Shown piece after piece: positions 1 through 64,000 of a stretch of DNA of 64,000 nucleotides. Made by a program: the position numbers and the translations under genes. Source of the DNA: an uncultured Methanotrichaceae archaeon (GTDB lineage: Archaea > Halobacteriota > Methanosarcinia > Methanotrichales > Methanotrichaceae); NCBI GenBank assembly GCA_964632755.1, contig CAZWDT010000002.1, positions 2,279 to 66,278 on the forward strand. The letters run 5' to 3'. Each line of letters starts with the position of its first letter. Within the stretch, counting starts at the first letter, position 1. The notes below the pieces were generated by a model. The model saw only the letters and a program-made list of their open reading frames with translations. It was not told where the DNA came from and did not search any database.

Positions 1-530
1 TTTCGGCGGGGAATCGCTCCGAGAATCGGGTGGTCTATCGCCTGGCGGAGCATCTCCAGATGGCGCGGGCTTCCAACCTGGTTGAGGATCACGCCAGCTA
101 AGCGGAGCGCGGGATCGAAGCCTGCAAAGCCCTGGACAACTGCCCCTGCGCTCCTGGACATGCCGTGAACGTTGACGACCAATATCACATCGAGCCCGAG
201 CGCCTTTGCCACATGGGCTGAGCTTGCCAGGTCGCCGCCGTCCATGCCGTCGAAAAGGCCCATCACTCCCTCTGCGACGCATACGTCAGCGCCCTTGATT
301 GCGCTGGAAAACGACCTCCGAACGCCATCTTCCCCCATCATGAAGGTGTCCAGGTTCCGCGAGGTCCTCTCGCAGATGATCGAGTGGTGTGTGGGATCGA
401 TGAAGTCGGGCCCGACCTTGAAGGGCTGGACATCGAGGCCGCGGGCTCGCAAGGCTGCCATGAGGCCGAGGGTTATGATCGTCTTTCCTACACCGCTATG
501 GGTGCCGGCGACCATGAATGCCGGGATCAT
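1..530 (-). CDS. cobyrinic acid a,c-diamide synthase family protein, N-terminal part (CbiA/CobB type; in a methanogen it could equally be the F430 enzyme CfbB); the 3' end lies outside the window
   Basis: My own minus-strand translation from the ATG at complement(528..530) reads [49 protein letters not shown]...GVMGLFDG...[20 protein letters not shown] and [10 protein letters not shown] are hallmark motifs of this amidase family. It is absent from the ORF track because it runs off the edge. The + ORFs 172..612 and 384..593 are shadows. Confidence 0.8.
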   Translation of the reverse strand, partial: [176 protein letters not shown]

Positions 531-806
531 GCAGGCCTATTCCGAACCGCTACTAGATTATCCTTTCCAGGGCCTCTCCGCCAGAAGATCTAAGCAGTCG
601 ATGGGAGTATAAGGTAAAAATAGATACTATTAAATTTAATAGATGCTACATACGCATGGAGTACACTAGATGATAACTTATCATTGAGAATTATTCATCC
701 AGATCTCTCTCATACTAACATTTATGTAGAATGAATGATACGATTGTTCATGCATTTGTATCCATAGCAAAAACTAATACTATAAACTATCAAAGATGGA
801 TGTAAT

Positions 807-3800
807 ATGACTCGAAATGTTCTTCTATCAACCATAATTCTCTCCATTCTTTTTAGCGGAGGCGCAATTGGAGAGATCTCCTCCAGCTTCTCTGCTAGCG
901 ATGGCAAGGCGACCGTGGGCTTCTCGACGATATTCGGCGCAGAAGTCGAGGATCGGATCTCGGACAGCGCCACAGCCGCCTTCTCCGGGGGATTGGGCCT
1001 CTCCCGGACGCTTCAGGTCGCGGGAGACCTGCACGAGAGGCACTCTGTAAACGATGCGACAAACGGCCTCTACGCCATGGTCGCAGTCGACGTATCAAAC
1101 GCAGAGGACTGCATCTACAAATACGTCATGTATCCTGGCGAGGGTGAAGTTGGGCCGAGCGCCTACGTTCAGGCCCGCCAGAGCCTGACATCGATTGGCG
1201 CCGACGATATCGACGCAACGATCCAGGCCACAAACGCCAGGGGCTGCAGGGCAACCGGGAATCTGAGAAATGGCGGCACAGTGCAGGGCTACATTGGAAC
1301 CGCCAGGGCCACGGTCGATTATGCAACGGTATCTCAATCTGTGGATCATATCGAGACCATTCCCTTGACAACAACCGAGCTTTTCACCTGCGCAGAGACA
1401 GGATCTTCTGGGATTCCAGATTTCTATACGGCATCCCAGAGATTGACCTTGGAGGGTGGATCTGCAGATAACTACAGGGCCAGCTCCACCGCCCGGCTCG
1501 ATCAGGCGACCACCTCTCTGACATCTGTCGAGATCTCGGTCCCAGAGGGCGAGGCCAGGTTGCAGATGGGCTCTTTTGCAAACAGCTTGGACTTATCGAC
1601 CGGATTTCTGACAGACCTCGCTCTCGGCCAGGCGACGCTTTCAGCATGCGTTGGAGTCGATGGCACGAGGGCATGGGCCGATATTCAATCGATCGATGGC
1701 AGCGGTAGCATCGAGAGCTGGATCCGGGCAGGGGATGTAACATGGAACTTCGAGACCATCGATTCCGGGACGTATGCCAGGTCATATACAAACCTCGCCT
1801 CCGGCGACCTTCTCCTGAGCGGATATGCGCTCGATAGGGGGGACGACAGGACGGTGCAGGTGCATACGGAGGGAGAGGGCACTATCACCCAGGATCTGGC
1901 CGCCCAGGACGAGGATCTGGCGGTCCAGTCAACGTCCCACGTCCTTGTAGATGGAGGGACCCTGACCTACGATGGGCTCGTCAAGGGTCATAACACAGGG
2001 GTGAGTACTGAGACCGACCTGCAAGCCCAGGCCCCAGAGGGATCGGTAGAGTATATATTGACTGCAGGGGACATTGTTCAGCAAGCTTCTGCCCTATACG
2101 AGGGGGAAGAGGATGATGAACCAGTTCCTAAGGATGAATATGTTACCTATGAACAAGTGATGAATTTTGATAATCCTGGATTTTTAGCTCTTGTCGCTAA
2201 TGCACCGATAGACTTGAAGAATAAGGAAAATTTTATGCGATCCATTCTCAAGATTAAGGAAGACGTGGTGGCACGTGCGAAAAAAATAGATAACTTCCTC
2301 AATGCTCGCAGCCAATATGGGGAAGAATATTCTAAGATTGGACAAATAATGGAATTAGATAACGCTGGAGACTTTTTCCAGGATGCAAGGTTTCATATCG
2401 CCTATGATAAAAACTATAATGCGCAGCTGGTCGAAATCACATATAACATAGCCCCTGAGCCTGAAGTCCAAAGTTCATTGGCATCAATCCCTCCCCTCCA
2501 GGAGAATGGAGACCAGGCGAGGTTCTACCAGAAGCTGGAGGCCGCAACTCCCGGATGCTCTTCAGACATATTGTACGCCTACGACGAGCTCGATGTCTAT
2601 GAAGGAGTCGTCCAGGGATCCTATCAGGCCTTGATCGGTGGCGTTGGGACGCCCGATGCATATGCAGCAATCGCGATCGACGACCTCTTCGTAGAGACAA
2701 CCGATTCAGGCACTGGAAGCGAGATCAGGCAGATAAGTGGAGCGACGAACGGCTTGATGAGCACATCCTCGACAACACATCTGCAGACAACTGGAAGCGA
2801 TATCGATACGGGAGCAAGCCTCGAGGGCTCAGGAACGATCCTAGCCACCGATGATAGGGCCCAGCAGAGGCTCGACATCGATGGAAGCTTGACGAGCCCC
2901 GGAAACGCGTATTTCTATATAAATTCCCTCTATGGCGAGAACTGGGATCTGTTCAACGATCTGGAGATGAGATATGATTATGGATATCCGGGCCAAAATC
3001 CTCAGTTCAGCTTCGACGGGCTTGCCCTCGCGAGATCGAATCCCAATCCCCAGGCCCTGATCAACTATCAGATCGGGGCCGGAGGTGGAACGTGGAATCT
3101 CGATGAAGGGGCAACTACAATGGTCAACGATCCATCCCTCCTAGAGCTTGTGGAGGGACCATCTGCCTTAGCTAAGCTGGGCGTCTGGGACGAAGGCGCA
3201 AGATTCAGCCTTGAGGGTGCGATCGTCTCCAGCAGCGATGCTTCGGGGATGAGTACGAGAATCACCAACAGGAATGTGCAGGAAGAGGGCACGATAATAA
3301 ATTACTGGACAAAGGCATCGAGCAAGGATTGTTCCGCCATAATCTCTCTCGGTAGGGGTTACATCTATCCCGCCCATATAGGAATAGGATCGATCTCTGC
3401 CATAGCCGACCAGTCCGGATCGATCGTTAGCGCAGAGGATATAGGTGCAGACGGCCAGGAGTTATTATTCAATGCCTATGTATTTAACGAGGAGAACTCC
3501 GCTCGATTAATGATCAATCCAATTGGATCCAGAGACGATCCCGACAGTCCGGGTAATCTGGAGATCGGATCGATCTCTGCTGCAACCGATCAATCCAAAT
3601 CGACGGTCAGTGTAAATGATCTGCAGGCAGAAGGCCCATTTATGACGAATCTCGAATTTACGGGAGGCAAGATTGAGACTTCATCCTATCTCTACGTGCC
3701 AGGCGCTCTGTACAACAGCAACATTGCTTTCAGCGGATATATCCAGGACCAAGGAAGCGGCCTTGACCGGGCCGTTCGAGGGATGATTATGGATCTGCGG

Positions 3801-4466
3801 GCAGCCGGTGATGATTTGATCTTCAAGGCCGAGGCATCAAACCAGGAGAACGTCGTCCAGCTCTCTACAAAACCCTACAGTTGCACTGGAAATCCCGCCA
3901 GTTTGGAGATCGGATCGATCTCTGCCTCAGCCGATACATCCGGATCGATGGTCCGCGTAAATGATCTGCAGGCAGAGGGCCCAAGCAGCATCGACCTCTC
4001 CCTTTGGGGAGGCGATGCGAATACATATACGCTCCACTCAAGAATGGGCGCAGAACTCGCAAATGGCGGAGAGATCGCATTCAGCGGCTACATCCAGGAT
4101 ACAGGACGCGGCGATGACCGGGCGGTTCGAGAGACGACCTCGAGCCTTGTAGCCTCTGGCGAAAGCATCGATGTGGTGCACGAAGCGTATGCAGGCGAAT
4201 CCAGCTCCAAGGTGGAGACGATCGTGGATAACGGCGAGATATCGAGCTTATACGGCTACGCAGCATCCACTCCCTTGACGATGCTCGCCTATCAGAGGGC
4301 GGTTGCAGACGGAACGAGTATCCAGGGCATAGGCTTGGCCTACAATCCCGGAAGCGTGCCGGACACGGCTGAAGGATCGATCGAGAAGGACTTTCCAATC
4401 CTCTTCTACAACAGGGCCTGGACCGATCCGGATCCGCATGAGCAGCACAGCTGGAGGATCTATTGA
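807..4466 (+). CDS. large acidic secreted/surface protein, paralog 1 of a three-member family in this window (no named family recognised)
   Basis: 1219-aa ORF. The signal-like N-terminus MTRNVLLSTIILSILFSGGAIG is followed by EISSSFSASDGKATVGFST..DRISD..FSGGLGLSR, which is shared with the ORFs at 35284 and 38449. The C-terminal FYNRAWTDP motif is also shared. Composition is S/T/G/A/D-rich and Lys-poor. The upstream region is AT-rich. Confidence 0.85.
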   Translation: MTRNVLLSTIILSILFSGGAIGEISSSFSASDGKATVGFSTIFGAEVEDRISDSATAAFSGGLGLSRTLQVAGDLHERHSVNDATNGLYAMVAVDVSNAEDCIYKYVMYPGEGEVGPSAYVQARQSLTSIGADDIDATIQATNARGCRATGNLRNGGTVQGYIGTARATVDYATVSQSVDHIETIPLTTTELFTCAETGSSGIPDFYTASQRLTLEGGSADNYRASSTARLDQATTSLTSVEISVPEGEARLQMGSFANSLDLSTGFLTDLALGQATLSACVGVDGTRAWADIQSIDGSGSIESWIRAGDVTWNFETIDSGTYARSYTNLASGDLLLSGYALDRGDDRTVQVHTEGEGTITQDLAAQDEDLAVQSTSHVLVDGGTLTYDGLVKGHNTGVSTETDLQAQAPEGSVEYILTAGDIVQQASALYEGEEDDEPVPKDEYVTYEQVMNFDNPGFLALVANAPIDLKNKENFMRSILKIKEDVVARAKKIDNFLNARSQYGEEYSKIGQIMELDNAGDFFQDARFHIAYDKNYNAQLVEITYNIAPEPEVQSSLASIPPLQENGDQARFYQKLEAATPGCSSDILYAYDELDVYEGVVQGSYQALIGGVGTPDAYAAIAIDDLFVETTDSGTGSEIRQISGATNGLMSTSSTTHLQTTGSDIDTGASLEGSGTILATDDRAQQRLDIDGSLTSPGNAYFYINSLYGENWDLFNDLEMRYDYGYPGQNPQFSFDGLALARSNPNPQALINYQIGAGGGTWNLDEGATTMVNDPSLLELVEGPSALAKLGVWDEGARFSLEGAIVSSSDASGMSTRITNRNVQEEGTIINYWTKASSKDCSAIISLGRGYIYPAHIGIGSISAIADQSGSIVSAEDIGADGQELLFNAYVFNEENSARLMINPIGSRDDPDSPGNLEIGSISAATDQSKSTVSVNDLQAEGPFMTNLEFTGGKIETSSYLYVPGALYNSNIAFSGYIQDQGSGLDRAVRGMIMDLRAAGDDLIFKAEASNQENVVQLSTKPYSCTGNPASLEIGSISASADTSGSMVRVNDLQAEGPSSIDLSLWGGDANTYTLHSRMGAELANGGEIAFSGYIQDTGRGDDRAVRETTSSLVASGESIDVVHEAYAGESSSKVETIVDNGEISSLYGYAASTPLTMLAYQRAVADGTSIQGIGLAYNPGSVPDTAEGSIEKDFPILFYNRAWTDPDPHEQHSWRIY
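2045..2490 (+). other. in-frame AT-rich cassette inside paralog 1 (about residues 413-561) with K/E/N-rich composition
   Basis: The stretch is visibly AT-rich (e.g. gaataaggaaaattttatgcgatccattctcaagattaagg) and flanked by GC-rich coding DNA. The encoded peptide ...KDEYVTYEQVMNFDNPGFLALVANAPIDLKNKENFMRSILKIKEDVVARAKKIDNFLNARSQYGEEYSKIGQIMELDNAGDFFQDARFHIAYDKNYNAQLVEITYNI... is unlike the S/T/G/D-rich remainder of the protein. The reading frame is uninterrupted. Confidence 0.7.
3381..4135 (+). repeat. in-frame tandem repeat inside paralog 1 (one truncated unit plus two full units of about 345 nt / 115 aa)
   Basis: ggatcgatctctgc recurs near 3387, 3567 and 3912. gtaaatgatctgcaggcaga(a/g)ggccc occurs at 3612 and 3957, exactly 345 nt apart. 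At protein level, LEIGSISA(A/S)(T/A)D.S.S.V.VNDLQAEGP and IAFSGYIQD.G.G.DRAVR each occur twice. Confidence 0.9.
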
Positions 4467-4607
4467 GGGCCTGAGGCAGGGTCCTGGGGAGTTGGCCGAT
4501 GCTCCCCCCCCCTTCGTCTCTTTTATTGGTGTATCTCCCATCCACTCACGCCGGATGTTGTTTTCATTCCGAAAAGGATAACTATCCATTACATCGATCC
4601 CCCTTGC

Positions 4608-5330
4608 ATGCAAGTAGGCGTCGTCACGAGGGGCAAGTATGGCGAGCGGCTGATAGAGACGATCAAGGAGCATACTGATTTCGTTGTTGTCTCCGTGGCC
4701 ATTCCCGAGTACCTGCCCGATTTCATCGAGGATCCGGAGGCCTTTTTAGACGATCTCAACCTGGATCAAGCGGTCTTCCGCTCCGACCTTTTGATCCTCT
4801 ACGTCTTCCATCCAGATCTCACCCCCGAGCTCCTGCGCCGGGCCGGAAGGGCTGGCGTCAAGGCCGCAATCGTCCCGGGAGGGATCGCTCGCGCTGGATC
4901 GATCGTGGAGCTGCAGGAGGTTGCAGAGGAGAGCGGAATTCCAATCGAGGTCGACGAGATCTGCTGCACGCTTGAGCCTTGCGGGATCGATGTGATCGAC
5001 GCCTTCGCTAAAGAGCTCGGCCGCCCCGAGATCCGCGTCGAGTCCGAGAACGGCCGGATCTCCAAGGTCGATGTGATACGGGGGTCGCCCTGCGGATCCA
5101 CATGGCATATGGCAAGGGAGATTGTTGGGCACACCGTCGAAGAGGCCCCGGCCCTCGCCGGCCTCATCTGCCAGCAGTATCCATGCCGGGCCGTTCGGGG
5201 GACGCCTGGGGGGATCCACACATCAGGGGATCTGCACAAGGATGCGATGGAGAGGGCGCTAGGCAAGGAGACAAACCTCGTCGTTCCCCCCCAGTCGAGG
5301 CCGATAAGGATTCGAGGGGATGAGAGATGA
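4608..5330 (+). CDS. DUF166-family protein (archaeal family sometimes annotated as a thymidylate synthase-like protein)
   Basis: 240-aa ORF. MQVGVVTRGKYGERLIETIKE..., ...EICCTLEPCG... and ...VIRGSPCGSTWHMA... match my memory of the DUF166 pattern. It overlaps the next gene by 4 nt. Confidence 0.55.
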   Translation: MQVGVVTRGKYGERLIETIKEHTDFVVVSVAIPEYLPDFIEDPEAFLDDLNLDQAVFRSDLLILYVFHPDLTPELLRRAGRAGVKAAIVPGGIARAGSIVELQEVAEESGIPIEVDEICCTLEPCGIDVIDAFAKELGRPEIRVESENGRISKVDVIRGSPCGSTWHMAREIVGHTVEEAPALAGLICQQYPCRAVRGTPGGIHTSGDLHKDAMERALGKETNLVVPPQSRPIRIRGDER

Positions 5331-6157
5331 GGCGAGAGGACGTGGTCGATGCATGCGTCTCTGCCCTTCGACGAGCGGAGACCTCCCTTCCCTCCTGGGT
5401 CGAGGACCTCATCCAGAGCGCAAGGGATGCTGAAGGCGATTCGCTTGCGCGCTCCAATCTCGAAGCAATCATCGAGAACATCAAAGCGGCAGCGGCCCGC
5501 GGGCTTCCCCTCTGCCAGGATACTGGCCTTCCAGTCTTCCACATCCTCCTCGGCCGCAAGGCAGAGCTTGGCTTCTCCCTTGAGGAGTCACTTGCTGAAG
5601 GCGTCCGCAAGGCGACCTTGGAGGTGCCGCTTCGTCCAAACGCCGTCGATCCCATTAGCCGCATTAACTCCGGCGACAACACGGGCCCTGGCATGCCGGC
5701 CTTGATCGTGGATCTCGTAGACGGCCGGGATCTCTCGATAACCGCGCTTCCCAAGGGCGCAGGGTCGGAGAACATGAGCGTAATTGCCATGCTCACTCCT
5801 GCAGACGATCCTCTGGAGTTCGTCGTAAGGGCGGTTGCCGAGAGGGGGGGAAACGCATGTCCGCCCCTCTTCGTGGGGGTGGGCCTTGGGGGGACGTTCG
5901 ACGGCGCAGCAGCCCTCTCGAAGAGGGCGCTCCTCCGGATGCCGGGATCATCCCCCCTGGAGCTAGAGCTATTGGAGCGGATAAACTCGCTTGGGATCGG
6001 GCCGATGGGCCTAGGAGGAGATACGACCGCCCTCGGAGTGAAGGTGGAGCAGGCATGCTGCCATACCGCATCGCTTCCCGTTGCCGTGAACATGCAATGC
6101 TGGGCTCACCGAAAGGCCACATCGATTGTGGGGGAGGATGGATGGAGCATCGCCTGA
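5327..6157 (+). CDS. fumA: class I (Fe-S) fumarate hydratase / tartrate dehydratase-type hydrolyase, alpha subunit
   Basis: 276 aa. LPLCQDTGLPVFHI, LRPNAV, ALPKGAGSENMS and CPPLFVGVGLGGT are characteristic of the N-terminal catalytic domain of class I fumarase. Confidence 0.85.
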   Translation: MRREDVVDACVSALRRAETSLPSWVEDLIQSARDAEGDSLARSNLEAIIENIKAAAARGLPLCQDTGLPVFHILLGRKAELGFSLEESLAEGVRKATLEVPLRPNAVDPISRINSGDNTGPGMPALIVDLVDGRDLSITALPKGAGSENMSVIAMLTPADDPLEFVVRAVAERGGNACPPLFVGVGLGGTFDGAAALSKRALLRMPGSSPLELELLERINSLGIGPMGLGGDTTALGVKVEQACCHTASLPVAVNMQCWAHRKATSIVGEDGWSIA

Positions 6158-6678
6158 GGACCCCCCTCTCATCCGTTGAGGTCCTCTTCCTGAAGGCTGG
6201 AGATATCGTATGGCTTTCCGGCACCATCTACACCGCCCGGGACAAGGCTCATGCCCAGCTCTTCCGCTGGAAGGATCTAATCCCCCTTGAAGGGGCAGCG
6301 ATCTACCACTGCGGCCCCTTGCTTCGCGGAGGCGACGTCATCTCCGCAGGCCCAACTACCAGCGGCCGGATGGCGAGGTATGCAAGCCAGGTCGTCGACC
6401 TCGGCGTCCGGGCAATCATCGGAAAAGGCGGCCTTCCAGGCGCTGCCGATTATCTTAGGGGAAGGGCCGTATACCTGGCCTATCCTGGGGGGTGCGGTGC
6501 CTCTGCGGCCGGACAGCTCCGCTTGAAGGGATCGTTCCTACCTGAGCTCGGCATGGCCGAGTCCATCTGGGAGATGGAGGCCGAGGAGCTCGGGCCGATG
6601 GTTGTTGCAATCGATGCCCATGGACGCGACCTCTACGCAGAGGTGAGGGCGCGAGCGTGCGGCCAGCTGGAGCGCTGA
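6142..6678 (+). CDS. fumB: class I fumarate hydratase, beta subunit
   Basis: I take the internal ATG at 6142 (MEHRLRTPL...) of track ORF 5857..6678. GDIVWLSGTIYTARDKAH, IYHCGP, GPTTSGRM and IGKGG match the beta (C-terminal domain) subunit. It overlaps the alpha gene by 16 nt. Confidence 0.85.
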   Translation: MEHRLRTPLSSVEVLFLKAGDIVWLSGTIYTARDKAHAQLFRWKDLIPLEGAAIYHCGPLLRGGDVISAGPTTSGRMARYASQVVDLGVRAIIGKGGLPGAADYLRGRAVYLAYPGGCGASAAGQLRLKGSFLPELGMAESIWEMEAEELGPMVVAIDAHGRDLYAEVRARACGQLER

Positions 6679-7364
6679 AGGGACGGGGCCTCGATCCCAT
6701 GAGATCCCAGCCCATTGGAATCGGGCCCGAGATTGCGGCCGCCGCAAAAGACCTGCGCTACCTCGTGGACCGCTCATACCCAAAGGACTATGCCTTGCGC
6801 TTTGTAGCCGACCATTACCGCCTCCCAAAGGATGAGCGCCATCTCCTCTTTCGGGTTGTGGTCGGCCGAAAGGCAGCAGAGGCAAGGCGGGGAAAGCTGT
6901 TGCCAGCAGAGGCGGCAAAGGGCCGGGCGCTTTCCCTCGACGGCTACAACGTGCTGATAACGACAGAGAGCTTCCTCTCTGGGGCACTGGTCTTTTTATG
7001 CGACGATGGCCTCTTGCGCGATATCCGCGGAGCATCTCGCAGCTTTCGCCGATCCGCAATCACGGGGACTGCAATCGAAGCCATCCTGGGCCTCCTCGCC
7101 CTTATCGAGCCGTCCGAGGTGCAGATCCTCTTCGACGCGCAGATCTCCAGATCTGGAGAGCTTGCAGCCCTCTTGCGAAAAGGCCTCTCCAGCAGGGGCC
7201 TTTCCGGCACCGCGAGAACCTGCCCGGCCGTCGACAGAGAGCTCAAGCTCTGCGGGATGATCGTTGCTACAGCAGACGGCCACATCATCGACGCGATCGA
7301 AGCGGCAGTCGATCTGCCGGCGGAGGTTGCGCGGCGCCGGGGGATCGTCCCATTGCGGATCTAA
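6657..7364 (+). CDS. conserved archaeal hypothetical protein (DUF434-like)
   Basis: 235-aa ORF with GC-rich coding bias. LRYLVDRSYPKDYALRFVADHYRL resembles the DUF434 N-terminal motif as I remember it. The true start may be the ATG at 6699. Confidence 0.45.
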   Translation: MRPAGALKGRGLDPMRSQPIGIGPEIAAAAKDLRYLVDRSYPKDYALRFVADHYRLPKDERHLLFRVVVGRKAAEARRGKLLPAEAAKGRALSLDGYNVLITTESFLSGALVFLCDDGLLRDIRGASRSFRRSAITGTAIEAILGLLALIEPSEVQILFDAQISRSGELAALLRKGLSSRGLSGTARTCPAVDRELKLCGMIVATADGHIIDAIEAAVDLPAEVARRRGIVPLRI

Positions 7365-7488
7365 TCGGTCCGTGGATACTTCCAAAAGTTAATTTAAAAT
7401 ACTACCTCTGTGAATATATCATATCAGCAATGAAGGGGATGTGCGGAACTTCCCTTGTCGTCGTCCCCTCACCGAGGTGAACCTAATT

Positions 7489-7953
7489 ATGAAGTCCGGA
7501 ATAGCGCTCGCGGTACTTGCCCTGCTCCTCGCGGGCACCGCAGAGGCCACCCCCCTGTTCTTTCCTCTGAGCGAGCACACCATGTCAAAGGAGGTTGGCC
7601 CTTGTGGCGAGCCACTGCAGAGGAGCTACACCTTCACCACTGCCGACACCCAGGCGGTATCCTGGCTGAAGATCTGGAGGGACCTGAAGATGCACTCGGT
7701 CGAGTGGCGCTGGTACTCCCCGAACGGCCGCGTCTACTCGCGCTCCTTCGGCGTGATTCCCCCAGTTGACGGCCCAGCCGGCTACTGGAGCTCTTGCATA
7801 TGGAGCGATCTTGCGATTCGCGGCTACGAGGTCTCCCTCATGCCGGGGACGTGGAAGGTCGACGTCTTCGTCGACTATCGGAAGGTGGCTACAGAGCTCT
7901 TCACGATAGGAGGAAACCAGGTACCCTGTTCCAAGAGCTACTGCAGGCCTTAA
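7489..7953 (+). CDS. small secreted protein, unknown function
   Basis: The internal ATG at 7489 gives the signal-like MKSGIALAVLALLLAGTAEA, followed by a Trp/Tyr-rich, beta-rich 135-aa domain. Confidence 0.6.
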   Translation: MKSGIALAVLALLLAGTAEATPLFFPLSEHTMSKEVGPCGEPLQRSYTFTTADTQAVSWLKIWRDLKMHSVEWRWYSPNGRVYSRSFGVIPPVDGPAGYWSSCIWSDLAIRGYEVSLMPGTWKVDVFVDYRKVATELFTIGGNQVPCSKSYCRP

Positions 7954-8067
7954 TCCCTAATCTATCCATTGATCAGCCTATCTGCCGGCGGCCCCTTGAG
8001 GGGGCCCCCAACTCCAAGATAGTTTAAATTAGAACCATGCATCACATTTAATCATGATATCGAGGCG

Positions 8068-8181
8068 ATGGCCAGGGACCACCAGGTGGAGATGGGCCGG
8101 ATCTTTCGAAAGGCCCTCTTCTTCATCCTCATAGCTGTAGCTGCGCTCTCGACTCTGGGGCTCTTTCTCTCGCTCAATTAG
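8068..8181 (+). CDS. possible 37-aa single-TM micro-protein ending at a TAG codon (see finding on in-frame continuation to 8301)
   Basis: My own translation reads MARDHQVEMGRIFRKALFFILIAVAALSTLGLFLSLN*. It is not in the ORF track because it is too short. Confidence 0.3.
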   Translation: MARDHQVEMGRIFRKALFFILIAVAALSTLGLFLSLN

Positions 8182-8344
8182 ATCATAGACGCATGGGTGA
8201 CGGACCGCTACGCTCCGCTCGCACGGGCGGCGCTATACGCCTTCTTGATGGCGGCCTCGATCTACATCATCTTGATGATCCTGTCGGCGGGGCCCCGATG
8301 ACATGGCAGGCGAACCTACTTCGCTTGATGGGGGATGTGAACAC

Positions 8345-8535
8345 CCCCTATTCACTCCTATTTCAACCACGAATGAGCGCGAATGAACGCTAATATAACA
8401 TTTAATTCACGTGCATATGTAGCCTATCACTCGATTAATACACCGCTTTATCTGAATTGCTTTGCATCATAGTTAGCAATAAGTTCGATTGAAAGGTCGG
8501 TTACCTTCAAGTAATCGATAAGATTCGAACGCCCT
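8345..8535 (+). repeat. dispersed AT-rich intergenic element, copy A (about 190 nt)
   Basis: It shares CAACC.CGAATGA...GCGAATGAACG(C/T)TAATAT, ...ACCGCTTTATC..., ...GTT(A/G)(G/A)CAATAAGT... and ...CCTTCAAGTAAT(C/T)GA... with copies at 20150..20340 (minus) and 42020..42200 (plus). Confidence 0.75.
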
Positions 8536-8577
8536 TCTCAAGCTATTCGACATCTCCCCCCGCAGACCTTCACCTTT

Positions 8578-9327
8578 ATGTATCTTCGAGACCACCAGAT
8601 GCCTATGGAGCTTTCATTCGGGGGCAGGACCAGGGAGCCGGATGTCCGCTGGCTCAACGATATGAGTGAAGTGATCTACGACCAGGAGTGGCTGGCGAAG
8701 GCGGAGAACCGGCCCCTTTACTACATGTACAGGGATCTCTACCTGAGTCGTGCAGACGAGGGGCGCCTCATCGAGAAGGATCTGCGCTACGATATCACCA
8801 TCATCCCGCCAGGGATGCTTGGAGTCGAGTTCGTAAAGACCGCCGGCCACTACCACCCCTCCATTTTGGGATTCGATATTACCTATCCCGAGGTCTACGA
8901 GGTCCTGGAGGGCGAGGCGGTCTACCTCCTTCAGAAAGAGGACTTATCGGACGTCGTGGCAATCCGGGCCAAAGCCGGGGACAAGGCGGCAATCCCGCCA
9001 GGCTACGGCCACATCACCATAAACGCCTCCAATAAGAGGCTCAAGATGGCAAACTACGTCGCTAGATCCTTCTCCTCGATCTATGAACCCATCAAGGCAG
9101 TCGGGGGAGGAGCCTATTTCCTCACTGAGGACGGATTCATCCCCAATCCCCGCTCTCCTGCGGCGCCCCTGCGGGAGGTTCCGCCTCCCGGGAGCGCTGC
9201 CCTGAAGATGCTTGGGCTCTCCCGGGGCCGCGAGATGTATCCGCTCATAAGGGAGAGGCCTGAAGCGCTCGACTGGCTGGTGAGGCCCCAGGAGCACATG
9301 GACCTATTCGTTGGCCTTTTCGGGTGA
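8578..9327 (+). CDS. pgiA: cupin-type glucose-6-phosphate isomerase (archaeal cPGI)
   Basis: 249 aa. TAGHYHP..YPEVYEVLEGEA and IPPGYGHITIN are the metal-binding cupin motifs of Pyrococcus-type PGI. Confidence 0.8.
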   Translation: MYLRDHQMPMELSFGGRTREPDVRWLNDMSEVIYDQEWLAKAENRPLYYMYRDLYLSRADEGRLIEKDLRYDITIIPPGMLGVEFVKTAGHYHPSILGFDITYPEVYEVLEGEAVYLLQKEDLSDVVAIRAKAGDKAAIPPGYGHITINASNKRLKMANYVARSFSSIYEPIKAVGGGAYFLTEDGFIPNPRSPAAPLREVPPPGSAALKMLGLSRGREMYPLIRERPEALDWLVRPQEHMDLFVGLFG

Positions 9328-9333
9328 TTCCCC

Positions 9334-10248
9334 ATGCCCTGTGCGGTTATGAGATGCAGGCCCTATCTGGAGCTGCTTCGCCCACCACTCGCCCCAATGG
9401 ACCTGGCACTTCCGGCAGCCGCAGCCCTCCTCTCGGCATATGCCGTCACAGGCGGCCTGCCGGAGGCCCTCCCCTTCCTTATAGCCACGGTTGGGGCCTA
9501 TGCGGCGATAACTAGCTCCTACGTCTACAACGACTACTGCGACGTCGACGTCGACCGGGTGGGGATGCCGGGCCGGCCGCTACCATCATCTCGCGTAACC
9601 GCAAAAGAGGCAGGCCTTTACTCCCTATTTCTCTTCCTCGTGGCCTGTACTTGCGCCCTCTACCTCAATCCCGAGAGCTTCGTCGTGCTGATTGCAGCAA
9701 CCATCCTGATCACCATCTACTCCCGCTGGGCAAAGAGACATACCCCCTTCAGCTGGATCCTCGTGGGCCTCTCGTTCGGCCTGGTTCCCCTTGGCGTCTG
9801 GCTTGCGATCTCCCCTGCAGGCGTCCTCAAGGCCGGAATCGGCCTCCATCCAGCCGCCCTGGTGTTAAGCGCCATGATCTGCATCACCGACTGGGCGTTT
9901 ACCAACTGCGACGCATCTCGCGACGTTGCCGGCGATCGCGCAAAGGGGATTCCCACGCTTCCCGCAACCTACGGCATCCCCGTAACATCGAAGCTAGTCC
10001 TCGCCATTTGGTCGGCAGGCTTTGCCCTCTCGCTCCTCCTTGGAATAACAGCGGGCCTTGGCTGGCTCTACATGGCAGGGGCAGCCCTTGCCGGGTCCTG
10101 GCTTGTCTCTCAGGCATGGCAGTTCGCGAGAGAGCCTACCGCTCCTCGTGGCGACCTGCTCTTCTATCAGTCGGCCAACTACAGGGCGGTGCTCTTCGCA
10201 GTTTTGATATTGGATATCCTCTTCCGGGCGGTGACGGGGCCCCTTTGA
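9334..10248 (+). CDS. UbiA-family aromatic/isoprenoid prenyltransferase (polytopic membrane protein)
   Basis: 304 aa. It carries the Asp-rich motif YVYNDYCDVDVDR, a second motif NCDASRDVAGDRAKG, and about 8 hydrophobic segments. Confidence 0.85.
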   Translation: MPCAVMRCRPYLELLRPPLAPMDLALPAAAALLSAYAVTGGLPEALPFLIATVGAYAAITSSYVYNDYCDVDVDRVGMPGRPLPSSRVTAKEAGLYSLFLFLVACTCALYLNPESFVVLIAATILITIYSRWAKRHTPFSWILVGLSFGLVPLGVWLAISPAGVLKAGIGLHPAALVLSAMICITDWAFTNCDASRDVAGDRAKGIPTLPATYGIPVTSKLVLAIWSAGFALSLLLGITAGLGWLYMAGAALAGSWLVSQAWQFAREPTAPRGDLLFYQSANYRAVLFAVLILDILFRAVTGPL

Positions 10249-10375
10249 TTGCCCCTCTGATCGAGGGTGACAGCTCAGGAATCGGCCAAGCCGATCTCCC
10301 AAGCCAATGGCCATCCCCGGCCCGTGGAGATCGCTCTCGATTGTCAAGGCGCCAGCCTTCTATCCCTCCGGGGCT

Positions 10376-11071
10376 TCAGGCCAGGATCGGCCCTACCAGC
10401 GGATGGTGATCGGCATTGGCTCCGCCTGAGATGTTATGGGGCCGGTCGCAAATCAGATCGCCGTCTTCGTCCCTGCAGCCCTCCTCGTCCTGGTCAAAGT
10501 CGCCGAAGTAATTTCCGCCGTACCACATATCCCACGGCGAGCTGGACGATCCCTCCGGACCGAGGTCCCAGAAGTTCTCGCAGGTGTCGTAGGCGTTTGC
10601 CACGTTTCCGATCAGGTCGTTTCCATAGATGCTATTGTTCTTGCCGGTGGCGTATATCCCATAGCGATTGTTGCGGATGACATTTCCTCGAATGGTGCAG
10701 TTGCTCGCCTGTATCTTTATCCCGGAGTCGCCACAGCCGCAATGGCCAGAGCCTGTCACATTGAACCCCTCGAGAACCGCCTCATCGGCGGAGATGACAA
10801 TAGCGCTTGCGCGGCCGCCGCCGTATATCATCGGCATCTCTCCCGCTTCCCCTCTCAGGGTAAGGCGCTTGTTCAGGTAGAGGTTCTCGGAATAGGTACC
10901 GTTAAGGACCTCTATCGTATCTCCTTCAATAGAAGAGTCGATGGCTTCCTGGATGCTTGCAAAGCTGCATCCTTCCTTGCATACGAATACCGTAGACCCT
11001 GCCGACGCGACGAGCAGGACGATTGTAGCCGCAAGTCCTAAGGCGGGCCAGCGGATCTCATGGTTGGACAT
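10376..11071 (-). CDS. secreted parallel beta-helix repeat protein (NosD/pectate-lyase-fold-like)
   Basis: 231 aa. An N-terminal anchor or signal (WPALGLAATIVLLVASAG) is followed by SIQEAIDSSIEGDTIEVLNGTY and repeated ..I.GN.I.NN.YGIY.. turns. Confidence 0.7.
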   Translation of the reverse strand: MSNHEIRWPALGLAATIVLLVASAGSTVFVCKEGCSFASIQEAIDSSIEGDTIEVLNGTYSENLYLNKRLTLRGEAGEMPMIYGGGRASAIVISADEAVLEGFNVTGSGHCGCGDSGIKIQASNCTIRGNVIRNNRYGIYATGKNNSIYGNDLIGNVANAYDTCENFWDLGPEGSSSSPWDMWYGGNYFGDFDQDEEGCRDEDGDLICDRPHNISGGANADHHPLVGPILA

Positions 11072-11195
11072 GTTCCCTCCAAGTGCCTAATCTGTTCGCC
11101 ATAGCTACTTACGTCCAAATAAAATTCTCGGTCGAATGCTTGCACAAGGTTTATGTCCTTAAAGGGGAGGGGTTGGGACCAGCAGAGAATGAGGA

Positions 11196-11711
11196 ATGCT
11201 TGATATGCGACTTTCGATGGACTTGGAGATGCAGGATAAGCCAGGGCAGCTCCTGATGGCCCTCGAGCCGCTCCGGGAGCAGAAGGGAAATATCATCAGC
11301 GTTCTGCACCATCGGGACAAGAAGACCCCTCGTGGCACCATACCGGTCCGCGTGATCTTGGAGATGGACCGGTCCAGGTTGGAGGCGGTCAAGGAGCAGC
11401 TTCAGGCCAATGGGATCATAGTTGTGCGCGCAGGTGAGGACCGCTTCCTGGAGGAGATCACCGTACTGCTGGTGGGCCATGTGCTGGACAGAGATCTCGG
11501 GGATACCGTCCATCAGATAGACTCTACTGGCTTTGCCGAGGTCGTCGACCTCTCCCTCTCCATGCCGGGGATAGATGAGCCCTCTTCTGCCTATCTCAGG
11601 ATCCGGGCCACGGGAAAGGATGAGATCCAGAAGGCAATGTCCATCCTTCGTCAGGTGGGCGTCCAGAAGGATCTGCTGGTTATAGAGCCTATCGAGGCGG
11701 ATGAGCCATGA
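11196..11711 (+). CDS. ACT-domain (amino-acid-binding) regulatory protein
   Basis: 171 aa. L.M.DKPGQLL....L....GNI.SV.H is an ACT-like fold signature. The gene overlaps the downstream homoserine dehydrogenase gene by 4 nt, the arrangement usual in archaea. Confidence 0.7.
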   Translation: MLDMRLSMDLEMQDKPGQLLMALEPLREQKGNIISVLHHRDKKTPRGTIPVRVILEMDRSRLEAVKEQLQANGIIVVRAGEDRFLEEITVLLVGHVLDRDLGDTVHQIDSTGFAEVVDLSLSMPGIDEPSSAYLRIRATGKDEIQKAMSILRQVGVQKDLLVIEPIEADEP

Positions 11712-12718
11712 CGGAGGTAAAGATATCCCTGGTGGGCTATGGCGTGGTTGGCCACGGGGTCGTGGAGGTTCTGGAGAGGAAGCGGCAGTTGATGAGGGAG
11801 ATCGGCCTTGATCTGACGCTCGTAAGCGTCACCGATCATACGGGCACTTACCTTGCGCCAGATGGCGTTGTCGCGAAGGACATCCTGGACCATCGCACTC
11901 TGGAGGGTGTTGCCAACTCCGATATGGCGGCTCGGGAGGTCTTTGGCTCGATCGATTGTGACCTCGTAGTCGAGGTCACCCCCACGAACATAGTACATGG
12001 CCAGCCTGGCCTGGGCCATATGGTCGATGCCCTATCCATGGGAAAGCACGTGGTTACGTCGAACAAAGGCCCCCTCGTGGTGGATTATCGAAGGCTGAAG
12101 GATCTCGCGAGGAAGAACGACGTCGCCCTCAAGTTCGAGGCGACGGTTGGAGGAACCATGCCCCTCATCAGCCTGATCGAGAGGACGCTCGTTGGGAACA
12201 CCATACTCGGTATCAGGGGGATCTTCAACGGCACATGCAACTACATATTGACCAGGATGGTCGAGGAGAAGTACCCATACAACCATGCTCTGACCGAGGC
12301 CCAGGAGCTCGGATACGCTGAGGCCGATCCCTCCTACGACGTCGAGGGCGTGGACACGGCGGGCAAGGTGGCGATATTGGCGAACTCCATCTTCGATATG
12401 GACGTGAAATACGGCGATGTAGAGGTCACCGGGATCACGGGCATAACCCCCGAGGCCCTGATACTCGCCCACAAGCGAGGGTATGCGGTGAAGCTGATCG
12501 GGGAGGTGCCGGCCCTCACGGTAAAGCCGATGCTAGTTCCTTTGGGAAGCCCCCTCGCCGTAGGATCCACGCTAAACGCCGCTGCGATCTACACAGACCT
12601 CTCAGGGACGATCACAGTGACCGGCCTTGGAGCTGGCCGTATAGAGACCGCAAGCGCCATACTCTCTGATATCGTCAGCATATACCGCGGCAATCATGTA
12701 GATATACTGAGATCATGA
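11708..12718 (+). CDS. hom: homoserine dehydrogenase
   Basis: 336 aa. It has the Rossmann motif LVGYGVVGHGV plus SNKGPLV, FEATVGGTMPLI, FNGTCNYILTRM and GYAEADPSYDVEGVD. Confidence 0.9.
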   Translation: MTEVKISLVGYGVVGHGVVEVLERKRQLMREIGLDLTLVSVTDHTGTYLAPDGVVAKDILDHRTLEGVANSDMAAREVFGSIDCDLVVEVTPTNIVHGQPGLGHMVDALSMGKHVVTSNKGPLVVDYRRLKDLARKNDVALKFEATVGGTMPLISLIERTLVGNTILGIRGIFNGTCNYILTRMVEEKYPYNHALTEAQELGYAEADPSYDVEGVDTAGKVAILANSIFDMDVKYGDVEVTGITGITPEALILAHKRGYAVKLIGEVPALTVKPMLVPLGSPLAVGSTLNAAAIYTDLSGTITVTGLGAGRIETASAILSDIVSIYRGNHVDILRS

Positions 12719-14373
12719 CGAGCTTCCTCCAGTTCGCAGAGCTCTGCCAGAAGGTCCAAGAGGTGAGCGGGAACCTGGATAAGGTGGATCTGGTCTCTTC
12801 CTTCCTGGAGGATCTGGACGACCGGGAGCTTGGGATCGCTGCAAGCTTTCTCATGGGCACGCTCATCCCCGAGCAGGAGCTTGGGGTAGGGCCGAGCATC
12901 CTATACGGGTCCATTGCCAAGGCCGCAGGGCTAAATCTTGCGACCATCACCGATCTTTTAAGAAAGACGGGCGACGTAGGGCTTGTCGCTCAACATGCCA
13001 TCTCCGAGAGAAGGCCCCTCACCCTCGCCTCGTTTGCCGGGAGCGAGCCTCTTGCGATCTCCGAGGTCTACGAGAGGTTTCTCGCAATTGCCAAGGCGGT
13101 TGGCAGGGGCAGCCAGGACGCCAAGGCCAAGAACCTCCAGTTCCTCTTCAGCGAGGCCACACCACTCGAAGCGCAGTATATTGCCCGCCTGGCCATGGAG
13201 GACCTGAGGATCGGGGTCGGGGTGGGGTCGGTGCGCGACGCGATCTCAAAGGCATTCCATCAGCCGGTGGACCTCGTGGAACGGGGCTACAACCTGACAA
13301 ACGATATCAGCCTGGTGGCCCAATCGGCCAGGCACGAAGACCTCTCCAAGCTGAACATCGGAATAGGTCGTCCGATAAAGATGATGCTGGCCCAGGTCGC
13401 CGAGAGCATACCTGCCGCCCTCCAAGAGGGTTCCATGGCCGTCGAGTGGAAGTTCGACGGTGCGAGGGTCCAGATTCACAAGGACGGATCGAGGATCCGG
13501 ATATTCTCCCGCAGGCTGGAGGACGTCACAAGCTCCCTTCCCGAGATCGTGGCGATGGCTGAGGGGATGGTGGGGGCGTTGCAGGCGATACTCGACGGCG
13601 AGGTGGTGGCGGTTGGAGAGGACGGCCGGCCCCTGCCGTTTCAAGCAGTCTTGAGGAGGTTTCGCCGCAAGTACCACGTGGCAAGCGTTGCTGCCAAGAT
13701 CCCGCTCAGTTTGAACCTGTTCGACATCATATACCTAAATGGGGAGAGCTTGATCGACCGTCCCCTCGTCGAGCGCAGGCGTTTCCTCGAGGCCGTCTCC
13801 TCTTCCGATATACTGGCGAGGCAGGAGATCACCGACGATCCGGCGGTGGCAGAGCAGATCTACGAGGCCGCACTGAAGGCAGGCCACGAGGGGATACTGC
13901 TCAAGAACCCGGCGTCCGTCTATTCCCCCGGCAAGAGGGGAAAGAACTGGCTCAAGATCAAGCCGGTGGCGGAATCCCTGGACCTGGTCGTTGTAGGCGC
14001 AAGATGGGGCGAGGGAAGGCGGGCGAAGCTGCTCGGCTCCTATCGCCTTGCCTGCCCGGATCCGGCCTCCGGCGAGCTTGTGGATGTGGGATGGGTTGCG
14101 ACAGGCCTCAACGATGACAAGCTCTCTGAGCTCTCCGACCTCTTCAATGATCTCATCGTGATGAGCAAGGGGATGGAGGTGGAGATCAAGCCCCAGGTGG
14201 TCATCGAGGTTGGCTACGAGGAGATCCAGAAGAGCCCTAACTACGCATCGGGCTATGCGCTTCGTTTTCCCCGGTTCATTGGGGTCAGGGATGATAAGTC
14301 CCCGGAGGAGGCGGACGGCTTGGACAGGATAGAACATATATACGGCATGCAAAGGGGCCGGCAGATCTCCTGA
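12715..14373 (+). CDS. lig: ATP-dependent DNA ligase
   Basis: 552 aa. It has the adenylation motif EWKFDGARVQIH (KxDG), plus EGILLK, WLKIK and the C-terminal LRFPRFIGVRDDK. Confidence 0.92.
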   Translation: MTSFLQFAELCQKVQEVSGNLDKVDLVSSFLEDLDDRELGIAASFLMGTLIPEQELGVGPSILYGSIAKAAGLNLATITDLLRKTGDVGLVAQHAISERRPLTLASFAGSEPLAISEVYERFLAIAKAVGRGSQDAKAKNLQFLFSEATPLEAQYIARLAMEDLRIGVGVGSVRDAISKAFHQPVDLVERGYNLTNDISLVAQSARHEDLSKLNIGIGRPIKMMLAQVAESIPAALQEGSMAVEWKFDGARVQIHKDGSRIRIFSRRLEDVTSSLPEIVAMAEGMVGALQAILDGEVVAVGEDGRPLPFQAVLRRFRRKYHVASVAAKIPLSLNLFDIIYLNGESLIDRPLVERRRFLEAVSSSDILARQEITDDPAVAEQIYEAALKAGHEGILLKNPASVYSPGKRGKNWLKIKPVAESLDLVVVGARWGEGRRAKLLGSYRLACPDPASGELVDVGWVATGLNDDKLSELSDLFNDLIVMSKGMEVEIKPQVVIEVGYEEIQKSPNYASGYALRFPRFIGVRDDKSPEEADGLDRIEHIYGMQRGRQIS

Positions 14374-14424
14374 GGCCCTTTTCCGAGGTCACGATTTTCG
14401 ACTTAGATCTGGAGGTAGGCAAGT

Positions 14425-15714
14425 ATGACGATATTAAAAAAGATAGAGGAGTTGAGCGATGAGGAGCTCCAGGGACTGCTCTACAGGCAGGTTGGCATCC
14501 AGGATATGCTGCTGTCGGTCGATGAGATAATCAAGGGCGTGGCCACCCGAGGCGACCTGGCCCTTGCCCAGTACACCGAGCGGTTCGATGGAGCAATTCT
14601 TGCCACCTTTAGGGTGGAGGACTCGGAGATCGATGCCGCCTATGATCTGGTGGACGGGGACCTGCTGGAAACGCTCGCGTTTGCAGCGGAGAATATCGAG
14701 GCCTTTCACGATGAGCAGAGGGAGAAGGACCTCTGGTTGACGGAGATCGCCCCGGGTGTCACCGTCGGCCAGAAGATCGTTCCAATCGATTCGGTTGGGG
14801 CCTACGTGCCGGGAGGAAGGGCCACGTACCCAAGCTCGGCGCTGATGACGGTCATCCCGGCAAAGGTGGCGGACGTCCCTAGGGTCGTTGTATGCACCCC
14901 GCCAGCGCCCGATGGCACGATTCCCCCGTTAACCCTGGTCGCTGCCGATATGGCAGGCGCAGACGAGATCTACAAGCTGGGTGGGGTTCAGGCAATCGCT
15001 GCGATGGCGTTTGGCACCGAGAGCATTGTCCCTGTGGAGAAGATCGTGGGGCCTGGAAACGCCTATGTGACGGCAGCCAAGCTGCTCGTCAGAAATACGG
15101 TTGAGATCGACTTTCCGGCGGGTCCAAGCGAAGTGCTTATTATTGCAGACGAGACAGCCCATCCCGATGTACTGGCCGCCGATATGATCGCGCAATTGGA
15201 GCACGACCCAGCGTCCATCTCGGTGCTCGTAACAATTGATGAGGTGCTCGCAGCCGCAGTTGCCGAAGAGATCGAGACGCTCGCGCTCTCTGCGGAGAGA
15301 AAGGAGATCGTCGTGCAGGGCCTTCAGAGGAGCGCCATACTGGTTGCATCAAGTACCGAGGACGCGGTCAACTTCGCAAATGACTTCGCACCTGAGCATC
15401 TTGAGATCGTGGTCGGGGATGGAATGGACCTTCTCAAGGGTATCCGCCATGCAGGATCTATATTCATCGGACCCCACACGCCTGTGGCAGCTGGCGACTA
15501 TGCGAGCGGCACGAACCACGTCCTCCCCACATCTGGCTGGGCCAGGGTCTTTTCCGGGCTCAACGTGGACCACTTCGTAAAGAAGATCACAGTCCAGAGC
15601 CTGAGCCCGGAGGGCCTCGACCGCCTTTCCGAGGTCATCATCTCCCTCTCCGAGGCCGAGGGATTGCCAGGCCATGCGGAGTCTGTAAGGCGCAGGCTCG
15701 AGAAGCTCGGCTAG
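14425..15714 (+). CDS. hisD: histidinol dehydrogenase
   Basis: 429 aa. Diagnostic motifs are GGVQAIAAMAFGT, GPGNAYVTAAK, PSEVLIIAD and DYASGTNHVLPT. Confidence 0.92.
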   Translation: MTILKKIEELSDEELQGLLYRQVGIQDMLLSVDEIIKGVATRGDLALAQYTERFDGAILATFRVEDSEIDAAYDLVDGDLLETLAFAAENIEAFHDEQREKDLWLTEIAPGVTVGQKIVPIDSVGAYVPGGRATYPSSALMTVIPAKVADVPRVVVCTPPAPDGTIPPLTLVAADMAGADEIYKLGGVQAIAAMAFGTESIVPVEKIVGPGNAYVTAAKLLVRNTVEIDFPAGPSEVLIIADETAHPDVLAADMIAQLEHDPASISVLVTIDEVLAAAVAEEIETLALSAERKEIVVQGLQRSAILVASSTEDAVNFANDFAPEHLEIVVGDGMDLLKGIRHAGSIFIGPHTPVAAGDYASGTNHVLPTSGWARVFSGLNVDHFVKKITVQSLSPEGLDRLSEVIISLSEAEGLPGHAESVRRRLEKLG

Positions 15715-16202
15715 CTTCCCTTCCTCGCCATCCGGTCCATGGCAATGAGGTATCCACGCGCCCTCTCGGCCAGGGGATACCTCATCACCAGCGACTTGAA
15801 CCTGCGGCCGTGGTTTGGCTCCACTAGATGGGCGAGCTCATGGACTATGACGTAGTCCTCAACCCAGCGGGGCATATCCATCAGCCGGTAGCTTATCGAG
15901 ATCGTCCTCTCGGAGATGTTGCAGGATCCGTTCCGCTTCATCTGCCTTGTCGAGTAGGAGATGCCCTTCCAGGCAAGCTTGCCCTGGAAGTACTTGCGAT
16001 TTAGATGGCGCGCTCTCTCCTCCAGCTTGGCGTCGTCGCGTCGCGTGGTCTTTTTCTCCATGCGGGCTTTCAGCCGGGATATGTGCTCCTGGAGCTCGCC
16101 TTCCGGGATATCCTCGGGGGCCATCACCTCCATAACTCCGTCGACCATCCGCGCCTGTATGGTCTTCTTCCTTCTGGCCGATCTCTTGATAAGGATCTCC
16201 AT
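15711..16202 (-). CDS. YgjP/DUF45-type (M48-like) zinc metallohydrolase
   Basis: 163 aa. The HELAHLVEPNHGRRF zinc motif sits near the C-terminus, in a basic DUF45-like context. Confidence 0.75.
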   Translation of the reverse strand: MEILIKRSARRKKTIQARMVDGVMEVMAPEDIPEGELQEHISRLKARMEKKTTRRDDAKLEERARHLNRKYFQGKLAWKGISYSTRQMKRNGSCNISERTISISYRLMDMPRWVEDYVIVHELAHLVEPNHGRRFKSLVMRYPLAERARGYLIAMDRMARKGS

Positions 16203-16292
16203 GACCGATTCGTCTGAACCGATTATATGAATCGCTTTCGGCCACCTTTTGCGAAATAGTCGGCTCCCTTTGGCGGAAGAGTCGGCCAGCCC

Positions 16293-18770
16293 CTAACGGA
16301 AGAGGCTTCCTGTTGTGATCCCGCCCCAGGCCATGGATCGGACCTCCCCTTTTGCCACCATGACGTCGCCGGCCATGGCCTTTCTATAGATCCGAGCCAT
16401 CCTCTCAGCGTAAGCGGCAGAACGCCATCTAGCGTCGATCACGATCGACGCGATTCCCATATCGAGAAGGTCGGGGACGGCGTCAACGAGAGAAGTCTCG
16501 ACCGCGTTGAAGATGTGCGTTCGCCCCTCGGCGTCCAACCTGAGGGGAAACGTCCTTCCGGTCAAGTCCAATAGACCCAAGGTCGAGTCTCGAACGCTCA
16601 GGGGTCGAGCAGCCCTGCAGGGGAGGCAGTCATCGGAGACCATGACCTCCTGGTTGCCCTGCACTACAAGCTCCAGCTCGGGACCTCCTCGGGACTTGAC
16701 TCGGGCGGCCGTCTCCAGGATGTCCCGGGCGTTGAGCTCGGGAGAGAGGGTCAGGCGCCGAAACTCCTTCAGTAATAGGGCGGAGCGGAAGTTCCATATG
16801 TTAAGGCCGGCCGAGCCTGAGAGGTTCATTCGAGGCTCCCCCTTGATTACTGCAGTTGCAGCTCCAAGCCCGTCTACCATGACCTCGGAGATTCCCGCAT
16901 CGAAGGCCTTTGGAAGGAGGGGCTTGGCAATGTCTAGGAACCTGCGGCGGGTGATACGTGGCCACTTCCAGACGAGCTTTTCTGTGCCTGCCGCCTGAAC
17001 CGCCATATCGAGCGTGTCCATGATGGAAGAGGCCGGGGGAGCGAGGGAGTCGATTCGATCCTCCGGCTGGAAGTAGATTCGATCGCATCCGCCCAGTATC
17101 GCCCCTTCAACTGTCTCAAGGCTATCGGCGTACGCTGCGAGGGCCGGGCTGGAACTTCGACTTGGACTTGAGGGCTCGGTCCAGCCATCGAGAAGCTTCG
17201 ACCTGGAAGATGCGACCTCCTCGATCGAGGGCTTGTAGGCCTCGATGAGCGAGACCTCGGCCCCTTTCAGCAGATCGCGGCGCAGCTCATTGATGGCTCT
17301 CAAAGGGGCGAAGAGCCCCCCGGGGTAGCTCATCAAAAGATCAACCGCAAAGGGAGTCGCTCCGCAACGCTCGATCTGGGAGCGGATCTGTTCACTGCTG
17401 AGGGGCCTTGAGCGGGCCTTCTCCATCCGTTCGCCCTCTCGGGATACGAGCAGATCTCCCTTGGGGCCGGCAACCCTGGCCCTTGCAAGTGGCACCCCTT
17501 CGCGCCAGGTGATATCGATATGTATCGGGATTTGAGCTCTTCCTCGCCGCAGGATCGCTTCAGCCCTTCGCTCCAGGCTGGCTCGGCGCGTCATTCGAAC
17601 AATCGCCCCTCGCTCGACTGACGGGGGGACGTCGAGCGAGATTCGCCTTCTCCAGACGCGAGGATCCTTTCTTAAGACGAGCCCTACTTTGCAGTCGCCC
17701 TGGATGAAGACAAGGCCGTCTCCCATCTCTGGAATCGTGCTCCCATGGATCTCGATCAAGGCCTCGCCGTGGCCGTCGACGGATAGCACCCGTCCTAGAT
17801 AGAGTCCCCGGTTCTCGGGGCTCTCGGTTGCCATCAGCGCGTCCCCTTCTTCTCCCATCAGGTATCCGGCGGTAAAGCCCCTGTTGAACGCAAGGGTGAG
17901 GGTCTGCATGTCATCGGGCGATGGGGACCATTCGCCTTCTGAGATGGCGTCCAAGGCTCGACGATATACATCGACGACTGTTGCAACATAGAGGGGAGAC
18001 CTCATCCTCCCCTCGATCTTGATCGCCTCGACCTGGGAGCGGACGATCATCTCCAGGTGGGGGTAGAGGGAGAGGTCCCGCATGGAGAGCAGGTAGCTTT
18101 CCTTCAGGGAGACGGCCTTGGCCGAGGCGATCCTGCCGTATCCGTCCGCCTCCCCTGAAAGCAGTTGATAGGGCTTTCGGCAGGGCTGGGCGCATACGCC
18201 CCTGTTTCCGCTTCGCCCGCCGATCGCTTGCGAGAGGAGGCACTGGCCAGAGTAGCAGTAGCATAGCGCCCCATGGACGAAGATCTCAAGGCCGATACCT
18301 GCCGAGGCCATCTCCTCCACCTCGTTGAGAGAAAGCTCCCGGCTAAGCACCACCCGTCGAAGGCCAAGCGACGCTGCCCTGATGGCACCCTCTCGGTTAT
18401 GGACCGTCATCTGAGTGGAGCCATGAATCTCCATTTCGGGGACGACCTCCTTTGCCAGGGAGAGGGCTCCTAAATCCTGGATCAGCAAGGCGTCAGCCCC
18501 CATGGCGTAGAGATCGACCATGTACTCGGCAAGCTCCGGAAGTTCGCGGTCGTGGACGAGGGTGTTCACGGTGACGTATACCTTCACGCCTCGCAGATGG
18601 GCGTGCTCGACCGCCCTCTCCATCTCAGGAATCGCGAAGTTGGGGGAGTTGGCCCTCGCCCCAAAGCGTCTCCCGCCCAGGTAGACAGCATCGGCTCCGG
18701 AGGCCACGGCCGCTTTCATCGAGTCCCAGGAGCCTGCAGGGGCGAGCAGCTCTGGAAGCCTAAAGCTCAT
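16293..18770 (-). CDS. U32-family peptidase-like protein (long form)
   Basis: 825 aa. PELLAPAGSWDSMKAAVASGADAVYLGG and the family signature EIFVHGALCYCYSGQCLLS....GRSGNRGVCAQPCR are both present. Confidence 0.85.
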   Translation of the reverse strand: MSFRLPELLAPAGSWDSMKAAVASGADAVYLGGRRFGARANSPNFAIPEMERAVEHAHLRGVKVYVTVNTLVHDRELPELAEYMVDLYAMGADALLIQDLGALSLAKEVVPEMEIHGSTQMTVHNREGAIRAASLGLRRVVLSRELSLNEVEEMASAGIGLEIFVHGALCYCYSGQCLLSQAIGGRSGNRGVCAQPCRKPYQLLSGEADGYGRIASAKAVSLKESYLLSMRDLSLYPHLEMIVRSQVEAIKIEGRMRSPLYVATVVDVYRRALDAISEGEWSPSPDDMQTLTLAFNRGFTAGYLMGEEGDALMATESPENRGLYLGRVLSVDGHGEALIEIHGSTIPEMGDGLVFIQGDCKVGLVLRKDPRVWRRRISLDVPPSVERGAIVRMTRRASLERRAEAILRRGRAQIPIHIDITWREGVPLARARVAGPKGDLLVSREGERMEKARSRPLSSEQIRSQIERCGATPFAVDLLMSYPGGLFAPLRAINELRRDLLKGAEVSLIEAYKPSIEEVASSRSKLLDGWTEPSSPSRSSSPALAAYADSLETVEGAILGGCDRIYFQPEDRIDSLAPPASSIMDTLDMAVQAAGTEKLVWKWPRITRRRFLDIAKPLLPKAFDAGISEVMVDGLGAATAVIKGEPRMNLSGSAGLNIWNFRSALLLKEFRRLTLSPELNARDILETAARVKSRGGPELELVVQGNQEVMVSDDCLPCRAARPLSVRDSTLGLLDLTGRTFPLRLDAEGRTHIFNAVETSLVDAVPDLLDMGIASIVIDARWRSAAYAERMARIYRKAMAGDVMVAKGEVRSMAWGGITTGSLFR

Positions 18771-18874
18771 CGCGTCTTCGTCTCGCAGGCGGAGCGTTTA
18801 ACGGTTGGCATGGGGAAGGACAATTCCAGATAACCTATTTATTCGATGAGTAACCATTTTAATTAGGGATTACT

Positions 18875-19870
18875 ATGAAGAAGCACGCCGTCCTGTTCGC
18901 TATGCTCGCCTTGCTCCTCTCCTCTGAGGCTTGTGCACTGCAGTTCTTCTCGGGAAATACGGTCTCAATCGACGATCCCATTGACGACGACGTCTTCGTC
19001 GTCGGAGGTTCGGTGAACATCAACGCTCCTGTGGAGAGCGCAGTCGTTGCCGGAGGAAACGTAAACGTCAACGCTCCGGTAAGAGGAGATCTGATCGTGA
19101 CCGGCGGTCAGGTCCTTCTCTCATCGAACGTTGGGGGAAAGGTCATTGCGCTTGGTGGCAACCTCAACATGATGGGCAACGTGACGAGGAACATCGTTGC
19201 CGCCGGAGGGCAGGTCGACTTCCATCGAAACATGACCGTTGGAAAGGATGCCTTCATCGGGGGAGGCGACGTCTACAACTCGGCGACGATAAACGGGACG
19301 CTTACCGTCAACGCCGAGAACTTCGAGGACAAGGGTCATGCAGGTTTGGTTCGCTTCTATCAGACAGAGTGTAGGGATGAGAAGCCTACAGAGCCTGGAA
19401 TCAGCATCATTGGCCTGATCATGAGCCTTGGGTTTCTCATAGCTGGCCTGATATTGCTGCGGCTCTTCCCTCAGGTCTTCGTCACAATGGACGAGGAGAT
19501 CAGGTCGTCTCCTGCCATGAGGACGATGGTGGGCTTCCTTGGCTTGGTCGTCTCTTTTGTCCTCGCCATCATCTTCGCAATGACGGTTGTAGGAGTTCCC
19601 CTCTCCTTATTGACGCTGCTATTCCTGATGGCCGGCGTCATGCTCTCGGGGCTCTTCGTCTCCTTCAGCCTCGGTCATGCGATCACCCTACGCCTGAAGA
19701 AGGATGGGCCCATATTGGCATTCCTGGTGGGATTCATCATACTGAACATCCTCTACCAGGTTCCCTACGTGGGCTGGGTTGTATCACTAGTCGCCACAAG
19801 CCTGGGATTTGGGGCCCTGATATACGGCCTGCTTCGTTGGCATAGGGATCAGGGCGCCCCAGTTGCATGA
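18875..19870 (+). CDS. membrane protein with an extracellular bactofilin-like beta-helical repeat domain and a C-terminal polytopic anchor
   Basis: 331 aa. A signal peptide (MKKHAVLFAMLALLLSSEA) is followed by repeated GG.VN(I/V)NAPV / GG.V..... turns and then 4-5 hydrophobic helices. Confidence 0.6.
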   Translation: MKKHAVLFAMLALLLSSEACALQFFSGNTVSIDDPIDDDVFVVGGSVNINAPVESAVVAGGNVNVNAPVRGDLIVTGGQVLLSSNVGGKVIALGGNLNMMGNVTRNIVAAGGQVDFHRNMTVGKDAFIGGGDVYNSATINGTLTVNAENFEDKGHAGLVRFYQTECRDEKPTEPGISIIGLIMSLGFLIAGLILLRLFPQVFVTMDEEIRSSPAMRTMVGFLGLVVSFVLAIIFAMTVVGVPLSLLTLLFLMAGVMLSGLFVSFSLGHAITLRLKKDGPILAFLVGFIILNILYQVPYVGWVVSLVATSLGFGALIYGLLRWHRDQGAPVA

Positions 19871-20149
19871 TGTCGGGAGGTGGGGTTCCCTCTCTCAACC
19901 CCCTTCATGCGGAAGAGATCGGCGTCGGTCATCGGCACAAAGGATCCATGCACATCCTGCCTCAACCCCCCTCCGTGCGGATAGGAAGGGCAGCCGCCGT
20001 CCAGAAGGTTGAAACATGTCGAGCCTCCCGGTCTCTTTTATCTCCTGCGGCGGCCACGACCGCTCTGGCGTGAAGGGTTGACCAGCCCTTTGAAGTGGCT
20101 TGATTCGCATATTCATCGATATATCAACAAGATGCAGTTCGCCCGGACT

Positions 20150-20340
20150 CCCCCCTCGCTCTTCTCGCAACTGCTCAATTGCTTGAGGGTATCAATCTTC
20201 TATTTGTACTTATTGTCAACTTTTACACATATAAAATCCCACAAAACGCCATATTTAAGCTCAAATTGGCCCTGAATGAACGCGCATTAATGGAAAATAT
20301 TAACGTTCATTCGCATATCATTCGCGGTTGAGATAAGGGG
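20150..20340 (-). repeat. dispersed AT-rich intergenic element, copy B (reverse orientation)
   Basis: The reverse complement reads ...ccccttatctcaaccgcgaatgatatgcgaatgaacgttaatatt...gttgacaataagtacaaatagaagattgataccctcaagcaattgagcag... and is colinear with copies A and C. Confidence 0.75.
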
Positions 20341-20488
20341 AGATCTCTTTTCCACTCATCATCGCCAAAGGGCGAAAGGATTTTAAACATCTATGCTCTC
20401 CTCCGCACGTATTTGTACAATTGAATACATCATTGGAGGATCTGCCTTGGAAAATATGGAGATGAACTATAGATCGGGGGAGTCCTGA

Positions 20489-20581
20489 ATGGTCCCCACA
20501 CCTTACCTTGCCCTCATAGTCTCGGTGATAGCGATGCTTGCCATAACCTTTCTCATCACGCTGAGGCGATTCGATGATTAA
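20489..20581 (+). CDS. 30-aa single-TM micro-protein overlapping the symporter start (candidate small accessory subunit)
   Basis: My own translation reads MVPTPYLALIVSVIAMLAITFLITLRRFDD*. Its last codons overlap the ATG at 20574 of the downstream transporter (cgATGATTAA). Confidence 0.4.
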   Translation: MVPTPYLALIVSVIAMLAITFLITLRRFDD

Positions 20582-21995
20582 TCAGGTCCTCCTTGTGGCC
20601 TACGTTCTCGCAATAATCGTCCTATCGCTTCGACTTCGCCAGGGCACCCTCTCCGGCTTCGTGATCTCTGATCGCAACATCATGTATCCGGCAGTGATCG
20701 GGATCGCCTTCACAGCGGCCTACTTCAGCGCGGCATCCTTCCTGGGGGGCGGAGGCTATGGCCTCGTCTGCGGCTTTCCCTGGACCATCTGGGCGGTCTT
20801 TCTGCACGTCTTCTTCGCCTGCATGGCCTGGCTCATAGCTCCCCGGATCTGGTCGATGGCAAAGGAGTACGATGCAAGGACCGTCCCACAGCTTCTGGAG
20901 CGACGTTATAAATCCCCCGGTGGCAAGGTTGTTCTCGCCGTCATAATGCTGATCATGTACGCGATCTACCTTGTCGCGATCTACAAGGGCTGTGCCGAGC
21001 TATTCCAGGGGCTCTTAGGGGTCACCTACGTTCAGGGCCTGATCATCGCAGTCTCAATAGTCGCCGTCTATTACGTCATCGGGGGGCTTCCAGCAATACT
21101 CTGGATAAGCTTCATCCAGGGGATCTTGATGCTTGTAGGGGCCGTTCTGCTCTACGGAAGCCTTTTGCAGAGGGGCGGCGGAATGCAGATCTGGGAGCAT
21201 ATCCCTGCTGCAGTCACCTCCATGAGCGGCTATATGATGCCCTGGGAGAAAAGCTTAGGGATGGCGTTCTCTATCAGCCTGGGCCTCGTTGCCCTGCCCG
21301 ACCTATTGATCATGATCTTCTCTGCACGGGATAGGCGGGTGGTACGCTTTGCAGGAATATACGGCCCGATCTCCATTGCGGTATACGCCTTCTGCATCTT
21401 CTCAATAGGCGTCCTCGCTTACGGCGCCTTCACAGCGGAGGAGCTTGCACCCTTCGAGAAGAGCCCAGACAGCTTTATTCCTTTCGTTGCAACAACCCTA
21501 CTTCCACCGGGATTCGATGCCTTGATACTCCTTGCAGCAATCTCCGCGGCCATGTCCACGATAAGCGCGATAGTCCTCGTCACAACCACATCGTTGACTT
21601 CGGACATACTGCGCTTCTTCCGGCCGGCGATCTCCGACGACCGTGTCCTTTTGCTCACGCGAGGCCTTGGAGTCGTCCTAATCGGGGTCTCCGCCCTCCT
21701 TGCAAACGACATGCCACAGGGGATAGTGCCCCTCGTCTCCGTCAGCATGGGAGTGATTGCTTGTTGCGTCTTCGTGCCGCTGATCTTCGGGCTCTACTGG
21801 AATGGCGGCACAGGCCAGGGCTTCGTTGCAAGCCTTCTCGCATCCTTCATATCGGTCGTGCTCTGGCACTTCTATAGCGGATCGGTCATACATCCCGTAT
21901 TCATTGGCCTGATATGCGGAACGGTGGCCTACGTAGGAGTAAGCCTGTTTACTGCGGCACCCGGGAAGGAGGCCAAGGGCACGGGACATAAGTAG
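20574..21995 (+). CDS. sodium:solute symporter (SSS) family transporter
   Basis: 473 aa with about 13 TM segments. The N-terminal ...GFVISDRN....VIGIAFTAAYFSAASFLGGGG... is typical of PutP/PanF-type SSS proteins. Confidence 0.8.
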   Translation: MINQVLLVAYVLAIIVLSLRLRQGTLSGFVISDRNIMYPAVIGIAFTAAYFSAASFLGGGGYGLVCGFPWTIWAVFLHVFFACMAWLIAPRIWSMAKEYDARTVPQLLERRYKSPGGKVVLAVIMLIMYAIYLVAIYKGCAELFQGLLGVTYVQGLIIAVSIVAVYYVIGGLPAILWISFIQGILMLVGAVLLYGSLLQRGGGMQIWEHIPAAVTSMSGYMMPWEKSLGMAFSISLGLVALPDLLIMIFSARDRRVVRFAGIYGPISIAVYAFCIFSIGVLAYGAFTAEELAPFEKSPDSFIPFVATTLLPPGFDALILLAAISAAMSTISAIVLVTTTSLTSDILRFFRPAISDDRVLLLTRGLGVVLIGVSALLANDMPQGIVPLVSVSMGVIACCVFVPLIFGLYWNGGTGQGFVASLLASFISVVLWHFYSGSVIHPVFIGLICGTVAYVGVSLFTAAPGKEAKGTGHK

Positions 21996-22083
21996 CTGTA
22001 TAGTAGCTGTGTATGCAGAATAAGGACCTTAAGGGGCTGCCCTCTTTATGGGGCGCCCCTTTCTTCATGATTTCTAGGTCTCG

Positions 22084-22386
22084 TCAGACCGTATAGTCGG
22101 CAACAAGCCGGTCCCTGCAGACCTTGCCCACAAAATCGGCCACCTTGATGTGATCTGGGTGGGCTTGGTAGCGATGCAGGCCATCGAGCCCATCGAACTC
22201 CGAATATAGGACCAGGTCGCAGCCCACATTCCCATCCGATATATTGATGCCCACCTCGAATAACTTGATCTCCTCGATGATATCCTTCAGCCCTTCCAGC
22301 TGGGCCTTCAACCTCTGCATGTTCTGCCGCCCATCTGCGTCCTCCGCGAACTCCTTCATCCTGAACATGACGATATGTCTGAGCAT
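22084..22386 (-). CDS. Dabb (stress-responsive alpha/beta-barrel) domain protein
   Basis: MLRHIVMFRMKEF...HRYQAHPDHIKVADFV matches the Dabb domain. The track ORF extends to a GTG at 22446; I prefer the ATG at 22386. Confidence 0.75.
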   Translation of the reverse strand: MLRHIVMFRMKEFAEDADGRQNMQRLKAQLEGLKDIIEEIKLFEVGINISDGNVGCDLVLYSEFDGLDGLHRYQAHPDHIKVADFVGKVCRDRLVADYTV

Positions 22387-22442
22387 CCCTCCAGCCTCCG
22401 CCATGTCGGAGGTTGTCAGGATTAATAACGCTTTCCGGCCTC

Positions 22443-23039
22443 TCACCTCCAGCCGGCCTCTGGCCTCCTAGGCTCCTCCTGCCATGGGAGGTATCCCTGC
22501 CTCGCAAGCTCATCCACCTCGAAGCTCAGGTACTCCTCCTCCCTCATGCCGGCCCTCGATGCTGCGATGTTCGACGGAAACGTATCGAGCATCGTGTTGT
22601 ACTCCTGGACTATGTTGTTGTAGGTGTAGCGGTATCTGGCGATCTCGTCCTCCACTTCCCTTATGGCACTCATGGTCACTGCCACGGCCTCCGAGGTCTT
22701 GAGGTCTGGATAGCTCTCGGCAACGGCGCTGATCTTTCCTATCAGGCCCTGGCTCTCGCCTTGGATGCGGTCCAGGTCCTTAGGCCGGGCCTCCCCAAGG
22801 CCGGCTCGAAGGTCGGTTATGCGCTCGAGCACCTTCCTCTCGAAGTGAGCATAAGCCTCGGTCGAGGCCACAAGCCCCTCGACCATATCGAGCCTCTTCT
22901 TCATCGCCACCCTGATCTGGGATAATGTGGCCTCTGCTCCGTTTCTAAGGCTTTGAAGGCGGTTGTATAGGCCTACCATGTAGGCTGCAATCGAGATCGC
23001 GGCAATCCCTGCCAGGATGAGGTAGATGAGGAGTGACAT
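22443..23039 (-). CDS. LemA-family membrane protein
   Basis: 198 aa. An N-terminal TM segment is followed by YNRLQSLRNGAEATLSQIRVAMKKRLDMV....T..YA.FE..VL..IT..R, the LemA signature. Confidence 0.85.
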   Translation of the reverse strand: MSLLIYLILAGIAAISIAAYMVGLYNRLQSLRNGAEATLSQIRVAMKKRLDMVEGLVASTEAYAHFERKVLERITDLRAGLGEARPKDLDRIQGESQGLIGKISAVAESYPDLKTSEAVAVTMSAIREVEDEIARYRYTYNNIVQEYNTMLDTFPSNIAASRAGMREEEYLSFEVDELARQGYLPWQEEPRRPEAGWR

Positions 23040-23051
23040 GTGTATGCTAGT

Positions 23052-23876
23052 TCATCCCATTCGATATCTATCTGATCCCGATCGACCGAAGACCGCTTCT
23101 AGCCGCACCATCCTCACATGGACCTTCCCCTCATCGTCCGGGGTGTGTGTCTGCAGATATCGGCCGGCTACCTCGGCTACGAACTCCTCCGCCCGGTCCG
23201 CCGTGAGCCGCTCCAGGTAGGGGTGCCACGTCGTCTTGATCCAGGCCTCGAGCCCTCGCCTGCCTGGCTGGACCATATCCTTCTCGATCAGCTCGACGCG
23301 GATCGGGACCAGGCCCGCCTCCTCGATCCAGCCGCGGTACTCCTCCGAATCGAAGAAGCTGTACGGCTCTTCGAACTCGATGAAGCCCTCCTTCCAGCGA
23401 TCCTCTGCGATCATCGATTCTGCGATCATAAGGATCCCGCTTGCGTTTCCCCTGCCCCCGAACTGCAGATACGCCCATCCATTTGGGCCGAGGGCTCGTC
23501 CTATGCCTTCGAGGACGGGGGGGTGATCCCTCACCCAGTGAAGGCAGGCGAAGGATACAACGAGATCGAACTCCTCCTCGAACTCCAGGCAGCTTGCGTC
23601 GCCGCGACAAAAGCTGAGGTTGGGGTTCGTCGTTGGGGAAAAGCTCTCATTCGCAAAGGAGACCATCTGGGGGGAGATGTCGATCCCGACGGCCGATCCA
23701 CCGGGAAGCATCTTTGCAATCTCGGCAGTGATCGATCCATCGCCGCAGCCTATGTCAAGCACTCGCTCATCTCCCCTCAGCTCAAGCTTTGCGATCACCT
23801 CCCTCGCCCATCTCCTCTGCTCCGAGGCGCTCTCGCGATATCCCCTTGGGTCCCACCTCTCGCCATATTCGCGCAT
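23052..23876 (-). CDS. class I SAM-dependent methyltransferase
   Basis: 274 aa. It has motif I VLDIGCGDGSIT and post-I GIDISPQMV, giving a trans-aconitate-methyltransferase-like layout. Confidence 0.85.
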   Translation of the reverse strand: MREYGERWDPRGYRESASEQRRWAREVIAKLELRGDERVLDIGCGDGSITAEIAKMLPGGSAVGIDISPQMVSFANESFSPTTNPNLSFCRGDASCLEFEEEFDLVVSFACLHWVRDHPPVLEGIGRALGPNGWAYLQFGGRGNASGILMIAESMIAEDRWKEGFIEFEEPYSFFDSEEYRGWIEEAGLVPIRVELIEKDMVQPGRRGLEAWIKTTWHPYLERLTADRAEEFVAEVAGRYLQTHTPDDEGKVHVRMVRLEAVFGRSGSDRYRMG

Positions 23877-23891
23877 GAATGCTCGCCGGCT

Positions 23892-24170
23892 CTATCGTTC
23901 CATTTGAGGTTCCAGGCCTCGCAAAATCTCCTCGACCAATGGCAGATCCTTGAGGATTTGGTCGAGGGGGATCTCCTCCCCATCCATGCCAAGGGCTGTT
24001 GCGCCAGAAGGCGCAACGATCACGATGGCCTCCGGGGACTTGGTGACGCTGATGACGCCTCCCCTCGCCCCTGGATGGAATCCATATCTGATTCGGGCGA
24101 TCGGTATAAGGATTGCTGAGGGTAGCTCGATGGGTGGATCGGCGGCCATCTCCTCCCAGCATCCCTTCAT
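23892..24170 (-). CDS. small hypothetical protein with a degenerate GerW/YtfJ-like core
   Basis: 92 aa. ILIPIARIRYGFHPGARGGVISVTKSPEAIVIVAPSG resembles the IIP...GFG.G.G...V.P.A.I.. core of the GerW protein encoded two genes upstream. It overlaps the preceding gene by 4 nt. Confidence 0.45.
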   Translation of the reverse strand: MKGCWEEMAADPPIELPSAILIPIARIRYGFHPGARGGVISVTKSPEAIVIVAPSGATALGMDGEEIPLDQILKDLPLVEEILRGLEPQMER

Positions 24171-24724
24171 ATGGTCCTCCGGGCGATCTTAATTGCCATC
24201 CTGAGCACCTTTGCCGAGGCGAGGAAGGAGAGAATGGGCGCAATCAGGCGATAGGGCCAGAGCCTGAGAGAGCCCTCGGCCGCCCCTTCCAGGCATTCTC
24301 GATCGAAGGATGGCTCGATGCATAGGTCGATGAAGAGTACTCCTGCAATGGCGTAGAGGTATCCAAGCAGCATCCCCGTCTCCGCTGGATCGGCAAGGCC
24401 GATCGTGATCGTGCCCTTCATGTCGCGGATCTGGACTGCTCCAAGACATCCGCGGACCAATCGCCAAATGCGCGCCGCAATCTCGCGATCGCCGAGGATC
24501 TCCAGCATCTCCCTCCACTGGAAGGGCTCCTCGCTGCCCTGCTCGTCCTCATCAGCCGAGCCCAGGGCCTTATCCCTTTCCGTGGCCATATCCGTTCCAA
24601 CGAGGCCGAAGAGCCAGCCGAGGCGCACCATTGCCCTTCCCTGGGCGAGCCTAAGCCTGAGGTCGATGGGGATAAAGGGGAGGGCTAGGGCGATTAGGAA
24701 CAACGCTAGGAGGATCGCCATCAT
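24167..24724 (-). CDS. DUF2953 (YtfI-like) membrane-anchored protein
   Basis: 185 aa. It has an N-terminal TM segment (MMAILLALFLIALALPFIPI) and is placed immediately after a GerW/YtfJ homologue, as with ytfI-ytfJ in Bacillus. Confidence 0.5.
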   Translation of the reverse strand: MMAILLALFLIALALPFIPIDLRLRLAQGRAMVRLGWLFGLVGTDMATERDKALGSADEDEQGSEEPFQWREMLEILGDREIAARIWRLVRGCLGAVQIRDMKGTITIGLADPAETGMLLGYLYAIAGVLFIDLCIEPSFDRECLEGAAEGSLRLWPYRLIAPILSFLASAKVLRMAIKIARRTI

Positions 24725-24734
24725 CCATTCGCCC

Positions 24735-25154
24735 TCACTCGGTTACGGGAACGCTTACAGCCTCCTTGGAGGGCTTCTCTTCCTCCTCGCCGTGCTTCTT
24801 CATCATCTTTGGGACCCCCTCTGCGAGCTTTGGGATGAACTCGGCTGCCTTCTCGAGGAGCATCTGCTGCGTCGACGCCCTTCCTGGATGAAGCTGCTCT
24901 ATCCTCACGCCCTCCTTCTCCAGTATGATCACAGCGACTGGCTTGATCGATACGCCGCCGCCGGCGCCTCCGCCCTCGCTTGCTTCCTTCCCCTCCTCGC
25001 CTCCCGCGCCAGCGCCAAATCCCATCTTGATGCTCACGAGGGGGATGATCGTCTTGTCATCGAATGTGGCAGCGTCGCCGACGACCGTCCTTGCAGTCAT
25101 CACCTTCTCCATCTCTCCGAACGCTGTCCTCAATAGGTTCTCGATGTTGTTCAT
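24735..25154 (-). CDS. GerW/YtfJ-family protein (the so-called sporulation protein family) in an archaeal context
   Basis: 139 aa. VVGDAATFDDKTIIPLVSIKMGFGAGAGG...GGGAGGGVSIKPVAVIILEKEGVRIEQL matches the GerW/YtfJ pattern. Confidence 0.7.
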   Translation of the reverse strand: MNNIENLLRTAFGEMEKVMTARTVVGDAATFDDKTIIPLVSIKMGFGAGAGGEEGKEASEGGGAGGGVSIKPVAVIILEKEGVRIEQLHPGRASTQQMLLEKAAEFIPKLAEGVPKMMKKHGEEEEKPSKEAVSVPVTE

Positions 25155-25577
25155 ATTCCCACTCCTAATGTGATAATATATCTCAACCTAGAAAAAGCAT
25201 TTCTTTCGATGGTCTCGTATAGTCCCAAAAGCTTCGGCTGAATCTCCGGAGGGCGGAGGTGGCGAAGAATGAAGGCCATATATGCCGCCTTCGCCCACCT
25301 ATTAACCAAGCCATGCTTTGTGGGCATATCCTGGCATTGGTCATCGGTTAAGGGAATTATGTAAATATATGACACTATGAATTTTATAATTTGAGATTCG
25401 TAGTAGTAGGGTCGTTTTGAGGAAAACGACTTCACTTGACTCAGTTCCCACGTCGAGAACCAATGTTGCGATTAGGTCTGTAAACCCAATTCAACCAGAG
25501 GCGGACTTAACCGATGACACATGCATATCCTGGATGGAAATGCGTCTTATGGCAGGGGGACGAGCTAGGTCGAATTG

Positions 25578-26654
25578 TCATGGCATAATATTAAAAAACG
25601 ACTGTATTGACTCGGAGTCCATCCCATAAGACCTCAGAATCTGCCTAATCTGTGGGGTAGAATTCTCCAGATTGTGATTGATATGCCGGAGCCTTTCCTC
25701 CGCAGTGGGACGATCTATCGCTTTATCTCTAATCATATTGCTCAAGAATAGATCGTAGTCGGAGAACCCTAGCATTTTATATGATATAAAATTTTTTATT
25801 AGTGCCAAATTGCAATCGGATCGCCAAGAATCTGGAAAATAATCGGGTTTTTGCCAATCCAGCTCGCTTGTAATGGCATCCATGATCCTAGAATCATTAT
25901 ACTTCTCATAAAAGAAAGGGTGTATCCTCTCAGTATTTGCGCCAAATCCCTTGATGAAATCGCTAGCGCCATATATTAGAATATATGGATTAATATAATA
26001 CGGATTCTTAAACATCTCTTTTAGTATTGCCCATGCCAATTTTAAATGCAGGAGATCATATCTTCCCTTTAAAGCATTAAACGTATACTCTTTGATTCCA
26101 AAGAGGCCTAATTTATATGATGTGTTTTCATAGTTATTTGTACCATCTAAAATATAGTTTATATCGTATTTATGGAGTAGTTTAGGGATCCATTTGCTTA
26201 CTCCACCTCGACAACCAATACAAAATGTTTGAATCATTCCCGGATTTGGCTCTTTTATCCAAGCTAATAATATCTTTTTAAACAGGTGTCTATTTCTTTT
26301 AACATCATTATCTATTACAATAATTTTGATGCCTAATTCTTCGGATATTTTCTTTACGTTCTCCTTAGTCCTTTCTGGCATATGCCCGTTATCGTAACAG
26401 TAGGCGAGGGGCTGCAGTCCCCAATCTCTAATCGCTCTTAGCGCTAAATAGCTGCTATCTCTGCCTCCACTTAATCCAATTAGGCAATTAAACTCTTTTG
26501 TTTCTGATTTTATTTTAGTTAGGATCTTATCTAATCCCCCCTCTTCTTTATAAATATATGCGGGTGGTGATCTGCAATAGTTGCATACATTCTCAGAGTC
26601 AAATGTTATGAAGGGATGTGCATTTGAGAGCAAGCATGTGCTGCAATAATTCAT
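25578..26654 (-). CDS. N-acetyl sugar amidotransferase (WbpG/LfnA-like PP-loop enzyme)
   Basis: 358 aa. It has an N-terminal Cys cluster (CSTCLLSN...CNYC) and the PP-loop IGLSGGRDSSY. The gene is markedly AT-rich relative to its neighbours. Confidence 0.75.
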   Translation of the reverse strand: MNYCSTCLLSNAHPFITFDSENVCNYCRSPPAYIYKEEGGLDKILTKIKSETKEFNCLIGLSGGRDSSYLALRAIRDWGLQPLAYCYDNGHMPERTKENVKKISEELGIKIIVIDNDVKRNRHLFKKILLAWIKEPNPGMIQTFCIGCRGGVSKWIPKLLHKYDINYILDGTNNYENTSYKLGLFGIKEYTFNALKGRYDLLHLKLAWAILKEMFKNPYYINPYILIYGASDFIKGFGANTERIHPFFYEKYNDSRIMDAITSELDWQKPDYFPDSWRSDCNLALIKNFISYKMLGFSDYDLFLSNMIRDKAIDRPTAEERLRHINHNLENSTPQIRQILRSYGMDSESIQSFFNIMP

Positions 26655-26957
26655 ATTATGTGTCTGGTCTATATCCTTAAAACGTTTTGGTTATTCGATC
26701 AGCATCTCTAGCATGCGCACGATATCGAGCAAGTACAGGCAAGATTTTATATATCGAACCGGACCATTTTATTTGGAAAGACAGCTCCATTGGCGGTGGC
26801 CTGGTCCACGATGGCGGATCAGATGAAATATCTTTGGAAGCTCCAACGGACGATCCCGACGGATGGAGACAAAGGGTGTGTCGCCAGAAAAGAATATAAA
26901 ACGTCGATCCTAAAGCATGATGCTGATAATCTGGGGGGGGGTCTCGGGTGATATCGG

Positions 26958-27905
26958 ATGTATAAGGGGAGGAGGATCTGTGCTGTCGTTCCAGCCTTCA
27001 ACGAGGAGCGGCTCATAGAGAGGACGCTTTGCTCGATGCCGGATCTGGTCGACAGGACATACGTCGTCGACGACGGATCCTCGGATGGGACGGCTGGACT
27101 CGCGCTCTCAATGGCCGAGGTGGACGAGCGGATCCAATTGATCGCCCATGATCGCAATATGGGCGTAGGTGCCGCTATTGCGAGCGGATATAAGGCGGCT
27201 CTTGCCGGTGGCATGGATATCGCCGTCGTGATGGCTGGCGACGACCAGATGGATCCCGCGGCGATGACATCCCTCCTCGATCCCATTGTGGGGGGAAGGG
27301 TCGACTACTCCAAGGGAAACCGCCTGTTCAGCCGGGAGTACTGGCAGGGCATGAGCAGATGGCGCTTCGTCGGAAATGCCATGCTCACCTTTCTGACCAA
27401 GATCTCCTCGGGATACTGGGATCTGATGGACCCTCAAAACGGCTACACAGCGATCAGCCGCCGCGCGTTAGAGAGCATCGACGTGGACTCATTATACCCA
27501 GGATACGGCTACTGCAACGACCTCCTCGTCAAGCTGAACGTCTATGGCTTTCGGGCTGTCGACGTGGTCATTCCTGCAAGGTATGGGGATGAGAAGTCAA
27601 AGATCAAATACCGAATGTACATACCCAAGGTATCGCTCCTCCTTTTATGCGACTTCTTCTGGAGGCTGAAGGTCAAGTACATATGCATGGACTTTCATCC
27701 CCTCGTCCTCTTCTACATCCTGGGCGTGGTGCTCGTTCCTCTAGGAATGCTGGTTGCCATATACTCCATCTACTACAAGTTCGTGCTCGGAGGCTCTCTC
27801 TTCATAAGGGGCGTCCTCTCGTTTCTCATACTGATACTCGGGATGCAGTTCCTCTTCTTTGCCATGCTCTTCGATATGCAGGACAACAATCGCGAGGAGC
27901 GATGA
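26958..27905 (+). CDS. family 2 glycosyltransferase (dolichyl-phosphate hexose synthase-like) with a C-terminal membrane anchor
   Basis: 315 aa. VVPAFNEE, VVDDGSSDGT and the AGDDQMDP (DxD-like) motif are followed by two C-terminal TM helices. Confidence 0.85.
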   Translation: MYKGRRICAVVPAFNEERLIERTLCSMPDLVDRTYVVDDGSSDGTAGLALSMAEVDERIQLIAHDRNMGVGAAIASGYKAALAGGMDIAVVMAGDDQMDPAAMTSLLDPIVGGRVDYSKGNRLFSREYWQGMSRWRFVGNAMLTFLTKISSGYWDLMDPQNGYTAISRRALESIDVDSLYPGYGYCNDLLVKLNVYGFRAVDVVIPARYGDEKSKIKYRMYIPKVSLLLLCDFFWRLKVKYICMDFHPLVLFYILGVVLVPLGMLVAIYSIYYKFVLGGSLFIRGVLSFLILILGMQFLFFAMLFDMQDNNREER

Positions 27906-28954
27906 GGATACTGATCGATACGGGCCACCCGGCCCATGTCCATCTCTTCAAGAACTTCATCTGGGAGATGGAGCGGCGCGGGCATCGGATAAGGGTCACT
28001 GCGAGAGATAAGGAGGTGACGCTTCAATTGCTCTCTGCCTATGGCATCCCCCATCTGCCGATAGGCAGAGCCAGCCATAGGGGATACGGCCTCCTTCGGG
28101 AGTGGATTGAAAGGGATTTGCTGATCTACAGGGAGGCGAGGAGGTTTCGGCCGGACTGCCTCATAGGCGTCCTAAATCCAGCCGTTGCCCATTCGAGCAA
28201 GCTTATTGGCCGAAAGTCCCTGATATTCACCGACACAGAGCCTGAGGCCGTGGGCTTTCCGCTCGCAGATATGCTGACCCTTCCATTCGCTGACGTGATC
28301 CTTGCCCCAACATCTGTGAGGCACGACTACGGCAGGAGGGCTGTGCGGGTGAAAAGCTATAAGGAGCTCGCCTACCTTCACCCCGACAACTTCCGCCCGG
28401 ATGAGGGGGTGGTGAGGGATCTTGGCCTCTCTCCCGACGGGTACGTCATTCTCCGCTTCATCAGCTGGAATTCCTACCACGACAGGGGCCGGAATGGCCT
28501 CTCGATCGAGGGCAAGAGAAGGCTTGTGGAGGAGATCGGAAGGCATTCGAGGGTCCTCATCTCCTCCGAGTCGCCGCTTCCCCGGGACCTCGAACGCTTC
28601 CGCCTCGAAATCTCCCCGGAGAAGCTGCACCATCTCCTCTTCTATGCGAAGATGCTCGTCTGCGATTCTCAGACGATGGCAACCGAGGCCGGGGTGCTCG
28701 GATGCCCGGTTATCAGATGCAACTCCTTCGTGGGCCGAAGGGATATGGGAAACTTCATCGAGCTGGAGGAGAAGTACGAACTCATCATGAACTGCAGGGA
28801 GGAAGGAGAGGCGCTTGAAAAGGCGCTCGACCTGGTAGCAACCCCTGATATCAAGTCCATCTGGCAGGAGCGAAGAAAGAGGTGCTTGAGGGACAAGATT
28901 GACCTATCTCGATTCATGGTAGATCTTGTGGAAGAGCTCCCTTTTGGGAGATGA
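27902..28954 (+). CDS. DUF354-family protein (glycosyltransferase/epimerase-like fold)
   Basis: I use the internal ATG at 27902 (MRILIDTGHPAHVHLFKNFIWEMERRGH...), which is the typical DUF354 N-terminus and overlaps the GT2 stop by 4 nt. The longer track ORF from 27647 runs through the GT2 coding region. Confidence 0.65.
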   Translation: MRILIDTGHPAHVHLFKNFIWEMERRGHRIRVTARDKEVTLQLLSAYGIPHLPIGRASHRGYGLLREWIERDLLIYREARRFRPDCLIGVLNPAVAHSSKLIGRKSLIFTDTEPEAVGFPLADMLTLPFADVILAPTSVRHDYGRRAVRVKSYKELAYLHPDNFRPDEGVVRDLGLSPDGYVILRFISWNSYHDRGRNGLSIEGKRRLVEEIGRHSRVLISSESPLPRDLERFRLEISPEKLHHLLFYAKMLVCDSQTMATEAGVLGCPVIRCNSFVGRRDMGNFIELEEKYELIMNCREEGEALEKALDLVATPDIKSIWQERRKRCLRDKIDLSRFMVDLVEELPFGR

Positions 28955-28969
28955 GGGCGGCAGATCGCG

Positions 28970-30016
28970 GTGATCGATATTCATGAAGCGTTGATGGGGA
29001 AAAGCCGTCTTTGGGATCAGTTCACTAGGAGGAAGGAGTATCGCTCCTTGCGGCATGACGAGCACGGGCGCTACATCCCCGACAGGGACGATCTCGACTG
29101 CCTCACAGACCCTGCGGTCTCCAGGTATCTGCAGCAGTTGGGCTATTTCCCCGAGTATCCGGAAGGAGAGGGCTTTGCTCTCTGCCTGACACATGACGTG
29201 GACGATATCTATCCGCCTGCAAGCCATATGCTCGCCTCTCTTCCTTATCTCATCGGCAGGGGAGAGCTCGACTGGCTTAGGCTCTCTCTCCTCTGGAGAT
29301 GGAAGGGAAGAATGACCAGCCCTTACCGCAACTTCATGGATATCATCGACCTCGAGGATGCATACGATGCCAAGTCAACCTTCTTCTTCCTCTCGACGGA
29401 GAGGGATGTTCGCAGGTTCAGGTACGATATCGAGGAGCTGGAGGCGGATCTGGGCTCCATTATCGATAGGGGCTGGAGCGTTGGCCTCCATGGCGGATAC
29501 TATGCCTACGACCGCCTGGAAGACCTGATGAGCGAGAAGGCGCGACTGGAGGGGAGCCTCGGCCAGAAGGTCCTTGGCTATCGGGGCCATTATCTGAGGT
29601 TCGAGGTTCCGCGGACCTGGAAGCTGCTAGAGGAAGCGGACTTCTCTTACGACAGCACATTCGGCTACGGCCGCCATGCAGGTTTCAGGAATCAGATGTG
29701 CCATCCATATATCCCCTACAACCTGGACGAGGAAAGATCGATCGACATCATGGAGATCCCCTTGAACCTGGCGGACATGGCCCTCTTCGGCCTTGGGATG
29801 GGAAAGGCGTGGGATGCGATAAAGGCGCTTATCGATGTCGTCGAGGTGAATAGAGGCGTAATGACGGTGCTCTGGCACAACAACATGTTCTCATCTCCCT
29901 TTCGGAGGGATTACCTTCGGCTTTATCGGAAGCTGCTCGACTACGGCAGGCGAAAGGAAGCCTGGATCACGTCGTCGGATGAGGTTTGGAGGTGGTTCGA
30001 GCATGGCAATCTATGA
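28970..30016 (+). CDS. polysaccharide deacetylase-like protein
   Basis: 348 aa. LCLTHDVDDIY, FFFLSTER and VGLHGGYYAYD resemble NodB/CE4-type deacetylase motifs. The start is a GTG; an alternative ATG lies at 28994. Confidence 0.55.
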   Translation: MIDIHEALMGKSRLWDQFTRRKEYRSLRHDEHGRYIPDRDDLDCLTDPAVSRYLQQLGYFPEYPEGEGFALCLTHDVDDIYPPASHMLASLPYLIGRGELDWLRLSLLWRWKGRMTSPYRNFMDIIDLEDAYDAKSTFFFLSTERDVRRFRYDIEELEADLGSIIDRGWSVGLHGGYYAYDRLEDLMSEKARLEGSLGQKVLGYRGHYLRFEVPRTWKLLEEADFSYDSTFGYGRHAGFRNQMCHPYIPYNLDEERSIDIMEIPLNLADMALFGLGMGKAWDAIKALIDVVEVNRGVMTVLWHNNMFSSPFRRDYLRLYRKLLDYGRRKEAWITSSDEVWRWFEHGNL

Positions 30017-31022
30017 GATGCTTGTGGACAGGGATTCGTGGGAAGGCTTCGTCGAGGAGAGCCCTCATGGGATGCTATTTCACAGATGGGACTTCCTCAA
30101 AATAATCGAGAAGCATACAGGCTACGAGTTCTTGCCCATTGGAGTCGAAAGAAAAGGCCAGCTCATAGGCCTTCTACCCCTCTTCTACAGGAGGTTTGCG
30201 GCCTTGAGGGTCCTCCTCTCTCCGCCACCGCGGACGAGCGTCCCCTATCTCGGACCAGTCTTGCCAACGGATCATGACCGCTTAACGCAGTCCACGAGGG
30301 AGGCGCACTCCAAGGCCGTGGTCCAGGCACTGCTCGATGTCATGAGAACGCTCTCGCCCCATCACACGGCGATCACCTGCGTCCCCGGGATTGGCGATGT
30401 CAGGCCATTCATATGGGGCGGATTTCAGGCTGAGCCTCAGTACACATACGAGCTGGATCTAGACCGGCCCCTTCAGGAGATCTGGGATGGGATCCAATAT
30501 CGTACGAGGAAGTACATCAAGGGGAACGCGGGCAAGATAAGCCTTCGCAGGGCGAGGTCGAGGGAAGATATCGAGGCCTTCTATCGGATGGAGGCTCTGA
30601 GGTACAGGAGCCAGGGGCTCATGCCCCCTCTCGTCTCGGTGGATTATCTCGAGGATCTGGCAGATGCCTTTGGGGAGCAAATCCGCCTCTATCTCATCGA
30701 GGAAGGGGAGAATATTCTTGGGATATGGGGCGTAGTCGTCTACAAGGATCGCTACCTAACCTGGGTTGGCGGCGTCAGGCCTGGGCAGGATAGCTCCCTG
30801 CAACATGTGAACGAGTGCGCCTATTGGCTGACGATCGAGGGTGCGAGGGAGGAGGGATGCCGAGTCTATGAGCTCTCAGGCGCAAACACCCCAAGGCTCT
30901 GCCTCTTCAAGTCAAAGTTCGATCCATCTCTTTCGACCTACTTTCGGGTGCACAAGAAGACGGCATTTGGAGCCGCTGGCGAGATGCTCTACCGGAGGGT
31001 TTTGAAGAGGCGGTTTAGATGA
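30003..31022 (+). CDS. FemAB/BioF2-like GNAT-fold acyl(aminoacyl)transferase
   Basis: About 339 aa from MAIYEMLVDRDSWEGFVEESPHGMLFHRWDFLKIIE... The layout, including a C-terminal FKSKFDP motif, is typical of FemAB-type or lipid II peptide-bridge-type acetyltransferase_6 proteins. Confidence 0.5.
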   Translation: MAIYEMLVDRDSWEGFVEESPHGMLFHRWDFLKIIEKHTGYEFLPIGVERKGQLIGLLPLFYRRFAALRVLLSPPPRTSVPYLGPVLPTDHDRLTQSTREAHSKAVVQALLDVMRTLSPHHTAITCVPGIGDVRPFIWGGFQAEPQYTYELDLDRPLQEIWDGIQYRTRKYIKGNAGKISLRRARSREDIEAFYRMEALRYRSQGLMPPLVSVDYLEDLADAFGEQIRLYLIEEGENILGIWGVVVYKDRYLTWVGGVRPGQDSSLQHVNECAYWLTIEGAREEGCRVYELSGANTPRLCLFKSKFDPSLSTYFRVHKKTAFGAAGEMLYRRVLKRRFR

Positions 31023-31702
31023 AAGCTGGCCTCGATTTCCTGGCGAAGCTCGGGCTTCTGAAGAGGATCGCCATAACGAACGTGGACAACTGGGTCTACG
31101 CGAGGTGTTGGGATGGGGGGGAGCTCTTCAGGCCCCTGAATGACCAAGGCTCGCAGTTCTTTCAACGGCTCGGCAACTCCGGCGGCAAAGTGGAGAATTC
31201 GGGGCCTCGGCCTGACCTGAGCTCGCAGAGGGTAGCCGATGAGGGCGGTCTCGCCGGCCTCGACGAAGAATGGAAGCTTGGGTATCTCATGAGAAAAGGC
31301 TGCAGCGTCTATCTGGCGAGCCTAAAGGGCCGGCTTGCCGGTCGATATATCTCGTGCAATCTCGGCCAATTCAAGCCGTATTCCTACAACCGCCATAGCC
31401 TGTTCGCGGGGAGGGATGCATATTACGTCTTCTTCTGTAGGACTTACGATCCCTTTAAGGGCAGGAGCATCTTTCCTGAGATGCTCTGCCGGATCTGCAG
31501 TGACATATGGAAAGAGGATCCACGGGGAACGGTCTATATCTCGGCCGAGATCAAAAACGCGGCCTCACAGAAGGGAATCGAGAAGGCAGGCTTCGAGCGC
31601 GTCGGCCAGCTCAGATACCTTTCCGTCCTGAACCAGCCCCTGATATCCAGTCTCTCCCGGGGGGAGGATAGGGTCCTAAATGAGCCCCTGGACGGCGCCT
31701 GA
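31019..31702 (+). CDS. GNAT-like N-acetyltransferase (weak call)
   Basis: 227 aa. The C-terminal ..NAASQKGIEKAGFERVG.. resembles the GNAT motif. It overlaps the upstream gene by 4 nt. Confidence 0.4.
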   Translation: MKAGLDFLAKLGLLKRIAITNVDNWVYARCWDGGELFRPLNDQGSQFFQRLGNSGGKVENSGPRPDLSSQRVADEGGLAGLDEEWKLGYLMRKGCSVYLASLKGRLAGRYISCNLGQFKPYSYNRHSLFAGRDAYYVFFCRTYDPFKGRSIFPEMLCRICSDIWKEDPRGTVYISAEIKNAASQKGIEKAGFERVGQLRYLSVLNQPLISSLSRGEDRVLNEPLDGA

Positions 31703-33484
31703 GTCGTAGATCCTGTTATACTCGGAAAGCTGGTCCCAGAGGGGAAGATCCGGCATGTAGTAGTCGAGCAGGTTGAATAGGTTTGGATGGTCGACGAAGT
31801 CTCTCTCAAGCGAGGTGTATAGCTTCAATGGCCTTCCATCGAGCTCGCCCCCCCTGATCAGCAACAGGTCGTCGGACGAGTTCCTCAAGAATCTCATATT
31901 GGCGCGGTCGACCTCGAGCACATGTGCCTTTTTTTGGAAAGGCGAGCACTCAAGATATCTTGTAACGACATAGTCGGACATGACATACCCGCCGGCGACC
32001 TCCGGGAGATATCGAATCGATTCGACCTCGTTCTCGGTCATGTAGAACGTATAGAAGGTCCGCTTCACAAGGGGATTATCTGAGGCCGTGAAGTCGTTTG
32101 AGACCGAGAGGAAGATCATTGCCATGAAGACCACGACCAGAATGGTTCGACCATATCCCCTGGCCTTGTGGAAGAGCCCCGAGAATCCGACGGCCGAGGC
32201 CATGATGATGAATATAAATGCATATTCGCCAAACCTCATGATGTTGAAATTCTTTGCAAGATGCGTGAAAAGGAGCATCGGCCCGGGAAAGGAGACCGCG
32301 ACCAATAAGACCCCAACGAGGCATAGCATCTTGGCCCTTGTCGAGAACCTCTCATCGTTCAGTGCCCACAGTATGCCAAATACGATGAAGAGGAGCAGCG
32401 GGGCATACTGGAGATAGTTGAATAGCTCCTCAAATGGTGCATCTGCTATGGATTTGGTTGTGAGGAGTGATGGGGCGGAGGTCATCACGTTCTCCAGAAG
32501 GGCCTGCAATATATACATGGAATAATGCATCCAATATCCAAGACATAATATCAGGCTGAGGAGGAGGTACTTATAGCTGATAGTCCTCTCTTCCCCCCTT
32601 TCATATGCTATATCTAATGTGATTAGTAATGAGAATATCACCATTATAAATGGAAGTGATACTGGGTGGTACAGTATTAATACTACCGTCAGAGCCACGA
32701 TTATCATAAGCTTCATGGCGCTATCTCTAATAAAAATAAAATACAATAATACCAGCTCCAGGAACGACACAACGCTCCTGGGGATCGAGGACATGCCATA
32801 ATTGAGCACATCCGTGTAGAATATGATGAAGAGGGAGATCAACAAGGCTAGAGACCGATCCTTGAATACCGTCCTCGATACCAGGTAGGCCATCGGCACG
32901 AGAAACGCATATACCAGGCCGTTTGCAAGGAAGATCATCTTCTCCAGCGGCAATGGCGATCTCATTATGATATATAAAGCATAAACTAATATGTGCCAGA
33001 GGGGAAAGGCGCGATAGTTGTCGAATGCATCGGTCACATGGGCCGCTTCCATCAGCGTCGATATGTAGAATAAATGGGAGATCGGATCCATCCTGCCGAT
33101 GAATAGATGGTACTTCATGGTCACGCCCCAGATCAAGTTGAGGTTTAGAGCCATGATCTGGGCGAGGATGATCAGCACCCTGCCGCAAGTGGCCTCGAAT
33201 AGAAGTATCTCCATGAGGATTATGGTCGCTAGCAGCGTTATCACGAGGTAATAACCCACGGGGCGGGGTGTGTAGGTAGCCAGGATCAATGCCGATATGG
33301 CGAATAGGGGCGCGTAGGCCATTAATAATAGATTGAAGATCCTGCAATCGAGCCGCACCTTCTGGTAGGCGCTGCCACGATATATCAGGAAGAGGAGCGT
33401 TCCCGCTATCATGGGGATTGCGAGATAGCTTCCAAGGAGCGACAAGCTGTGCAGGCCGAGCAAGGGGGGAAGTAGAAGCCCCAC
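31676..33484 (-). CDS. large polytopic membrane protein with a C-terminal soluble domain (GT-C / polymerase-like; possibly DUF2206-type)
   Basis: 602 aa with at least 12 hydrophobic segments and then a roughly 150-aa hydrophilic tail. GC content is lower than in the core genes. Its tail overlaps the convergent gene at 31019..31702 by 27 nt. Confidence 0.6.
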   Translation of the reverse strand: MGLLLPPLLGLHSLSLLGSYLAIPMIAGTLLFLIYRGSAYQKVRLDCRIFNLLLMAYAPLFAISALILATYTPRPVGYYLVITLLATIILMEILLFEATCGRVLIILAQIMALNLNLIWGVTMKYHLFIGRMDPISHLFYISTLMEAAHVTDAFDNYRAFPLWHILVYALYIIMRSPLPLEKMIFLANGLVYAFLVPMAYLVSRTVFKDRSLALLISLFIIFYTDVLNYGMSSIPRSVVSFLELVLLYFIFIRDSAMKLMIIVALTVVLILYHPVSLPFIMVIFSLLITLDIAYERGEERTISYKYLLLSLILCLGYWMHYSMYILQALLENVMTSAPSLLTTKSIADAPFEELFNYLQYAPLLLFIVFGILWALNDERFSTRAKMLCLVGVLLVAVSFPGPMLLFTHLAKNFNIMRFGEYAFIFIIMASAVGFSGLFHKARGYGRTILVVVFMAMIFLSVSNDFTASDNPLVKRTFYTFYMTENEVESIRYLPEVAGGYVMSDYVVTRYLECSPFQKKAHVLEVDRANMRFLRNSSDDLLLIRGGELDGRPLKLYTSLERDFVDHPNLFNLLDYYMPDLPLWDQLSEYNRIYDSGAVQGLI

Positions 33485-33549
33485 GATCGCGACCGCGGGT
33501 ATCAGATAGAGCAGGATCCTGCTCGTGATCGAAAACCTATCATCGAGCC

Positions 33550-34818
33550 TCAGGGAAGATCAACCCCTTTCTTCGCCCTGCCGAATCTTATGGCTTCGCA
33601 TGCAACGGCTAGGCTGAGCGCGGCATATGTCAGAATCCACGCATATCCCACGCCGATTATCCCATAACTGAATATGAATATATAGCTGAGTCCGAGCAAT
33701 AAGACGAACCTCGCAAAGTTCATGAGGACGACGATCCCTGGCCGAGCCCTGATGTTCTGGATGGGGATGTATAGGCTGTAGACGGTGACGAAGAAGCTCC
33801 CGAGCACCAGGATCCTCAGGAGATCGATCGACTTGGCATACTCCGGCCCCAGAAGCCCCAATATCTCCTCGCCCCAGATATATATGATCACGACAGGGAC
33901 GAGCAGAAGGCCGAAGGTATGCGATAGCACCCGAACGATTGCCCCCCCCACATCCCTGCCATGGCTTCCCTCGACGAAGAAGGAGGTGCTGATAGCATCT
34001 GGAACTATCAATATGATGTTCGCAACTGAGAAGGCCACGTACCATCTGGCAGCCTCTATCGGTCCGAGCATGTTGAGGATCATGATCGGTAGTATGAGGG
34101 CGGGAGCTGTGTTTAGAACGCTTGCCAGGTAGTTCAGAGAGGAGAACCTCAGAGTATCCTCGAGAAACATCCTGTCGATTCTCGCGCTGAATCGAAGATT
34201 CCTGGAGATCTGGACTGCCGATACCATGAGGGCTATTATGTAGGCTGCTCCGAGCGAGAAGAAGATGCCGATGCAACCCATGCCAGCAAGGATGGGGAGG
34301 AAGGGGATGCGGGTGGAGAGAAGGAGGTTCTGGCTCAGATAAGCCCCCCCTCGGCGCTCCGAGATCATGGCGTAGCCGATTGTAAGCGTTGCCGAGTGGG
34401 CGAGGCAGATCGCTATGAAGAATATAGAGTAATCCCTTATGAAGGAGAGGTCAGGGGAGATCGTATCCACTATTGCGAGGAAGGCCAGGCTGATTACGAG
34501 AGAGAGCGCTGCAGGAATCCAGAGGCCGCTGTTGAAGACCACATCCTTATCCCTCAGAGGCATAAAGCGAATTATCGAGACGTCGGATCCGAACCTGGAT
34601 AGGATCATCACGAGCTCCAGCGAGGAGATCATGGCCGTTCCTAGCCCTACATCGGCTATCGAGTAGTACCTTGTAGCGACGCTCCAGAACAAAAGGCCGA
34701 TCGTCTTGTTAGCCGCACGGCTAAGCCCTATGAAGAAGGAGTTCCTCATTAGGGGATCGCTTACGGCGTGAGCGGGATTCCATAGCGCCTTTTGCAATGC
34801 AAGGCCTCGTCGAAGCAT
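33550..34818 (-). CDS. oligosaccharide/polysaccharide flippase (Wzx/MOP superfamily)
   Basis: 422 aa with about 12 TM segments. A likely true start is MRNSFFIGLSRAANKTIGLLFWSVATRYYS.ADVG at 34749, which is typical of polysaccharide biosynthesis protein N-termini. Confidence 0.7.
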   Translation of the reverse strand: MLRRGLALQKALWNPAHAVSDPLMRNSFFIGLSRAANKTIGLLFWSVATRYYSIADVGLGTAMISSLELVMILSRFGSDVSIIRFMPLRDKDVVFNSGLWIPAALSLVISLAFLAIVDTISPDLSFIRDYSIFFIAICLAHSATLTIGYAMISERRGGAYLSQNLLLSTRIPFLPILAGMGCIGIFFSLGAAYIIALMVSAVQISRNLRFSARIDRMFLEDTLRFSSLNYLASVLNTAPALILPIMILNMLGPIEAARWYVAFSVANIILIVPDAISTSFFVEGSHGRDVGGAIVRVLSHTFGLLLVPVVIIYIWGEEILGLLGPEYAKSIDLLRILVLGSFFVTVYSLYIPIQNIRARPGIVVLMNFARFVLLLGLSYIFIFSYGIIGVGYAWILTYAALSLAVACEAIRFGRAKKGVDLP

Positions 34819-35283
34819 CTCAAAGCGTCCATATATCCATTGGTTGTCTTCGATGAATCCAAATTGGCGTCCATCAGGGCATCCCTACCTACATCCATAA
34901 CTAATTGCTTTCGGAATAAGGCTCTATCGGCAATCGGGATCTGCCGTGGCCTAGACCGCTGAGATCTAGGATACGGGGACGATTCGATGGTAGATTTGGT
35001 CGCGATGTATGGATTATATATCTTATCATATATTATATTTATTATTTTAATATCATATTTTATTATTTCCTTCGTTTTCGAAGATATAATGGTTTGAGAG
35101 CGCTCCATCCTCCAGATAACGTTTCTTTCAGACGATATTCTTAAAATTATCGAGATGATGGCTACGATGGGATACAACTTAATTAAATTAAAATAGATAA
35201 TCATGCGAAACTATTAAGTATCATAGAACCAATATACACTTCTATATAGAATTATCTTAATAAAATTATGTGGAGTATAAATC

Positions 35284-37599
35284 ATGTGGAATCATCGAGC
35301 TCCTTTCATCCTTCTCTTGGCCTTGATTGTGATGGTCGGCGGGGGGAGTGGCCATGTGAGCACATCCTTCTCTGCAAGCGATGGGCAGAGCTCTGTGGGA
35401 TTCTCCACGGCCTATGGGGCCGATTGTGAGGACCGAATCGGGGACACGGCCACGTCCAGCTTCAGCTCTGGGGTGGGCCTCAGCCGTTCGATTCGGTCCT
35501 CGGGCGACCTGAACGAGTATCATTGGGTGAGAGATGGCATGAACAACTTCGCCTCAGTGAGGGCGGAGGTTGAGAACGCGGTTGACAACAAGTACCAATA
35601 TGCGATCTTCCCGGCGGAGGGCGACGTCATCTCCGGCTCCTCCGTCCAGGCACGCCATAAGCTGACCTCCTTAGAGGCCGATCGCATCTACTGCGAGGAG
35701 GCGGCATCGAACTCCGAGGGGGACTGGACGATCACATCGACGACGGTAGAAGTGGGCTCCCTTCTTGGATATTATGGCTTCTCGTGGGCAAGCTGCGACT
35801 ACGCGACGGCTTATCATTGCGCAGATCATGCAGATGGCCGCACTGTGACATTCACCTCGGAGGCCGGGGATGATAGCTCTTGCCATGCCTATAACAGGTT
35901 GACCGCGAGGGATGGCGGCGCTCCTGCAGAAGTCGACGGCTACAAGGGATCGGCGTATGCGGACACCAAGCTTGCAGCAGCCTCCATCCGGGAGGCATAT
36001 ATCGATCTCGCCGACGGCAATATGGAGATCGAGCAGTGTTCGAGCATCTTCGCCGACTCCTCGGGCTCCTGGACGACCCTTGAAGACGGCCAGATGAGCT
36101 TTGCAGGGAGGAGCTGGGCCTCCGAGGAGCCCAAGTCCGGGACGAATATAGATCGGCTTGTGGCCCAGGGCGAGGTCTGCAACCTGATTCGAGGAGGGGA
36201 CTTTCCCTGGAAGATCATGGGGATGGATGGACGGTTCGCGGGGTCCATAATTTACGTGGATGGATATCTGAACCTGATCGCAAGTGCGACGGATAATGAA
36301 CCCGTGCATTCGCTTTATATGAATCTGGAGGCGCTTGGCTCCATCCAGCAATGCATTACCGCTCAGAACGCATGGTCTCGCCTCTCGGCCAAGTCCGCTA
36401 CATCGATCGATCTTGGATATCTCACCTATTCCGTCACCTCGCGAGCCGGAGAATCGTTTGCCTTTGCCGATATGGATCTCTTCGGCGATGCCACGGAGGG
36501 GGGAATCGTCCATGAAATGTACGCCGGAGGCAAGCTTGAGTGCGAGCTGGCGGGGGCCTTCGCCTTTGGGGAATACACAGCCCTCGAAGTTCGAGATCCT
36601 GAGGCGGTTGAGAGGGCTATGGTCCAGGGTGGAACCCTCCATTACAGCGGCAGATCCGCCGACTTGCTGAGGGGAGATGAGAGGCTCGCCTTGATCGAGG
36701 TGGACCGATTGAGGGCGGATGCAATCGGCGGGGTTGTGGAGCACGAGATCGAGATGGAGAGCCCAGAGGGCGATTGGGTCTATGAGAGCTCCGCCGTCCT
36801 CTCACCCCTGGGCTGGGGCAGTCTGGAGTATGCGGGACTGGGGAAAGCTGCGGAGACGTTCGCCCTTGTGCGGGGAAGGCTATCAGCCCATGGATCGAGC
36901 GGGTCCCTCACGGCCGCCCTCGAATCCAGGAAATCGTTGAGCCCGGACTCCGCTTCCGAGCTTGCGGATTGCTCCTTTCATGCCTGGAGCCTATCGAGCG
37001 TCTCCGGGACTGGCGATCTATCTTTCGAGGGTCTGGCCCTTGCCAAGGAGGGTCTCTCAAGCGTGCGGCTTTGCGATCATCGATCGAGCGGCGATCTCGT
37101 GAGCGTGGAGCTTGGCGCAGGCGATTCCCTTGAAGGCGGTCCAGGTGCCATGGCATCTATCGAGGTTGCATCTGGGGAGGAGGGTTCGCTCGCCTTCGAG
37201 GGTCAGACGCTCGACGGCATCGACTCGATGGGAGGGCGGGCATCGATCGTCACCACCGTCGTCGATGCGTGGGGGGACGATCTGCATACCTCCTACGAGG
37301 CCTGGGGTTCAAGCGAAGCAGAGACGCCTGACAAGCGATCGCTGACGACTTCGGACGTCGAAGACGGCCATCTGGGAATTGCGGGCGGTTGCAGGGCAGC
37401 CTCCACTGGGACAACCTCTCGCCAGAGGGGCGTTCTTCAAGGCGGGAGCATATCGTCGTACGGGGAAGCCGAGGATCCCGTGGATGGCGAGATCGCGTTT
37501 GGGGGCTTCAAGGCCGTCGACAAGGATCTTCGATTCTATACGCTTGCATGGACCGATGAGGACTCGGCCCATCAGAGATGGGGATCGGTCCCCATCTGA
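35284..37599 (+). CDS. large acidic secreted/surface protein, paralog 2
   Basis: 771 aa. The signal-like MWNHRAPFILLLALIVMVGGGSG is followed by HVSTSFSASDGQSSVGFSTAYGA..DRIGD..FSSGVGLSR. It is colinear with paralog 3 for several hundred residues (e.g. YQYAIFPAEGDV, ADRIYCEEAASNSEGD, HAYNRLTARDGG, ADSSGSWT). The C-terminal motif is RFYTLAWTDED. Confidence 0.85.
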   Translation: MWNHRAPFILLLALIVMVGGGSGHVSTSFSASDGQSSVGFSTAYGADCEDRIGDTATSSFSSGVGLSRSIRSSGDLNEYHWVRDGMNNFASVRAEVENAVDNKYQYAIFPAEGDVISGSSVQARHKLTSLEADRIYCEEAASNSEGDWTITSTTVEVGSLLGYYGFSWASCDYATAYHCADHADGRTVTFTSEAGDDSSCHAYNRLTARDGGAPAEVDGYKGSAYADTKLAAASIREAYIDLADGNMEIEQCSSIFADSSGSWTTLEDGQMSFAGRSWASEEPKSGTNIDRLVAQGEVCNLIRGGDFPWKIMGMDGRFAGSIIYVDGYLNLIASATDNEPVHSLYMNLEALGSIQQCITAQNAWSRLSAKSATSIDLGYLTYSVTSRAGESFAFADMDLFGDATEGGIVHEMYAGGKLECELAGAFAFGEYTALEVRDPEAVERAMVQGGTLHYSGRSADLLRGDERLALIEVDRLRADAIGGVVEHEIEMESPEGDWVYESSAVLSPLGWGSLEYAGLGKAAETFALVRGRLSAHGSSGSLTAALESRKSLSPDSASELADCSFHAWSLSSVSGTGDLSFEGLALAKEGLSSVRLCDHRSSGDLVSVELGAGDSLEGGPGAMASIEVASGEEGSLAFEGQTLDGIDSMGGRASIVTTVVDAWGDDLHTSYEAWGSSEAETPDKRSLTTSDVEDGHLGIAGGCRAASTGTTSRQRGVLQGGSISSYGEAEDPVDGEIAFGGFKAVDKDLRFYTLAWTDEDSAHQRWGSVPI

Positions 37600-37738
37600 T
37601 ATCCTTTGGCCATGACGCTCTATCTTCCAATCTAAGGGACCTTCCGCCCCCTCCCCTCATGTGACGGGAGAGAGGCGCGGCAAATGCCAGCGCCGCCGGC
37701 CGGAACGCGAGGGAGGAGGCAAAGCAGCCTGCTACCTC

Positions 37739-38053
37739 CTATCTGGTTGAGTAGACTTCGCCCCTCACGTCGAGCTTTAAAAGAAGGACGAGCCTTTCCT
37801 CGTCGTCCACCTCGTAAACGAGCCGAAAATCGCCAAACCTCACCCTGAAGCGGTTCGTGTGGCCTTTGCACCGCTTGACGTCGAAATTTGCCTTCTTCGG
37901 ATCATCTTCTGAGATCTCTGTCGACCTTGAGAAGAGATGAGGATTTTCGGCGAGCTGATCGATCAGCTCTTTTAGGTTTTTCTGATGAGCGCGAGGAAGC
38001 CTGGTTATAACCCGTTCGACTCTCTTAGGATGCAAAAGCACATCGAAGCTCAT
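37739..38053 (-). CDS. RelE/ParE-superfamily type II toxin
   Basis: From the ATG at 38053 the protein begins MSFDVLLHPKRVERVITRL... and ends ...FRVRFGDFRLVYEVDDEERLVLLLKLDVRGEVY, the characteristic C-terminal pattern. Confidence 0.7.
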   Translation of the reverse strand: MSFDVLLHPKRVERVITRLPRAHQKNLKELIDQLAENPHLFSRSTEISEDDPKKANFDVKRCKGHTNRFRVRFGDFRLVYEVDDEERLVLLLKLDVRGEVYSTR

Positions 38054-38196
38054 AATCCGAGTTCTGCCTTGAGGCTCTTCCAAGAAACGCCCTTCTCCCT
38101 CGTCTCTTTGGCGAGCCTGTCAAGCTCTTCGGCCTCAGATTCGCTCGCTTCGACTCCTCGCTCTAATTCTTGCTTTATCCTGACGGAAGCCATCAT
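38050..38196 (-). CDS. small antitoxin-like protein (48 aa)
   Basis: My own translation reads MMASVRIKQELERGVEASESEAEELDRLAKETREKGVSWKSLKAELGL*. Its stop overlaps the toxin start (ttATGAgc). It is too short for the ORF track. Confidence 0.5.
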   Translation of the reverse strand: MMASVRIKQELERGVEASESEAEELDRLAKETREKGVSWKSLKAELGL

Positions 38197-38448
38197 GTCT
38201 TAAATCACATATAAACATCATATACCTTTCGATGATATCGCCTACTGGAGGATCCAGTAAGCTGATTAGAATCGCTTTCGAGAGAGCCCTCCAGCTGCTC
38301 GACAATGCCGTTTCCGGGGAAGCGCCCAGTACATGCGCAGACGGATCGCGACCCTTCGAAATTTTTAAGTAATAGCCTTGCGTATATATCATGATAATAG
38401 ATCTAAATCATGGCACTATTATTAATATGTCAATGGAGGTTATCTTCG

Positions 38449-41400
38449 ATGGATAAGAATTGGGTTCCAGGCGTCGTGCTGGTCGTCCTCTTGGCCCTGA
38501 CCGGCACTGCCTGGGGAGAAGTAAGTTCGTCATTCTCTGCGAGCGATGGAGAGAGCACGGTTGGCTTCTCAACGGTCTATGGAGCCGGCCTGAATGACAG
38601 GATCGCGGACTCAGGCAAGGCCGGCTTCAGCTCAGGGTTGAGCCTCAGCCGTGCGCTTCTGGCCTCGGGAAGCATGAACGAGTTTCATTATGTGGATGAC
38701 GGCACAGGCAGGGCCTCAGTGAGGGCTGAGGTTGAGAACGCCGCTGACTATCAGTATCAGTACGCGCTCTTTCCTGCGGAAGGAGATGTTGCACCGAGCG
38801 CCTACGTCCAGGCACGTCATTGGATGACGGCGCTGGATGCCGATAGGATCTACTGCGAGGAGGTTGCGACTAACGCCGAGGGCGACCTCGCCGTCACCAC
38901 GATAACAGTTGAGGATGGATCACTGCAGAACTACTTCGGACTTGCCAGGGCGACGGCTACTGACGTTACCACCTCCCACAGCGCGGATAGCGCGGAGGGC
39001 TCGATGGTGCTCATAGTCGCCGGGGCAAGGAACGATGTATCCGACCACGCCTATCACTCCCTAACGGCAAGGGATGCAGGCCTTCCTGCGATAATGACCG
39101 AATTACAAGCATCGACCTACGCCGATAACGACTTCGCAAGAGCCTCCATCGAAAGCGTCCTGGTGGATGTATCTGACGGCACGCTAAATATGGAGCAGGG
39201 ATCGAGCAACTCCATTGCCGACTCCTCCGGCTCCTGGACAAGCGTGATCGACGGTCAGCTGAGCTTCGAGGGCAAATGCTGGGCCGATGAGACGCCGAGG
39301 GCGCAAACGAGCATAGCCCGTCTCGTTGCTGACGGCTCCACCTATCACCATCTCCTGGCAGGCGACGTTCCTTGGGAGCTTCTGGGAGTTCCTGGGCGGA
39401 CCTCTCAATCCCTAACTCATGTCGATGGCCATCTCGAGCTCTCGGGCGATGCCCTGGAGAATCCGACGGGGACCTCGGTCAATGTTGCGATCTCGGCTGA
39501 GGGAAGCATCGAGCAGAACCTGTGGGGAGAGAACGCGGATGCCAACTTGAAGGCCGAGGCGGAAACGACCGTGGAACCTGGCAGCATCGAGTATACGGGA
39601 TCCGCCCAGGCGAGCAATACAAGGACCAGCGTCAAGGTCGACCTCTTGGCGGAAGCTCCGAATGGCTCGATCGACCATAGCATCGATGCTGGGGGCATGA
39701 CCGAGGAGGTTCCCGCTTATGCGGTCGACCTGGCCGAGTTATCGGCGGTTGGCACGTTTGCCTACGACTGGACAGCTCTCTCCTTAGGGACGCTGGACTA
39801 CAACGGGGAGGCCACATCGTGGAAGAGCGGCCCCGATACCATTGCCTTGGCCAAGGTGAACGAGCTCTTCGCTCATACCGACTTAGGCTCGATCTTCCAT
39901 ACCATCATGGCCGAGAATCCCGAGGGCGACTGGGCTCGCGAGGAGACGACCGTGGAAGCCTACAATAGCTTTGGCGATCTCTCCTTCTCCGGCTACGGCA
40001 AGGCATGGAAGACGGGAGCGACGGTCCAGGGCTGCCTATCTGCCTACACGCCATATGGGTATATCGGCAACACAATGGAGACGGGAACGAGCCTTTTCTC
40101 CGGATGCACAACGGCCCTGCAGGGGGGATACGACCTCTACGCATGGGATTCCAGCGATCTAAATGGAGGCGGATCGCTCGACCACACAGGTACGGCGATG
40201 GCCCGGAATGGCAAAGGCGGGATCGAGCCGTCTGGAGGAAATCCCGCGATCAGCCTTGCAGCAGTCCTCGATGCTAGGCTCGACACTCCCGGGAGCATAA
40301 ATCATTATATGGGCGCAAACGATGGAAGTGGCCACGCGGTCTATACGAGCACCGACCTGAACTCGGGAGAAGCGCAGTATCAATCCGATGGCGATGGGAT
40401 CATAGAGCCGTTGAACGGCATTCCATTGGCCGAGTATCACTACTCCGGCACGGCAAGCGCGCTTCAAGGAGGCGCCTATCTCAAGAACATGGAGACGAAT
40501 GGATATGTGACGGGCTCGGGCAGCATCAACCACCACGTATCTGCAAGTGCATGGCCTCCTGGGCTCGATGCCTATCAAGATCTCGGCTTGAGCGGCCTTG
40601 GCGGCTGCAGCTTCTACTATGCCGGCTTTGCACTTAGCTACTACAGCGCAAGCGGCGATCAGGTCTTCATCAACACGCCATACATAATCGGTTGCAGCAC
40701 TGGAGACCTCTACCACTCCCTCTCTGCCTTATCGTGGTCGTACCCATATCTGGCAACTGTGGGATCCTCGAATCTTGAAGCATCATCGAGCGTGAACGCC
40801 TATGGCTGCGCATCCATCTCTGCAAGCACTCAGGCGAGGGCAAGCAGCGTCGAGGCGAGGGTGGTCGAGGACTTGTACGTCGATGCAGGGGAGATCTACC
40901 ACTCAACAGAAGCCCATAGCAGTCCTCTGGAGGAAGTCGCGGCGCTCCAGATGGAGGGCCTCGGCAACAACGCATGGGAGAGCGACCTCAGCCAATCTGA
41001 GGAGGGCTCTGCTAACATGCACCATGCTGGATCTGCTGTGGCAAGGGATGGCCTAGCCAAGGTGCAGGTGGACGATCATACGGCATACGGGGATTATCTG
41101 ACGCTGGATGCCGGCGCAGGCGAGCTCTATGAATACGGCGGGCCTTCGGCCGGTGTCGACGTAGAGGTCGGATATGGTTGCTACAGCGATGGAACAGAGA
41201 TCGAGACTGCCACACTCACGCCATCCACTCTCTGGTATTTCGGATTGGCCCAGGACATCACCGGGTCAAGGGTTGCATCGGTCGTCACAAAGGGGCTTCT
41301 GGCCTCCGGCGATGGGATCTACGTCCAGCATTATGCCCATACTATGGACGATCTGGAGAATTGGCAGGAGTCCACAGTCGGTGTGGAGATCGATAATGGT

Positions 41401-41637
41401 GAGCTCAGCCTCCTTGGAAACGCGAAGGCTGATCTAACTAGCACCTCTGCATATCAGAGGGGAAGCGCGACTGGCGAGTACATCAACGTCCACGGCGAGG
41501 CATTGAACCCATGGGCTACGCAGTGTGACCAGGCATATGGAGGCTACACGGCCTGGTTCAAGAGCATGCGGTTCTATGATCGAGCCTGGACGAATCCAAC
41601 TGTCGCCGATGAGATGCATGGATTGATATACACATGA
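38449..41637 (+). CDS. large acidic secreted/surface protein, paralog 3
   Basis: I prefer the ATG at 38449, which is preceded by ggaggt. MDKNWVPGVVLVVLLALTGTAWG is followed by EVSSSFSASDGESTVGFSTVYGA..DRIAD..FSSGLSLSR. The C-terminal motif is RFYDRAWTNP. The track ORF starts at 38410. Confidence 0.85.
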   Translation: MDKNWVPGVVLVVLLALTGTAWGEVSSSFSASDGESTVGFSTVYGAGLNDRIADSGKAGFSSGLSLSRALLASGSMNEFHYVDDGTGRASVRAEVENAADYQYQYALFPAEGDVAPSAYVQARHWMTALDADRIYCEEVATNAEGDLAVTTITVEDGSLQNYFGLARATATDVTTSHSADSAEGSMVLIVAGARNDVSDHAYHSLTARDAGLPAIMTELQASTYADNDFARASIESVLVDVSDGTLNMEQGSSNSIADSSGSWTSVIDGQLSFEGKCWADETPRAQTSIARLVADGSTYHHLLAGDVPWELLGVPGRTSQSLTHVDGHLELSGDALENPTGTSVNVAISAEGSIEQNLWGENADANLKAEAETTVEPGSIEYTGSAQASNTRTSVKVDLLAEAPNGSIDHSIDAGGMTEEVPAYAVDLAELSAVGTFAYDWTALSLGTLDYNGEATSWKSGPDTIALAKVNELFAHTDLGSIFHTIMAENPEGDWAREETTVEAYNSFGDLSFSGYGKAWKTGATVQGCLSAYTPYGYIGNTMETGTSLFSGCTTALQGGYDLYAWDSSDLNGGGSLDHTGTAMARNGKGGIEPSGGNPAISLAAVLDARLDTPGSINHYMGANDGSGHAVYTSTDLNSGEAQYQSDGDGIIEPLNGIPLAEYHYSGTASALQGGAYLKNMETNGYVTGSGSINHHVSASAWPPGLDAYQDLGLSGLGGCSFYYAGFALSYYSASGDQVFINTPYIIGCSTGDLYHSLSALSWSYPYLATVGSSNLEASSSVNAYGCASISASTQARASSVEARVVEDLYVDAGEIYHSTEAHSSPLEEVAALQMEGLGNNAWESDLSQSEEGSANMHHAGSAVARDGLAKVQVDDHTAYGDYLTLDAGAGELYEYGGPSAGVDVEVGYGCYSDGTEIETATLTPSTLWYFGLAQDITGSRVASVVTKGLLASGDGIYVQHYAHTMDDLENWQESTVGVEIDNGELSLLGNAKADLTSTSAYQRGSATGEYINVHGEALNPWATQCDQAYGGYTAWFKSMRFYDRAWTNPTVADEMHGLIYT

Positions 41638-41644
41638 AGGCTTT

Positions 41645-41675
41645 GGGAGGAGAGACTCCTCCCTTCTTTTTCTCC
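41645..41675 (+). terminator. hairpin plus T-rich tract directly after paralog 3
   Basis: gggaggag-aga-ctcctccc forms an 8-bp stem with a 3-nt loop, followed by ttctttttctcc. It lies 8 nt after the stop codon. Confidence 0.6.
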
Positions 41676-42019
41676 ATCGGATCTGCCCGCGTTGTGTAGG
41701 CGTATCGCTTTTCCTGCCCTATCTGCCGGGTTTGCCGATCGTTGCTGAAAGATCGTAGCCGATGCATCTCTCTTTTCCGTATCTTGTCCGCCACTATTAC
41801 GCCTTATCGTCTGATCGTTGCCGAGAACATGCTCAATATGTTGAGGTAAATTGCCCTTTTGGCTAATCTTCAGCGGAACCGCAATGCCTCCTGATAGTGA
41901 TCTCTTTTGATCAGTATCTCAAGTATCCTCACGATAATTACAAGTGCTATCTCCCTATTTACGTCACCGCCAGATATCGTTTTTCATCATTTGTGCATGA
42001 GTCTGGCGGGATCATGAAC

Positions 42020-42200
42020 GTGTTATCCGCGAATGAACGCGAATGAACGCTAATATCTCCTTTTATTCGCGCGCATTTGCAGCCCCTCTGACCGGAGTTT
42101 ATAAACCGCTTTTATCCAAGTTTTGGTGTGCTGAAGTTGACAATAATTCCAAGTGGAAGATTAGCAGCCTTCAAATAATTGAGCAACTACGAACATAGTG
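42020..42200 (+). repeat. dispersed AT-rich intergenic element, copy C
   Basis: ttatccgcgaatgaacgcgaatgaacgctaatatctcc...aaaccgcttttatcc...gaagttgacaataattccaagtggaagattagcagccttcaaataattgagcaac is colinear with copies A and B. Confidence 0.75.
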
Positions 42201-42356
42201 CTGGATAAAGCAACCTCATGGCATGTGTTTTTTTTTATCTGCCGCATTGTCCTATCGTTGCCGTACATCGCTACTGCTGCAGATTGGCGCAAGGCAGAAA
42301 AGGCCGGCCCCCCAACGAATTCTCCGGCTTACGGCGGGAAAATGAGGGCTGTTGAT

Positions 42357-43277
42357 CTATGCTTGAAGAGGCAGGCCCCTTGGGAGGATATCTGCTAGGT
42401 ATTCCTCCCATCTATCACCATCATCCGATGCGATCTCCGATATCCAGCCGCAGCACTCGATCCAGTCCTCTTCCTCCTCCTTCGTCTCCGCGATGTTCAC
42501 CGTCCCCATGCTGAGACTAGTCTCGAATCGTCCAAGGAAGCTCTGCATCCCCTCGTGCATAAGAGAGGAGTTGGCAGCGCTCTGGCGATAGTCCAGTTGG
42601 CCCAGGCCGGTTGAGAGGGTCTGGCTCTCGTAGGCGAACCTCTTGGTTGGTTGGTAGTTCACAGCGATCACGTTATCCAGGTCCGTCGTCACAGTGACGT
42701 TGAAGCGATCCAGGCTGGAGCTGAGGAAGCGGGTTCGAGATAGAACGGGGTTGTAGTTCAAGGTCGACTTGACGCGGTCCAGGTTGTTGTCGGCAACCTC
42801 CCTATCGTTCATCCCCCAGCCCTCGTATTCAAGGGCGCGCTCGGATTCAAGGATCATCGGCCACTTCTCGAAGTAATGAAAGTAGGTGAAGGGATCGTTC
42901 GCCGCCTTGGTCGCGTTATAATCGACCGATTCGTTATCATCCGATCTGATAAACGTGCTCTCCGAGGCGGAGATCTGCCCCTCCCTCGCATAATCCCTCT
43001 CCTGAAGGCCGATCCCTTGAAAGCCGATATCGATGTAACGGGAGTGATACCCCCCCGAGGTTCGCCCGCCAGGGCTTATTTCTATCTTGGACACGGTCCC
43101 ATAAGAGTTCTCATCCAGGCTCATGTTCAACTTCATCCCCCGGCGATGTATGCTCCAGCCTTCGACGGAGGCCTGCCAGGAGTTGGCCGAGACGATTGAC
43201 GCAGCGAATATCAGCACCAAAATGAGATACAGCCACCTCTCAAAGGGATAGGCCTTCTCGATCCTCTTTCCTCTCAT
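42357..43277 (-). CDS. N-terminally anchored/secreted hypothetical protein
   Basis: 306 aa. It has one N-terminal hydrophobic segment (WLYLILVLIFAASIVSA) and an acidic Cys-containing tail (EEEEDWIECCGW). I recognise no family. Confidence 0.6.
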   Translation of the reverse strand: MRGKRIEKAYPFERWLYLILVLIFAASIVSANSWQASVEGWSIHRRGMKLNMSLDENSYGTVSKIEISPGGRTSGGYHSRYIDIGFQGIGLQERDYAREGQISASESTFIRSDDNESVDYNATKAANDPFTYFHYFEKWPMILESERALEYEGWGMNDREVADNNLDRVKSTLNYNPVLSRTRFLSSSLDRFNVTVTTDLDNVIAVNYQPTKRFAYESQTLSTGLGQLDYRQSAANSSLMHEGMQSFLGRFETSLSMGTVNIAETKEEEEDWIECCGWISEIASDDGDRWEEYLADILPRGLPLQA

Positions 43278-43586
43278 CCTGCCCCCATCCAGATCGGATC
43301 CGAGATATTCTGGCAGGCTTAACTATCTTCCGGGCAATCAGAGGTCGGTCGTGTACGGGAGTTACTGAAAAACGCTAGCTATCGACCTTACAAGGGTGAT
43401 TGACTGCCGGCTATCGATTCGTGCGATTTCTTTCACCCGCCCATACCCGCTGTCCTCAATCGACAAGCATGCACGGGAATCCTGGAGATCCCGGATGCAG
43501 CCGGCATATCTCCGGCGGGAGGGGGCAATCGGATTAGGATCCGGCACTCCGGAGGGATTCGTCGGCCGATCGGATCATTGCCCCTC

Positions 43587-44807
43587 TCATTCCTCCTCCG
43601 ACTTGGAGATGCGAGGCGGAGATCCAGGCGGCCCATTCAGGAGCAATTCCATAACATCTGGCCCATTCACCACGCCGAAGCCTCCTTCGCGGGCCGACGC
43701 TTCGTCGAATCGAGATATGCCGTCTGGTTCAATTCCCTCGCCCATCATGGCGAATGGGACCGGCTCGGAGCTGTGCGTCTTGGTCTCGATGGGGGTTGGA
43801 TGGTCCGGAAGGACGCAGGCACGATAGGGCTGGCCTGCCTTTCGGAGGCCTTCCAGAACAGGGCCCACTATTCGATGATCGAACTCCTCTATTGCCTTCA
43901 CCTTGAGGAGGAGGTTTCCCTCGTGGGCTGCCTCGTCCGGCGCCTCGACGTGCAGGAAGACGAAGTCGTGCCTGCCAAGGGCATCCAGAGCAGCCTCGAC
44001 CTTTCCCTCGTAGTCGGTATCTATCGTCCCTGTTGCCCCGGCCACATTCACCACTTCGAGGCCTGCGTATCTGCCTATTCCCTTGATGAGGTCGACTGCC
44101 GAGATCACAGCTCCTGTGATGTTGTGAAGCTTCTCGAAGCTTGGAATCGAGGGGGCTTTGCCCTGGCCCCAGAGCCAGATCATGTTGGCTGGCCTCTTGC
44201 CTCTGGCAATCCGCCGCAGGTTGACCTTGTGGCTTTCGAGAATTGGCCTTGCCTCCTCCATGATCTCCCGAAGCTTAGCCGCGCCCCTTCCGCGCGGCAG
44301 GTAATCCTGGATCTGCCTTCCCGTGATGTCGTGCGGCGGCGTGCACTTGGCATCGGCGCCCTCGTTCAAGACGAGGAGGTTTCTGTAGCTTACGCCCGCG
44401 TGGATTCGCCCCGCCGGTATCAGGGGCCGCAGGGCAACGATAAGCTCTGCGCCTTCCTCGCTTGAGATATGACCTGCGCTGTAGTCCTCCATCACGCAGT
44501 CGCGTACGGTCACCAGGTTGCATCTAAAGGCGATATCTTCCTTCCCCAGCTCCACGCCCATGGCCGCGGCCTCCAGGGGGGCCCTCCCGCTGTAGAAGCG
44601 GGAGGGATCGTAGCCCATGACGGAGAGGTTGGCAACGTCGCTTCCCGGGGACATTCCGGGTGGGACCGTGACTGCAAGGCCCAGGCGCCCCATCCTCGCC
44701 ATCTGGTCCATGTAAGGCGTGGAGGCTGCCTGGAGGGGCGTTCTTTTGCCCAGCTCCTCCAGAGGATGGTCCGCCATCCCGTCGCCCAGGAGAATGATGT
44801 GCTTCAT
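43587..44807 (-). CDS. cofactor-independent phosphoglycerate mutase family protein (GDGMAD subfamily, also proposed as a non-orthologous homoserine kinase)
   Basis: 406 aa. Diagnostic motifs are MKHIILLGDGMADHPL, TPLQAASTPYMD, PGSDVANLSVMGYDP, AFRCNLVTV and FVFLHVEAPDEAAHEG. Confidence 0.8.
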   Translation of the reverse strand: MKHIILLGDGMADHPLEELGKRTPLQAASTPYMDQMARMGRLGLAVTVPPGMSPGSDVANLSVMGYDPSRFYSGRAPLEAAAMGVELGKEDIAFRCNLVTVRDCVMEDYSAGHISSEEGAELIVALRPLIPAGRIHAGVSYRNLLVLNEGADAKCTPPHDITGRQIQDYLPRGRGAAKLREIMEEARPILESHKVNLRRIARGKRPANMIWLWGQGKAPSIPSFEKLHNITGAVISAVDLIKGIGRYAGLEVVNVAGATGTIDTDYEGKVEAALDALGRHDFVFLHVEAPDEAAHEGNLLLKVKAIEEFDHRIVGPVLEGLRKAGQPYRACVLPDHPTPIETKTHSSEPVPFAMMGEGIEPDGISRFDEASAREGGFGVVNGPDVMELLLNGPPGSPPRISKSEEE

Positions 44808-44893
44808 GTTGTGGTCCTCCGAGTGATCATCGCTTTACCAAGTGTTCATCGATTTCGTCGCAGGCCTTATCTACCGCATCCAGCCCTACGCGC

Positions 44894-45541
44894 TCAGGCG
44901 CTTTTAGAGGCCATCTCCTCGGCCCGACTCATATCCGCGAGATGCCTGTTCAGCACCTTTGCGATCGTGTTCAGCTTGGAGCGGTTGCATGTGGCCCCGC
45001 GTGTAACGCCTGTTACTATATCCACAACCTCTCCCTTTGTAACCGTGTTCGGCCTTGTGGGCTTGACGAGCCTGGTCTTTACGCCCTCCCTTGCGAAGTC
45101 CTCGAAGTCAACGGGACACTGAGCGACCACTACCGCCGGGATGTCCACGAGCGCCAGTACCTCCCTCGTCTTGAAGATGACGTGGGACTTCACGTTCCCC
45201 AGGTGGATGACGGCGATCTTGTGCCTTGCAATCTGCGCCACCTCCTTCTCGGTGAGCCCAAAGGTGGGGCCGTATCCGCGGCCGGCCGCCTGCGGGAAGC
45301 TCTCCGGAACGCCCGCCCCCGAGTTCAGGACAAGGACGCTCGTCTGGATGCCCTCCCTTCTCAGGCCATATGTGATCTCGCAGACGGGCTTTGTGATATG
45401 CCTCCTTCCCGGGGACATGGCGATCGCAATCACATCCGGCCTCGCAGCCTCTGATAGCGTTCCCCGCTGGGCAAGGCCTCCTCCCTTTGCAAGGCCCATG
45501 CTCTCCCGGCAGTCCACAACCTGCGTAGCTCTTCCGATCAT
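44894..45541 (-). CDS. mcrC: methyl-coenzyme M reductase operon protein C homologue
   Basis: 215 aa. MIGRATQVVDCRESMGLAKGGGLAQRGT...AMSPGRRHITKPVCEITYGLRREGI...PVDFEDFAREGVKT matches my memory of McrC. No mcrA/B/G genes are in the window. Confidence 0.65.
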   Translation of the reverse strand: MIGRATQVVDCRESMGLAKGGGLAQRGTLSEAARPDVIAIAMSPGRRHITKPVCEITYGLRREGIQTSVLVLNSGAGVPESFPQAAGRGYGPTFGLTEKEVAQIARHKIAVIHLGNVKSHVIFKTREVLALVDIPAVVVAQCPVDFEDFAREGVKTRLVKPTRPNTVTKGEVVDIVTGVTRGATCNRSKLNTIAKVLNRHLADMSRAEEMASKSA

Positions 45542-46056
45542 TCCGACCCTCCTGCGTGCGATAATCCGCCTTCCGCGCCCTTCGATATAGTCAAGAGCTC
45601 TATCTCGAACGTCACCGTCTGCTGTGCTAGAGGGTGGTTGGCATCCAGTGTGGCGATCTCTTCCTCGATCTCGGTGACCTGGACCTGGACCCCTCTCCCG
45701 TCGTCCTCGTGGATCTCCAGGTCCATCCCCTCCGCCAACACCAGGTCTGGGGGTAGATCGGCGAGGTTGACGGAGATCACCAGATCCTCGCGATAGAGGC
45801 CAAAGGCCTTCTCGGGGGGTATGACGACGGTCTTCTTCTTCCCGGGGCTCATGCCGATGACGGCCTCTTCGAATCCCTCTATCATCCTTCCTTCACCGAG
45901 GCAGAACTGCAATGGTTCCCCTCCTCGTGAGCTCTCGAAGGGCACATCGTTCTCAAGCGTTCCCGCATAATGAACCTCCACAACATCGCCCGCCTTGGCT
46001 TGAACCATATCTAATGCACCTACCATATGCTCGCTTCGATTGTCGCCTTCGTCCAA
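45538..46056 (-). CDS. FKBP-type peptidyl-prolyl isomerase with insert-in-flap domain (SlyD-like)
   Basis: VEVHYAGTLENDVPFESS, LQFCLGEGRMIEGFEEAVIGM and the IF-domain tail DANHPLAQQTVTFEIELL are all present. The real start is probably an internal ATG (46026 or 46008). Confidence 0.85.
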   Translation of the reverse strand: MDEGDNRSEHMVGALDMVQAKAGDVVEVHYAGTLENDVPFESSRGGEPLQFCLGEGRMIEGFEEAVIGMSPGKKKTVVIPPEKAFGLYREDLVISVNLADLPPDLVLAEGMDLEIHEDDGRGVQVQVTEIEEEIATLDANHPLAQQTVTFEIELLTISKGAEGGLSHAGGSE

Positions 46057-46103
46057 TCATATCTATGGCTATCGCATATTTAGCTGGTGCTATGAGTGTG
46101 GGC

Positions 46104-46127
46104 AGTCTACCACAATGCAGGTAGACT
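46104..46127. promoter_or_regulatory. 8-bp inverted repeat in the divergent FKBP/mcrC - htpX promoter region (candidate operator)
   Basis: agtctacc-acaatgca-ggtagact lies immediately upstream of a TATA-like ggctttaaatgg, about 95 nt before the htpX ATG. Confidence 0.25.
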
Positions 46128-46220
46128 ACTTTTGAGCCAGGGTGATGGCTTTAAATGGTAGGCATATCATAATTCATACGTGCATCCAATGTATCAAAGG
46201 GTCCAAGGTGGCATCAATCC

Positions 46221-47102
46221 ATGAGAAAATGGCAACAGGATAGGGGGTTGCAGTCTAGAATGCTGCTGACCATGGTTCTCCTGGCAGCAGTCTACCTGGC
46301 CTTTCTGGCCTTTCTGGCATATATGGGCACCAGTCAGTCCTTCATGATCCTCATCGCGGGGATATTCATATTCGCCCAGTACTTCTACTCGGACAAGATG
46401 GTGCTCTGGAGCACGGGCGCTAAAATCGTCTCCGAGAGCGAGGAGCCCGAGCTCCATGGCATCATCACCCGTCTGTGCGCCGTGGCCGACATTCCAAAGC
46501 CTCGCGTGGCCGTGGTGAACACGAGCATACCAAACGCATTCGCAACCGGGAGGAATCCCAGTCATGCGGTCGTCGCTGTGACGACCGGCCTTCGGCAGAG
46601 GCTTAACCAGGGCGAGCTCGAGGCGGTGATAGCCCATGAGCTCAGCCACGTCAAGAACAGGGACGTGATGGTGATAACCATTGCGAGCTTCCTCTCTACG
46701 GTGGCCTTCTTCCTAGTCAGGAACATGATTTTCTTCGGCGGGGGTCGGCGAAGGGAGGACTCCGGAGGAGCCTTCATAGCGATCTGGGTCGTATCCCTGG
46801 CAGTCTACATAGTGAGCTACCTATTGATCCAGGCGCTTTCCAGATACAGGGAGTTTGCCGCAGACAGGGGCTCTGCGCTCATAACCGGCCAGCCCTCCCT
46901 CCTTGCCTCAGCCCTCCTAAAGATCAGCGGCTCGATGGAGCGAATCCCAAAGGAGGACCTGCGAAAGGTAGAAGGGATGAGCGCCTTCTTCATCATTCCC
47001 GCGATCTCTCGCTCGTCCTTGATGAACCTCTTCTCGACGCATCCTAGCGTTGAGAAGAGAATAGCAGCTCTGGAGAGGATCGAGCAGGAGATGGAGCGCT
47101 AG
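46221..47102 (+). CDS. htpX: zinc metalloprotease HtpX (M48)
   Basis: 293 aa with 4 TM segments, the HELSHVKNRD zinc motif and the C-terminal FSTHPSVEKRI. Confidence 0.9.
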   Translation: MRKWQQDRGLQSRMLLTMVLLAAVYLAFLAFLAYMGTSQSFMILIAGIFIFAQYFYSDKMVLWSTGAKIVSESEEPELHGIITRLCAVADIPKPRVAVVNTSIPNAFATGRNPSHAVVAVTTGLRQRLNQGELEAVIAHELSHVKNRDVMVITIASFLSTVAFFLVRNMIFFGGGRRREDSGGAFIAIWVVSLAVYIVSYLLIQALSRYREFAADRGSALITGQPSLLASALLKISGSMERIPKEDLRKVEGMSAFFIIPAISRSSLMNLFSTHPSVEKRIAALERIEQEMER

Positions 47103-47663
47103 ATGGGATTTCTCGACTCCCTTCTCGGAAAGACCGTGCTCCCAAAGGCACGCTCGGAGAAGCTATTTGCCATCTCGACTGCGGCAATCTCCCTCGAGTC
47201 GTTGGGAATCGTCCCCGGTGGCAAGGCTGCCATCTGCTTCAAGGCGATGGACTCCTCTCGGCTCCAGGCTGCGCGAACGGAGATAGAGGAACTCCTCTCC
47301 TTGAGCGGCCGGGAGACGGGCACAAAGCACGCGGTCGAGTCGGATCGGTACGGCTTCCTCTGGGTGGTTCTAGAGGATCGGGACTTCGAGGACCTAGTGA
47401 CAGGAATCCACATGGTCAGCCAGACTTTGGCCGACCACGGCTTTGGAGAGTGGCTGCTCTGCGCAGTCTACCTCTTCAAGGAGCCTCGTCCGGTCTATTG
47501 GATCTACAACTTCAAACAGGGTAGCTACTATCCCTTCGTTCCCTCCGGCGAGAGCCAGAGGGACAACGCCCTGGAGTTCCGGCTCCGCTCATTGATGGAG
47601 AAGGAGCTTCCCATACAGAAGGATCTGGAGCGGTGGTACCCCCTCTGGGGGATGCCGATATAG
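47103..47663 (+). CDS. hypothetical protein; PspAB-like (PspA-associated protein B) by genomic context
   Basis: 186 aa. Its ATG directly follows the htpX stop (cgcTAGATGgga). An HtpX plus unknown-protein dyad close to PspA-PspAA is the published PspAB context. I cannot verify the domain itself by eye. Confidence 0.45.
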   Translation: MGFLDSLLGKTVLPKARSEKLFAISTAAISLESLGIVPGGKAAICFKAMDSSRLQAARTEIEELLSLSGRETGTKHAVESDRYGFLWVVLEDRDFEDLVTGIHMVSQTLADHGFGEWLLCAVYLFKEPRPVYWIYNFKQGSYYPFVPSGESQRDNALEFRLRSLMEKELPIQKDLERWYPLWGMPI

Positions 47664-47814
47664 AATCGCACTGATGCTGGGCTATGCCATTGCCACGCCA
47701 TCATATTCAGTTTGCATCCTGGGTTAGTTGCTATCATAGTCGGCCCGCCGTCATGGTTAACCTCCATCCAGGTTAGCCGCTATAATGGCCATTTGCCATC
47801 TGCTCCCATCGCGA

Positions 47815-49062
47815 TTAGCCGCGAGGGGCAGTCCACCTCGCTTTGATGCTCCTTGCGGCGAGCATCGAGGTTGAGAATGCGGCCTGGAGATTGTAGCCGC
47901 CGGAGTCCCCGTCCACGTCGAGGACCTCGCCTGCCAGGTACAGCCCTTCAACGATCCGGGACTCCATGGTCTTTGGGTTGACCTCCCTTCGATCCACTCC
48001 GCCCCTTGTGACCATTGCCTCGTCATATCCTCCAAGCCTCTCAACCACCAGGGGGAGCCCGGTCAGGTTCTCGACGAGGGCGCGGCGCATCTCTTTCGTC
48101 AGCTGGGCGGATTTGAGGTCGTTAGGGATTCCCGAGATATCGAGAATCCTTGAGATGAATCTCGAGGGCAAGGAGAGGTCTGCGAGGAGGATCCTTGCGG
48201 CGCGGTCCCCGTCGACTTGCGCCCTCTCCATGAGCAAGTTCTCCAGGCTCCCTCGTCCCAGGGCAGGAAGGAAGGAAAGCTTCAGCGTATCTCCGGGCCT
48301 TATATGCCTCGAGAGGTCGAGGATCCCTGGGCCAGAGAGGCCCCCATGGGTGAAGAGAACGTCGCCCGATCGCTCCATCTTCTTCTTTTCCCTGAATAGC
48401 GCAATCGAGATATCCTGAAAGGATATCCCGGCCAGATCCGAGAAGGGATGATCCCTTATGTAGACCGGGGCCAAAGCGGGACCGGTATCGACAATGCTAT
48501 GGCCGAGAACCTTCGAGAGCCTGAATCCGTCGCCGGTCGAGCCTGTCGCAGGATACGATCTGCCGCCCGTTGAGATGACCAGAAGGGCCGATGAATAGAG
48601 GCGGTCCTGGGTGAGAACCTGAAAACCATTCCCTGACCGGGCAATCGACCTCACCTCCTGGTCGCACCTGAGAATAATCCCTTTAGCCCTGCAGAGGCCG
48701 AGGAGGAGGTCGAGCACGTCCCTCGACCTCAGCGTCCCGGGAAAGACCTTCCCTTCATCCGTCCGGATCATGGAGAGGCCGAGGCCCTCGAATGTGGAGA
48801 TGAGGTCACAATTGGTGAAGCCCAGCAGTGCTGGGCGGAGGAACCTTCCGGCATCGCCATAGCGATCGAGAAAGGCCCGGATCTCTCCATCGTGGCTTAT
48901 GTTGCAACGGCCCGAGCCCGAAATCAGGAGCTTTCTTCCAGGTGACCCCATCTTATCGAGGAGGAGGATCCTCTTGCCCTCGATCGAGGAGTTGATCGCA
49001 CAGAAGAGCCCTGCGGGACCTCCGCCCACTATTATGAGATCGAACTCCTCAGGGTCTTCCAT
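47815..49062 (-). CDS. HI0933/BaiN-family NAD(FAD)-utilising flavoprotein
   Basis: 415 aa. It has the Rossmann motif DLIIVGGGPAGLFCA and the C-terminal LYLAGEVLDVDGDSGGYNLQAAFSTS. Confidence 0.85.
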   Translation of the reverse strand: MEDPEEFDLIIVGGGPAGLFCAINSSIEGKRILLLDKMGSPGRKLLISGSGRCNISHDGEIRAFLDRYGDAGRFLRPALLGFTNCDLISTFEGLGLSMIRTDEGKVFPGTLRSRDVLDLLLGLCRAKGIILRCDQEVRSIARSGNGFQVLTQDRLYSSALLVISTGGRSYPATGSTGDGFRLSKVLGHSIVDTGPALAPVYIRDHPFSDLAGISFQDISIALFREKKKMERSGDVLFTHGGLSGPGILDLSRHIRPGDTLKLSFLPALGRGSLENLLMERAQVDGDRAARILLADLSLPSRFISRILDISGIPNDLKSAQLTKEMRRALVENLTGLPLVVERLGGYDEAMVTRGGVDRREVNPKTMESRIVEGLYLAGEVLDVDGDSGGYNLQAAFSTSMLAARSIKARWTAPRG

Positions 49063-49096
49063 CGATCTCCGTCATCTCATCCGGCCCGACGGCGGC

Positions 49097-49375
49097 CTAA
49101 TCCTCTATCAGCCCCGGCCCGTTGAAGACCTTCTTCGCCTCTTCGAGGCTCATGTCGGACGGTGGCACTATCACCTGGGACTCGACTATCTCCTCTGCGG
49201 GAAGCGCCGTTCCCTTCTGCTTGATGGTCTCGATGAGCCGGTCGAGGTCCTGGCGAAACTCCCGCTCAGCCCCGGCGGATACGTGCTCGACTATGCGGTT
49301 GTCGATTCGATTGAGCTCGTCAATGAGGGAGTCGGGCACGCGGTACTGCCCCTCTCCCATGATCCTGATGATCAT
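49097..49375 (-). CDS. PspA-associated small protein (PspAA-like)
   Basis: 92 aa (MIIRIMGEGQYRVPDSLIDELNRIDN...). It overlaps the pspA stop by 4 nt. Its size and position match the described PspA-PspAA dyad. Confidence 0.6.
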   Translation of the reverse strand: MIIRIMGEGQYRVPDSLIDELNRIDNRIVEHVSAGAEREFRQDLDRLIETIKQKGTALPAEEIVESQVIVPPSDMSLEEAKKVFNGPGLIED

Positions 49376-50070
49376 CTCCCGGCCTCCCTCTTCAGCCGGA
49401 CAAGCTCGTCTTCGACGCCAGACGAGGCCTTCATCCGGTTGAGCTCTCTATCGATGTCGTCGCCGCTTCCTGTAACGTCCTCAAGGCTTCCCTGCTCGAG
49501 CAGCTCGTCAAGCGCAGCAGAGCGCGCCTTCATGCCCTCCGTCTTCTCCTCAGCCCTCTGGACCGCCATCCCAACGTCGGCCATCTCCTCGCTGATCCCC
49601 GTCACCGACTCCGTCACCTTGACCTGGGCCTCGGCTGCCGAGTACTGGGCCTTGATGGTCTCCTTCTTGGTGCGGAAGACCTCTATCTTGGTTGTGAGCC
49701 TCTGCTCGGTGGCCGCGAGCTTATCCTGCTCCTTTTGGAGATCCTGGATCTGCAGCTCAAGCGACTCAACTTGGGCTCCAAGGGCGACCTTCCTCTCCAA
49801 GGCAACGCGAGCCAGGTCGTCCCGGCCAGCCTTCACGGCGTCGCCTGCTTGAGCTCCCAGCTTGTCCATGCTCTGCATCAGCTTGGCCTTCTGAAGCTCG
49901 AGCCTCTTCTTGGAGGTCGTAACCTCGGCAAGACCCCTTCTCACGTTCTGCAAAAGTTCCAGCTGCTTCTCATAGGAATAGTCCAGGGTCTCCCTGGGGT
50001 CCTCCACCTTATTTATGATCTTGTTCATCTTGGCTTTGACAACCGTGCCCATTCTATCCAACAAACCCAT
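49372..50070 (-). CDS. pspA: PspA/IM30 (ESCRT-III-like) family protein
   Basis: 232 aa. MGLLDRMGTVVKAKMNKIINKVEDPRETLDYSYEKQLELLQNVRRGLAEV is followed by long coiled-coil sequence. Confidence 0.85.
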   Translation of the reverse strand: MGLLDRMGTVVKAKMNKIINKVEDPRETLDYSYEKQLELLQNVRRGLAEVTTSKKRLELQKAKLMQSMDKLGAQAGDAVKAGRDDLARVALERKVALGAQVESLELQIQDLQKEQDKLAATEQRLTTKIEVFRTKKETIKAQYSAAEAQVKVTESVTGISEEMADVGMAVQRAEEKTEGMKARSAALDELLEQGSLEDVTGSGDDIDRELNRMKASSGVEDELVRLKREAGR

Positions 50071-50334
50071 TATATCAACTCCCCAAAGGCCCGGCTATGA
50101 TGACCGGCCCGTGATCATGTCTCAGAGTCAGTCTGGCTCCAAGTCTATTTATATCCTGCCGGTCTCCTCATCCTCTCCATAGAGCGCTTCTCCTCCCGGG
50201 TGGGTCATCTGTCCGGGCTGCAAGAGGATCTTCGATAGATGGTCTGGGCTATTGAGGAAATGGGGGGGCAGGTCCGGAGAGCGTTCGTCCTGCATTCTGC
50301 CAGGATTGGCATGCCCTGCTTTTAAAAAGGGGTC

Positions 50335-50730
50335 TCACATGCGACTGCGCACTGCAGGCAGAGCGGCTCGCTCTCGCTCCATCTCCCGCCGGCATCGGGG
50401 GCATATCTCCACCCAGGAGACCCCTTCTGAGTCCCTCTGCATCTCTTCGGGGACGACCTCGACGATTCGCTTCAGCATCGGCCTGGTTGCGAATGGCGTA
50501 TGGCAGACTTGGCAGGGGATCAGCTCGAAGGATATCTGAAAATCCTCCCCCTCCGGGCTGATGGATAGGGCCTTTCCAGGACAGAACTCGACGCACAGGT
50601 CACAGAACTCCTCGCATCGAGAGAAATGTATCACCCTTTGCTCTCCGTCCTCGAGGGTAATCTTTCCCGAGGGACAGACGTTGGAGCAAGCCGAACAACC
50701 CAGACACCTGCTGGAATCCATGGATATCAT
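50335..50730 (-). CDS. 4Fe-4S ferredoxin-domain protein with an extra Cys-rich C-terminal half
   Basis: 131 aa. CLGCSACSNVCP and CDLCVEFCP form the ferredoxin domain, and CQVCH...CPRC forms the Cys-rich tail. It overlaps the upstream gene by 4 nt. Confidence 0.8.
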   Translation of the reverse strand: MISMDSSRCLGCSACSNVCPSGKITLEDGEQRVIHFSRCEEFCDLCVEFCPGKALSISPEGEDFQISFELIPCQVCHTPFATRPMLKRIVEVVPEEMQRDSEGVSWVEICPRCRREMERERAALPAVRSRM

Positions 50731-51170
50731 CTCGTCTTCCTCCTCTCAATGATCGAGGCTTGGGCCGCCTTGTACCTTGCCCTGCGGTGAACGACATCAT
50801 AGTCAACGGATAGGGCTTGTGCAGGACAGGTGGCAACACAGGTTGGAAGCTCGGATGGATAGCAGAGGTCGCACTTATGGGCAAGCTTATCGGACCAGAT
50901 CACGCCAAAGGGGCAGGCAAGTGTGCAGATGCCACAGCCCGTGCATTTGGCAGCATCGAAGGATACTCGATCCCCGTCGGTCGTAAGGGCCCCCGAGTAG
51001 CAGGCCTTGGCACATGTGGCATCCTTGCAATGGTGGCAGAGAAGCGGCACGGCTGCGCGCCCATCGGCGAAAAGAACTGCGATATGAGGCTCTCCGTTGT
51101 GTTCCCTCTTGCAAGCGACCTCGCAGGCCTTGCACCCTATGCACCTCAATACATCGACGTATACCGGCAT
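50727..51170 (-). CDS. poly-[4Fe-4S] ferredoxin-like electron-transfer subunit (HycB/FdhB-small-like)
   Basis: 147 aa. Cluster motifs are CIGCKACEVAC, CHHCKDATCAKAC, CTGCGICTLACP and CDLC....CVATCP. Its ATG abuts the fdhA-like stop. Confidence 0.85.
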   Translation of the reverse strand: MPVYVDVLRCIGCKACEVACKREHNGEPHIAVLFADGRAAVPLLCHHCKDATCAKACYSGALTTDGDRVSFDAAKCTGCGICTLACPFGVIWSDKLAHKCDLCYPSELPTCVATCPAQALSVDYDVVHRRARYKAAQASIIERRKTR

Positions 51171-53207
51171 CTAATCCCTCCGGGCGAGATTGCAGGCGGC
51201 CACCTTGAACTCAGGGATCCCGGCAACCTCGTCCCTTGCACCGCTAGTGAGGATGTTCGCTCCCGGAAAGTGAAACGGCATGAAAATAACGCTAGAGGGA
51301 ACCCTCTCTGTGATCCGGGCCAAGGCTTCCGTCGTTCCCCTGGCGGTGGATACGACGACCATATCGCCTTTTATGATGCCAAGCCTTAGGGCATCCTTGG
51401 GGTTGATCTCGGCGAAGGCCTCCGGCTCTCGCTCCGCGAGGGAGGGGCTTCTCCTGGTCATCGATCCGGCGTTATGATGGACGGCGATCCTTCCGGTCGT
51501 AAGCGTGAAAGGGAACTCGCCGGAAGGCCCTTCGGCCGGAGGCCGGAAGGATACGGGCAGGATCCGGCCCCTTCCGTCCTTCGTCTTGAAGGCCTCGGTA
51601 TAAAGGATGGGAGTTCCTGGGTGATCTTGGCTCGGGCAGGGCCAGATTATGCTCGTAGCATTGAGCCGGGATCTAGTGACCCCCCCATAGGCGGGAACGG
51701 TTCTGTTGATCTCGGAGAGGACCTCCTCGGCCCCGGCGTAATCGAAGTTCAATCCCATGCGATTTGCCACCTGACAGACTATCCAGAGATCCGAACGGGC
51801 CTCGCCTGGAGGGCGAACCGCCCGATTGGTCCATTGGATCCGTCTCTCGGTGGAGGTGAAAGTCCCCTCCTTCTCCGCCCAGCAAGCAGCGGGGAGGACT
51901 AGATCGGCCAGCTGGGCAGTAGACGTCATGAAGATATCCTGGACGACCAGGAAATCGAGCGAGGAGAGCACCTCCTTGACATGGTGGCTGTTGGACTCCG
52001 AGTTCACCGGGTCCTCCCCCACGATATACATCGCTTTGATCCTTCCGTCTTTTGCTCCATCGATCATCTCGGGGGCGGTCAGGCCTCGGCCAAGGGGAAG
52101 GGATTGCGCATCCCAGGCCATGGAGAAGGCCCCCACGGTTGCCGGATCGTCGGCTGGGCGGTACCCTGGATAGAACTCGGCAAGCGCGCCCATATCGCAT
52201 GCCCCCTGAACGTTGTTCTGGCCACGGAGAGGAAGCACGCCAGTCCCTTCCCTCCCTATCTGGCCGCAGATTAGGGCCAGGTTGGCCAAAGCTTGGACGT
52301 TATCCGTCCCCGTTGTATGCTGAGTTATCCCCATGGAGTAGACGATCGATGAGGCCGGGGATAGGGCATAGGCCTCTGCTGCCTGGAAGATCAGTTGAGC
52401 TGGAATGCCGCAGATCTCCTCCGCCCACTCCGTGGTGCAGCCCTTCAGCGCCTCCACAAGATCCGGGCAGCCTCTTGTACGAGTGGCTATGAACTTCTCA
52501 TCCATCCAGCCCTCGTCGATGATCAGCCTGGCCATGGCGTTTAGAAGGGCAACGTCAGTCCCTGGCCGGATCTGGAGGAATATATCCGCGAGCCAGGCGG
52601 TCGGTGTGTAGCGGGGATCGGCTACGATCACGACCGCCCCCGCATCCTTTGCCCGATGGATCCATTGTGTGATCACGGGGTGGTTCTCGGCGAGGTTTGA
52701 GCCTATTATGAAGATACATCTGGAGTTGGCTAGATCAGGGATTGGATTGGTCATCCCAGCGGCGCCCAGGGAGCGATTCAGCCCCACAACGGACGGCGCA
52801 TGGCAGAGGCGTGCACAATTGTCGACGTTCTTCGATCCCAGGGAACGGGCCAGCTTTTGGATGAGGTAGTTCTCCTCATTCGTGCACTTCGACGATGCTA
52901 GGAACCCCAGGGATGGAGGTCCCCCCCCCTTCAAGGCCTTGGCTAACTGCCGGGCGACTACGTCGAGAGCCTCCTCCCAGCTGATGCGAGCCCATATATC
53001 GCCCACCTTCTTCATGGGGCAAGTGAGACGATCTTTATTGTTGATCACCTCAAGGGAGGCGTTGCCTTTGGGACAGAGGGCGCCTTGGCTCACCGGATGT
53101 TGGGGATTGTACTCGATTCCCATGGCGAGGCCCCTCTCAGTCGTGATCTGCAGTTCACATCCTACGGCACAGTAAGGACAGACGGTGGATACGGTCGATC
53201 TGGGCAT
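51171..53207 (-). CDS. fdhA: molybdo/tungstopterin oxidoreductase, formate dehydrogenase catalytic (alpha) subunit type, Cys variant
   Basis: 678 aa. It has the N-terminal Fe-S motif CPYCAVGCEL....CPKG. The active-site stretch NCARLCHAPSVVGLNRSLGAAGMTN aligns with the FDH (U/C)H.PSV.GL motif and has Cys, not an in-frame TGA. Confidence 0.8.
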   Translation of the reverse strand: MPRSTVSTVCPYCAVGCELQITTERGLAMGIEYNPQHPVSQGALCPKGNASLEVINNKDRLTCPMKKVGDIWARISWEEALDVVARQLAKALKGGGPPSLGFLASSKCTNEENYLIQKLARSLGSKNVDNCARLCHAPSVVGLNRSLGAAGMTNPIPDLANSRCIFIIGSNLAENHPVITQWIHRAKDAGAVVIVADPRYTPTAWLADIFLQIRPGTDVALLNAMARLIIDEGWMDEKFIATRTRGCPDLVEALKGCTTEWAEEICGIPAQLIFQAAEAYALSPASSIVYSMGITQHTTGTDNVQALANLALICGQIGREGTGVLPLRGQNNVQGACDMGALAEFYPGYRPADDPATVGAFSMAWDAQSLPLGRGLTAPEMIDGAKDGRIKAMYIVGEDPVNSESNSHHVKEVLSSLDFLVVQDIFMTSTAQLADLVLPAACWAEKEGTFTSTERRIQWTNRAVRPPGEARSDLWIVCQVANRMGLNFDYAGAEEVLSEINRTVPAYGGVTRSRLNATSIIWPCPSQDHPGTPILYTEAFKTKDGRGRILPVSFRPPAEGPSGEFPFTLTTGRIAVHHNAGSMTRRSPSLAEREPEAFAEINPKDALRLGIIKGDMVVVSTARGTTEALARITERVPSSVIFMPFHFPGANILTSGARDEVAGIPEFKVAACNLARRD

Positions 53208-53275
53208 ATTTATCCTGTTCCAATCAGTCCCTCATGATCTGCAATATCCTCGATCGAGTCGGCCGGACAATAGTC

Positions 53276-54094
53276 CTAGTAGGCATAGATCTTTCCATAA
53301 GGCCTCTTGGAGATCGGGGATATCTTGATCATATTCCCCTCTGAGATCTCCTCCTTGCACATCCCAATCTCCGGGAACCGGTCCAGGAACTCTCCCACGT
53401 ATCGGTCCAGTATGGCTCGATCCTCCTCGTCGAGGGGCGAGATCTCCACCTCCTGGCCCAACTGGCTGGGCATAAGATCGCCCCTGAGGTAGATGACGCC
53501 GCCGTGCATCCCAGTCCCTATGTAGTTCGCGAGGTGCGGCTTGCCTCCAAGGCCTAGCAGTATCACTATACCTCCTGCCATGTACTCGCCCAGGAAGTCT
53601 TGGGAAGTGCCTCCGATCACCAACACCGGCTTCTTGTCCATGTATTCCTTCATGTGGAGGGCCGTCCTGTATCCCACGTCTTCCTTGACGAAGATCTTGC
53701 CTCCCCGCATGGACATTCCGAGCACGTCCCCGGCCCTGCCTTGCACGGTTATCTCGCCATCGTCCATGGTGTTTCCCACGCCGTCTTGGACGTTGCCATG
53801 GACCATTATGCGATGGCCGCTTAGGAAGGCCCCCAGGTCATTGCCTGGAGTGCCCACGATCTCGATATCCAGCGGTATCATTAGGCCAAAGAGCCTGGTT
53901 CCGATGTACCTCTGGCCACATATATTCTTCAGCAGGAAGTGGCGCGTCCCATTCAGCATGCAGTTGCGGAGCAGGTTGTTGAGCTCCTTGCTGGGCATGC
54001 CGGTTGCATCTATCTCCACCTCGCCTACCCTCCAGCTCTTTACCGCATTGAGGGCCGGTCCGGCCGTCCCGCAATCTATCAACTGTGCTTCCAT
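53276..54094 (-). CDS. glutamate synthase GXGXG (domain 3) subunit, archaeal split type
   Basis: 272 aa. G..GNDLGAF..G..I.V.G...DGVGN.M..G.I.V.G.AGD..G..M.GG.I.V is the beta-helix repeat pattern. The gene lies next to the domain 1 and domain 2 genes. Confidence 0.75.
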   Translation of the reverse strand: MEAQLIDCGTAGPALNAVKSWRVGEVEIDATGMPSKELNNLLRNCMLNGTRHFLLKNICGQRYIGTRLFGLMIPLDIEIVGTPGNDLGAFLSGHRIMVHGNVQDGVGNTMDDGEITVQGRAGDVLGMSMRGGKIFVKEDVGYRTALHMKEYMDKKPVLVIGGTSQDFLGEYMAGGIVILLGLGGKPHLANYIGTGMHGGVIYLRGDLMPSQLGQEVEISPLDEEDRAILDRYVGEFLDRFPEIGMCKEEISEGNMIKISPISKRPYGKIYAY

Positions 54095-54113
54095 GATTAC
54101 AGACCTCCTGTTC

Positions 54114-55625
54114 TTATTCGCCTGCTCCTTTCACCCCGAGGACATCGAGCTCCCACTCGTAGAGCCCCACGCCTCGAAGGTGATCTCGGTTTCCTCGAAG
54201 GCTCTCAATGGCGTTGATGCCCATGCCGCCCAACATCTCCTTGATCTCATGAGACCAAGCTGTGAGCAGATTGACCAGACGCTGAGAGGCGATTCTGGTG
54301 TCTAACCTCCCTGCCAGGCGGGGATCTTGGGTGCATATTCCCCAGTTGCACTTGCCTGTGTAGCACTTCTGGCAGAGCGTGCATCCCATGGCTATCAGGG
54401 CTGCAGTTCCTATGTAGACGGCATCTGCCCCGAGGGCGATGGCCTTGATCACGTCGGAGCTGCATCGGATGCCACCGCCGGCTATGATCGTACAGCGACT
54501 CCTCACCCCTTCCTCCCTTAGCCTTCTGTCCACTGCGGAGAGGGCAAGTTCGATGGGGATGCCAACGTTGTCCCGGATCGCCTTGGGTGCGGCCCCTGTG
54601 CCTCCCCTCATCCCGTCAATGGCCACTATGTCCGCACCCGCTCGGACTATTCCCGAGGCAATGGCTGCGATGTTGTGCACCGCTGCCACCTTGACCGATA
54701 TGGGCAACTCGTAGTTCGTGGCTTCTTTGAGGGCGTAGATGAGCATGGAGAGGTCCTCTATGGAGTAGATGTCGTGATGGGGGGCTGGTGAGATGGCGTC
54801 CGTCCCCTCGGGGATCATCCTCGTTGCAGCAACCTTTGAAGAGACCTTCTCCGCTGGGAGATGGCCGCCTATCCCCGGCTTGGCTCCTTGTCCAACTTTT
54901 ATCTCGATCGCTCTCGCACAGTTCAGGTACTCTGCATCGATGCCGAAGCGGCCCGATGCCACCTGCACCGTAGCATAGCGTCCAAACTCCGCTCGCATGT
55001 CTCGAGGCAGGCCCCCCTCTCCCGTGTTGAAGAGGGTGCCGAACTCGCGGGCGGCCATCGCCAGGGAGTTGAAGGCCTGGTAGCTTATGGCCCCATAGGA
55101 CATGGCGGAGAAGAGAATGGGCGCTTCTATGGTGATGTTCGGGCCAAGCTCAGTGCTAATCTCGCCGCAATCGTCTATCTCGAGCAGGTCCGGCTTTCTG
55201 CCAAGGAACGTCCGGAGCTCCATAGGCTCTCGAAGTGGATCAATGGACGGGTTTGTGACCTGGGATGCGTTCAGGACGATGTTGTCCCAGTAGATGCGAA
55301 GTGGCTTGTCGCTGCCGCAACCTGATAGGAGGACGCCTCCGGTCTCCGCCTGCTTCTTGAGGTCGTCTATCTTCTCCCTAGTCCAGGCCTCGTTGGGCCG
55401 ATAGTAGGGGGGGGTGGGGCGGACCACAAGGGCATTTTTGGGGCAGAATATAGCGCACCTCTGGCAGCCGGAGCACAACTTCTCGTTGGTTACCATCCGA
55501 TCTGCAACCGGATCGTAGATGTGGGTTCCAAAGGCGCACTGCCGTTCGCAGCCGCGACATTGGTTGCAGGCCGACTCATCGCGGAATATCTGGAATTCAG
55601 GAAATAGGTAGGACCTCATTGGCAT
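54114..55625 (-). CDS. glutamate synthase FMN-binding (domain 2) subunit with an N-terminal 2x[4Fe-4S] ferredoxin domain
   Basis: 503 aa. CNQCRGCERQC and CSGCQRCAIFCP form the ferredoxin domain. The TIM-barrel motifs are IEIKVGQGAKPGIGGHLP, DIYSIEDL, DIVAIDGMRGGTGAAP and IIAGGGIR. Confidence 0.88.
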   Translation of the reverse strand: MPMRSYLFPEFQIFRDESACNQCRGCERQCAFGTHIYDPVADRMVTNEKLCSGCQRCAIFCPKNALVVRPTPPYYRPNEAWTREKIDDLKKQAETGGVLLSGCGSDKPLRIYWDNIVLNASQVTNPSIDPLREPMELRTFLGRKPDLLEIDDCGEISTELGPNITIEAPILFSAMSYGAISYQAFNSLAMAAREFGTLFNTGEGGLPRDMRAEFGRYATVQVASGRFGIDAEYLNCARAIEIKVGQGAKPGIGGHLPAEKVSSKVAATRMIPEGTDAISPAPHHDIYSIEDLSMLIYALKEATNYELPISVKVAAVHNIAAIASGIVRAGADIVAIDGMRGGTGAAPKAIRDNVGIPIELALSAVDRRLREEGVRSRCTIIAGGGIRCSSDVIKAIALGADAVYIGTAALIAMGCTLCQKCYTGKCNWGICTQDPRLAGRLDTRIASQRLVNLLTAWSHEIKEMLGGMGINAIESLRGNRDHLRGVGLYEWELDVLGVKGAGE

Positions 55626-56746
55626 CCCCTCTCCGAGAGCTCGCCGACAACCGGCTCTCCGCCATTGGGGGTCCAGACCCGGTCGAGGTCCGGCGATATC
55701 AATCGGATGGAGGCCTCCTCTGAGGAGAGATAGAGCATCTCCCCCTTTGTGGCCGCGGTCAGTGGCCGCAGCCTTATCCTGTCGGTGAGGCCTATCATCT
55801 CCCTCTGATTGGCTATGATTATCGTGAATGGACCGTTTAAGAGGAGCGGGGCATATACCATTCTAAGCGCAGTCAAGAGCTTTCGAGCCTTTTCGTCCAT
55901 CCGGTCGATGGATTTCCATACCGGCGGGGAGAGCACCTTGGATACTAGCTCTATTGGCAGCCTCTGCCTTCTCATCAGCAGGTCAACGGCGTAGGTGATA
56001 ACCTCCGTATCGGTGAATAGCGTGCATTTGTAGCCGTACATCTCCAGATAGCGGCGGTTAGTTCCATACGAGGAGATCTCCCCGTTATGGACCACGGTCC
56101 AGTCGAGGAGGCCGAAGGGATGGGCTCCACCCCACCAGGCCTGGCTATTTGTAGGAAAACGACCATGCGCGGTCCAGATGTGGCCCCGATAGAGCCGGTC
56201 CAACATGAAATACTCCGATATCTCCTCGGGAAAGCCCACGCCCTTGAAGATGCCCATGTTCTTGCCGGAGGAGAAGACGCAAGCGTTCTCGATCTGGGTG
56301 TTCACCCACATGGACTTGGCAACGACGTAATCGTCGTCGGAAAGCCTGGCCTCGTCCCCCTTCTTGTTGGGGGCAACGAAATATCTCCATAACAATGGAG
56401 GGTCCATCACCCTTACTTCATCGTCATGGGGGATCTCCTCATCGTAGACCAGGTCGAAGTTGGCGCATAGGAAGGCCTCGAACTCGTCCTTGGCCTCTCT
56501 CTTGACCTGCCTGTTACCTCCGGTGAACATCATATGCAGGGCGTAATACTCCTGGTATTGAGGGTAAATCCCATACGCAGCGAATCCTCCGCCCAGTCCG
56601 TTGCCGCGAACGTGCATATTGGCTATGGCTCTGGTAACACCCTCGCCGGTGAACCTTTCTCCATCCCGGTTCATCGCACCGAAGATGGAGCAGGAGCTTA
56701 TCTCCTTCTCGTGGATCTCTCTTCTCACTCTTCTCTCCGTCATCAT
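55616..56746 (-). CDS. glutamate synthase glutamine amidotransferase (class II, domain 1) subunit
   Basis: ...SSCSIFGAMNRDGE...HVRGNGLGGGFAAYG...GHIWTAHGRFPTNS...VVHNGEISSYG are Ntn-amidotransferase motifs. The catalytic Cys is preceded by a short propeptide. The start is uncertain (ATGATG at 56746 or ATG at 56803). The track start at 56863 lies inside the promoter block. Confidence 0.8.
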   Translation of the reverse strand: MMTERRVRREIHEKEISSCSIFGAMNRDGERFTGEGVTRAIANMHVRGNGLGGGFAAYGIYPQYQEYYALHMMFTGGNRQVKREAKDEFEAFLCANFDLVYDEEIPHDDEVRVMDPPLLWRYFVAPNKKGDEARLSDDDYVVAKSMWVNTQIENACVFSSGKNMGIFKGVGFPEEISEYFMLDRLYRGHIWTAHGRFPTNSQAWWGGAHPFGLLDWTVVHNGEISSYGTNRRYLEMYGYKCTLFTDTEVITYAVDLLMRRQRLPIELVSKVLSPPVWKSIDRMDEKARKLLTALRMVYAPLLLNGPFTIIIANQREMIGLTDRIRLRPLTAATKGEMLYLSSEEASIRLISPDLDRVWTPNGGEPVVGELSERGCQ

Positions 56747-56837
56747 CGCCTCAAAGCATGAATCTGCTAAGCAAGCAAGCGTGCTGCCTGTTAGGAACCC
56801 CATTGACGATTGCCATCCCCATACGTCTCGACGTCGC

Positions 56838-56873
56838 TTTATATGTGTTTGAGAGATTTTCACAAAACTTATG
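56838..56873 (-). promoter_or_regulatory. conserved promoter/operator block upstream of gltB1 (shared with glnA)
   Basis: The minus strand reads cataagttttgtgaaaatctctcaaacacatataaa. It is identical at 28 of 36 ungapped positions to the block at 58366..58401. It contains the near-palindrome TCATAAsTTTTGTGA and a TATA-like end. Confidence 0.55.
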
Positions 56874-56899
56874 ATCTCTTGGGACTTGGCTAGGGGAGT

Positions 56900-56919
56900 G
56901 CCGGGGCTCTAACCCCGGC
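56900..56919 (-). terminator. GC-rich hairpin between glnA and the gltB1 promoter
   Basis: gccgggg-ctctaa-ccccggc has a 7-bp stem and lies about 70 nt after the glnA stop. No strong T-tract follows it. Confidence 0.3.
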
Positions 56920-56989
56920 AATCAGATATCCTTCTATCAGCTCCAAACCTCTTCTATCCGGCAAGGGCCAAGGGAGTAGGAGTTATCCC

Positions 56990-58324
56990 CTAAAGCAGGG
57001 GAAGATACCTCTCCAGCTCCCATTGGGTCACGTTCATTCGGTATGCGTCCCATTCCTTTCTCTTGTTGGCGAGGAAGGCATGAAATACATGCTCTCCCAG
57101 CGCTTCCCTCACGAGCTTGCTCTTCTCCGTGAGATCGATTGCCTCGTTCAGGCTTCCTGGAAGGGATGAGATCCCGGCGCTTGTCCTCTCGGCATCGGTC
57201 ATGTGGTAGACATCTTTCTCCTGGGGATCGGGTATGTCGTACCGGTTGTTGATCCCGGCAAGGCCAGCTGCCAGCATTACCGAGAAGGCCAGGTACGGGT
57301 TGGCGGCTGGATCGGCGCTTCTGTACTCCACCCTGGTCGCGGTCTCTTTGCCTGGTTTATACATGGGAACCCTCACCAATGTGGACCGGTTCCTTCGAGC
57401 CCAGCAGATGTAGACAGGGGCCTCGTAGCCGGGAACAAGCCTCTTGTAGGAGTTGATCCACTGGTTGGTAACCGCGGTTATCTCAGGGGCGTGCTTTAAG
57501 AGGCCGCCGATGTAGTTCCTGGCCTCCTCGGACAAGTGGTACTTGTCTCCCGGATCGAAGAAGGCGTTCCTCTTGCCCTTGAAGAGCGATTGATGAACGT
57601 GCATCCCCGATCCATTCTGACCGAAGATCGGCTTTGGCATGAACGAAGCATGATAGCCATAGCGACTCGCCACTTCCTTCACAACGATCTTGTAGGTCAT
57701 GCAGGTGTCGGCCATGTTGAGGGCGTCCTTATACCTGAGATCGATCTCGTGCTGGGATGGGGCTACCTCGTGATGGCTGTACTCGACATCTATTCCCATG
57801 GAGTCCAGGGTGAGGATGGTGTCCCGACGCAGATCGCTTGCAGCATCCATGGTGGTAAGGTCAAAGTAGCCGCCATGGTCCAGTATCTCCGTGGTGTGCT
57901 CGTTCTTGAAGTAGAAGAACTCGAGCTCAGGACCTACGTTGAACGTATATCCCTTATCCTTGAGCCTCTCCAGGTTCCTCTTGAGAACATATCTGGGATC
58001 GGCCTCATAGGGGGTGCCATCGGGATTGAGGATATCGCAGAACATCCTCGCGACAGCGTTCTCCTTCTGCCGCCAGGGCAGTATCTGGAAGGTCGTAGGA
58101 TCGGGGACGGCGACCATGTCGCTCTCGTTGATCCGAGCGAAGCCTTCGATGGAGGATCCGTCGAAGCCCATTCCCTCTTCGAAAGCCCCTTCGAGCTCTG
58201 AGGTGTTTATCGCGAAGCTCTTTGGCGTTCCTAGTATGTCCGTGAACCATATCCTCACGAACCTCACGTTATTCTTCTCCACTGCGGCGAAGAGTTCGTC
58301 CTTGGTCCTTATGTTTTCGGCCAT
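56990..58324 (-). CDS. glnA: glutamine synthetase, type I
   Basis: 444 aa. Diagnostic motifs are FDGSSIEGF, GPELEFF, HHEVAPSQHEIDLRY, KPIFGQNGSGMHVHQSL and NPYLAF. Confidence 0.92.
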   Translation of the reverse strand: MAENIRTKDELFAAVEKNNVRFVRIWFTDILGTPKSFAINTSELEGAFEEGMGFDGSSIEGFARINESDMVAVPDPTTFQILPWRQKENAVARMFCDILNPDGTPYEADPRYVLKRNLERLKDKGYTFNVGPELEFFYFKNEHTTEILDHGGYFDLTTMDAASDLRRDTILTLDSMGIDVEYSHHEVAPSQHEIDLRYKDALNMADTCMTYKIVVKEVASRYGYHASFMPKPIFGQNGSGMHVHQSLFKGKRNAFFDPGDKYHLSEEARNYIGGLLKHAPEITAVTNQWINSYKRLVPGYEAPVYICWARRNRSTLVRVPMYKPGKETATRVEYRSADPAANPYLAFSVMLAAGLAGINNRYDIPDPQEKDVYHMTDAERTSAGISSLPGSLNEAIDLTEKSKLVREALGEHVFHAFLANKRKEWDAYRMNVTQWELERYLPLL

Positions 58325-58365
58325 CTTATTGCCTCTTCTATAGTCTGCTCCCTTGCGGTAGAAAA

Positions 58366-58401
58366 TATATATCTATTTGAGATCGATTCACAAAAGTTAT
58401 G
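58366..58401 (-). promoter_or_regulatory. conserved promoter/operator block upstream of glnA (shared with gltB1)
   Basis: The minus strand reads cataacttttgtgaatcgatctcaaatagatatata, about 40 nt upstream of the glnA ATG. Confidence 0.55.
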
Positions 58402-58669
58402 AAGAATAACAACCTCCAATTATTCAGCTATTCTGGAAAATACTTAACAATTGTCTGGCTGCAATTCCGATAGGATCTTTCAGCGGCCCCTCCCACCCCA
58501 AGGATACGGCCTGGCCTTTTATAGGGTGACGGAGGCGCTCTCCTATGAACTCTTATGAACGATTATGAAGCCTCTTCCAGGGACTAATGCGCATCGGACG
58601 ATGGCCCCCTGGACAAGAAAACCACAATCTTTATCATCGATAAGGGAAGCTAGGGGAATAGGAGGTATC

Positions 58670-58789
58670 ATGGATCTATTGTCCGTCATTGAGATCGTCC
58701 AGGGCATCCTGGTCTTGGGGATCATGCTTCTGATCTTGGGGGCAGGGTTCAAGGTATGGAAGTGGAACTATACGGTCCCGCCCAAGTGA
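58670..58789 (+). CDS. 39-aa single-TM micro-protein
   Basis: ggaggt lies 4 nt before the ATG at 58670. The product is MDLLSVIEIVQGILVLGIMLLILGAGFKVWKWNYTVPPK*. Confidence 0.35.
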   Translation: MDLLSVIEIVQGILVLGIMLLILGAGFKVWKWNYTVPPK

Positions 58790-58928
58790 GCACCTATAGG
58801 CTCTCCATTTTTATATCGATGGGCTCGGCATAGGTCTGATCTCGGAACGCAAAGCTCGTTCCGACAAGCTGATTGGCGTCTCCCCGCCATCTTAGGGCTT
58901 ATCGAAGGCTTTTCTCGCGGGCCGAGGG

Positions 58929-59858
58929 TTAATAAAGCGGGTAGCCGATGATCAGCCTTGCTGCTGAGATGGTCCCTGTCCACACGCGAGCGGCGGAGGT
59001 GGTGAACTGATAACCCGGGCGCGAGGCGGTTATGGCGTAGGTGCCTGATGGCAGATCCATTCCATAGTAACCGAAGGCGTTGGTGGTCTGCGTGAAGCGG
59101 CCGCCCTCGCTGCCGCTCATTCTAACGGTCACATCGGGAATCCCTGCGCCGTTTGGGTCCACCACTCGACCGGTCAGGCCGTAGATGAGCGGATAAGAGC
59201 CGGGGTTCACCGATATGGATAGGTTGTTGCTGGCCAAGGCGCCGCATACGAAAGTGTAGAGATGAGATGTCATTATCTCGGCGTAGCCCCCTTTGATCCT
59301 ATACCACCTGGGGGCGAGATAGCCCTGGAAGAGGACGTTTGTGCCGGTGTCATATAGGTTGAAGCTTCCATAGCGTCCTATCCTTGCCCAGAGGGTGTAG
59401 CCTTCGCCAAGGTTCACGCTGCCGGAGGTTACAAGGCTGCTTCCCATCTGCAGGTAAAGCTGATTGGGCTGGCGTTGGGCGCCTTCTATCGTCAGCCCTT
59501 CCTCGATCGGATCGGCCTTCTCGACGATCATGCCCGACGCGGAGGAGGGACCATAAGGATCCCAGGAGGGAATGTCCGCACTGACGCCCTCTCCGCCAGG
59601 TCCAAATGGATCCCACTCAGGCCTTCCGGCGGCGAATGGATTTAGGTAGTCGGGCACTAGCTGGTCATCGGTCGCTTGGGCAGGCGTACCCATCCAATCG
59701 TATTTGCTATCCGATATGCCCTGCACGGGCGCGGCAAACGATATGGCCAATGCCAAAACGATAGACATCGCCAGAATAACTCTCAAGAGCAAACCCCAAA
59801 TGTCATCTCCTGTAATCGACTTAAATCTTTCGATCGGGTCTCTATCGTCGTCGACCAT
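58929..59858 (-). CDS. N-terminally anchored protein with a C-terminal carboxypeptidase-regulatory-like (CarboxypepD_reg) beta-sandwich domain
   Basis: The C-terminal GLTGRVVDPNGAGIPDVTVRMSG....TTNAFGYYGMDLPSGTYAITASRPGY is diagnostic. The likely start is the ATG at 59858 (MVDDDRDP... followed by TM LLLRVILAMSIVLALAISFA). The track start is 59966. Confidence 0.7.
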   Translation of the reverse strand: MVDDDRDPIERFKSITGDDIWGLLLRVILAMSIVLALAISFAAPVQGISDSKYDWMGTPAQATDDQLVPDYLNPFAAGRPEWDPFGPGGEGVSADIPSWDPYGPSSASGMIVEKADPIEEGLTIEGAQRQPNQLYLQMGSSLVTSGSVNLGEGYTLWARIGRYGSFNLYDTGTNVLFQGYLAPRWYRIKGGYAEIMTSHLYTFVCGALASNNLSISVNPGSYPLIYGLTGRVVDPNGAGIPDVTVRMSGSEGGRFTQTTNAFGYYGMDLPSGTYAITASRPGYQFTTSAARVWTGTISAARLIIGYPLY

Positions 59859-60086
59859 TGTTCTATAACTACGGTACATACGATATATTCTATCCATACG
59901 AAAAGTACTTGTAATCCTTGGGCGAAGGGATATAAACTGGAGCCTAGCTCTTGATTGCAGGATCACAGCGCAAGATCGGCCGGATAGCCGAGTAGGGCGC
60001 TATTGTTATATCATACACCGAGAGAGAAGGGAATACAAGGCGGATTGATGGGCAATATATTAAGATTATGAGAGGTGGAGGAGATC

Positions 60087-63000
60087 ATGCATCATCATAA
60101 GGTGGGCGGAATCTGCTTGCTTTTGGCGACTTTGGCAGCAGCTCTGCAGATTGGGGGGTTGGCATATACCCCTAGCGATGAAGCCACCAAGGATTTCTTC
60201 GGCGATCCTTCGAGCGGCGAGGCCGACCAGGCCTTCAGCATCGCCGAGGACGACTTCTTCGATAACAGCGGCTATAGCGAGACAACGGAGAGCTCCAGCG
60301 CGATAGATGCTCCCAAGGCAGATACACCAGTGGTGGAATCGAACTCTACAGAGGCCGGGGATAAGGCTTCTGATGTTGTATCCACTGCAGAGGCAGATAT
60401 CCTCCCTGTGGCCGAGTCGGATGAGTCCCTGGAAGCTTCTCAGGAATCGAATGCCACAAGCATCGCAGAAGGGGACGAATCGGCCAAGAGCGCTTCCGGG
60501 CAGGCGGATGCTTCCATCAATGCTGAGGTTTCCACACTCACCTTGAACGAGAGCGATCAGGGCAATGCCTCCTCCGCAGAAGCGATCATGGTGACATCTG
60601 CTAACGCCACGGACAATACCACGGCGAACGCAGGATCCAATGAGACTGCTATCAATGAGACTGTCATCAACGAGACCGCTATAAACGCAACTTTGGCCAA
60701 TGTCTCAGCCGAGAACATCACGTCGACTAATGCAACTCTGCCGATAAATGCGAGCGAGAACTTGACGTCCGAATCCGAAGTCAACGCCACGCTTCTGGAG
60801 AACGCAACCGAGGAGAACCAGACTGCAATCGAGCCCGTGGCGGCATCGGCCTCTGCAGATGAGACCGCAGTCGATGAGGAGATCGATTTCTTCGACTTCG
60901 ATACATATCCGACGGATAGGATCTGGCGGGACGGGGTAAATGATATCCCCTATACATGGACGCCCATCTCCTTCTCCGGATTCTTCTACGACTTGGACGA
61001 TAACGTCGGAACCGAGATGATGACGATCGATCTCGACAAGTCCGGGCAGAACTACAGCCGCTCTGTCGACTCAGGGGCATTGATCTACAACAGCCGGATC
61101 CAGCAGATCAAGTACGCCTTCGAGGACTGGGGCAAGTACGAGGTACTGGGCTTCATGGCGGAGAAGTACTTCGCCGGCTACAAGGATAACGATGTCGTCG
61201 ACGGCGACGTCTCCATGATCAACGACAACCAGCTGCGGCGCGTCCTCATCGACGAGGATGAGGATAGGACGATCTCCACAGGTTCCGTCCTTGCCCTGGA
61301 GGAGGGCTATGAGCTGAGGATCAAGGAGATCGACCTGGATGGCAACAAGGTCTGGCTGGCGGTTGCCAGGGACGGAGACGAGGTGGCGGACAAGGTAATA
61401 ACTCCCATATCCGACAACTTGAGGACATCCACATTCACATACGACGTGGACATCAGCGGAAAGGACGCTCCATTGATCATGGCCCACGTGAGAAATGTCT
61501 TCTCCGGGGCTGAGACGAGCCTTGTGACGCTCGACGGCCTCTTCCAGATCTCAGACACATACGACTCGGTGGAGGAGGCGGACAAGTACGGCGAGATGGA
61601 GGTCGTGTCCGTCTCGGACAAGGGGATCGAGATGGAGAACGAGGACTCCTTCACCCTCAGGAAGGGAAAGACGGTCAACATCATGGGCAATGTGGGTTTC
61701 CTCGTAGCAGACTCAGATACATTGAGGTTTGCCCCCGTAGTTGAGCGAAAGGGAAGCTACGAGGTCAGGGGAACGATTGTGGATAGCGATGTCCTCAAGG
61801 ACTACGACAACGAGTTCACCTGGGACGTCTTTAACTTCGAGGGATTCTACTACGACATAGACGATAACGTCGGCACCGAGACTCTTCGCGCCAAGGTCTC
61901 GGGAAGCAGCATAAAGGACGGCGATCTCTATTACGAGACCTCTCCGCAGTCCGTCGACTTCGAGCTATCGAGCTGGGGCAAGTACGACGTCATAGGATTC
62001 ATGGCCGACAAGTACTTCGCAGGCTACAACAACGGCACGACCTTCACCGACGAGTTCAGCATCATCAACGAGGGCCAGCTGCGAAAGGTTTTAATGGACA
62101 GCGACGATGAGAGGACGCTTACTTCCGGATCGGTCCTCCCCCTGGAGGAGGGCTACGAGGTTACCATCAAGGAGGTTGACCTCAACGGCAACAAGGTATG
62201 GCTCGCGGTGACCCAGGATGGCGAGGAGGTTGGCGACAAGGTGCTCAATCCCGTCGGCGGGGACCAGAAGAGCAAGACCTTCGTCTACGAGGATAAGATC
62301 GGTACGGAGGAGGTGCCGATCATCGCCGTGACGGTCGACAGCGTCTTCAGGGGGACAGAGGCCGACCTTGCCGTGATCAAGGGCATATTCCAGGTCTCCG
62401 ACATCCCTGAGGCTGTGGAGGAAGGGGATGTCCACGGCAAGATGAAGGTTGAGTCCTTATCCGACTCTGGAATCATAATGCAGAGCGACGGCTCCATTAG
62501 CCTGGGTCGGGGAAAGGAGATCACCATAATGGGCAACCTGAAGTTCGTGGTTGCCGACGACTCGGATCGTAGGTTCTGTCCCGTAGCCGTGAGGAAGGTC
62601 TCGGAGGAAGAGAGGCTTGCTCCCCTCAGGCTTGAGGCTCCTGAGACGATCATGGGCGCTAGCGTCTCTATCACCGTCACATCGGACGGCAAGGCCCTCG
62701 GCGGTGCTCTTGTAATCGTGGACGGAAGTGAGATTGGTACCACATCCTCGGATGGCACCTTGAGGTACACGCCGGACAAGGCTGGAACGCTCCAGGTTCA
62801 GGCAAAGTTAGAGGGATATCCCGATGGCAGCGGCAGCATGCTCGTCCGGTCCATGAAGGAGGTCAGGAGGCTCGCCTTGAACGTGCCTCCCGAGGCTCTC
62901 AAGGGGGAGACCTTCCTGATCACAGTAACCGGCGGCCTCAACCTATCTCCCATGGAGGATGTCGATGTCAGCTTCGATGATCTCTTCATAGGTTCGACAG

Positions 63001-63497
63001 ATACACAGGGGACTGTCACCTACTCGAGCAACGTCACAGGGGAGCATACGGTCAAGGCCTCCAAGGAGGAGCATGACGACGTCAGCAAGAACATGAAGGT
63101 GGTCTCCTCCCTGGATGTGACGAACCTGACTCTGAGCGAAGGCCCCAAGGCGGGCAAGGCCTTCAAGGTCACTGCAACCGTGGACAACAGGGGCCCTGTT
63201 GCTGACAACCTCACCTACGACCTAAAGGTCAACGGGGAGACCGTCACCAGCAAGGATGTAGTGGTCGAGCCAGGCCAGTCTGCAGAGGTCGCATTCGAGT
63301 ACACGCCTACGGAGCCCGGCGTCTACAAGGTCGAGGTCGGCGGAAGGGGCCAGACCGTGACCGTGGCAGAGGCGGACAAGCTCAACTGGATGCTCATCGG
63401 CCTCATACTGATACTGCTCATAGCCATCGGGGCTGGGGCGTATCTCTACAAGACCGGCGAGCTCGAAGGGCTCAAGGAGAAGCTTCAGAACCGCTGA
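60087..63497 (+). CDS. S-layer protein with tandem DUF1608 (Methanosarcinales S-layer duplication) domains, a sequon-rich N-terminal stalk, Ig/CARDB-like domains and a C-terminal TM anchor
   Basis: The signal is HHHKVGGICLLLATLAAALQIGG. Two roughly 280-aa repeats each carry (F/W)..(F/I)(N/S)F.GF(F/Y)YD(L/I)DDNVGTE, WGKY.V(L/I)GFMA.KYFAGY, GS.L.LEEGYE..IKE.DL.GNKVWLAV..DGEEV.DKV. The C-terminus is LNWMLIGLILILLIAIGAGAYLY. The track start is a GTG at 60075; I prefer the ATG at 60087, which follows ggtggaggag. Confidence 0.8.
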   Translation: MHHHKVGGICLLLATLAAALQIGGLAYTPSDEATKDFFGDPSSGEADQAFSIAEDDFFDNSGYSETTESSSAIDAPKADTPVVESNSTEAGDKASDVVSTAEADILPVAESDESLEASQESNATSIAEGDESAKSASGQADASINAEVSTLTLNESDQGNASSAEAIMVTSANATDNTTANAGSNETAINETVINETAINATLANVSAENITSTNATLPINASENLTSESEVNATLLENATEENQTAIEPVAASASADETAVDEEIDFFDFDTYPTDRIWRDGVNDIPYTWTPISFSGFFYDLDDNVGTEMMTIDLDKSGQNYSRSVDSGALIYNSRIQQIKYAFEDWGKYEVLGFMAEKYFAGYKDNDVVDGDVSMINDNQLRRVLIDEDEDRTISTGSVLALEEGYELRIKEIDLDGNKVWLAVARDGDEVADKVITPISDNLRTSTFTYDVDISGKDAPLIMAHVRNVFSGAETSLVTLDGLFQISDTYDSVEEADKYGEMEVVSVSDKGIEMENEDSFTLRKGKTVNIMGNVGFLVADSDTLRFAPVVERKGSYEVRGTIVDSDVLKDYDNEFTWDVFNFEGFYYDIDDNVGTETLRAKVSGSSIKDGDLYYETSPQSVDFELSSWGKYDVIGFMADKYFAGYNNGTTFTDEFSIINEGQLRKVLMDSDDERTLTSGSVLPLEEGYEVTIKEVDLNGNKVWLAVTQDGEEVGDKVLNPVGGDQKSKTFVYEDKIGTEEVPIIAVTVDSVFRGTEADLAVIKGIFQVSDIPEAVEEGDVHGKMKVESLSDSGIIMQSDGSISLGRGKEITIMGNLKFVVADDSDRRFCPVAVRKVSEEERLAPLRLEAPETIMGASVSITVTSDGKALGGALVIVDGSEIGTTSSDGTLRYTPDKAGTLQVQAKLEGYPDGSGSMLVRSMKEVRRLALNVPPEALKGETFLITVTGGLNLSPMEDVDVSFDDLFIGSTDTQGTVTYSSNVTGEHTVKASKEEHDDVSKNMKVVSSLDVTNLTLSEGPKAGKAFKVTATVDNRGPVADNLTYDLKVNGETVTSKDVVVEPGQSAEVAFEYTPTEPGVYKVEVGGRGQTVTVAEADKLNWMLIGLILILLIAIGAGAYLYKTGELEGLKEKLQNR

Positions 63498-63587
63498 GCT
63501 TCTCCTTCTATTTTTATTATTTAATCTAGATCGCTTCAAAGCCATAACGGGCAGAGGTGGCATCTACGAGAAGGCATTTATATAAAG

Positions 63588-64000
63588 GATGGACGCAATA
63601 GAGGGATCGATGCTCAAGCTCACAGCGTATGTCTCGGGAAATGTTCAGAGCGTAGGCTATCGGGCCAAGGTTTTGGATCTGGCTCAGAGCCTGAATCTCA
63701 GGGGCGCTGTACAGAACCTGACCGATGGCCGGGTGAAGGTGACTGCAGAAGGCAGGGAGGAGGATCTGGAGATCCTCTGCCGGAGGCTGCAGATGAGCAA
63801 TGGCTTGATCGCCGTCGAGGATGTCGCGGCGAGCTACTCTCAGCCATCCGGAGACTACGAGGGATTCGTCAAACTTGTGTCCTCTGGCGAGACCGATCAG
63901 CGCCTCGATATCGGGGTCCATTATATTAAGGAGCTGATCGACGTCACAAGGTTCGGTTTCGAGTCGATGGGAAGCAAGATCGATTGCCTTGGCGAGAAGA
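63588..64000 (+). CDS. acylphosphatase-domain protein with a C-terminal extension; the 3' end lies outside the window
   Basis: My own translation reads MDAIEGSMLKLTAYVSGNVQSVGYRAKVLDLAQSLNLRGAVQNLTDGRVKVTAEG... V.G.VQ.VG(Y/F)R is the acylphosphatase signature. The minus ORF 63526..63921 is its shadow. Confidence 0.7.

Follow-up and report, generated by a model that had tools for sequence, protein, structure and literature searches.

Short dispersed repeats with a probable origin at one end of a GxxExxY nuclease cassette in the genome of an uncultured Methanotrichaceae archaeon

Features of the locus

The window, i.e., the whole stretch of 64,000 nt analyzed here, contains three copies of an AT-rich repeat, designated A, B and C. 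They are colinear, as an earlier note on this DNA had stated (71% mean column identity in an alignment), and none of them overlaps a plausible ORF. The motif GCGAATGAACGYTAATAT was found four times in the window when up to three mismatches were allowed, versus 0.07 matches expected from dinucleotide shuffles; three of these matches are exact (one per copy), and the fourth is an overlapping three-mismatch match in copy C. The presence of three related copies is real and beyond chance. The spans first assigned to them cover only the core of the element, the units extending further according to their homology with other family members, and their content had gone unrecognized: it is the 3' end of a GxxExxY nuclease gene, in antisense, together with the repeat arm that flanks this gene. 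The orientation of the copies relative to neighboring genes was correctly described as varying; A and C face the 3' ends of convergent genes. Neither a tRNA nor an Rfam family was detected within the window at gathering thresholds.

Copy A occupies positions 8313..8530 of the plus strand (approximate ends, placed by alignment with 31 other copies). It is a degenerate hybrid of the structural classes described below, its left end, in the orientation used by the earlier note, resembling the terminal inverted repeat (TIR) of class 2 and its right end resembling class 1 or 3; no target duplication was detectable around it. Its arm block, AACCACGAATGAGCGCGAATGAACGCTAATAT (8365..8396, plus strand), differs from the family consensus at one position and consists of two 10-nt GCGAATGAAC units anchored by AACC. 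A decayed gene tail lies at 8467..8530 on the minus strand, with SNLIDYLKVTDLSIELIANYD where the intact gene has AQLLNYLKATNLPLGLIVNFG (our own reading, together with DNA homology to gene-derived copies). Upstream of copy A, the window has 209 nt (8061-8270) where the sister species G001 carries about 1.06 kb extra (G001:C20:26741-28012), a difference due either to an insertion in G001 or to a deletion in this genome.

Copy B (20167..20345, minus strand) consists of the bare 179-nt unit and runs from GCAACTGCTCAATTGCTTGAGGG to GGTTGAGATAAGGGGAGATC as read on the plus strand. It has no outer inverted repeat, and its flanks TCTTCTC and TCTTTTC agree in six of seven bases. The arm block AACCGCGAATGATATGCGAATGAACGTTAATAT (20297..20329, minus strand) is degenerate and contains one inserted base; the gene tail (20167..20250, plus strand) is decayed and frameshifted, reading QLLNCL.. 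and then ..LLFVLIVNFYTYKI (our own reading and DNA homology). Copies A and B yielded no significant protein match in tblastn with the intact protein encoded on contig C18; they are too decayed for this, and DNA homology links them to the family.

Copy C is a 366-nt unit of class 1 bounded by inverted repeats (41825..42190, plus strand). Its TIRs measure 22 nt. The left one, GAACATGCTCAATATGTTGAGG (41825..41846, plus strand), shows no mismatch to the class-1 right-end pattern and begins a second, frameshifted gene-tail fragment on the plus strand that converges on the first. The right one (42168..42190, minus strand) has three mismatches, and its reverse complement GTAGTTGCTCAATTATTTGAAGG corresponds to the codons AQLLNYLKA. 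No target duplication was found (three of eight flank bases agree). The first gene tail (42097..42186, minus strand) was detected by tblastn; it reads LLNYLKAANLPLGIIVNFSTPKLG, a stop codon and KRFIN, and matches residues 99-128 of the intact GxxExxY protein with 73% identity (E 2.3e-10) and this single in-frame stop. The arm block ATCCGCGAATGAACGCGAATGAACGCTAATAT (42025..42056, plus strand; one mismatch) can pair with the partner half-arm TTATTCGCGCGCATTTGCAG in a hairpin at 42025..42082 of the plus strand (-20.9 kcal/mol, z -3.9).

Such a stable hairpin is possible in some copies, and copy C, situated between convergent genes, has a T-run (42227-42237) behind it. Both features would suit small structured RNA genes or cis-regulatory RNA leaders, the former being one of three candidates named by the earlier note. 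The remaining evidence makes this explanation highly improbable: no Rfam family matched at gathering thresholds, the hairpin is significant in just eight of 32 copies (z -3.9 in C, -2.1 in B and -0.6 in A), and one side of it is invariant while its partner decays, so that a search for compensatory changes found none. In addition, the orientation relative to neighboring genes is inconsistent, and orthologous copies diverge at about the rate of their flanks. Although the central TTTATATAGCGC resembles an archaeal TATA box, it represents the KRYIN codons of the gene tail, read in antisense; a promoter reading of this motif was accordingly rejected.

The genes convergent on copy C are a 1075-aa ORF with an N-terminal hydrophobic stretch (38410-41637, plus strand) and a 306-aa ORF (42357-43277, minus strand) that has paralogues elsewhere in the genome (e.g., C33:19294-20247); both may encode cell-surface proteins. 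Further along the window, an ORF at 44894-45541 is McrC-like in our reading, which marks the organism as a methanogen.

Family size and unit organization

The genome assembly (G000) comprises 2.46 Mb in 100 contigs with a G+C content of 56%. A BLAST search with copy C as query yielded 53 matches, and an iterated nhmmer search of the whole assembly yielded 118 hits that merge into 62 loci; the count of three copies thus holds for the window and not for the genome. Near full length, i.e., covering at least 140 of the 205 model positions, are 32 of the nhmmer hits; other loci retain either the 5' block alone or the 3' half alone. Units measure 179-366 nt, and the coding content of the 62 loci is limited to gene fragments interrupted by stops. 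The 32-nt arm block occurs 57 times in the genome with at most five mismatches, 15 of these occurrences being perfect. At C34, C20 and C53 there are tandem arrays of units of about 80 nt, in which the block opposes its own inverted copy.

The common unit, given in the orientation of the gene, starts with GCAACTGCTCAATTACTTGAAGG (codons AQLLNYLKA) and continues through the gene tail, the partner half-arm and the arm block to GGTTGAAATAAGGAGAGATA. At the source locus, this last stretch provides res with its ribosome-binding region, which means that the boundaries of the unit differ from the arms of the cassette described below. In class 1, represented by copy C, a frameshifted second gene tail in convergent orientation gives rise to inverted ends of 22-45 nt. 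In class 2, the inner part of the unit is nested in the backbone of a miniature inverted-repeat element (MITE) with the ends GGTTCTTCGCTGAATTGTGTGG and GGTTCCTCGCTATTTGATGTGG; the corresponding end of copy A is degenerate. Class 3 is the bare 179-nt unit without inverted ends (e.g., copy B), for which short flanking repeats are tentative (GAAGATC, 7/7, at C32; 6/7 at C44 and at copy B).

The class-2 end, GGTTCTTCGCTGAATTG, also bounds a 178-nt element free of GxxExxY sequence, of which the genome holds seven near-identical copies (C13:3386-3563, C13:26220-26397, C21:66-243, C33:7484-7661, C41:189-366, C62:606-783 and C73:446-623). Two of these have perfect 8-bp target duplications (AAAGAAAT and AATTTAAA), and no repeat family of the genome appears to be younger than this MITE. 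The same end is found on GxxExxY-free elements of about 160 nt in the genomes G016 and G060, again with perfect 8-bp duplications and with cores that are hairpins of CACAGAG-type units. Among 301 sampled genomes of the class, only those of Methanotrichaceae matched the end motif repeatedly; outside this family, single matches with one mismatch occurred in nine genomes.

The complete relative genome G060 has about 44 end-motif matches on C1 (e.g., 257585-257740). The 11 sites that were retrieved are MITEs of about 155 nt with the shared end and with cores of phased CTCTGTG hairpins; the two that were read have perfect 8-bp target duplications. At two sites (L164 and L165) a GxxExxY gene lies within 1 kb.

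Source gene and cassette

On the strand opposite to that of the arm block, the 3' half of the element encodes QLLNYLKATNLPLGLIVNFGTPKLRWKRYIN, the C-terminus of a GxxExxY protein (last 30-35 codons). A tblastn search with the intact protein located the sole full-length gene of the genome at C18:43166-43588. Its product has 139 residues and matches PF13366 over positions 2-116 of 117 (E 1.6e-39) and TIGR04256 (E 7e-42); this match over the whole domain applies to the C18 gene, the copies in the window holding just the last 30 residues or so. The same search yielded ten further loci (12 further HSPs), copy C among them, with the C-terminal part only, from residue 93 or beyond, except that homology at C24 starts at residue 41.

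The C18 gene is enclosed by inverted arms, each built of 10-nt GCGAATGAAC units anchored by AACC or GGTT. The left arm, AACCGCTAATGAACACGAATGAACACGAA, contains the gene start ATGAACACGAATGAACACGAA (MNTNEHE), i.e., the start codon and the first seven codons. The inverse arm, TTAGTGTTCATTCGTGTTCATTCGTGGTT, follows the stop codon, which identifies the 5' block described in the earlier note (AACCRCGAATGAACGCGAATGAACGCTAATAT) as the cassette's right arm. The one intact nuclease gene thus has inverted copies of a dispersed repeat (57 blocks) on both sides. Its neighbors are a gene ending in ..IFGNDTMTIVDV and one starting with MALHPDFPQSPHEIIDPAVRWFPADEALRETGMEKLMPPLV, which we take, from our own reading, to be type III mod-like and res-like, respectively. 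In the surrounding region (C18:42300-44100), the 5' end of the gene forms a tandem array of units of about 70 nt, in which the assembly contains N-runs, and the 3' end forms one of 100-nt units.

One could suppose that each copy is a separately decayed full-length cassette and that a truncated unit never moved. The cassette clearly tends to be transferred horizontally, tandem arrays of its two ends lie around the intact gene, and a weak protein match at C24 extends back to residue 41. The last of these persists in plain tblastn; a near-complete second gene at C24, suggested by an iterated protein HMM, was discarded as the profile had been contaminated by the flank of C24 itself. Independent decay is nevertheless very unlikely, because the left boundary GCAACTGCTCAATT is common to dozens of copies, because TIRs and 8-bp duplications enclose the truncated unit itself, and because the left arm and the N-terminal codons are found in no copy apart from the arrays at the intact gene.

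The same arrangement is present at the orthologous mod/res locus of a Methanothrix relative, where neither of the two examined copies of the gene is intact, L060 carrying an in-frame stop and L066 having split reading frames. At 60-83% protein identity, relatives are found in Nitrospirota, Hydrogenedentota, Acidobacteriota, Planctomycetota, Chloroflexota, Bacteroidota and other phyla. Among 23 relative loci examined, the gene start reads ACCGCGA-ATGAACGCGAATGAACGCGAATTG or a close variant in 19, and ATTAGCGTTCATTCGCGTTCATTCGCGGTT or a close variant lies 3' of the gene in 17; several of the 23 are situated at the same mod/res junction. Units of the CACAGAG or CACAAAG type are also located downstream of GxxExxY genes in G016, G017, G018 and G040, and CACAGAG-like units lie beside such a gene in G060. 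No convincing class-2 ends were found around intact or near-intact cassettes at the loci scanned in G000, G016-G018, G040 and G041. The order mod, GxxExxY, res recurs in several bacterial phyla (L086, L087, L089 and L104).

The function of PDDEXK_3 was listed as unknown in a fold survey of 2012 (PMC3424549), and full-text literature searches returned no paper assigning a function to GxxExxY/PDDEXK_3.

Insertion sites, candidate transposases and age of the copies

At least seven of the eight flank bases match in nine of the 24 TIR-bounded elements, versus 0.76 expected from 500 permutations of the flank pairing (maximum 5). Perfect target-site duplications (TSDs) among the GxxExxY-derived units are TTCATGGG at C7, CTATTTAT at C15 and TCCAAAAA at C42, and four more match at seven of eight bases. 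None of the three window copies has a convincing TSD (3/8 in C, 6/7 in B, none in A). With its TIRs and the enrichment of 8-bp duplications, the family is best matched by the non-autonomous mobile element among the three candidates proposed earlier; the third of these, a remnant of an integration site, is unsupported.

A transposase with matching ends was not found. The GGTTCT ends and the 8-bp duplications had suggested an IS6-type parent, and this was abandoned since the genome contains no IS6-type gene (no PF13610 match). Self-BLAST of the assembly revealed ordinary paralogues only and no high-identity repeat of IS size. Two DDE_Tnp_1 genes adjoin copies, on C18 and C28, and neither qualifies as the missing transposase: the gene at C18:27099-28655 belongs to a nested IS with its own, unrelated ends CCTGACTTCCCAATCAGTTAGGCATAAG, and the one at C28:5360-6619 has a class-2 end on one side only. 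At the end-motif sites of G016, G060, G001 and G044, short elements were found almost throughout, none of the sites containing a transposase with matching ends. In the relatives, one MITE is interrupted by an IS3-type element (OrfA) and another by an IS110-type element, both by our own reading. The assemblies being drafts, the partner transposase may simply be missing from them.

The IS on C18 (27000-28780), about 1.75 kb long and encoding a 519-aa DDE transposase, interrupts one family copy. This copy also has a 37-nt direct duplication of host sequence, GGCGCAACCACGCARCAATCTGCCGAAGTTCACGCTC, on its two sides, 10-29 nt away.

The age of the copies was assessed by synteny of the contigs with those of G001, a sister species of the same genus. 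Copy A is present at the orthologous site with about 90% identity and copy B with 83%, in both cases similar to the identity of the flanks; the copies at C7, C15, C42, C71 and C29 are orthologous as well. All seven copies tested are thus older than the divergence of this species from G001; neither presence/absence polymorphism nor a sign of recent movement was seen. Decaying relics, the outcome that the earlier note had named as refuting its reading, are a partial fit for A and B, which are old and shared with the sister species. At their present sites, copies A, B and C are most likely inert relics.

Conservation of the arm block

Conservation along the unit is uneven. Across 30 full copies, agreement with the consensus is 0.93-0.97 over the 34 nt at and around the arm block, compared with 0.5-0.8 in the other parts. 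Within classes, pairwise identity is 0.91-0.96 for the arm block, 0.60-0.66 for the partner arm and 0.67 for the gene tail; between classes, the respective values are 0.93, 0.50 and 0.53. Since the split from G001, 15 of 218 block positions have changed (6.9%) versus 113 of 1025 in the rest of the unit (11.0%), which is not a significant difference (Fisher p 0.085); ongoing purifying selection on the block at each locus is at most a weak effect. A dependence of arm conservation on an intact nuclease did not emerge clearly from the comparison of G000 with G001: the latter has no PF13366 hit, yet 17 of its 36 blocks with up to three mismatches have at most one, compared with 27 of 48 in this genome.

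One explanation for this pattern is that the GxxExxY nuclease works at the arm block and would propagate or homogenize the copies in the manner of REP/RAYT or Ssn/NTS, the TIRs being incidental. A lone intact nuclease gene lies between inverted arms that are dispersed at 57 sites, the arm DNA is conserved beside the gene across phyla, and within copies the block is 0.91-0.96 identical as opposed to 0.60-0.67 for the rest. Gene-less 80-nt arm doublets form tandem arrays, and CACAGAG/CACAAAG hairpins occur in MITEs of other genera with like units near their GxxExxY genes. Against this stand the near-perfect blocks retained by G001, the non-significant difference in divergence since the split, the fixation of all seven tested copies in both species, and the ends of the unit, which lie inside the gene and 16 nt past the arm and so differ from the arm ends. 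Moreover, we know of no GxxExxY protein for which cutting or binding has been shown. On balance, this role of the nuclease is unlikely.

The family, with the homology, architecture, TIRs, enrichment of 8-bp TSDs, copy age and uneven conservation observed here, probably represents non-autonomous repeats, at 62 loci, derived from one end of a GxxExxY cassette (PDDEXK_3, PD-(D/E)XK fold). The segment copied around the genome would extend from the codons EAQLLNYL to about 16 nt beyond the right arm and include the ribosome-binding site of the next gene. It occurs in three forms, namely bare (as in B), joined to a convergent tail (as in C), or nested in the GGTTCTTCGCTGAATTG-ended MITE backbone of Methanotrichaceae. 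Insertion may have been effected in trans by a DDE-type transposase making 8-bp staggered cuts, which would by now be lost or is not assembled.

Apart from the missing transposase, the lack of convincing TSDs at the window copies and the lack of presence/absence polymorphism, two observations speak against the preferred explanation. The bare 179-nt units have no inverted ends and are poorly explained by a DDE mechanism. The TIRs (0.5-0.8 to consensus) are less conserved than the internal arm block (0.93-0.97); if no cis-acting sites existed other than the outer repeats, the reverse would be expected. The conservation of the block may reflect its role in the source copies rather than a present service of each copy to the host: it would have been constrained in those copies that spawned insertions, while the rest of the unit drifted between bursts. 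The block would then have mattered for propagation. Such a constraint on source copies sits uneasily with a purely end-driven DDE mechanism and would be compatible with a nuclease-plus-arm system.

Comparison with known systems

Like the MITEs of bacteria and archaea, the family is short (180-370 nt), non-coding, multi-copy and intergenic; two of its three classes have TIRs, TSDs of a fixed length of 8 bp are enriched, and gene-free MITEs in related genomes have the same ends as one class. It differs from MITEs in that a parent IS with the same ends was not found, in that its best conserved part is an internal 32-nt block and not the ends, and in that its cargo is a recognizable gene tail plus a repeat arm, with bare 179-nt units lacking inverted ends. 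Full-text searches on miniature inverted-repeat elements in Methanosaeta/Methanothrix returned no description of these MITEs.

As in REP/REPIN systems with their RAYT, one protein gene lies between inverted short repeats, and the repeat is also found in intergenic regions as singles, hairpin doublets and clusters. RAYT, however, is a Y1/HUH transposase, whereas GxxExxY has the PD-(D/E)XK fold, and the repeats here are arrays of phased 10-nt units. A second parallel is Ssn with its NTS repeats, described as a small nuclease specific for a repeat with hundreds of copies per genome, with many homologues that differ in specificity (PMC11893778). Ssn differs from GxxExxY in its GIY-YIG fold and in its experimentally shown cleavage of single strands.

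What is new here is that the arm is packaged with the last 35 codons of the gene within units bounded by TIRs and TSDs, and that its conservation has been measured. It is conceivable, if doubtful, that the 32-nt arm (AACC plus two GCGAATGAAC units) is the cis-acting site of an undescribed class of bacterial and archaeal nuclease-plus-repeat systems. The GxxExxY protein would in that case recognize the phased units, the conservation of the arm would record selection for propagation in source copies, and the TIRs and 8-bp duplications reported here would be the first insertion footprint tied to such arms.

GxxExxY/PDDEXK_3 is a very large protein family, and the same arm sequence is found beside close relatives of this gene in archaea and in distant bacterial phyla, frequently at a site between type III mod and res genes. 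The arm can travel around a genome within units that bear ordinary transposon hallmarks, and it is the best conserved part of these units (about 0.93 identity versus 0.65 for the rest).

Implications for annotation

The family accounts for a group of long AT-rich gaps in the genomes of Methanotrichaceae, and the TATA-like and -35-like motifs in these gaps should be read as coding relics. At L091, L094, L089 and L103, read-through into the downstream arm adds tails to the annotated GxxExxY proteins, such as IGVHSRPFAV; this is the translation of ATTCGCGTTCATTCGCGTCCATTCGCGGTT, and read-through of this kind thus probably accounts for many spurious C-terminal extensions in databases.

Follow-up and report, generated by a model that had tools for sequence, protein, structure and literature searches.

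Giant secreted all-beta paralogues of a Methanotrichaceae archaeon share an N-terminal module with a predicted link to the sheath

What are the three very large secreted proteins of no recognised family that are encoded in a 64,000-nucleotide stretch of DNA (the window) from an uncultured Methanotrichaceae archaeon, and do they belong to its sheath? The first-pass annotation, made from the sequence alone, had placed their ORFs at 807..4466 (g1219), 35284..37599 (g771) and 38449..41637 (g1062), where all three were confirmed on the + strand. The lengths of 1219 and 771 aa were correct, but the third protein has 1062 aa, as the stop codon was counted in the 1063 given before. The longest ORF of this gene opens already at 38410; the start at 38449 agrees with the database protein P0003, which is g1062, and with the orthologue in L001. 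The ORF listed for g771 is identical to the database protein P0001. Each of the giants has exactly one hydrophobic segment, and it is N-terminal and signal-like as described before. In g771 it forms the predicted signal peptide (35284..35352, +, aa 1-23, with an AF2 helix at residues 5-19), and cleavage probably follows G-S-G as read off the family alignment A4. The motifs quoted earlier, the block SFSASDG..VGFST..DRI.D..FS.G..LSR..G...E.H.V and the C-terminal FY..AWT, are present, and the composition is likewise as reported: G+A+S+T+D make up ~45-49% and Lys 1.4-1.8% of the residues, with a pI of 4.2-4.4. That the giants are secreted paralogues with neither a recognised domain nor a C-terminal TM segment also held, as they had no match in Pfam (none at E <= 1), NCBIfam, PDB sequences or Foldseek.

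Sequence comparison puts the paralogy of the three giants well past chance (BLASTP E 1.7e-145 for g1062 vs g771, 5.5e-65 for g1062 vs g1219 and 1e-53 for g1219 vs g771). The cores had been thought to diverge completely, but all three proteins are colinear for ~430 residues, and fragment BLAST showed g771 and g1062 to be colinear for ~595 residues and then again across the last ~200. By this alignment g771 is in essence a g1062 that lacks an insert of ~255-280 aa (40231..40998, +, ~aa 595-850 of g1062; colinearity ends at ~593 and restarts at ~850). The shared C-terminal module covers aa 572-771 of g771 (36997..37596, +), including RFYTLAWT, and aligns to residues 850-1060 of g1062 and 1122-1213 of g1219; in g1062 (40996..41634, +) a copy of the hairpin repeat of the family (aa 973-1020) lies within it, as does RFYDRAWT. 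g1219 lies at a separate locus with conserved synteny and is set apart by a unique middle (~430-850) and by ~2.5 tandem repeats of ~115 aa each (3369..4217, +, aa 855-1137; self-match of 915-1018 vs 1030-1137, E 1.6e-21).

The MAG GCA_016927425.1 (Methanotrichaceae), on which the GTDB genus JAFGMR01 is based, contains orthologues of the giants, in agreement with the Methanothrix-like host suggested earlier. These orthologues are syntenic and 64-87% identical, and the giants are therefore stable genes under selection. Gene order is kept in L001, where the g1062 orthologue has 1063 aa and is 87% identical. When two species are compared, identity is fairly even along g771 (75-92%) and mostly 78-95% along g1062 with a single dip to 57%. 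Strong variation among g1219 orthologues is confined to the C-terminal repeat region, where identity collapses and the copy number of the repeat differs; downstream of the g1219 orthologue P0004 the DUF166 and fumarase genes are likewise conserved.

The conserved N-terminus had been taken as special to these three proteins, but it turned out to be a family-wide module that stands also before unrelated C-terminal domains. This N-module of ~220 aa directly follows a Sec-type signal peptide and carries G.L.E.H.V..., Y.Y.Y.L.PGEG-like and GSL.GY.N.A.A motifs. It spans aa 24-240 in both g771 (35353..36003, +) and g1062 (38518..39168, +) and ~aa 23-245 in g1219 (873..1541, +), the only ORFs of the window that carry it. 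The HMM built from A4 matches g771 at E 4e-75, g1219 at 3e-65 and g1062 at 2.1e-75 as a whole protein (2.4e-72 for the N-module stretch), and in pairwise BLAST the giants are ~30-40% identical to distant members (E down to 2e-18). An exhaustive HMMER search (E <= 1e-3) gave a family of 118 protein clusters, 112 of which match profile positions ~5-230 only. The match starts no further in than about residue 90 and follows a hydrophobic leader, truncated records excepted. The C-terminal partners include Chlam_PMP (8 members), NosD/Beta_helix, Peptidase_S8 (subtilase), polysaccharide deacetylase and DUF2334, and the C-terminal module of the giants was matched by no further cluster in this search. 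Taxonomy was probed with a degenerate DNA pattern written for a single motif of the family, one present in only ~10% of the clusters: among 185,579 species genomes it matched 33 DNA stretches, and the six that encode the module (seven ORFs) all come from Methanothrix, Methanosaeta or Methanotrichaceae MAGs. As far as traced, then, the family appears to belong to Methanotrichaceae, and as a domain family with no entry in Pfam, NCBIfam or PDB it is previously undescribed.

The structure prediction and HMM searches proposed for the N-module by the first-pass annotation yielded an all-beta fold and no match to a known domain. The AF2 model of the g771 N-module from 25 sequences reached a pLDDT of 86 and a pTM of 0.80 with long strands, and both AF2 models consist almost only of strands by DSSP, the signal-peptide helix aside. 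In the model the N-module is shown as three short beta-strands, which hold the invariant block, and then a meander of antiparallel hairpins with strands of 18-25 residues. Coevolution, which is independent of AF2, gave antiparallel hairpin ladders (z 7.1 and 6.2) between neighbouring strands only; at Neff 114 there were no parallel or long-range ladders, no i/i+3 pairing, and only z < 3 on the parallel diagonal at the repeat period. The hairpin theme carries on for hundreds of residues in the giants and recurs in the shared C-terminal module, a part of g771 that AF2 does not model with confidence. Non-giant members also yielded a repeat HMM (GSLxGYxNxAxA....A.A.Q, unit ~52 aa), which re-matches both the interior of the giants and the C-terminal module, with E 2e-7 at residues 973-1020 of g1062. 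The strands of the giants have one small/hydrophobic and one charged face, and Foldseek found no solved relative of the modelled N-module fold.

The proteins also avoid N-glycosylation sequons (N-x-S/T). The giants have one sequon against 19.5 expected (ratio 0.05), with none in g771 (2.7 expected) or g1219 (9.6 expected), and the rest of the family has 181 against 692 (ratio 0.26). Control motifs occur at 0.63-1.37 of expectation and cytoplasmic proteins have 19 sequons against 16 expected; the avoidance is specific to N-x-S/T in the N-module family. SH-like (sheath-protein-like) proteins, on the other hand, are enriched (94 observed vs 49 expected). The near absence of sequons suggests that the hairpin sheets would have to pack tightly and would not tolerate glycans. 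Other causes are possible, such as a need to pass through a narrow lattice.

Gene context and domain fusion back a tie between the N-module family and the sheath, at the level of sequence. Next to g1062, on the opposite strand, lies the conserved neighbour o306 (42357..43277, -), which encodes a secreted, SH-like protein of 306 aa rich in sequons (5 vs 2.4 expected) and is syntenic in L001. Homologues of o306 adjoin N-module genes in L052 (E 4e-43) and L035 (E 1.7e-54), so that three lineages (the window with L001, L052 and L035) have a gene of this type beside an N-module gene, at only 3 of the ~13 independent N-module loci examined. A full-length match joins the L035 member to the viral protein vir303_00051 (E 7e-12). 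This viral protein is listed as SH-like by structural classification (Medvedeva et al. 2024, PMC11576556), and the putative SH-like identity of o306 rests on that published assignment. The second link is P0019, an ORF in L034, in which the N-module is followed by four repeats, each of them similar to the middle of the main Methanothrix SH type (whole-protein E 4.6e-16); the match spans only ~65 of the 241 positions of the SH-like protein, a stretch that may belong to the cap and not to the core. P0029 shows the same fusion by a weak match, which makes two of 113 clusters with an SH-like fusion, and no SH-like segment was found in the giants.

We consider it most plausible, at a probability of roughly 0.45, that the giants are unglycosylated, sheath-associated accessory proteins with the N-module as their anchor. 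Of the earlier idea of a fibre, sheath or adhesin component, the sheath link is thus kept by gene context and domain fusion while the flagellin-like filament is not. The N-module would insert or anchor the protein in the proteinaceous sheath or envelope, probably by packing the edge or face of its beta-sheet against SH-type sheath subunits. It would thereby display the variable remainder, which is an array of hairpins in the giants and consists of adhesin-like repeats, enzymes or SH-like repeats elsewhere in the family. Since the module also fronts unrelated C-terminal domains, it would be an anchoring or assembly module and not half of an N-to-C docking pair, and the giants would be unglycosylated structural or accessory parts of the sheath or envelope and not self-polymerising flagellin-like subunits. 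In a bolder and quite unlikely version, the family would be an overlooked major envelope element of Methanothrix, for example spacer plugs or inter-hoop cement, in which a glycan-free lattice of long hairpins extends the SH rings by sheet augmentation and the giants serve as long-span members.

The giants could also be adhesins or aggregation fibrils, that is, long beta-rich surface fibres for contact between filaments or with syntrophs, for example in granules, with the N-module as merely a generic folding or secretion-proximal domain. This is possible but on the whole unlikely. It fits the very large size of the giants and their acidic, repetitive and secreted nature, the difference in g1219 repeat copy number between orthologues, and the typical adhesin architectures elsewhere in the family (Chlamydia-PMP repeats in eight members and beta-helix domains in others); adhesive roles have been proposed for long SH-fused proteins as well (Medvedeva et al. 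2024, PMC11576556). However, it leaves unexplained the recurrent adjacency of SH-like genes, the fusion to SH-like repeats and the presence of the N-module on enzymes (subtilase, deacetylases). Archaeal adhesins are usually glycosylated, whereas N-module proteins avoid sequons, and giants with no C-terminal anchor would still require a part that binds the envelope.

That the giants are themselves true SH-type subunits, multi-core amyloid-like hoop proteins too divergent in sequence to be recognised, seems improbable. They are all-beta and come from the same sheathed archaeal family, and SH proteins are multi-copy, diverse in sequence and able to have 2-3 cores and long extensions (PMC11576556). 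Yet the N-module HMM, phmmer and hhalign gave only noise against the 22 published SH-like sequences of Supplementary Data 1 of that study, with bit scores < 10 (below zero for the giants) and a probability <= 31% over <= 26 columns. The SH family itself had been assembled with Foldseek and iterated HMMs. The strands of 18-25 residues compare with ~8-10 estimated for the SH core from the reported ring spacing of M. hungatei, only consecutive hairpins were seen and not the i/i+3 strand pairing needed by a two-sheet beta-arch core, and the sequon bias runs in the opposite direction. In a comparison by length, the genome NAY3300028191b10 (genus JAFGMR01) has 20 SH entries of 144-3080 aa and not one of 771, 1062 or 1219 aa. 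A '2-core' SH entry of 1011 aa from a genome of this genus might be a fourth giant paralogue.

The flagellin-like architecture initially proposed, with self-assembling filament or lattice subunits that dock by conserved N- and C-termini and expose a variable core, is very unlikely in the light of an all-beta structure, mostly colinear paralogues and a core that is conserved and not hypervariable between orthologues. Near-invariant residues do follow the signal peptide directly in the paralogues, FY..AWT is common to all three C-termini, and the hairpin repeat shared by the N-module and the C-terminal module makes a head-to-tail continuation of the sheet geometrically conceivable. But most family members combine the N-module with wholly different C-termini, no other cluster of the HMMER search matched the C-terminal module, and there is neither a helical D0/D1-like terminus nor a type IV pilin-like signal. 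Scarcely credible is a role as secreted beta-hairpin pore-forming or membrane-active proteins acting as antagonistic toxins, because the top Foldseek analogues, long-hairpin pore formers and barrels (membrane attack complex, hemolysins, leukocidins, gasdermin, VDAC), are weak matches (all E >= 0.06, TM-score <= 0.21) with only the secondary-structure type in common, the charged strand face and high acidity do not suit such a role, no toxin/immunity gene context was seen, and the fusions of the family are to surface enzymes of a housekeeping type.

Few methane producers on Earth are as important as Methanothrix, in which filament growth, granule formation and contact with syntrophic partners are all governed by the sheath. 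The composition of the sheath is disputed between MspA and SH proteins, and the proteins of its plugs and hoop junctions are not yet known. A family of >100 clusters with a long-hairpin beta fold that has no solved relative could offer concrete candidates for the missing envelope components, and the N-module HMM together with the predicted lack of glycosylation gives a testable handle on them.

Among known systems, flagellin and archaellin resemble the giants only superficially, in paralogues that align best at both ends; the giants are all-beta and not helical, have an ordinary signal peptide and are colinear in the middle, which is conserved between orthologues. The S-layer protein of Methanosarcinales (PF07752/DUF1608 duplication domain) is likewise a large, acidic, secreted envelope protein of the same organism, with its gene at 60075..63497 of the window. 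It is rich in sequons (24 by raw count) and has two PF07752 domains and a C-terminal TM segment, while the giants lack both the domain and the TM segment and have a single sequon among the three. Curli CsgA is similar in being secreted and rich in small residues and in its repeated strand-turn-strand unit with conserved G, N, A and Q positions. Its unit, however, is 22 aa against ~52 aa in the N-module family, it forms a parallel beta-solenoid whereas the N-module hairpins are antiparallel, its host differs as the giants are archaeal, and the giants had no match to Pfam Curlin. MspA (Mthe_1069, ABK14853.1, 575 aa; Dueholm et al. 2015), known as the 'major sheath protein' of Methanothrix thermoacetophila, has few homologues. 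Like the giants it is secreted, beta-rich, narrowly distributed and free of annotated domains, and it is an amyloid-prone protein of the sheath fraction; by length, the only basis of this comparison, the 118 N-module clusters include no protein of 573 or 575 aa, the sizes of MspA and its relatives. A further comparison is with the archaeal sheath-forming (SH) proteins, M. hungatei SH/Mhun_2271 and Methanothrix Mthe_0667/0668 (Wang et al. 2023, PMC10593813; Medvedeva et al. 2024, PMC11576556). The giants differ from them in that sequence or profile similarity was not detected, and the N-module differs in predicted strands about twice as long, probably in consecutive hairpins instead of a 2 x 6-strand beta-arch core, in depleted instead of enriched sequons, and in standing N-terminal to other domains and not, as in SH, as a core that carries a cap. 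In common, SH proteins and the giants are secreted, all-beta and multi-copy in sheathed Methanotrichaceae. SH proteins and the N-module family alike combine a conserved beta module with variable extra domains, and the two are genetically linked through o306 and P0019. As for SH proteins, the module occurs in a sheathed lineage, with all seven verified genome ORFs from Methanothrix/Methanotrichaceae.

All three giant secreted paralogues of the window, g1219 (807..4466, 1219 aa), g771 (35284..37599, 771 aa) and g1062 (38449..41637, 1062 aa), were present as the first-pass annotation had described them, and alignment reproduced the motifs quoted there, a near-invariant block right behind the leader and a common C-terminal FY..AWT. 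Their paralogy is beyond doubt (BLASTP E 1e-53 to 1.7e-145). Each has one hydrophobic segment, at the N-terminus, with no second one found, and the reported composition, rich in G/A/S/T/D and poor in Lys (1.4-1.8%), was recovered; the proteins are also acidic (pI 4.2-4.4). However, the same annotation had seen in them flagellin-like subunits, with conserved ends and cores that diverge completely, and this does not agree with the sequences. All three are colinear for ~430 residues, g771 and g1062 for ~595 residues and again over the last ~200, and the orthologues in a second species are 75-95% identical along almost their entire length. Since the middle is both colinear and conserved in orthologues, the pattern of conserved ends around a hypervariable core is absent and the flagellin analogy is wrong. 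g1219 has a private middle and ~115-aa tandem repeats, and this repeat region alone differs strongly between orthologues, through copy number.

The orthologues lie at two loci (L001 and L047) syntenic with the window in the Methanotrichaceae MAG GCA_016927425.1, which defines the GTDB genus JAFGMR01. A ParE-type toxin gene is located between g771 and g1062 (37739..38083, minus strand); at its position the sister species carries no more than a 53-aa ORF, indicating a recent insertion in the window. In g1219, a Lys/Glu-richer insert at residues ~430-620 (window 2096..2670; …KNKENFMRSILKIKEDVVARAKKIDNFLNARSQYGEEYSKIGQIMELDNAG…) does not look beta-like and breaks the hairpin array; its conservation in the orthologue P0004 is 73-87%, and it has no family match. 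One entry in the 90%-identity cluster of P0004 is a 45-aa "short-chain dehydrogenase, partial [Mycobacterium sp.]", which probably got there through contamination or as an artefact of clustering. No common element was detected upstream of the paralogues, which have only AT-rich, TATA-like sequence in common.

That the family had not been recognised from the sequence was borne out by every search for known relatives. Pfam and NCBIfam scans of the giants gave nothing at E <= 1, a profile search against all PDB sequences gave noise only, Foldseek was equally without a match, and word-indexed protein searches returned close relatives only. Scanning the window against Rfam and for tRNAs yielded nothing. 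The giants are real and unexplained by ordinary annotation.

An exhaustive HMMER search with a four-sequence profile against 1.84 billion representative proteins matched 118 clusters, six of which belong to the giants, counting their orthologues and a fourth paralogue (P0006). In the other 112, proteins of 119-923 aa, the match is confined to the first ~230 profile positions and, except in truncated records, starts no later than about residue 90, following a hydrophobic leader. Identity to the closest family members is ~30-40% (BLAST), and the alignment is convincing, with the common motifs G.L.E.H.V, Y.Y.Y.L.PGEG and GSL.GY.N.A.A. Downstream of this module the proteins vary: extra ~52-aa hairpin repeats, Chlamydia-PMP repeats (eight members), NosD/beta-helix domains, a subtilase, polysaccharide deacetylases or DUF2334. 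As the module precedes such varied C-termini, the invariant N-terminal block, itself real, is not a private terminus of three giants and is instead the start of a portable module found family-wide. The C-terminal module is confined, among the 118 clusters, to the four giant paralogues of the genus, and the family hairpin repeat recurs within it (g1062 residues 973-1020, E 2e-7). N-module genes for proteins of 357 and 360 aa stand in tandem in Methanothrix sp. POMEDNA-A13 (L024 5122..7309), indicating local duplication of family members, as in the genes of the archaeal sheath-forming (SH) proteins.

This newly defined N-terminal beta-hairpin module is previously undescribed and is traced only to Methanotrichaceae. 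A degenerate DNA pattern for Y.Y.Y.L.PGEG, scanned across 185,579 species genomes, matched 33 stretches against ~35 expected by chance; six of these (seven ORFs) encode the module, all in Methanothrix, Methanosaeta or Methanotrichaceae MAGs, and none of the remaining matched stretches does. Viral contigs gave three chance matches to the pattern without the module, and a subfamily alignment found no relative there. Limitation to Methanotrichaceae is well supported but not proven, because the motif is present in only ~10% of the clusters.

The family avoids N-glycosylation sites. The mature giants of the window have one N-x-S/T sequon where shuffles predict 19.5, P0002, P0004 and P0006 have none (~18 expected), and the other 113 family members have 181 (692 expected), with the N-module part more depleted (43 vs 242 expected) than the remainder (132 vs 427). 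The control motifs [ST].N, N..[ST], N[ST], D.[ST] and Q.[ST] occur at 0.63-1.37 of expectation, so the depletion is specific to the sequon. Sequons are neutral in the cytoplasmic proteins of the window (19 observed, 16 expected) and enriched in published SH-like proteins (94 observed, 49 expected). The depletion is indirect evidence that the giants and their family are exported and under selection, and as the reason for the sequon loss it suggests that the hairpin sheets may be unable to carry glycans. The window also encodes the canonical Methanosarcinales S-layer protein (60075..63497, plus strand), in which PF07752 occurs twice; its long N-terminal region is rich in Asn, Thr and Ser, it has a C-terminal TM segment, and its N-x-S/T sequons number 24. 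Upstream of its gene, a 345-aa ORF (58929..59966, minus strand) has an internal hydrophobic segment at residues ~63-83 and a C-terminus that by eye resembles a carboxypeptidase-regulatory-like beta-sandwich. Directly upstream of g771 lies a glycan-assembly cluster (26958..34818) with a GT2 glycosyltransferase, DUF354, two GNAT-type genes, a Wzx-like flippase (33550..34818, minus strand) and a 602-aa multi-pass membrane protein without Pfam match (31676..33484, minus strand); it is curious that it adjoins genes that avoid N-glycosylation sites.

Two links connect the module to the sheath. A 306-aa secreted protein (o306) with 5 sequons against 2.4 expected is encoded convergently downstream of g1062 (42357..43277, minus strand), and this synteny is kept in the sister species. 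Its homologues adjoin N-module genes in two further lineages: at L052 (9095..9934, E 4e-43), where GlnA is 50% identical to that of the window, and at L035 in Methanothrix sp. bin.308 (5530..6435, E 1.7e-54). Along its whole length the L035 member aligns with the viral protein vir303_00051 (BLASTP E 7e-12), listed as SH-like by Medvedeva et al. (PMC11576556), and both end ..LPC..VFNCSC. The o306 family is small and consists of sequon-rich secreted proteins of ~300 aa ending ..W(L/I).(C)C.., in some VFNCSC; a word-indexed search with o306 found three close clusters only. A natural fusion was also found: P0019, an 852-aa Methanotrichaceae ORF (L034 1463..4018), carries the N-module and then four ~167-aa repeats, each matching the main Methanothrix SH type in its central part (whole protein E 4.6e-16, best repeat E 1.6e-9). 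P0029 matches the same part weakly. Gene context and fusion link the module to sheath proteins but do not turn it into a sheath protein itself.

It seems most economical to see in the N-module the part that anchors secreted proteins in the proteinaceous sheath or envelope or builds them into it, a reading to which we give a probability of about 0.45. It is argued for by the anatomy of signal peptide, conserved N-module and interchangeable C-terminal cargo, by a distribution that is apparently limited to Methanotrichaceae, by the SH neighbourhood and fusion, and by the avoidance of glycans. In the giants the cargo itself would be a long array of hairpins, with the C-terminal module specific to the genus; localisation would be at the sheath or envelope, and binding could occur by sheet augmentation or face packing. 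The sheath hypothesis of the first-pass annotation thereby gains indirect support from the SH neighbourhood and fusion. A plain adhesin is the closest competitor, possible but distinctly less probable than anchoring. That the giants are divergent true SH subunits is unlikely: in published work SH proteins have a two-sheet beta-arch core and variable caps, MspA being a disputed component and the only Methanothrix sheath protein backed by mass spectrometry, and HMM, phmmer and hhalign comparisons of the N-module with 22 published SH-like sequences showed no similarity, so by sequence the N-module is not an SH protein. None of the 20 SH entries for one JAFGMR01 genome is 771, 1062 or 1219 aa long, and no protein of 573 or 575 aa occurs among the 118 family matches, which is indirect evidence against MspA membership; both comparisons are by length alone. 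Searching the supplementary sequences of PMC11576556 for motifs of the giants gave no match, a result that is uninformative for the gapped alignment file. Length coincidences between family matches and the published SH table (529, 512, 584 and 537 aa) were dropped, as chance alone would give about ten and P0013 derives from other samples. The N-to-C polymerising filament of the first-pass annotation, built on conserved ends around a variable core, is improbable with the core conserved and colinear. P0019 is a possible entry point for experiments, and the most useful products of the analysis are the definition of the N-module, its genetic linkage to SH sheath proteins and its striking avoidance of N-glycosylation sites.

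The fold agrees between two approaches. A first AlphaFold2 model, of g771 (4 sequences), is all-beta with strands of 18-25 residues, confident at residues 66-300 and not in the C-terminal FY..AWT region. In a second, of the N-module (25 sequences; pLDDT 86, pTM 0.80), the invariant block (residues 23-59) forms three short strands, followed by long strands at 65-83, 89-109, 121-142, 148-169 and 173-195 and continuing beyond. Foldseek with the two models against PDB and BFVD gave nothing at E < 1e-3; the best matches (E 0.017-0.06, TM-score <= 0.29) are long-hairpin pores and barrels, whose resemblance is limited to the type of secondary structure, and a pore-forming toxin is very improbable. 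As an independent check, mean-field DCA of 120 non-redundant modules showed no parallel diagonal at the repeat period, so that coevolution rules out a parallel, curli-like beta-solenoid for the repeats. Its strongest signals were antiparallel ladders joining consecutive strands (z = 7.1, 6.2 and ~4-5), and longer-range ladders were absent.

Follow-up and report, generated by a model that had tools for sequence, protein, structure and literature searches.

Gene order and protein relationships in a Methanotrichaceae operon suggest formate as an electron source for glutamate synthesis

Why should methanogens of the family Methanotrichaceae, which live by consuming acetate, encode a formate dehydrogenase (FDH) next to their glutamate synthase (GOGAT), and could formate supply that synthase with electrons? 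The question is raised by six genes in a 64-kb stretch of DNA (the window) whose host belongs to this family (Methanothrix/Methanocrinis). All six open reading frames were confirmed on the minus strand, in the order gltB1 (55616-56746), gltB2 (54114-55625) and gltB3 (53276-54094), which encode a split archaeal GOGAT, then fdhA (51171-53207), encoding a Cys-type FDH catalytic subunit of 678 aa, and two Fe-S protein genes, fer1 (50727-51170) and fer2 (50335-50730). Their spacing is exactly that described in an earlier note on this DNA: gltB1 runs 10 nt into gltB2, gltB2 and gltB3 are 19 nt apart, the fdhA stop codon abuts the fer1 ATG in the same frame, and fer1 and fer2 overlap by 4 nt (ATGA). 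Each sub-module is tightly packed and translationally coupled; the 68-nt gltB3-fdhA spacer (53208..53275, minus strand), in which an AGGA ribosome-binding site stands 7 nt ahead of the fdhA start codon, is the loosest junction of the block and the only one that lacks coupling. The conserved operon suggests, from its sequence, that formate is an electron source for glutamate synthesis; we found no description of fdhA-GOGAT linkage in the literature.

GltB1 (376 aa from the first ATG, at 56746, with a possible GTG extension up to 56863) is a class-II (Ntn) glutamine amidotransferase subunit (PF00310, GATase_2, E = 6.9e-15) and is 70-77% identical across six Methanotrichaceae loci (locus L005 ends upstream of gltB2, where its block is cut off). 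GltB2 (503 aa) is the FMN/Fe-S synthase subunit (PF01645, Glu_synthase, 480 bits); its residues 164-494 align to residues 847-1179 of the GltS large chain (1ea0/2vdc), and it carries an N-terminal 2x[4Fe-4S] ferredoxin domain (Fer4_9 at residues 19-65). GltB3 (272 aa) is the GXGXG beta-helix subunit (PF01493, 103 bits), for which FwdC/FmdC chains are the only relatives by sequence in the PDB. Directly upstream of the block on the same strand is glnA (56990-58324, 444 aa), encoding a type I glutamine synthetase (TIGR00653, 561 bits, above the cutoff of 429); it has this position also in loci L001 and L164, and not in L162 and L163. The window encodes no FrhB, FdhB or GltD donor, and tblastn of its 64 kb gave no homologue of FdhB (E = 0.43) or GltD (E = 0.016), in agreement with the earlier note.

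The FdhA protein has the Molybdop_Fe4S4, Molybdopterin and Molydop_binding domains and scores 815 bits against the curated FDH-alpha model TIGR01591 (cutoff 666), falling far below the cutoffs of the NasC, NapA and FwdB models (97 bits for FwdB, cutoff 328). The FDH active-site stretch that the note had read in this protein, CARLCHAPSVVGL, is present and aligns with CARL-Sec-HSATVVGL of the Methanococcus maripaludis F420-dependent FDH (9t1s). Cys135-His136 and Arg328 are kept in 144/144 homologues, and the [4Fe-4S] cysteines (C10, C13, C17 and C45) and Lys47 are invariant. Among PDB chains FdhA matches 9t1s_L, 7qv7_S and 7bkb_D best, and, as a cytoplasmic enzyme, it has no Tat signal. Phylogenetically it groups with archaeal cytoplasmic FDHs; clade placement and model scores set it apart from FwdB/D and from Nas/Nap-type enzymes (nitrate reductases). 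FdhA thus looks catalytically competent and of FDH type.

Of the two Fe-S proteins, which the note had called ferredoxin-like or poly-ferredoxin subunits, the role of electron wire fits and the identity proves narrower. Fer1 (147 aa, 16 conserved Cys) is a four-cluster ferredoxin subunit of HycB/HydN type; its best PDB matches are HycB4 and HycB3 of the hydrogen-dependent CO2 reductase HDCR (7qv7), the Fe-S subunit of a tungsten aldehyde oxidoreductase (9mqx_E) and HycB of formate hydrogenlyase (FHL; 7z0s_B), and within NCBIfam it scores highest against the N-terminal domains of YgfT (88 bits) and AegA (86 bits). Fer2 (131 aa) is a 2x[4Fe-4S] subunit with 12 invariant Cys, including a conserved CxxC...CxxC pair in a C-terminal extension. 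The top structural match of its AF2 model (pLDDT 86) is E. coli FHL HycF (7z0t_F, TM 0.72/0.70, E = 1.9e-9), while the next best, NuoI, reaches a TM of only 0.36. Since Fer1 and Fer2 are specific homologues of HycB and HycF, the FdhA-Fer1-Fer2 trio corresponds to the formate-oxidising input arm of FHL without its hydrogenase, and it is homologous to that of HDCR as well. To our knowledge, HycB and HycF proteins are known solely as wires joining an FDH to a second catalytic module; such proteins fit a wire role here, and also fit a partner encoded elsewhere.

The six genes are probably co-transcribed from a promoter/operator common to glnA. As noted earlier, glnA and gltB1 share an upstream motif: TTTTGTGAA-N4-TCTCAAA plus a TATA box occurs at only two sites in the window (0.02 expected by chance), at 58366..58395 upstream of glnA (TTTTGTGAATCGATCTCAAATAGATATATA, a perfect core and TATA match) and at 56838..56867 upstream of gltB1 (TTTTGTGAAAATCTCTCAAACACATATAAA), both on the minus strand. 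L001 keeps the motif upstream of both genes. The six-gene block itself contains no match to it and no T-run. At the 3' end, a T5 run (50324..50328, minus strand; CCCCTTTTTAAAAG) begins 7 nt past the fer2 stop codon and may be the archaeal terminator that ends the operon; in L001 and L005, too, fer2 is followed by T-rich runs. A promoter between gltB3 and fdhA would speak against the earlier reading, and in the window the spacer holds neither the promoter motif nor a T-run terminator. The corresponding gap in relatives is ~12-14 nt (L005, L006 and L162), 44 nt (L163) or 72 nt (L001), and gaps of 12-14 nt leave no room for a promoter; a TATA-like ATATAAT within the L001 gap makes an internal promoter possible there.

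The six-gene block recurs in six more Methanotrichaceae loci (L001, L005, L006, L162, L163 and L164) and is found in both genera; L162 is from Ca. Methanocrinis natronophilus and L163 is of M. harundinacea type. Relative to the window, FdhA in these loci is 65-67% identical and Fer2 44-59%, and the flanks are unrelated. In a further locus, L165, the module is rearranged and sits beside nuoE/F/G-like genes, still ~7 kb from glnA-gltB1-3, with a FocA-like gene (formate/nitrite transporter family) adjoining fdhA. Neighbourhood conservation, which the earlier note had wanted checked across archaea, stands within the family and not beyond it: gltB was near fdhA at 0 of ~150 other FdhA loci, the sister clade included. 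In that clade the order is cooS-cooF-fdhA-fer1-fer2; the trio occurs without GOGAT in L004, L085-L087, L168 and L169, and more distant FdhAs are paired with FdhB. Because the trio adjoins cooS-cooF in the sister clade and nuoE/F/G-like genes in L165, it appears to be a portable module that is not dedicated to GOGAT. Hydrogenase genes were found within 10 kb neither in the window nor at any locus examined.

The reading we prefer, though we consider it evenly poised between right and wrong, is that the operon encodes a formate-driven GOGAT specific to Methanotrichaceae. The Mo/W-bis-PGD site of FdhA would oxidise formate, and electrons would pass from the FdhA [4Fe-4S] cluster through the four clusters of the HycB-like Fer1 and the two of the HycF-like Fer2 to the GltB2 ferredoxin domain, then to the 3Fe-4S/FMN site, where 2-iminoglutarate, formed from 2-oxoglutarate and ammonia released from glutamine, would be reduced; GltB1 would serve as glutaminase, GltB2 as synthase and GltB3 as beta-helix subunit. 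As electrons would enter GltB2 via Fer2, the FDH arm would replace the FrhB/FdhB-like F420 subunit or GltD of other GOGATs. A Fer2-GltB2 contact, whether physical or directly electronic, is putative, as are the direction in which electrons move and the role of formate as donor in the cell. The earlier reading, in which electrons from an FDH or another molybdopterin enzyme enter GOGAT via Fe-S proteins, withstands those of the note's refutations that lend themselves to computation (clade, internal promoter and neighbourhood, the last within the family) and is partly supported.

Several known systems resemble parts of this arrangement. E. coli FHL (FdhF-HycB-HycF-HycG-HycE-HycC-HycD; 7z0s/7z0t) has the same three-protein input arm, an FdhH-type FDH with HycB and HycF, and FdhA matches FdhH (1aa6) with 483 bits; the Fer2 likeness to HycF extends over its full length. 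However, genes for the hydrogenase (HycE/G) and membrane (HycC/D) parts are absent from the window and from within 10 kb of related loci, the arm here forms part of a GOGAT operon, and its active site has Cys rather than Sec. In HDCR of Thermoanaerobacter kivui and Acetobacterium woodii (FdhF-HycB3-HycB4-HydA2; 7qv7) an FdhF-type FDH (7qv7_S, 628 bits to FdhA) is wired to a second enzyme via two small HycB-like Fe-S proteins, with HycB4 as the top PDB match of Fer1, whereas the present module has a HycF-like protein in place of another HycB and there is no [FeFe] hydrogenase. Formylmethanofuran dehydrogenase (FwdABCDFG; 5t5i) likewise combines a GXGXG beta-helix, an FDH-like molybdopterin subunit and polyferredoxin wiring with a second catalytic subunit that is reached through an internal tunnel, and its FwdC is the closest solved relative of GltB3; but FdhA here is a full-length FDH, FwdA amidohydrolase is missing and GOGAT is the second catalytic unit. 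The closest solved relatives of FdhA, with a common active-site motif, are methanogen F420-dependent FdhAB enzymes (9t1s, 663 bits; 7bkb, 626 bits), yet FdhB is encoded neither here nor at any orthologous locus, and in a neighbour-joining tree the FdhB-linked methanogen FDHs (Methanomicrobiales and Methanobrevibacter) fall on a branch of their own. For methanogen GOGATs gene context has led to the proposal of an additional donor subunit that binds F420 and is related by homology to FrhB/FdhB (FGltS(I)/(II), MTH193-type "subunit 4"; PMC3448663, PMC3087415, PMC9012536). These putative enzymes also join GOGAT genes to a dedicated donor, there an F420H2 dehydrogenase; the donor module here is an FDH with HycB/HycF wires and no FrhB/FdhB, which points to formate, not F420H2, as the reductant. 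In E. coli AegA/YgfT, whose N-terminal domains are the best curated-family matches of Fer1, a HydN-like ferredoxin domain is fused to a GltD-like domain, and AegA is proposed to act in a formate- and FdhH-dependent manner (PMC8097209). AegA is thus a precedent for a HycB-type ferredoxin that passes FdhH electrons on to a GltS-family module, although that module is of beta-subunit (GltD) type and serves urate degradation, while the partner here is alpha-type GOGAT machinery without a GltD-like protein.

The portable trio evidently needs no GOGAT, and the main rival, which we judge rather unlikely, is that FdhA-Fer1-Fer2 is an independent ferredoxin-linked FDH/CO2 reductase, merely co-transcribed with or historically adjacent to GOGAT, which would itself use free reduced ferredoxin. 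CODH/ACS-reduced ferredoxin, for instance, could feed GltB2 directly. The uncoupled gltB3-fdhA junction, with its TATA-like element in L001, leaves room for this, and the formate-driven reading draws on gene neighbourhood within a single family. Fer2 is specifically HycF-like; HycF normally docks on NuoB/NuoD-like hydrogenase subunits, and we know of no GOGAT surface homologous to that docking site. An independent enzyme could be a formate-oxidising hydrogenlyase-like arm whose hydrogenase and membrane part are encoded elsewhere, and such a hydrogenase-linked role would explain the splitting of formate to H2 and CO2 that studies cited in PMC6687939 report for Methanothrix strains; "monomeric FdhA" genes in non-formate-utilising Methanothrix are explicitly termed unexplained in the same paper. 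It could also supply the formate that biosynthetic reactions consume (purine C2/C8, class III ribonucleotide reductase); non-formate-utilising methanogens are said to require FDH for biosynthetic formate (PMC3087415). Yet no examined locus has hydrogenase genes within 10 kb, a six-cluster, two-protein wire is not obviously needed just to reduce soluble ferredoxin, the fusion to the GOGAT operon is kept in both genera, with gaps (12-14 nt) too short for a promoter, and other Methanotrichaceae FdhA paralogues could fill such roles: FmdE/FdhD/Fwd-linked (L002, L003 and L163), FocA-linked (L057) and hdrABC-linked (PMC7382037).

If, instead, the ancestor of the Methanotrichaceae acquired a mobile FDH module 3' of gltB3 in a single insertion, and the adjacency was then passively inherited with no functional meaning, the restriction to one family, the transposase genes flanking the L001 block and the broken operon of the L165 lineage would be accounted for; we regard this as improbable, given that the block outlived divergence to ~65% FdhA identity amid reshuffled surroundings, its intergenic gaps were compacted, the L165 units stayed close after rearrangement, and no catalytic residue or cluster ligand has been lost. 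A formate-driven GOGAT accommodates the latter observations, together with the single promoter motif 5' and T-run 3' of the block, the di-cluster domain of GltB2 in a window that encodes no FrhB, FdhB or GltD donor, and the pairing of the same trio with another redox enzyme, CooS-CooF, in the sister clade. Very improbable, in our view, is that the FdhA-like subunit takes another small substrate or has a structural or electron-transfer role like NuoG of complex I, docking via the FwdC-like GltB3. FwdC is the scaffold of the FDH-like FwdBD, and FdhA homologues of ANME and Methanolobus have been flagged as having uncertain substrates (PMC9012536), but the model scores place FdhA with FDHs, its active-site and cluster residues are those of characterised FDHs, and the gene adjoining its L165 orthologue encodes a FocA-type transporter.

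An ORF check recovered all six of the minus-strand genes claimed in the earlier note. These are gltB1 (55616-56746, 376 aa from its first ATG, with a possible GTG extension to 56863), gltB2 (54114-55625, 503 aa), gltB3 (53276-54094, 272 aa), an fdhA-like gene (51171-53207, 678 aa) and two genes for Fe-S proteins, fer1 (50727-51170, 147 aa) and fer2 (50335-50730, 131 aa), with glnA (56990-58324) directly upstream of the block. Going down the block, the first two genes share 10 nt, spacers of 19 and 68 nt come next, the fdhA stop abuts the fer1 start, and the two Fe-S genes share 4 nt. Pfam and NCBIfam assign GltB1 to GATase_2 (class-II GATase, PF00310), GltB2 to the FMN-dependent Glu_synthase family (PF01645) with an N-terminal di-cluster ferredoxin domain (Fer4_9), and GltB3 to the GXGXG domain (PF01493), and the three proteins together carry the domain set of split archaeal glutamate synthase (GOGAT; GltB1/2/3). 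GltB2 aligns with residues 847-1179 of GltS alpha. The earlier note had described FdhB and GltD as absent, and no homologue of either was found in the 64-kb window: the best FdhB match has E = 0.43, and for the GltD beta subunit (Fer4_20 and Pyr_redox_2 domains) the best tblastn match covers 34 aa with E = 0.016. FdhB is also missing beside the orthologous loci, and the cluster contains no FrhB/FdhB-like F420H2-dehydrogenase subunit of the kind present in FGltS I/II.

The 678-aa FdhA scores 815.3 bits on TIGR01591, for which the curated cutoff is 666.25, and its architecture is complete (Fe4S4, Molybdopterin and Molydop_binding in Pfam/NCBIfam). Its N-terminal [4Fe-4S] Cys4 motif is matched by PF04879 at 60 bits, and C10, C13, C17 and C45, along with Lys47, are invariant among close relatives. 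The stretch CARLCHAPSVVGL aligns with CARL-Sec-HSATVVGL of 9t1s, which places Cys135-His136 opposite the Sec-His pair, and Arg328 is present. All 144 homologues aligned from the fetched loci have Cys or Sec followed by His, as well as the Arg of PLRGQNN. The closest solved relatives are 9t1s (the F420-dependent FDH of M. maripaludis), 7qv7 (FdhF of the hydrogen-dependent CO2 reductase, HDCR) and 7bkb (M. hungatei FdhA). Since the active-site and cluster residues are retained and a signal peptide is absent, FdhA is, judging from its sequence, a cytoplasmic and apparently competent formate dehydrogenase (FDH) of the Cys type.

FdhA has its best matches in Methanotrichaceae, namely in Methanothrix/Methanosaeta and Methanocrinis; the nearest is 91% identical, and there is a large set of relatives at 63-70% identity. 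In a neighbour-joining tree the GOGAT-linked FdhAs form one clade within an archaeal group that also contains a clade linked to cooS, one Thermococcus and one haloarchaeal sequence, and those enzymes of Methanomicrobiales and Methanobacteriales that are linked to FdhB. The placement of the protein among FDHs is thus borne out, and as it branches within the archaeal FDH group, it does not fall with FwdB/D. A reading of gltB3 plus fdhA as a remnant of formylmethanofuran dehydrogenase (FwdB/FwdC) was rejected for FdhA, given 97 bits on TIGR03129 against a cutoff of 328 and no FwdA partner; no amidohydrolase gene lies within the six-gene block. A nitrate reductase was considered because it would suit a nitrogen assimilation cluster. 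In the assimilatory nitrate reductases (NasC/NasA/NarB) the Cys ligand is not followed by the His seen in FDHs. This identity was rejected as well, since the Cys-His pair is present and the scores are under the Nas/Nap cutoffs (535 bits on the NasC model against 1100, and 336 on the NasA model against 1000); scores for NapA, FwdB and the remaining families tested are also far too low.

Fer1 has 16 conserved Cys, a number that would suffice to bind four [4Fe-4S] clusters. Among solved structures it is closest to HycB4 and HycB3 of HDCR, to 9mqx_E, which is the Fe-S subunit in a tungsten aldehyde oxidoreductase, and to HycB of hydrogenlyase; among curated families it best matches the ferredoxin domains at the N-termini of YgfT and AegA. 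The 12 invariant Cys of Fer2 make up two cluster motifs and a C-terminal CxxC...CxxC pair. Its AlphaFold model (pLDDT 86) matches HycF of E. coli formate hydrogenlyase (FHL) over the whole length (TM 0.72/0.70, E = 1.9e-9), the next structural match being NuoI at TM 0.36. From the matches of Fer1 to HycB and Fer2 to HycF, it follows that FdhA-Fer1-Fer2 is the counterpart of FdhF-HycB-HycF, the formate-oxidising electron-input arm of FHL. As in FHL and HDCR, an FDH occurs together with HycB-type and HycF/HycB-type Fe-S subunits; unlike in those systems, a hydrogenase catalytic subunit ([NiFe] HycE/G or [FeFe] HydA) is missing from the same cluster. When the genes of the window and of L001, L004, L162-L165, L168 and L169, related loci fetched for comparison, were listed, no gene for a hydrogenase or membrane subunit was found, either in the window itself or within 8-10 kb at the other loci.

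The same six-gene block, with unrelated flanks, is found at six loci whose FdhA is 65-67% identical to that of the window: L001, L005 (cut off at gltB2), L006 (a Methanothrix MAG chromosome), L162 (Ca. Methanocrinis natronophilus), L163 (the M. harundinacea cluster) and L164. A rearranged cluster, L165 (FdhA 69% identical), can also be attributed to Methanotrichaceae because its GltB proteins are 70-80% identical to those of the window. Linkage of the FDH and GOGAT genes is therefore steady across the family and can still be recognised in L165 despite its rearrangement; glnA directly precedes the block in three cases only, those of the window, L001 and L164. Conservation across archaea more broadly, which had been raised as a check, does not extend so far: gltB is absent at the FdhA loci examined outside the Methanotrichaceae set, and so the linkage is family-specific. 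At 56-62% FdhA identity, five loci (L004, L086, L087, L168 and L169) have cooS-cooF followed by fdhA-fer1(-fer2), and one at 56% (L085) has fdhA-fer1-fer2 by itself, all without gltB. Two loci at 59% (L002 and L003) have fmdE-fdhA-fdhD adjoining fwd genes, and about 135 loci below 51%, from bacteria and archaea, are without gltB, many of their FdhAs being paired with FdhB or other proteins. The fdhA-fer1-fer2 trio is a portable module, found beside differing redox partners.

In L165 (3790-20396) one side of the cluster carries a GltD/NfnB-like gene upstream, a gene for a FocA-type transporter and fdhA-fer1-fer2, followed by nuoE-, nuoF- and nuoG-like genes (with a NuoG/FDH-like product of 795 aa) and a PyrK/NfnA-like gene. 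The FDH-side genes are convergent with glnA-gltB1-gltB2-gltB3, whose end is about 7 kb away from fdhA, and the whole resembles a form of the FDH/GOGAT theme that is bifurcating or linked to NAD(P)H. The cooS-linked FdhAs (L004, 4214-12841; L086/L087, 7508-12970; L168, 5582-10483; L169, 621-11057) are the sister clade of the GOGAT-linked ones, and their arrangement suggests a CO dehydrogenase wired to FDH, perhaps for CO:formate interconversion, of which no description was found in the literature. L168 additionally carries mtrA/mtrH and mtd and thus comes from a methane-metabolising archaeon. In L163 a second FdhA paralogue (13018-14967) directly follows fer2, being 59% identical to the first and 73% identical to the fmdE-fdhA-fdhD type of L002/L003, which lies at 9393-12878 with ETF-like and fwd genes beside and downstream of it. 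Methanotrichaceae thus have no fewer than three or four different FdhA paralogues. In the long contig of L164 (7529-10489) fer1 is split into two frames, the C-terminus of fer2 is altered and fdhA is called short, at 598 aa; either a long-read assembly has left indel errors here or the FDH arm is decaying in this strain.

Operon signals were sought by motif search and direct reading of the sequence, archaeal signals being unlike bacterial ones. The motif TTTTGTGAA-N4-TCTCAAA-N4-TATA has exactly two copies in 64 kb (0.02 expected), upstream of glnA and of gltB1, and none inside the six-gene block in the window-wide search. L001, whose proteins are about 76-79% identical, carries it before the same two genes. 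The 68-nt gltB3-fdhA spacer is without a T-run and has AGGA 7 nt ahead of the ATG, whereas a T5 run begins 7 nt past the fer2 stop codon; T-rich runs likewise follow fer2 in L001 and L005. The corresponding gap in relatives is 12-14 nt (L005, L006 and L162), 44 nt (L163) or 72 nt (L001). Given the placement of the motif, the spacer without a T-run, the T-runs at the end of fer2 and the short gaps, the predicted co-transcription of the block is well supported at the sequence level; in the L001 species there may be an internal promoter, because its 72-nt gap contains a TATA-like ATATAAT. The shared element, TTTTRTGAA-N4-TCTYAAA-N4-TATAWA, is located on the minus strand at 58366-58395 (glnA) and 56838-56867 (gltB1), and at about 6330-6370 and 4790-4830 in L001. 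It includes a TGA-N7-TCA dyad and is probably a nitrogen-regulator binding site overlapping BRE/TATA. Between the glnA stop codon and the gltB1 motif there is a perfect 7-bp GC hairpin, GCCGGGG-TTAGAG-CCCCGGC (56900-56919, minus strand), with no T-run after it.

The earlier note had proposed that formate oxidation feeds electrons through the Fe-S proteins into GOGAT. On gene context within one family, we regard the chances as evenly balanced that the FDH arm serves as the electron-input module of GOGAT in Methanotrichaceae. Electrons would pass from formate to the Mo/W site of FdhA and its cluster, through the four clusters of Fer1 and two of Fer2 to the ferredoxin domain of GltB2, and then by way of the 3Fe-4S/FMN site to 2-iminoglutarate. 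Of this, the sequences show the architecture, homology and conservation, whereas a joint transcript, contact of the two sub-modules, the way the electrons flow and formate as their source are inferred. The formate/CO2 couple, with E0' of about -430 mV, is ample for glutamate synthesis even at micromolar formate. A stronger form of this proposal, in which GltB1-3, FdhA, Fer1 and Fer2 make up one physical megacomplex, a formate:glutamate synthase, is more doubtful. Here formate oxidation would be hard-wired to the FMN site through about ten Fe-S clusters, and the beta-helix of GltB3 would dock the FDH subunit as FwdC docks FwdBD. In formylmethanofuran dehydrogenase, FwdC scaffolds an FDH-like subunit, and by sequence the only PDB matches to GltB3 are FwdC/FmdC chains (E = 4e-10), with no significant similarity to the C-terminal domain of the GltS large subunits from bacteria or plants; we retain the resemblance to FwdC solely as a structural analogy.

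As tentative as the megacomplex is the alternative that the FDH is independent and simply co-transcribed, either supplying biosynthetic formate or acting as a hydrogenlyase arm with its partner encoded elsewhere. In methanogens not growing on formate, FDH is regarded as necessary for supplying biosynthetic formate (PMC3087415), and some Methanothrix strains convert formate to H2 and CO2 but do not use formate for methanogenesis (PMC6687939). For the GOGAT reading there is a precedent in E. coli AegA and YgfT, in which a HydN-like ferredoxin domain is joined to a GltD-like one and whose action depends on formate and FdhH (PMC8097209). The adjacency might also be inherited and functionally meaningless; with the same block kept amid unrelated flanks, we consider this unlikely. 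More improbable still is that the FdhA-like subunit acts on something other than formate or is purely structural, which has to be weighed against the full set of active-site residues. An electron-input role in GOGAT is the reading we prefer.

The component families are all known; what is new is their combination and its conservation. Full-text searching, in which plant Fd-GOGAT papers swamped one query, found no description of FdhA-GOGAT linkage. Split archaeal GOGAT is still described as ORFs only (PMC8097209), and the only donors proposed so far, from gene context alone, are F420-dependent, with electrons from F420H2 entering by an FrhB- or FdhB-like subunit (PMC3448663, PMC3087415, PMC9012536). 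Methanothrix genomes have 'monomeric FdhA' genes whose role is unexplained (PMC6687939), and another FdhA paralogue adjoins hdrABC (PMC7382037). Methanothrix/Methanosaeta, globally important acetoclastic methanogens, have FDH genes and formate splitting but cannot grow on formate, and an FDH-GOGAT operon under a glnA-like promoter joins this decades-old question to that of the GOGAT donor, in a form testable in the cultured strains M. harundinacea and M. soehngenii. If the coupling is real, it would be a new use of the FdhF-HycB-HycF arm, making it a portable input module for hydrogenase, CODH and GOGAT, and a new donor variant of glutamate synthase, a formate-driven class. Nitrogen assimilation in Methanothrix would then depend on formate from syntrophic partners and would spare acetate-derived reduced ferredoxin, which matters because the organism lives near the thermodynamic limit. 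The megacomplex, if it exists, would make a fourth class of glutamate synthase by electron donor and would provide the long-missing physiological role for FDH in obligately acetoclastic Methanothrix.

Among the matches listed for a contig search with the FdhA alignment were two Methanothrix loci and distant FDHs, the latter serving as negative controls and not as a count of Methanotrichaceae species. A metagenome search with a single FdhA mostly matched the conserved C-terminal motif and so returned distant FDHs; it also gave the sister loci of the cooS-linked group (L085-L087). A word-based Fer2 search gave 21 matches, of which P0123 (L165) and P0140 (L164), both inspected as loci, are from Methanotrichaceae. 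In M. jannaschii an orphan fdhA, MJ1353, is presumably close to the gltB genes MJ1350/1351. With M. maripaludis FdhA, rebuilt from the 9t1s alignment, as query, a Methanocaldococcus-type locus (L166) was found that has no gltB within 10 kb, and this lead is therefore unsupported. Its Sec-FdhA (9557-11581), called as two ORFs broken at UGA, is an orphan also without FdhB, flanked by a geranylgeranyl-reductase-like gene on one side and a nitroreductase-like gene on the other. FdhAs near glnA-like genes in L117, L119 and L127 were set aside as unrelated bacterial NuoF-FdsA-NuoE enzymes of the NAD type. In these loci and L145, from an estuarine metagenome, NuoF-like, 894-aa FdsA-type alpha and NuoE-like genes are immediately followed by one for glutamine synthetase (231-6137 in L119), an adjacency probably unrelated to the GOGAT-linked FDH.

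Four other genes in the window have no obvious tie to the operon: those for a PspA/IM30 homologue directly downstream of it (49372-50070), which has a separate TATA box, an HI0933-like flavoprotein (47815-49062), a short McrC-like protein with a weak PF04609 match (44894-45541) and a 1140-aa S-layer protein (60075-63497). Between 31676 and 41637 there are four large ORFs without a Pfam match at E <= 1e-5, two on the minus strand (602 and 422 aa) and two on the plus strand (771 and 1075 aa). The G+C content at 32-36 kb is about 0.50-0.51, compared with 0.55-0.60 for the rest of the window.
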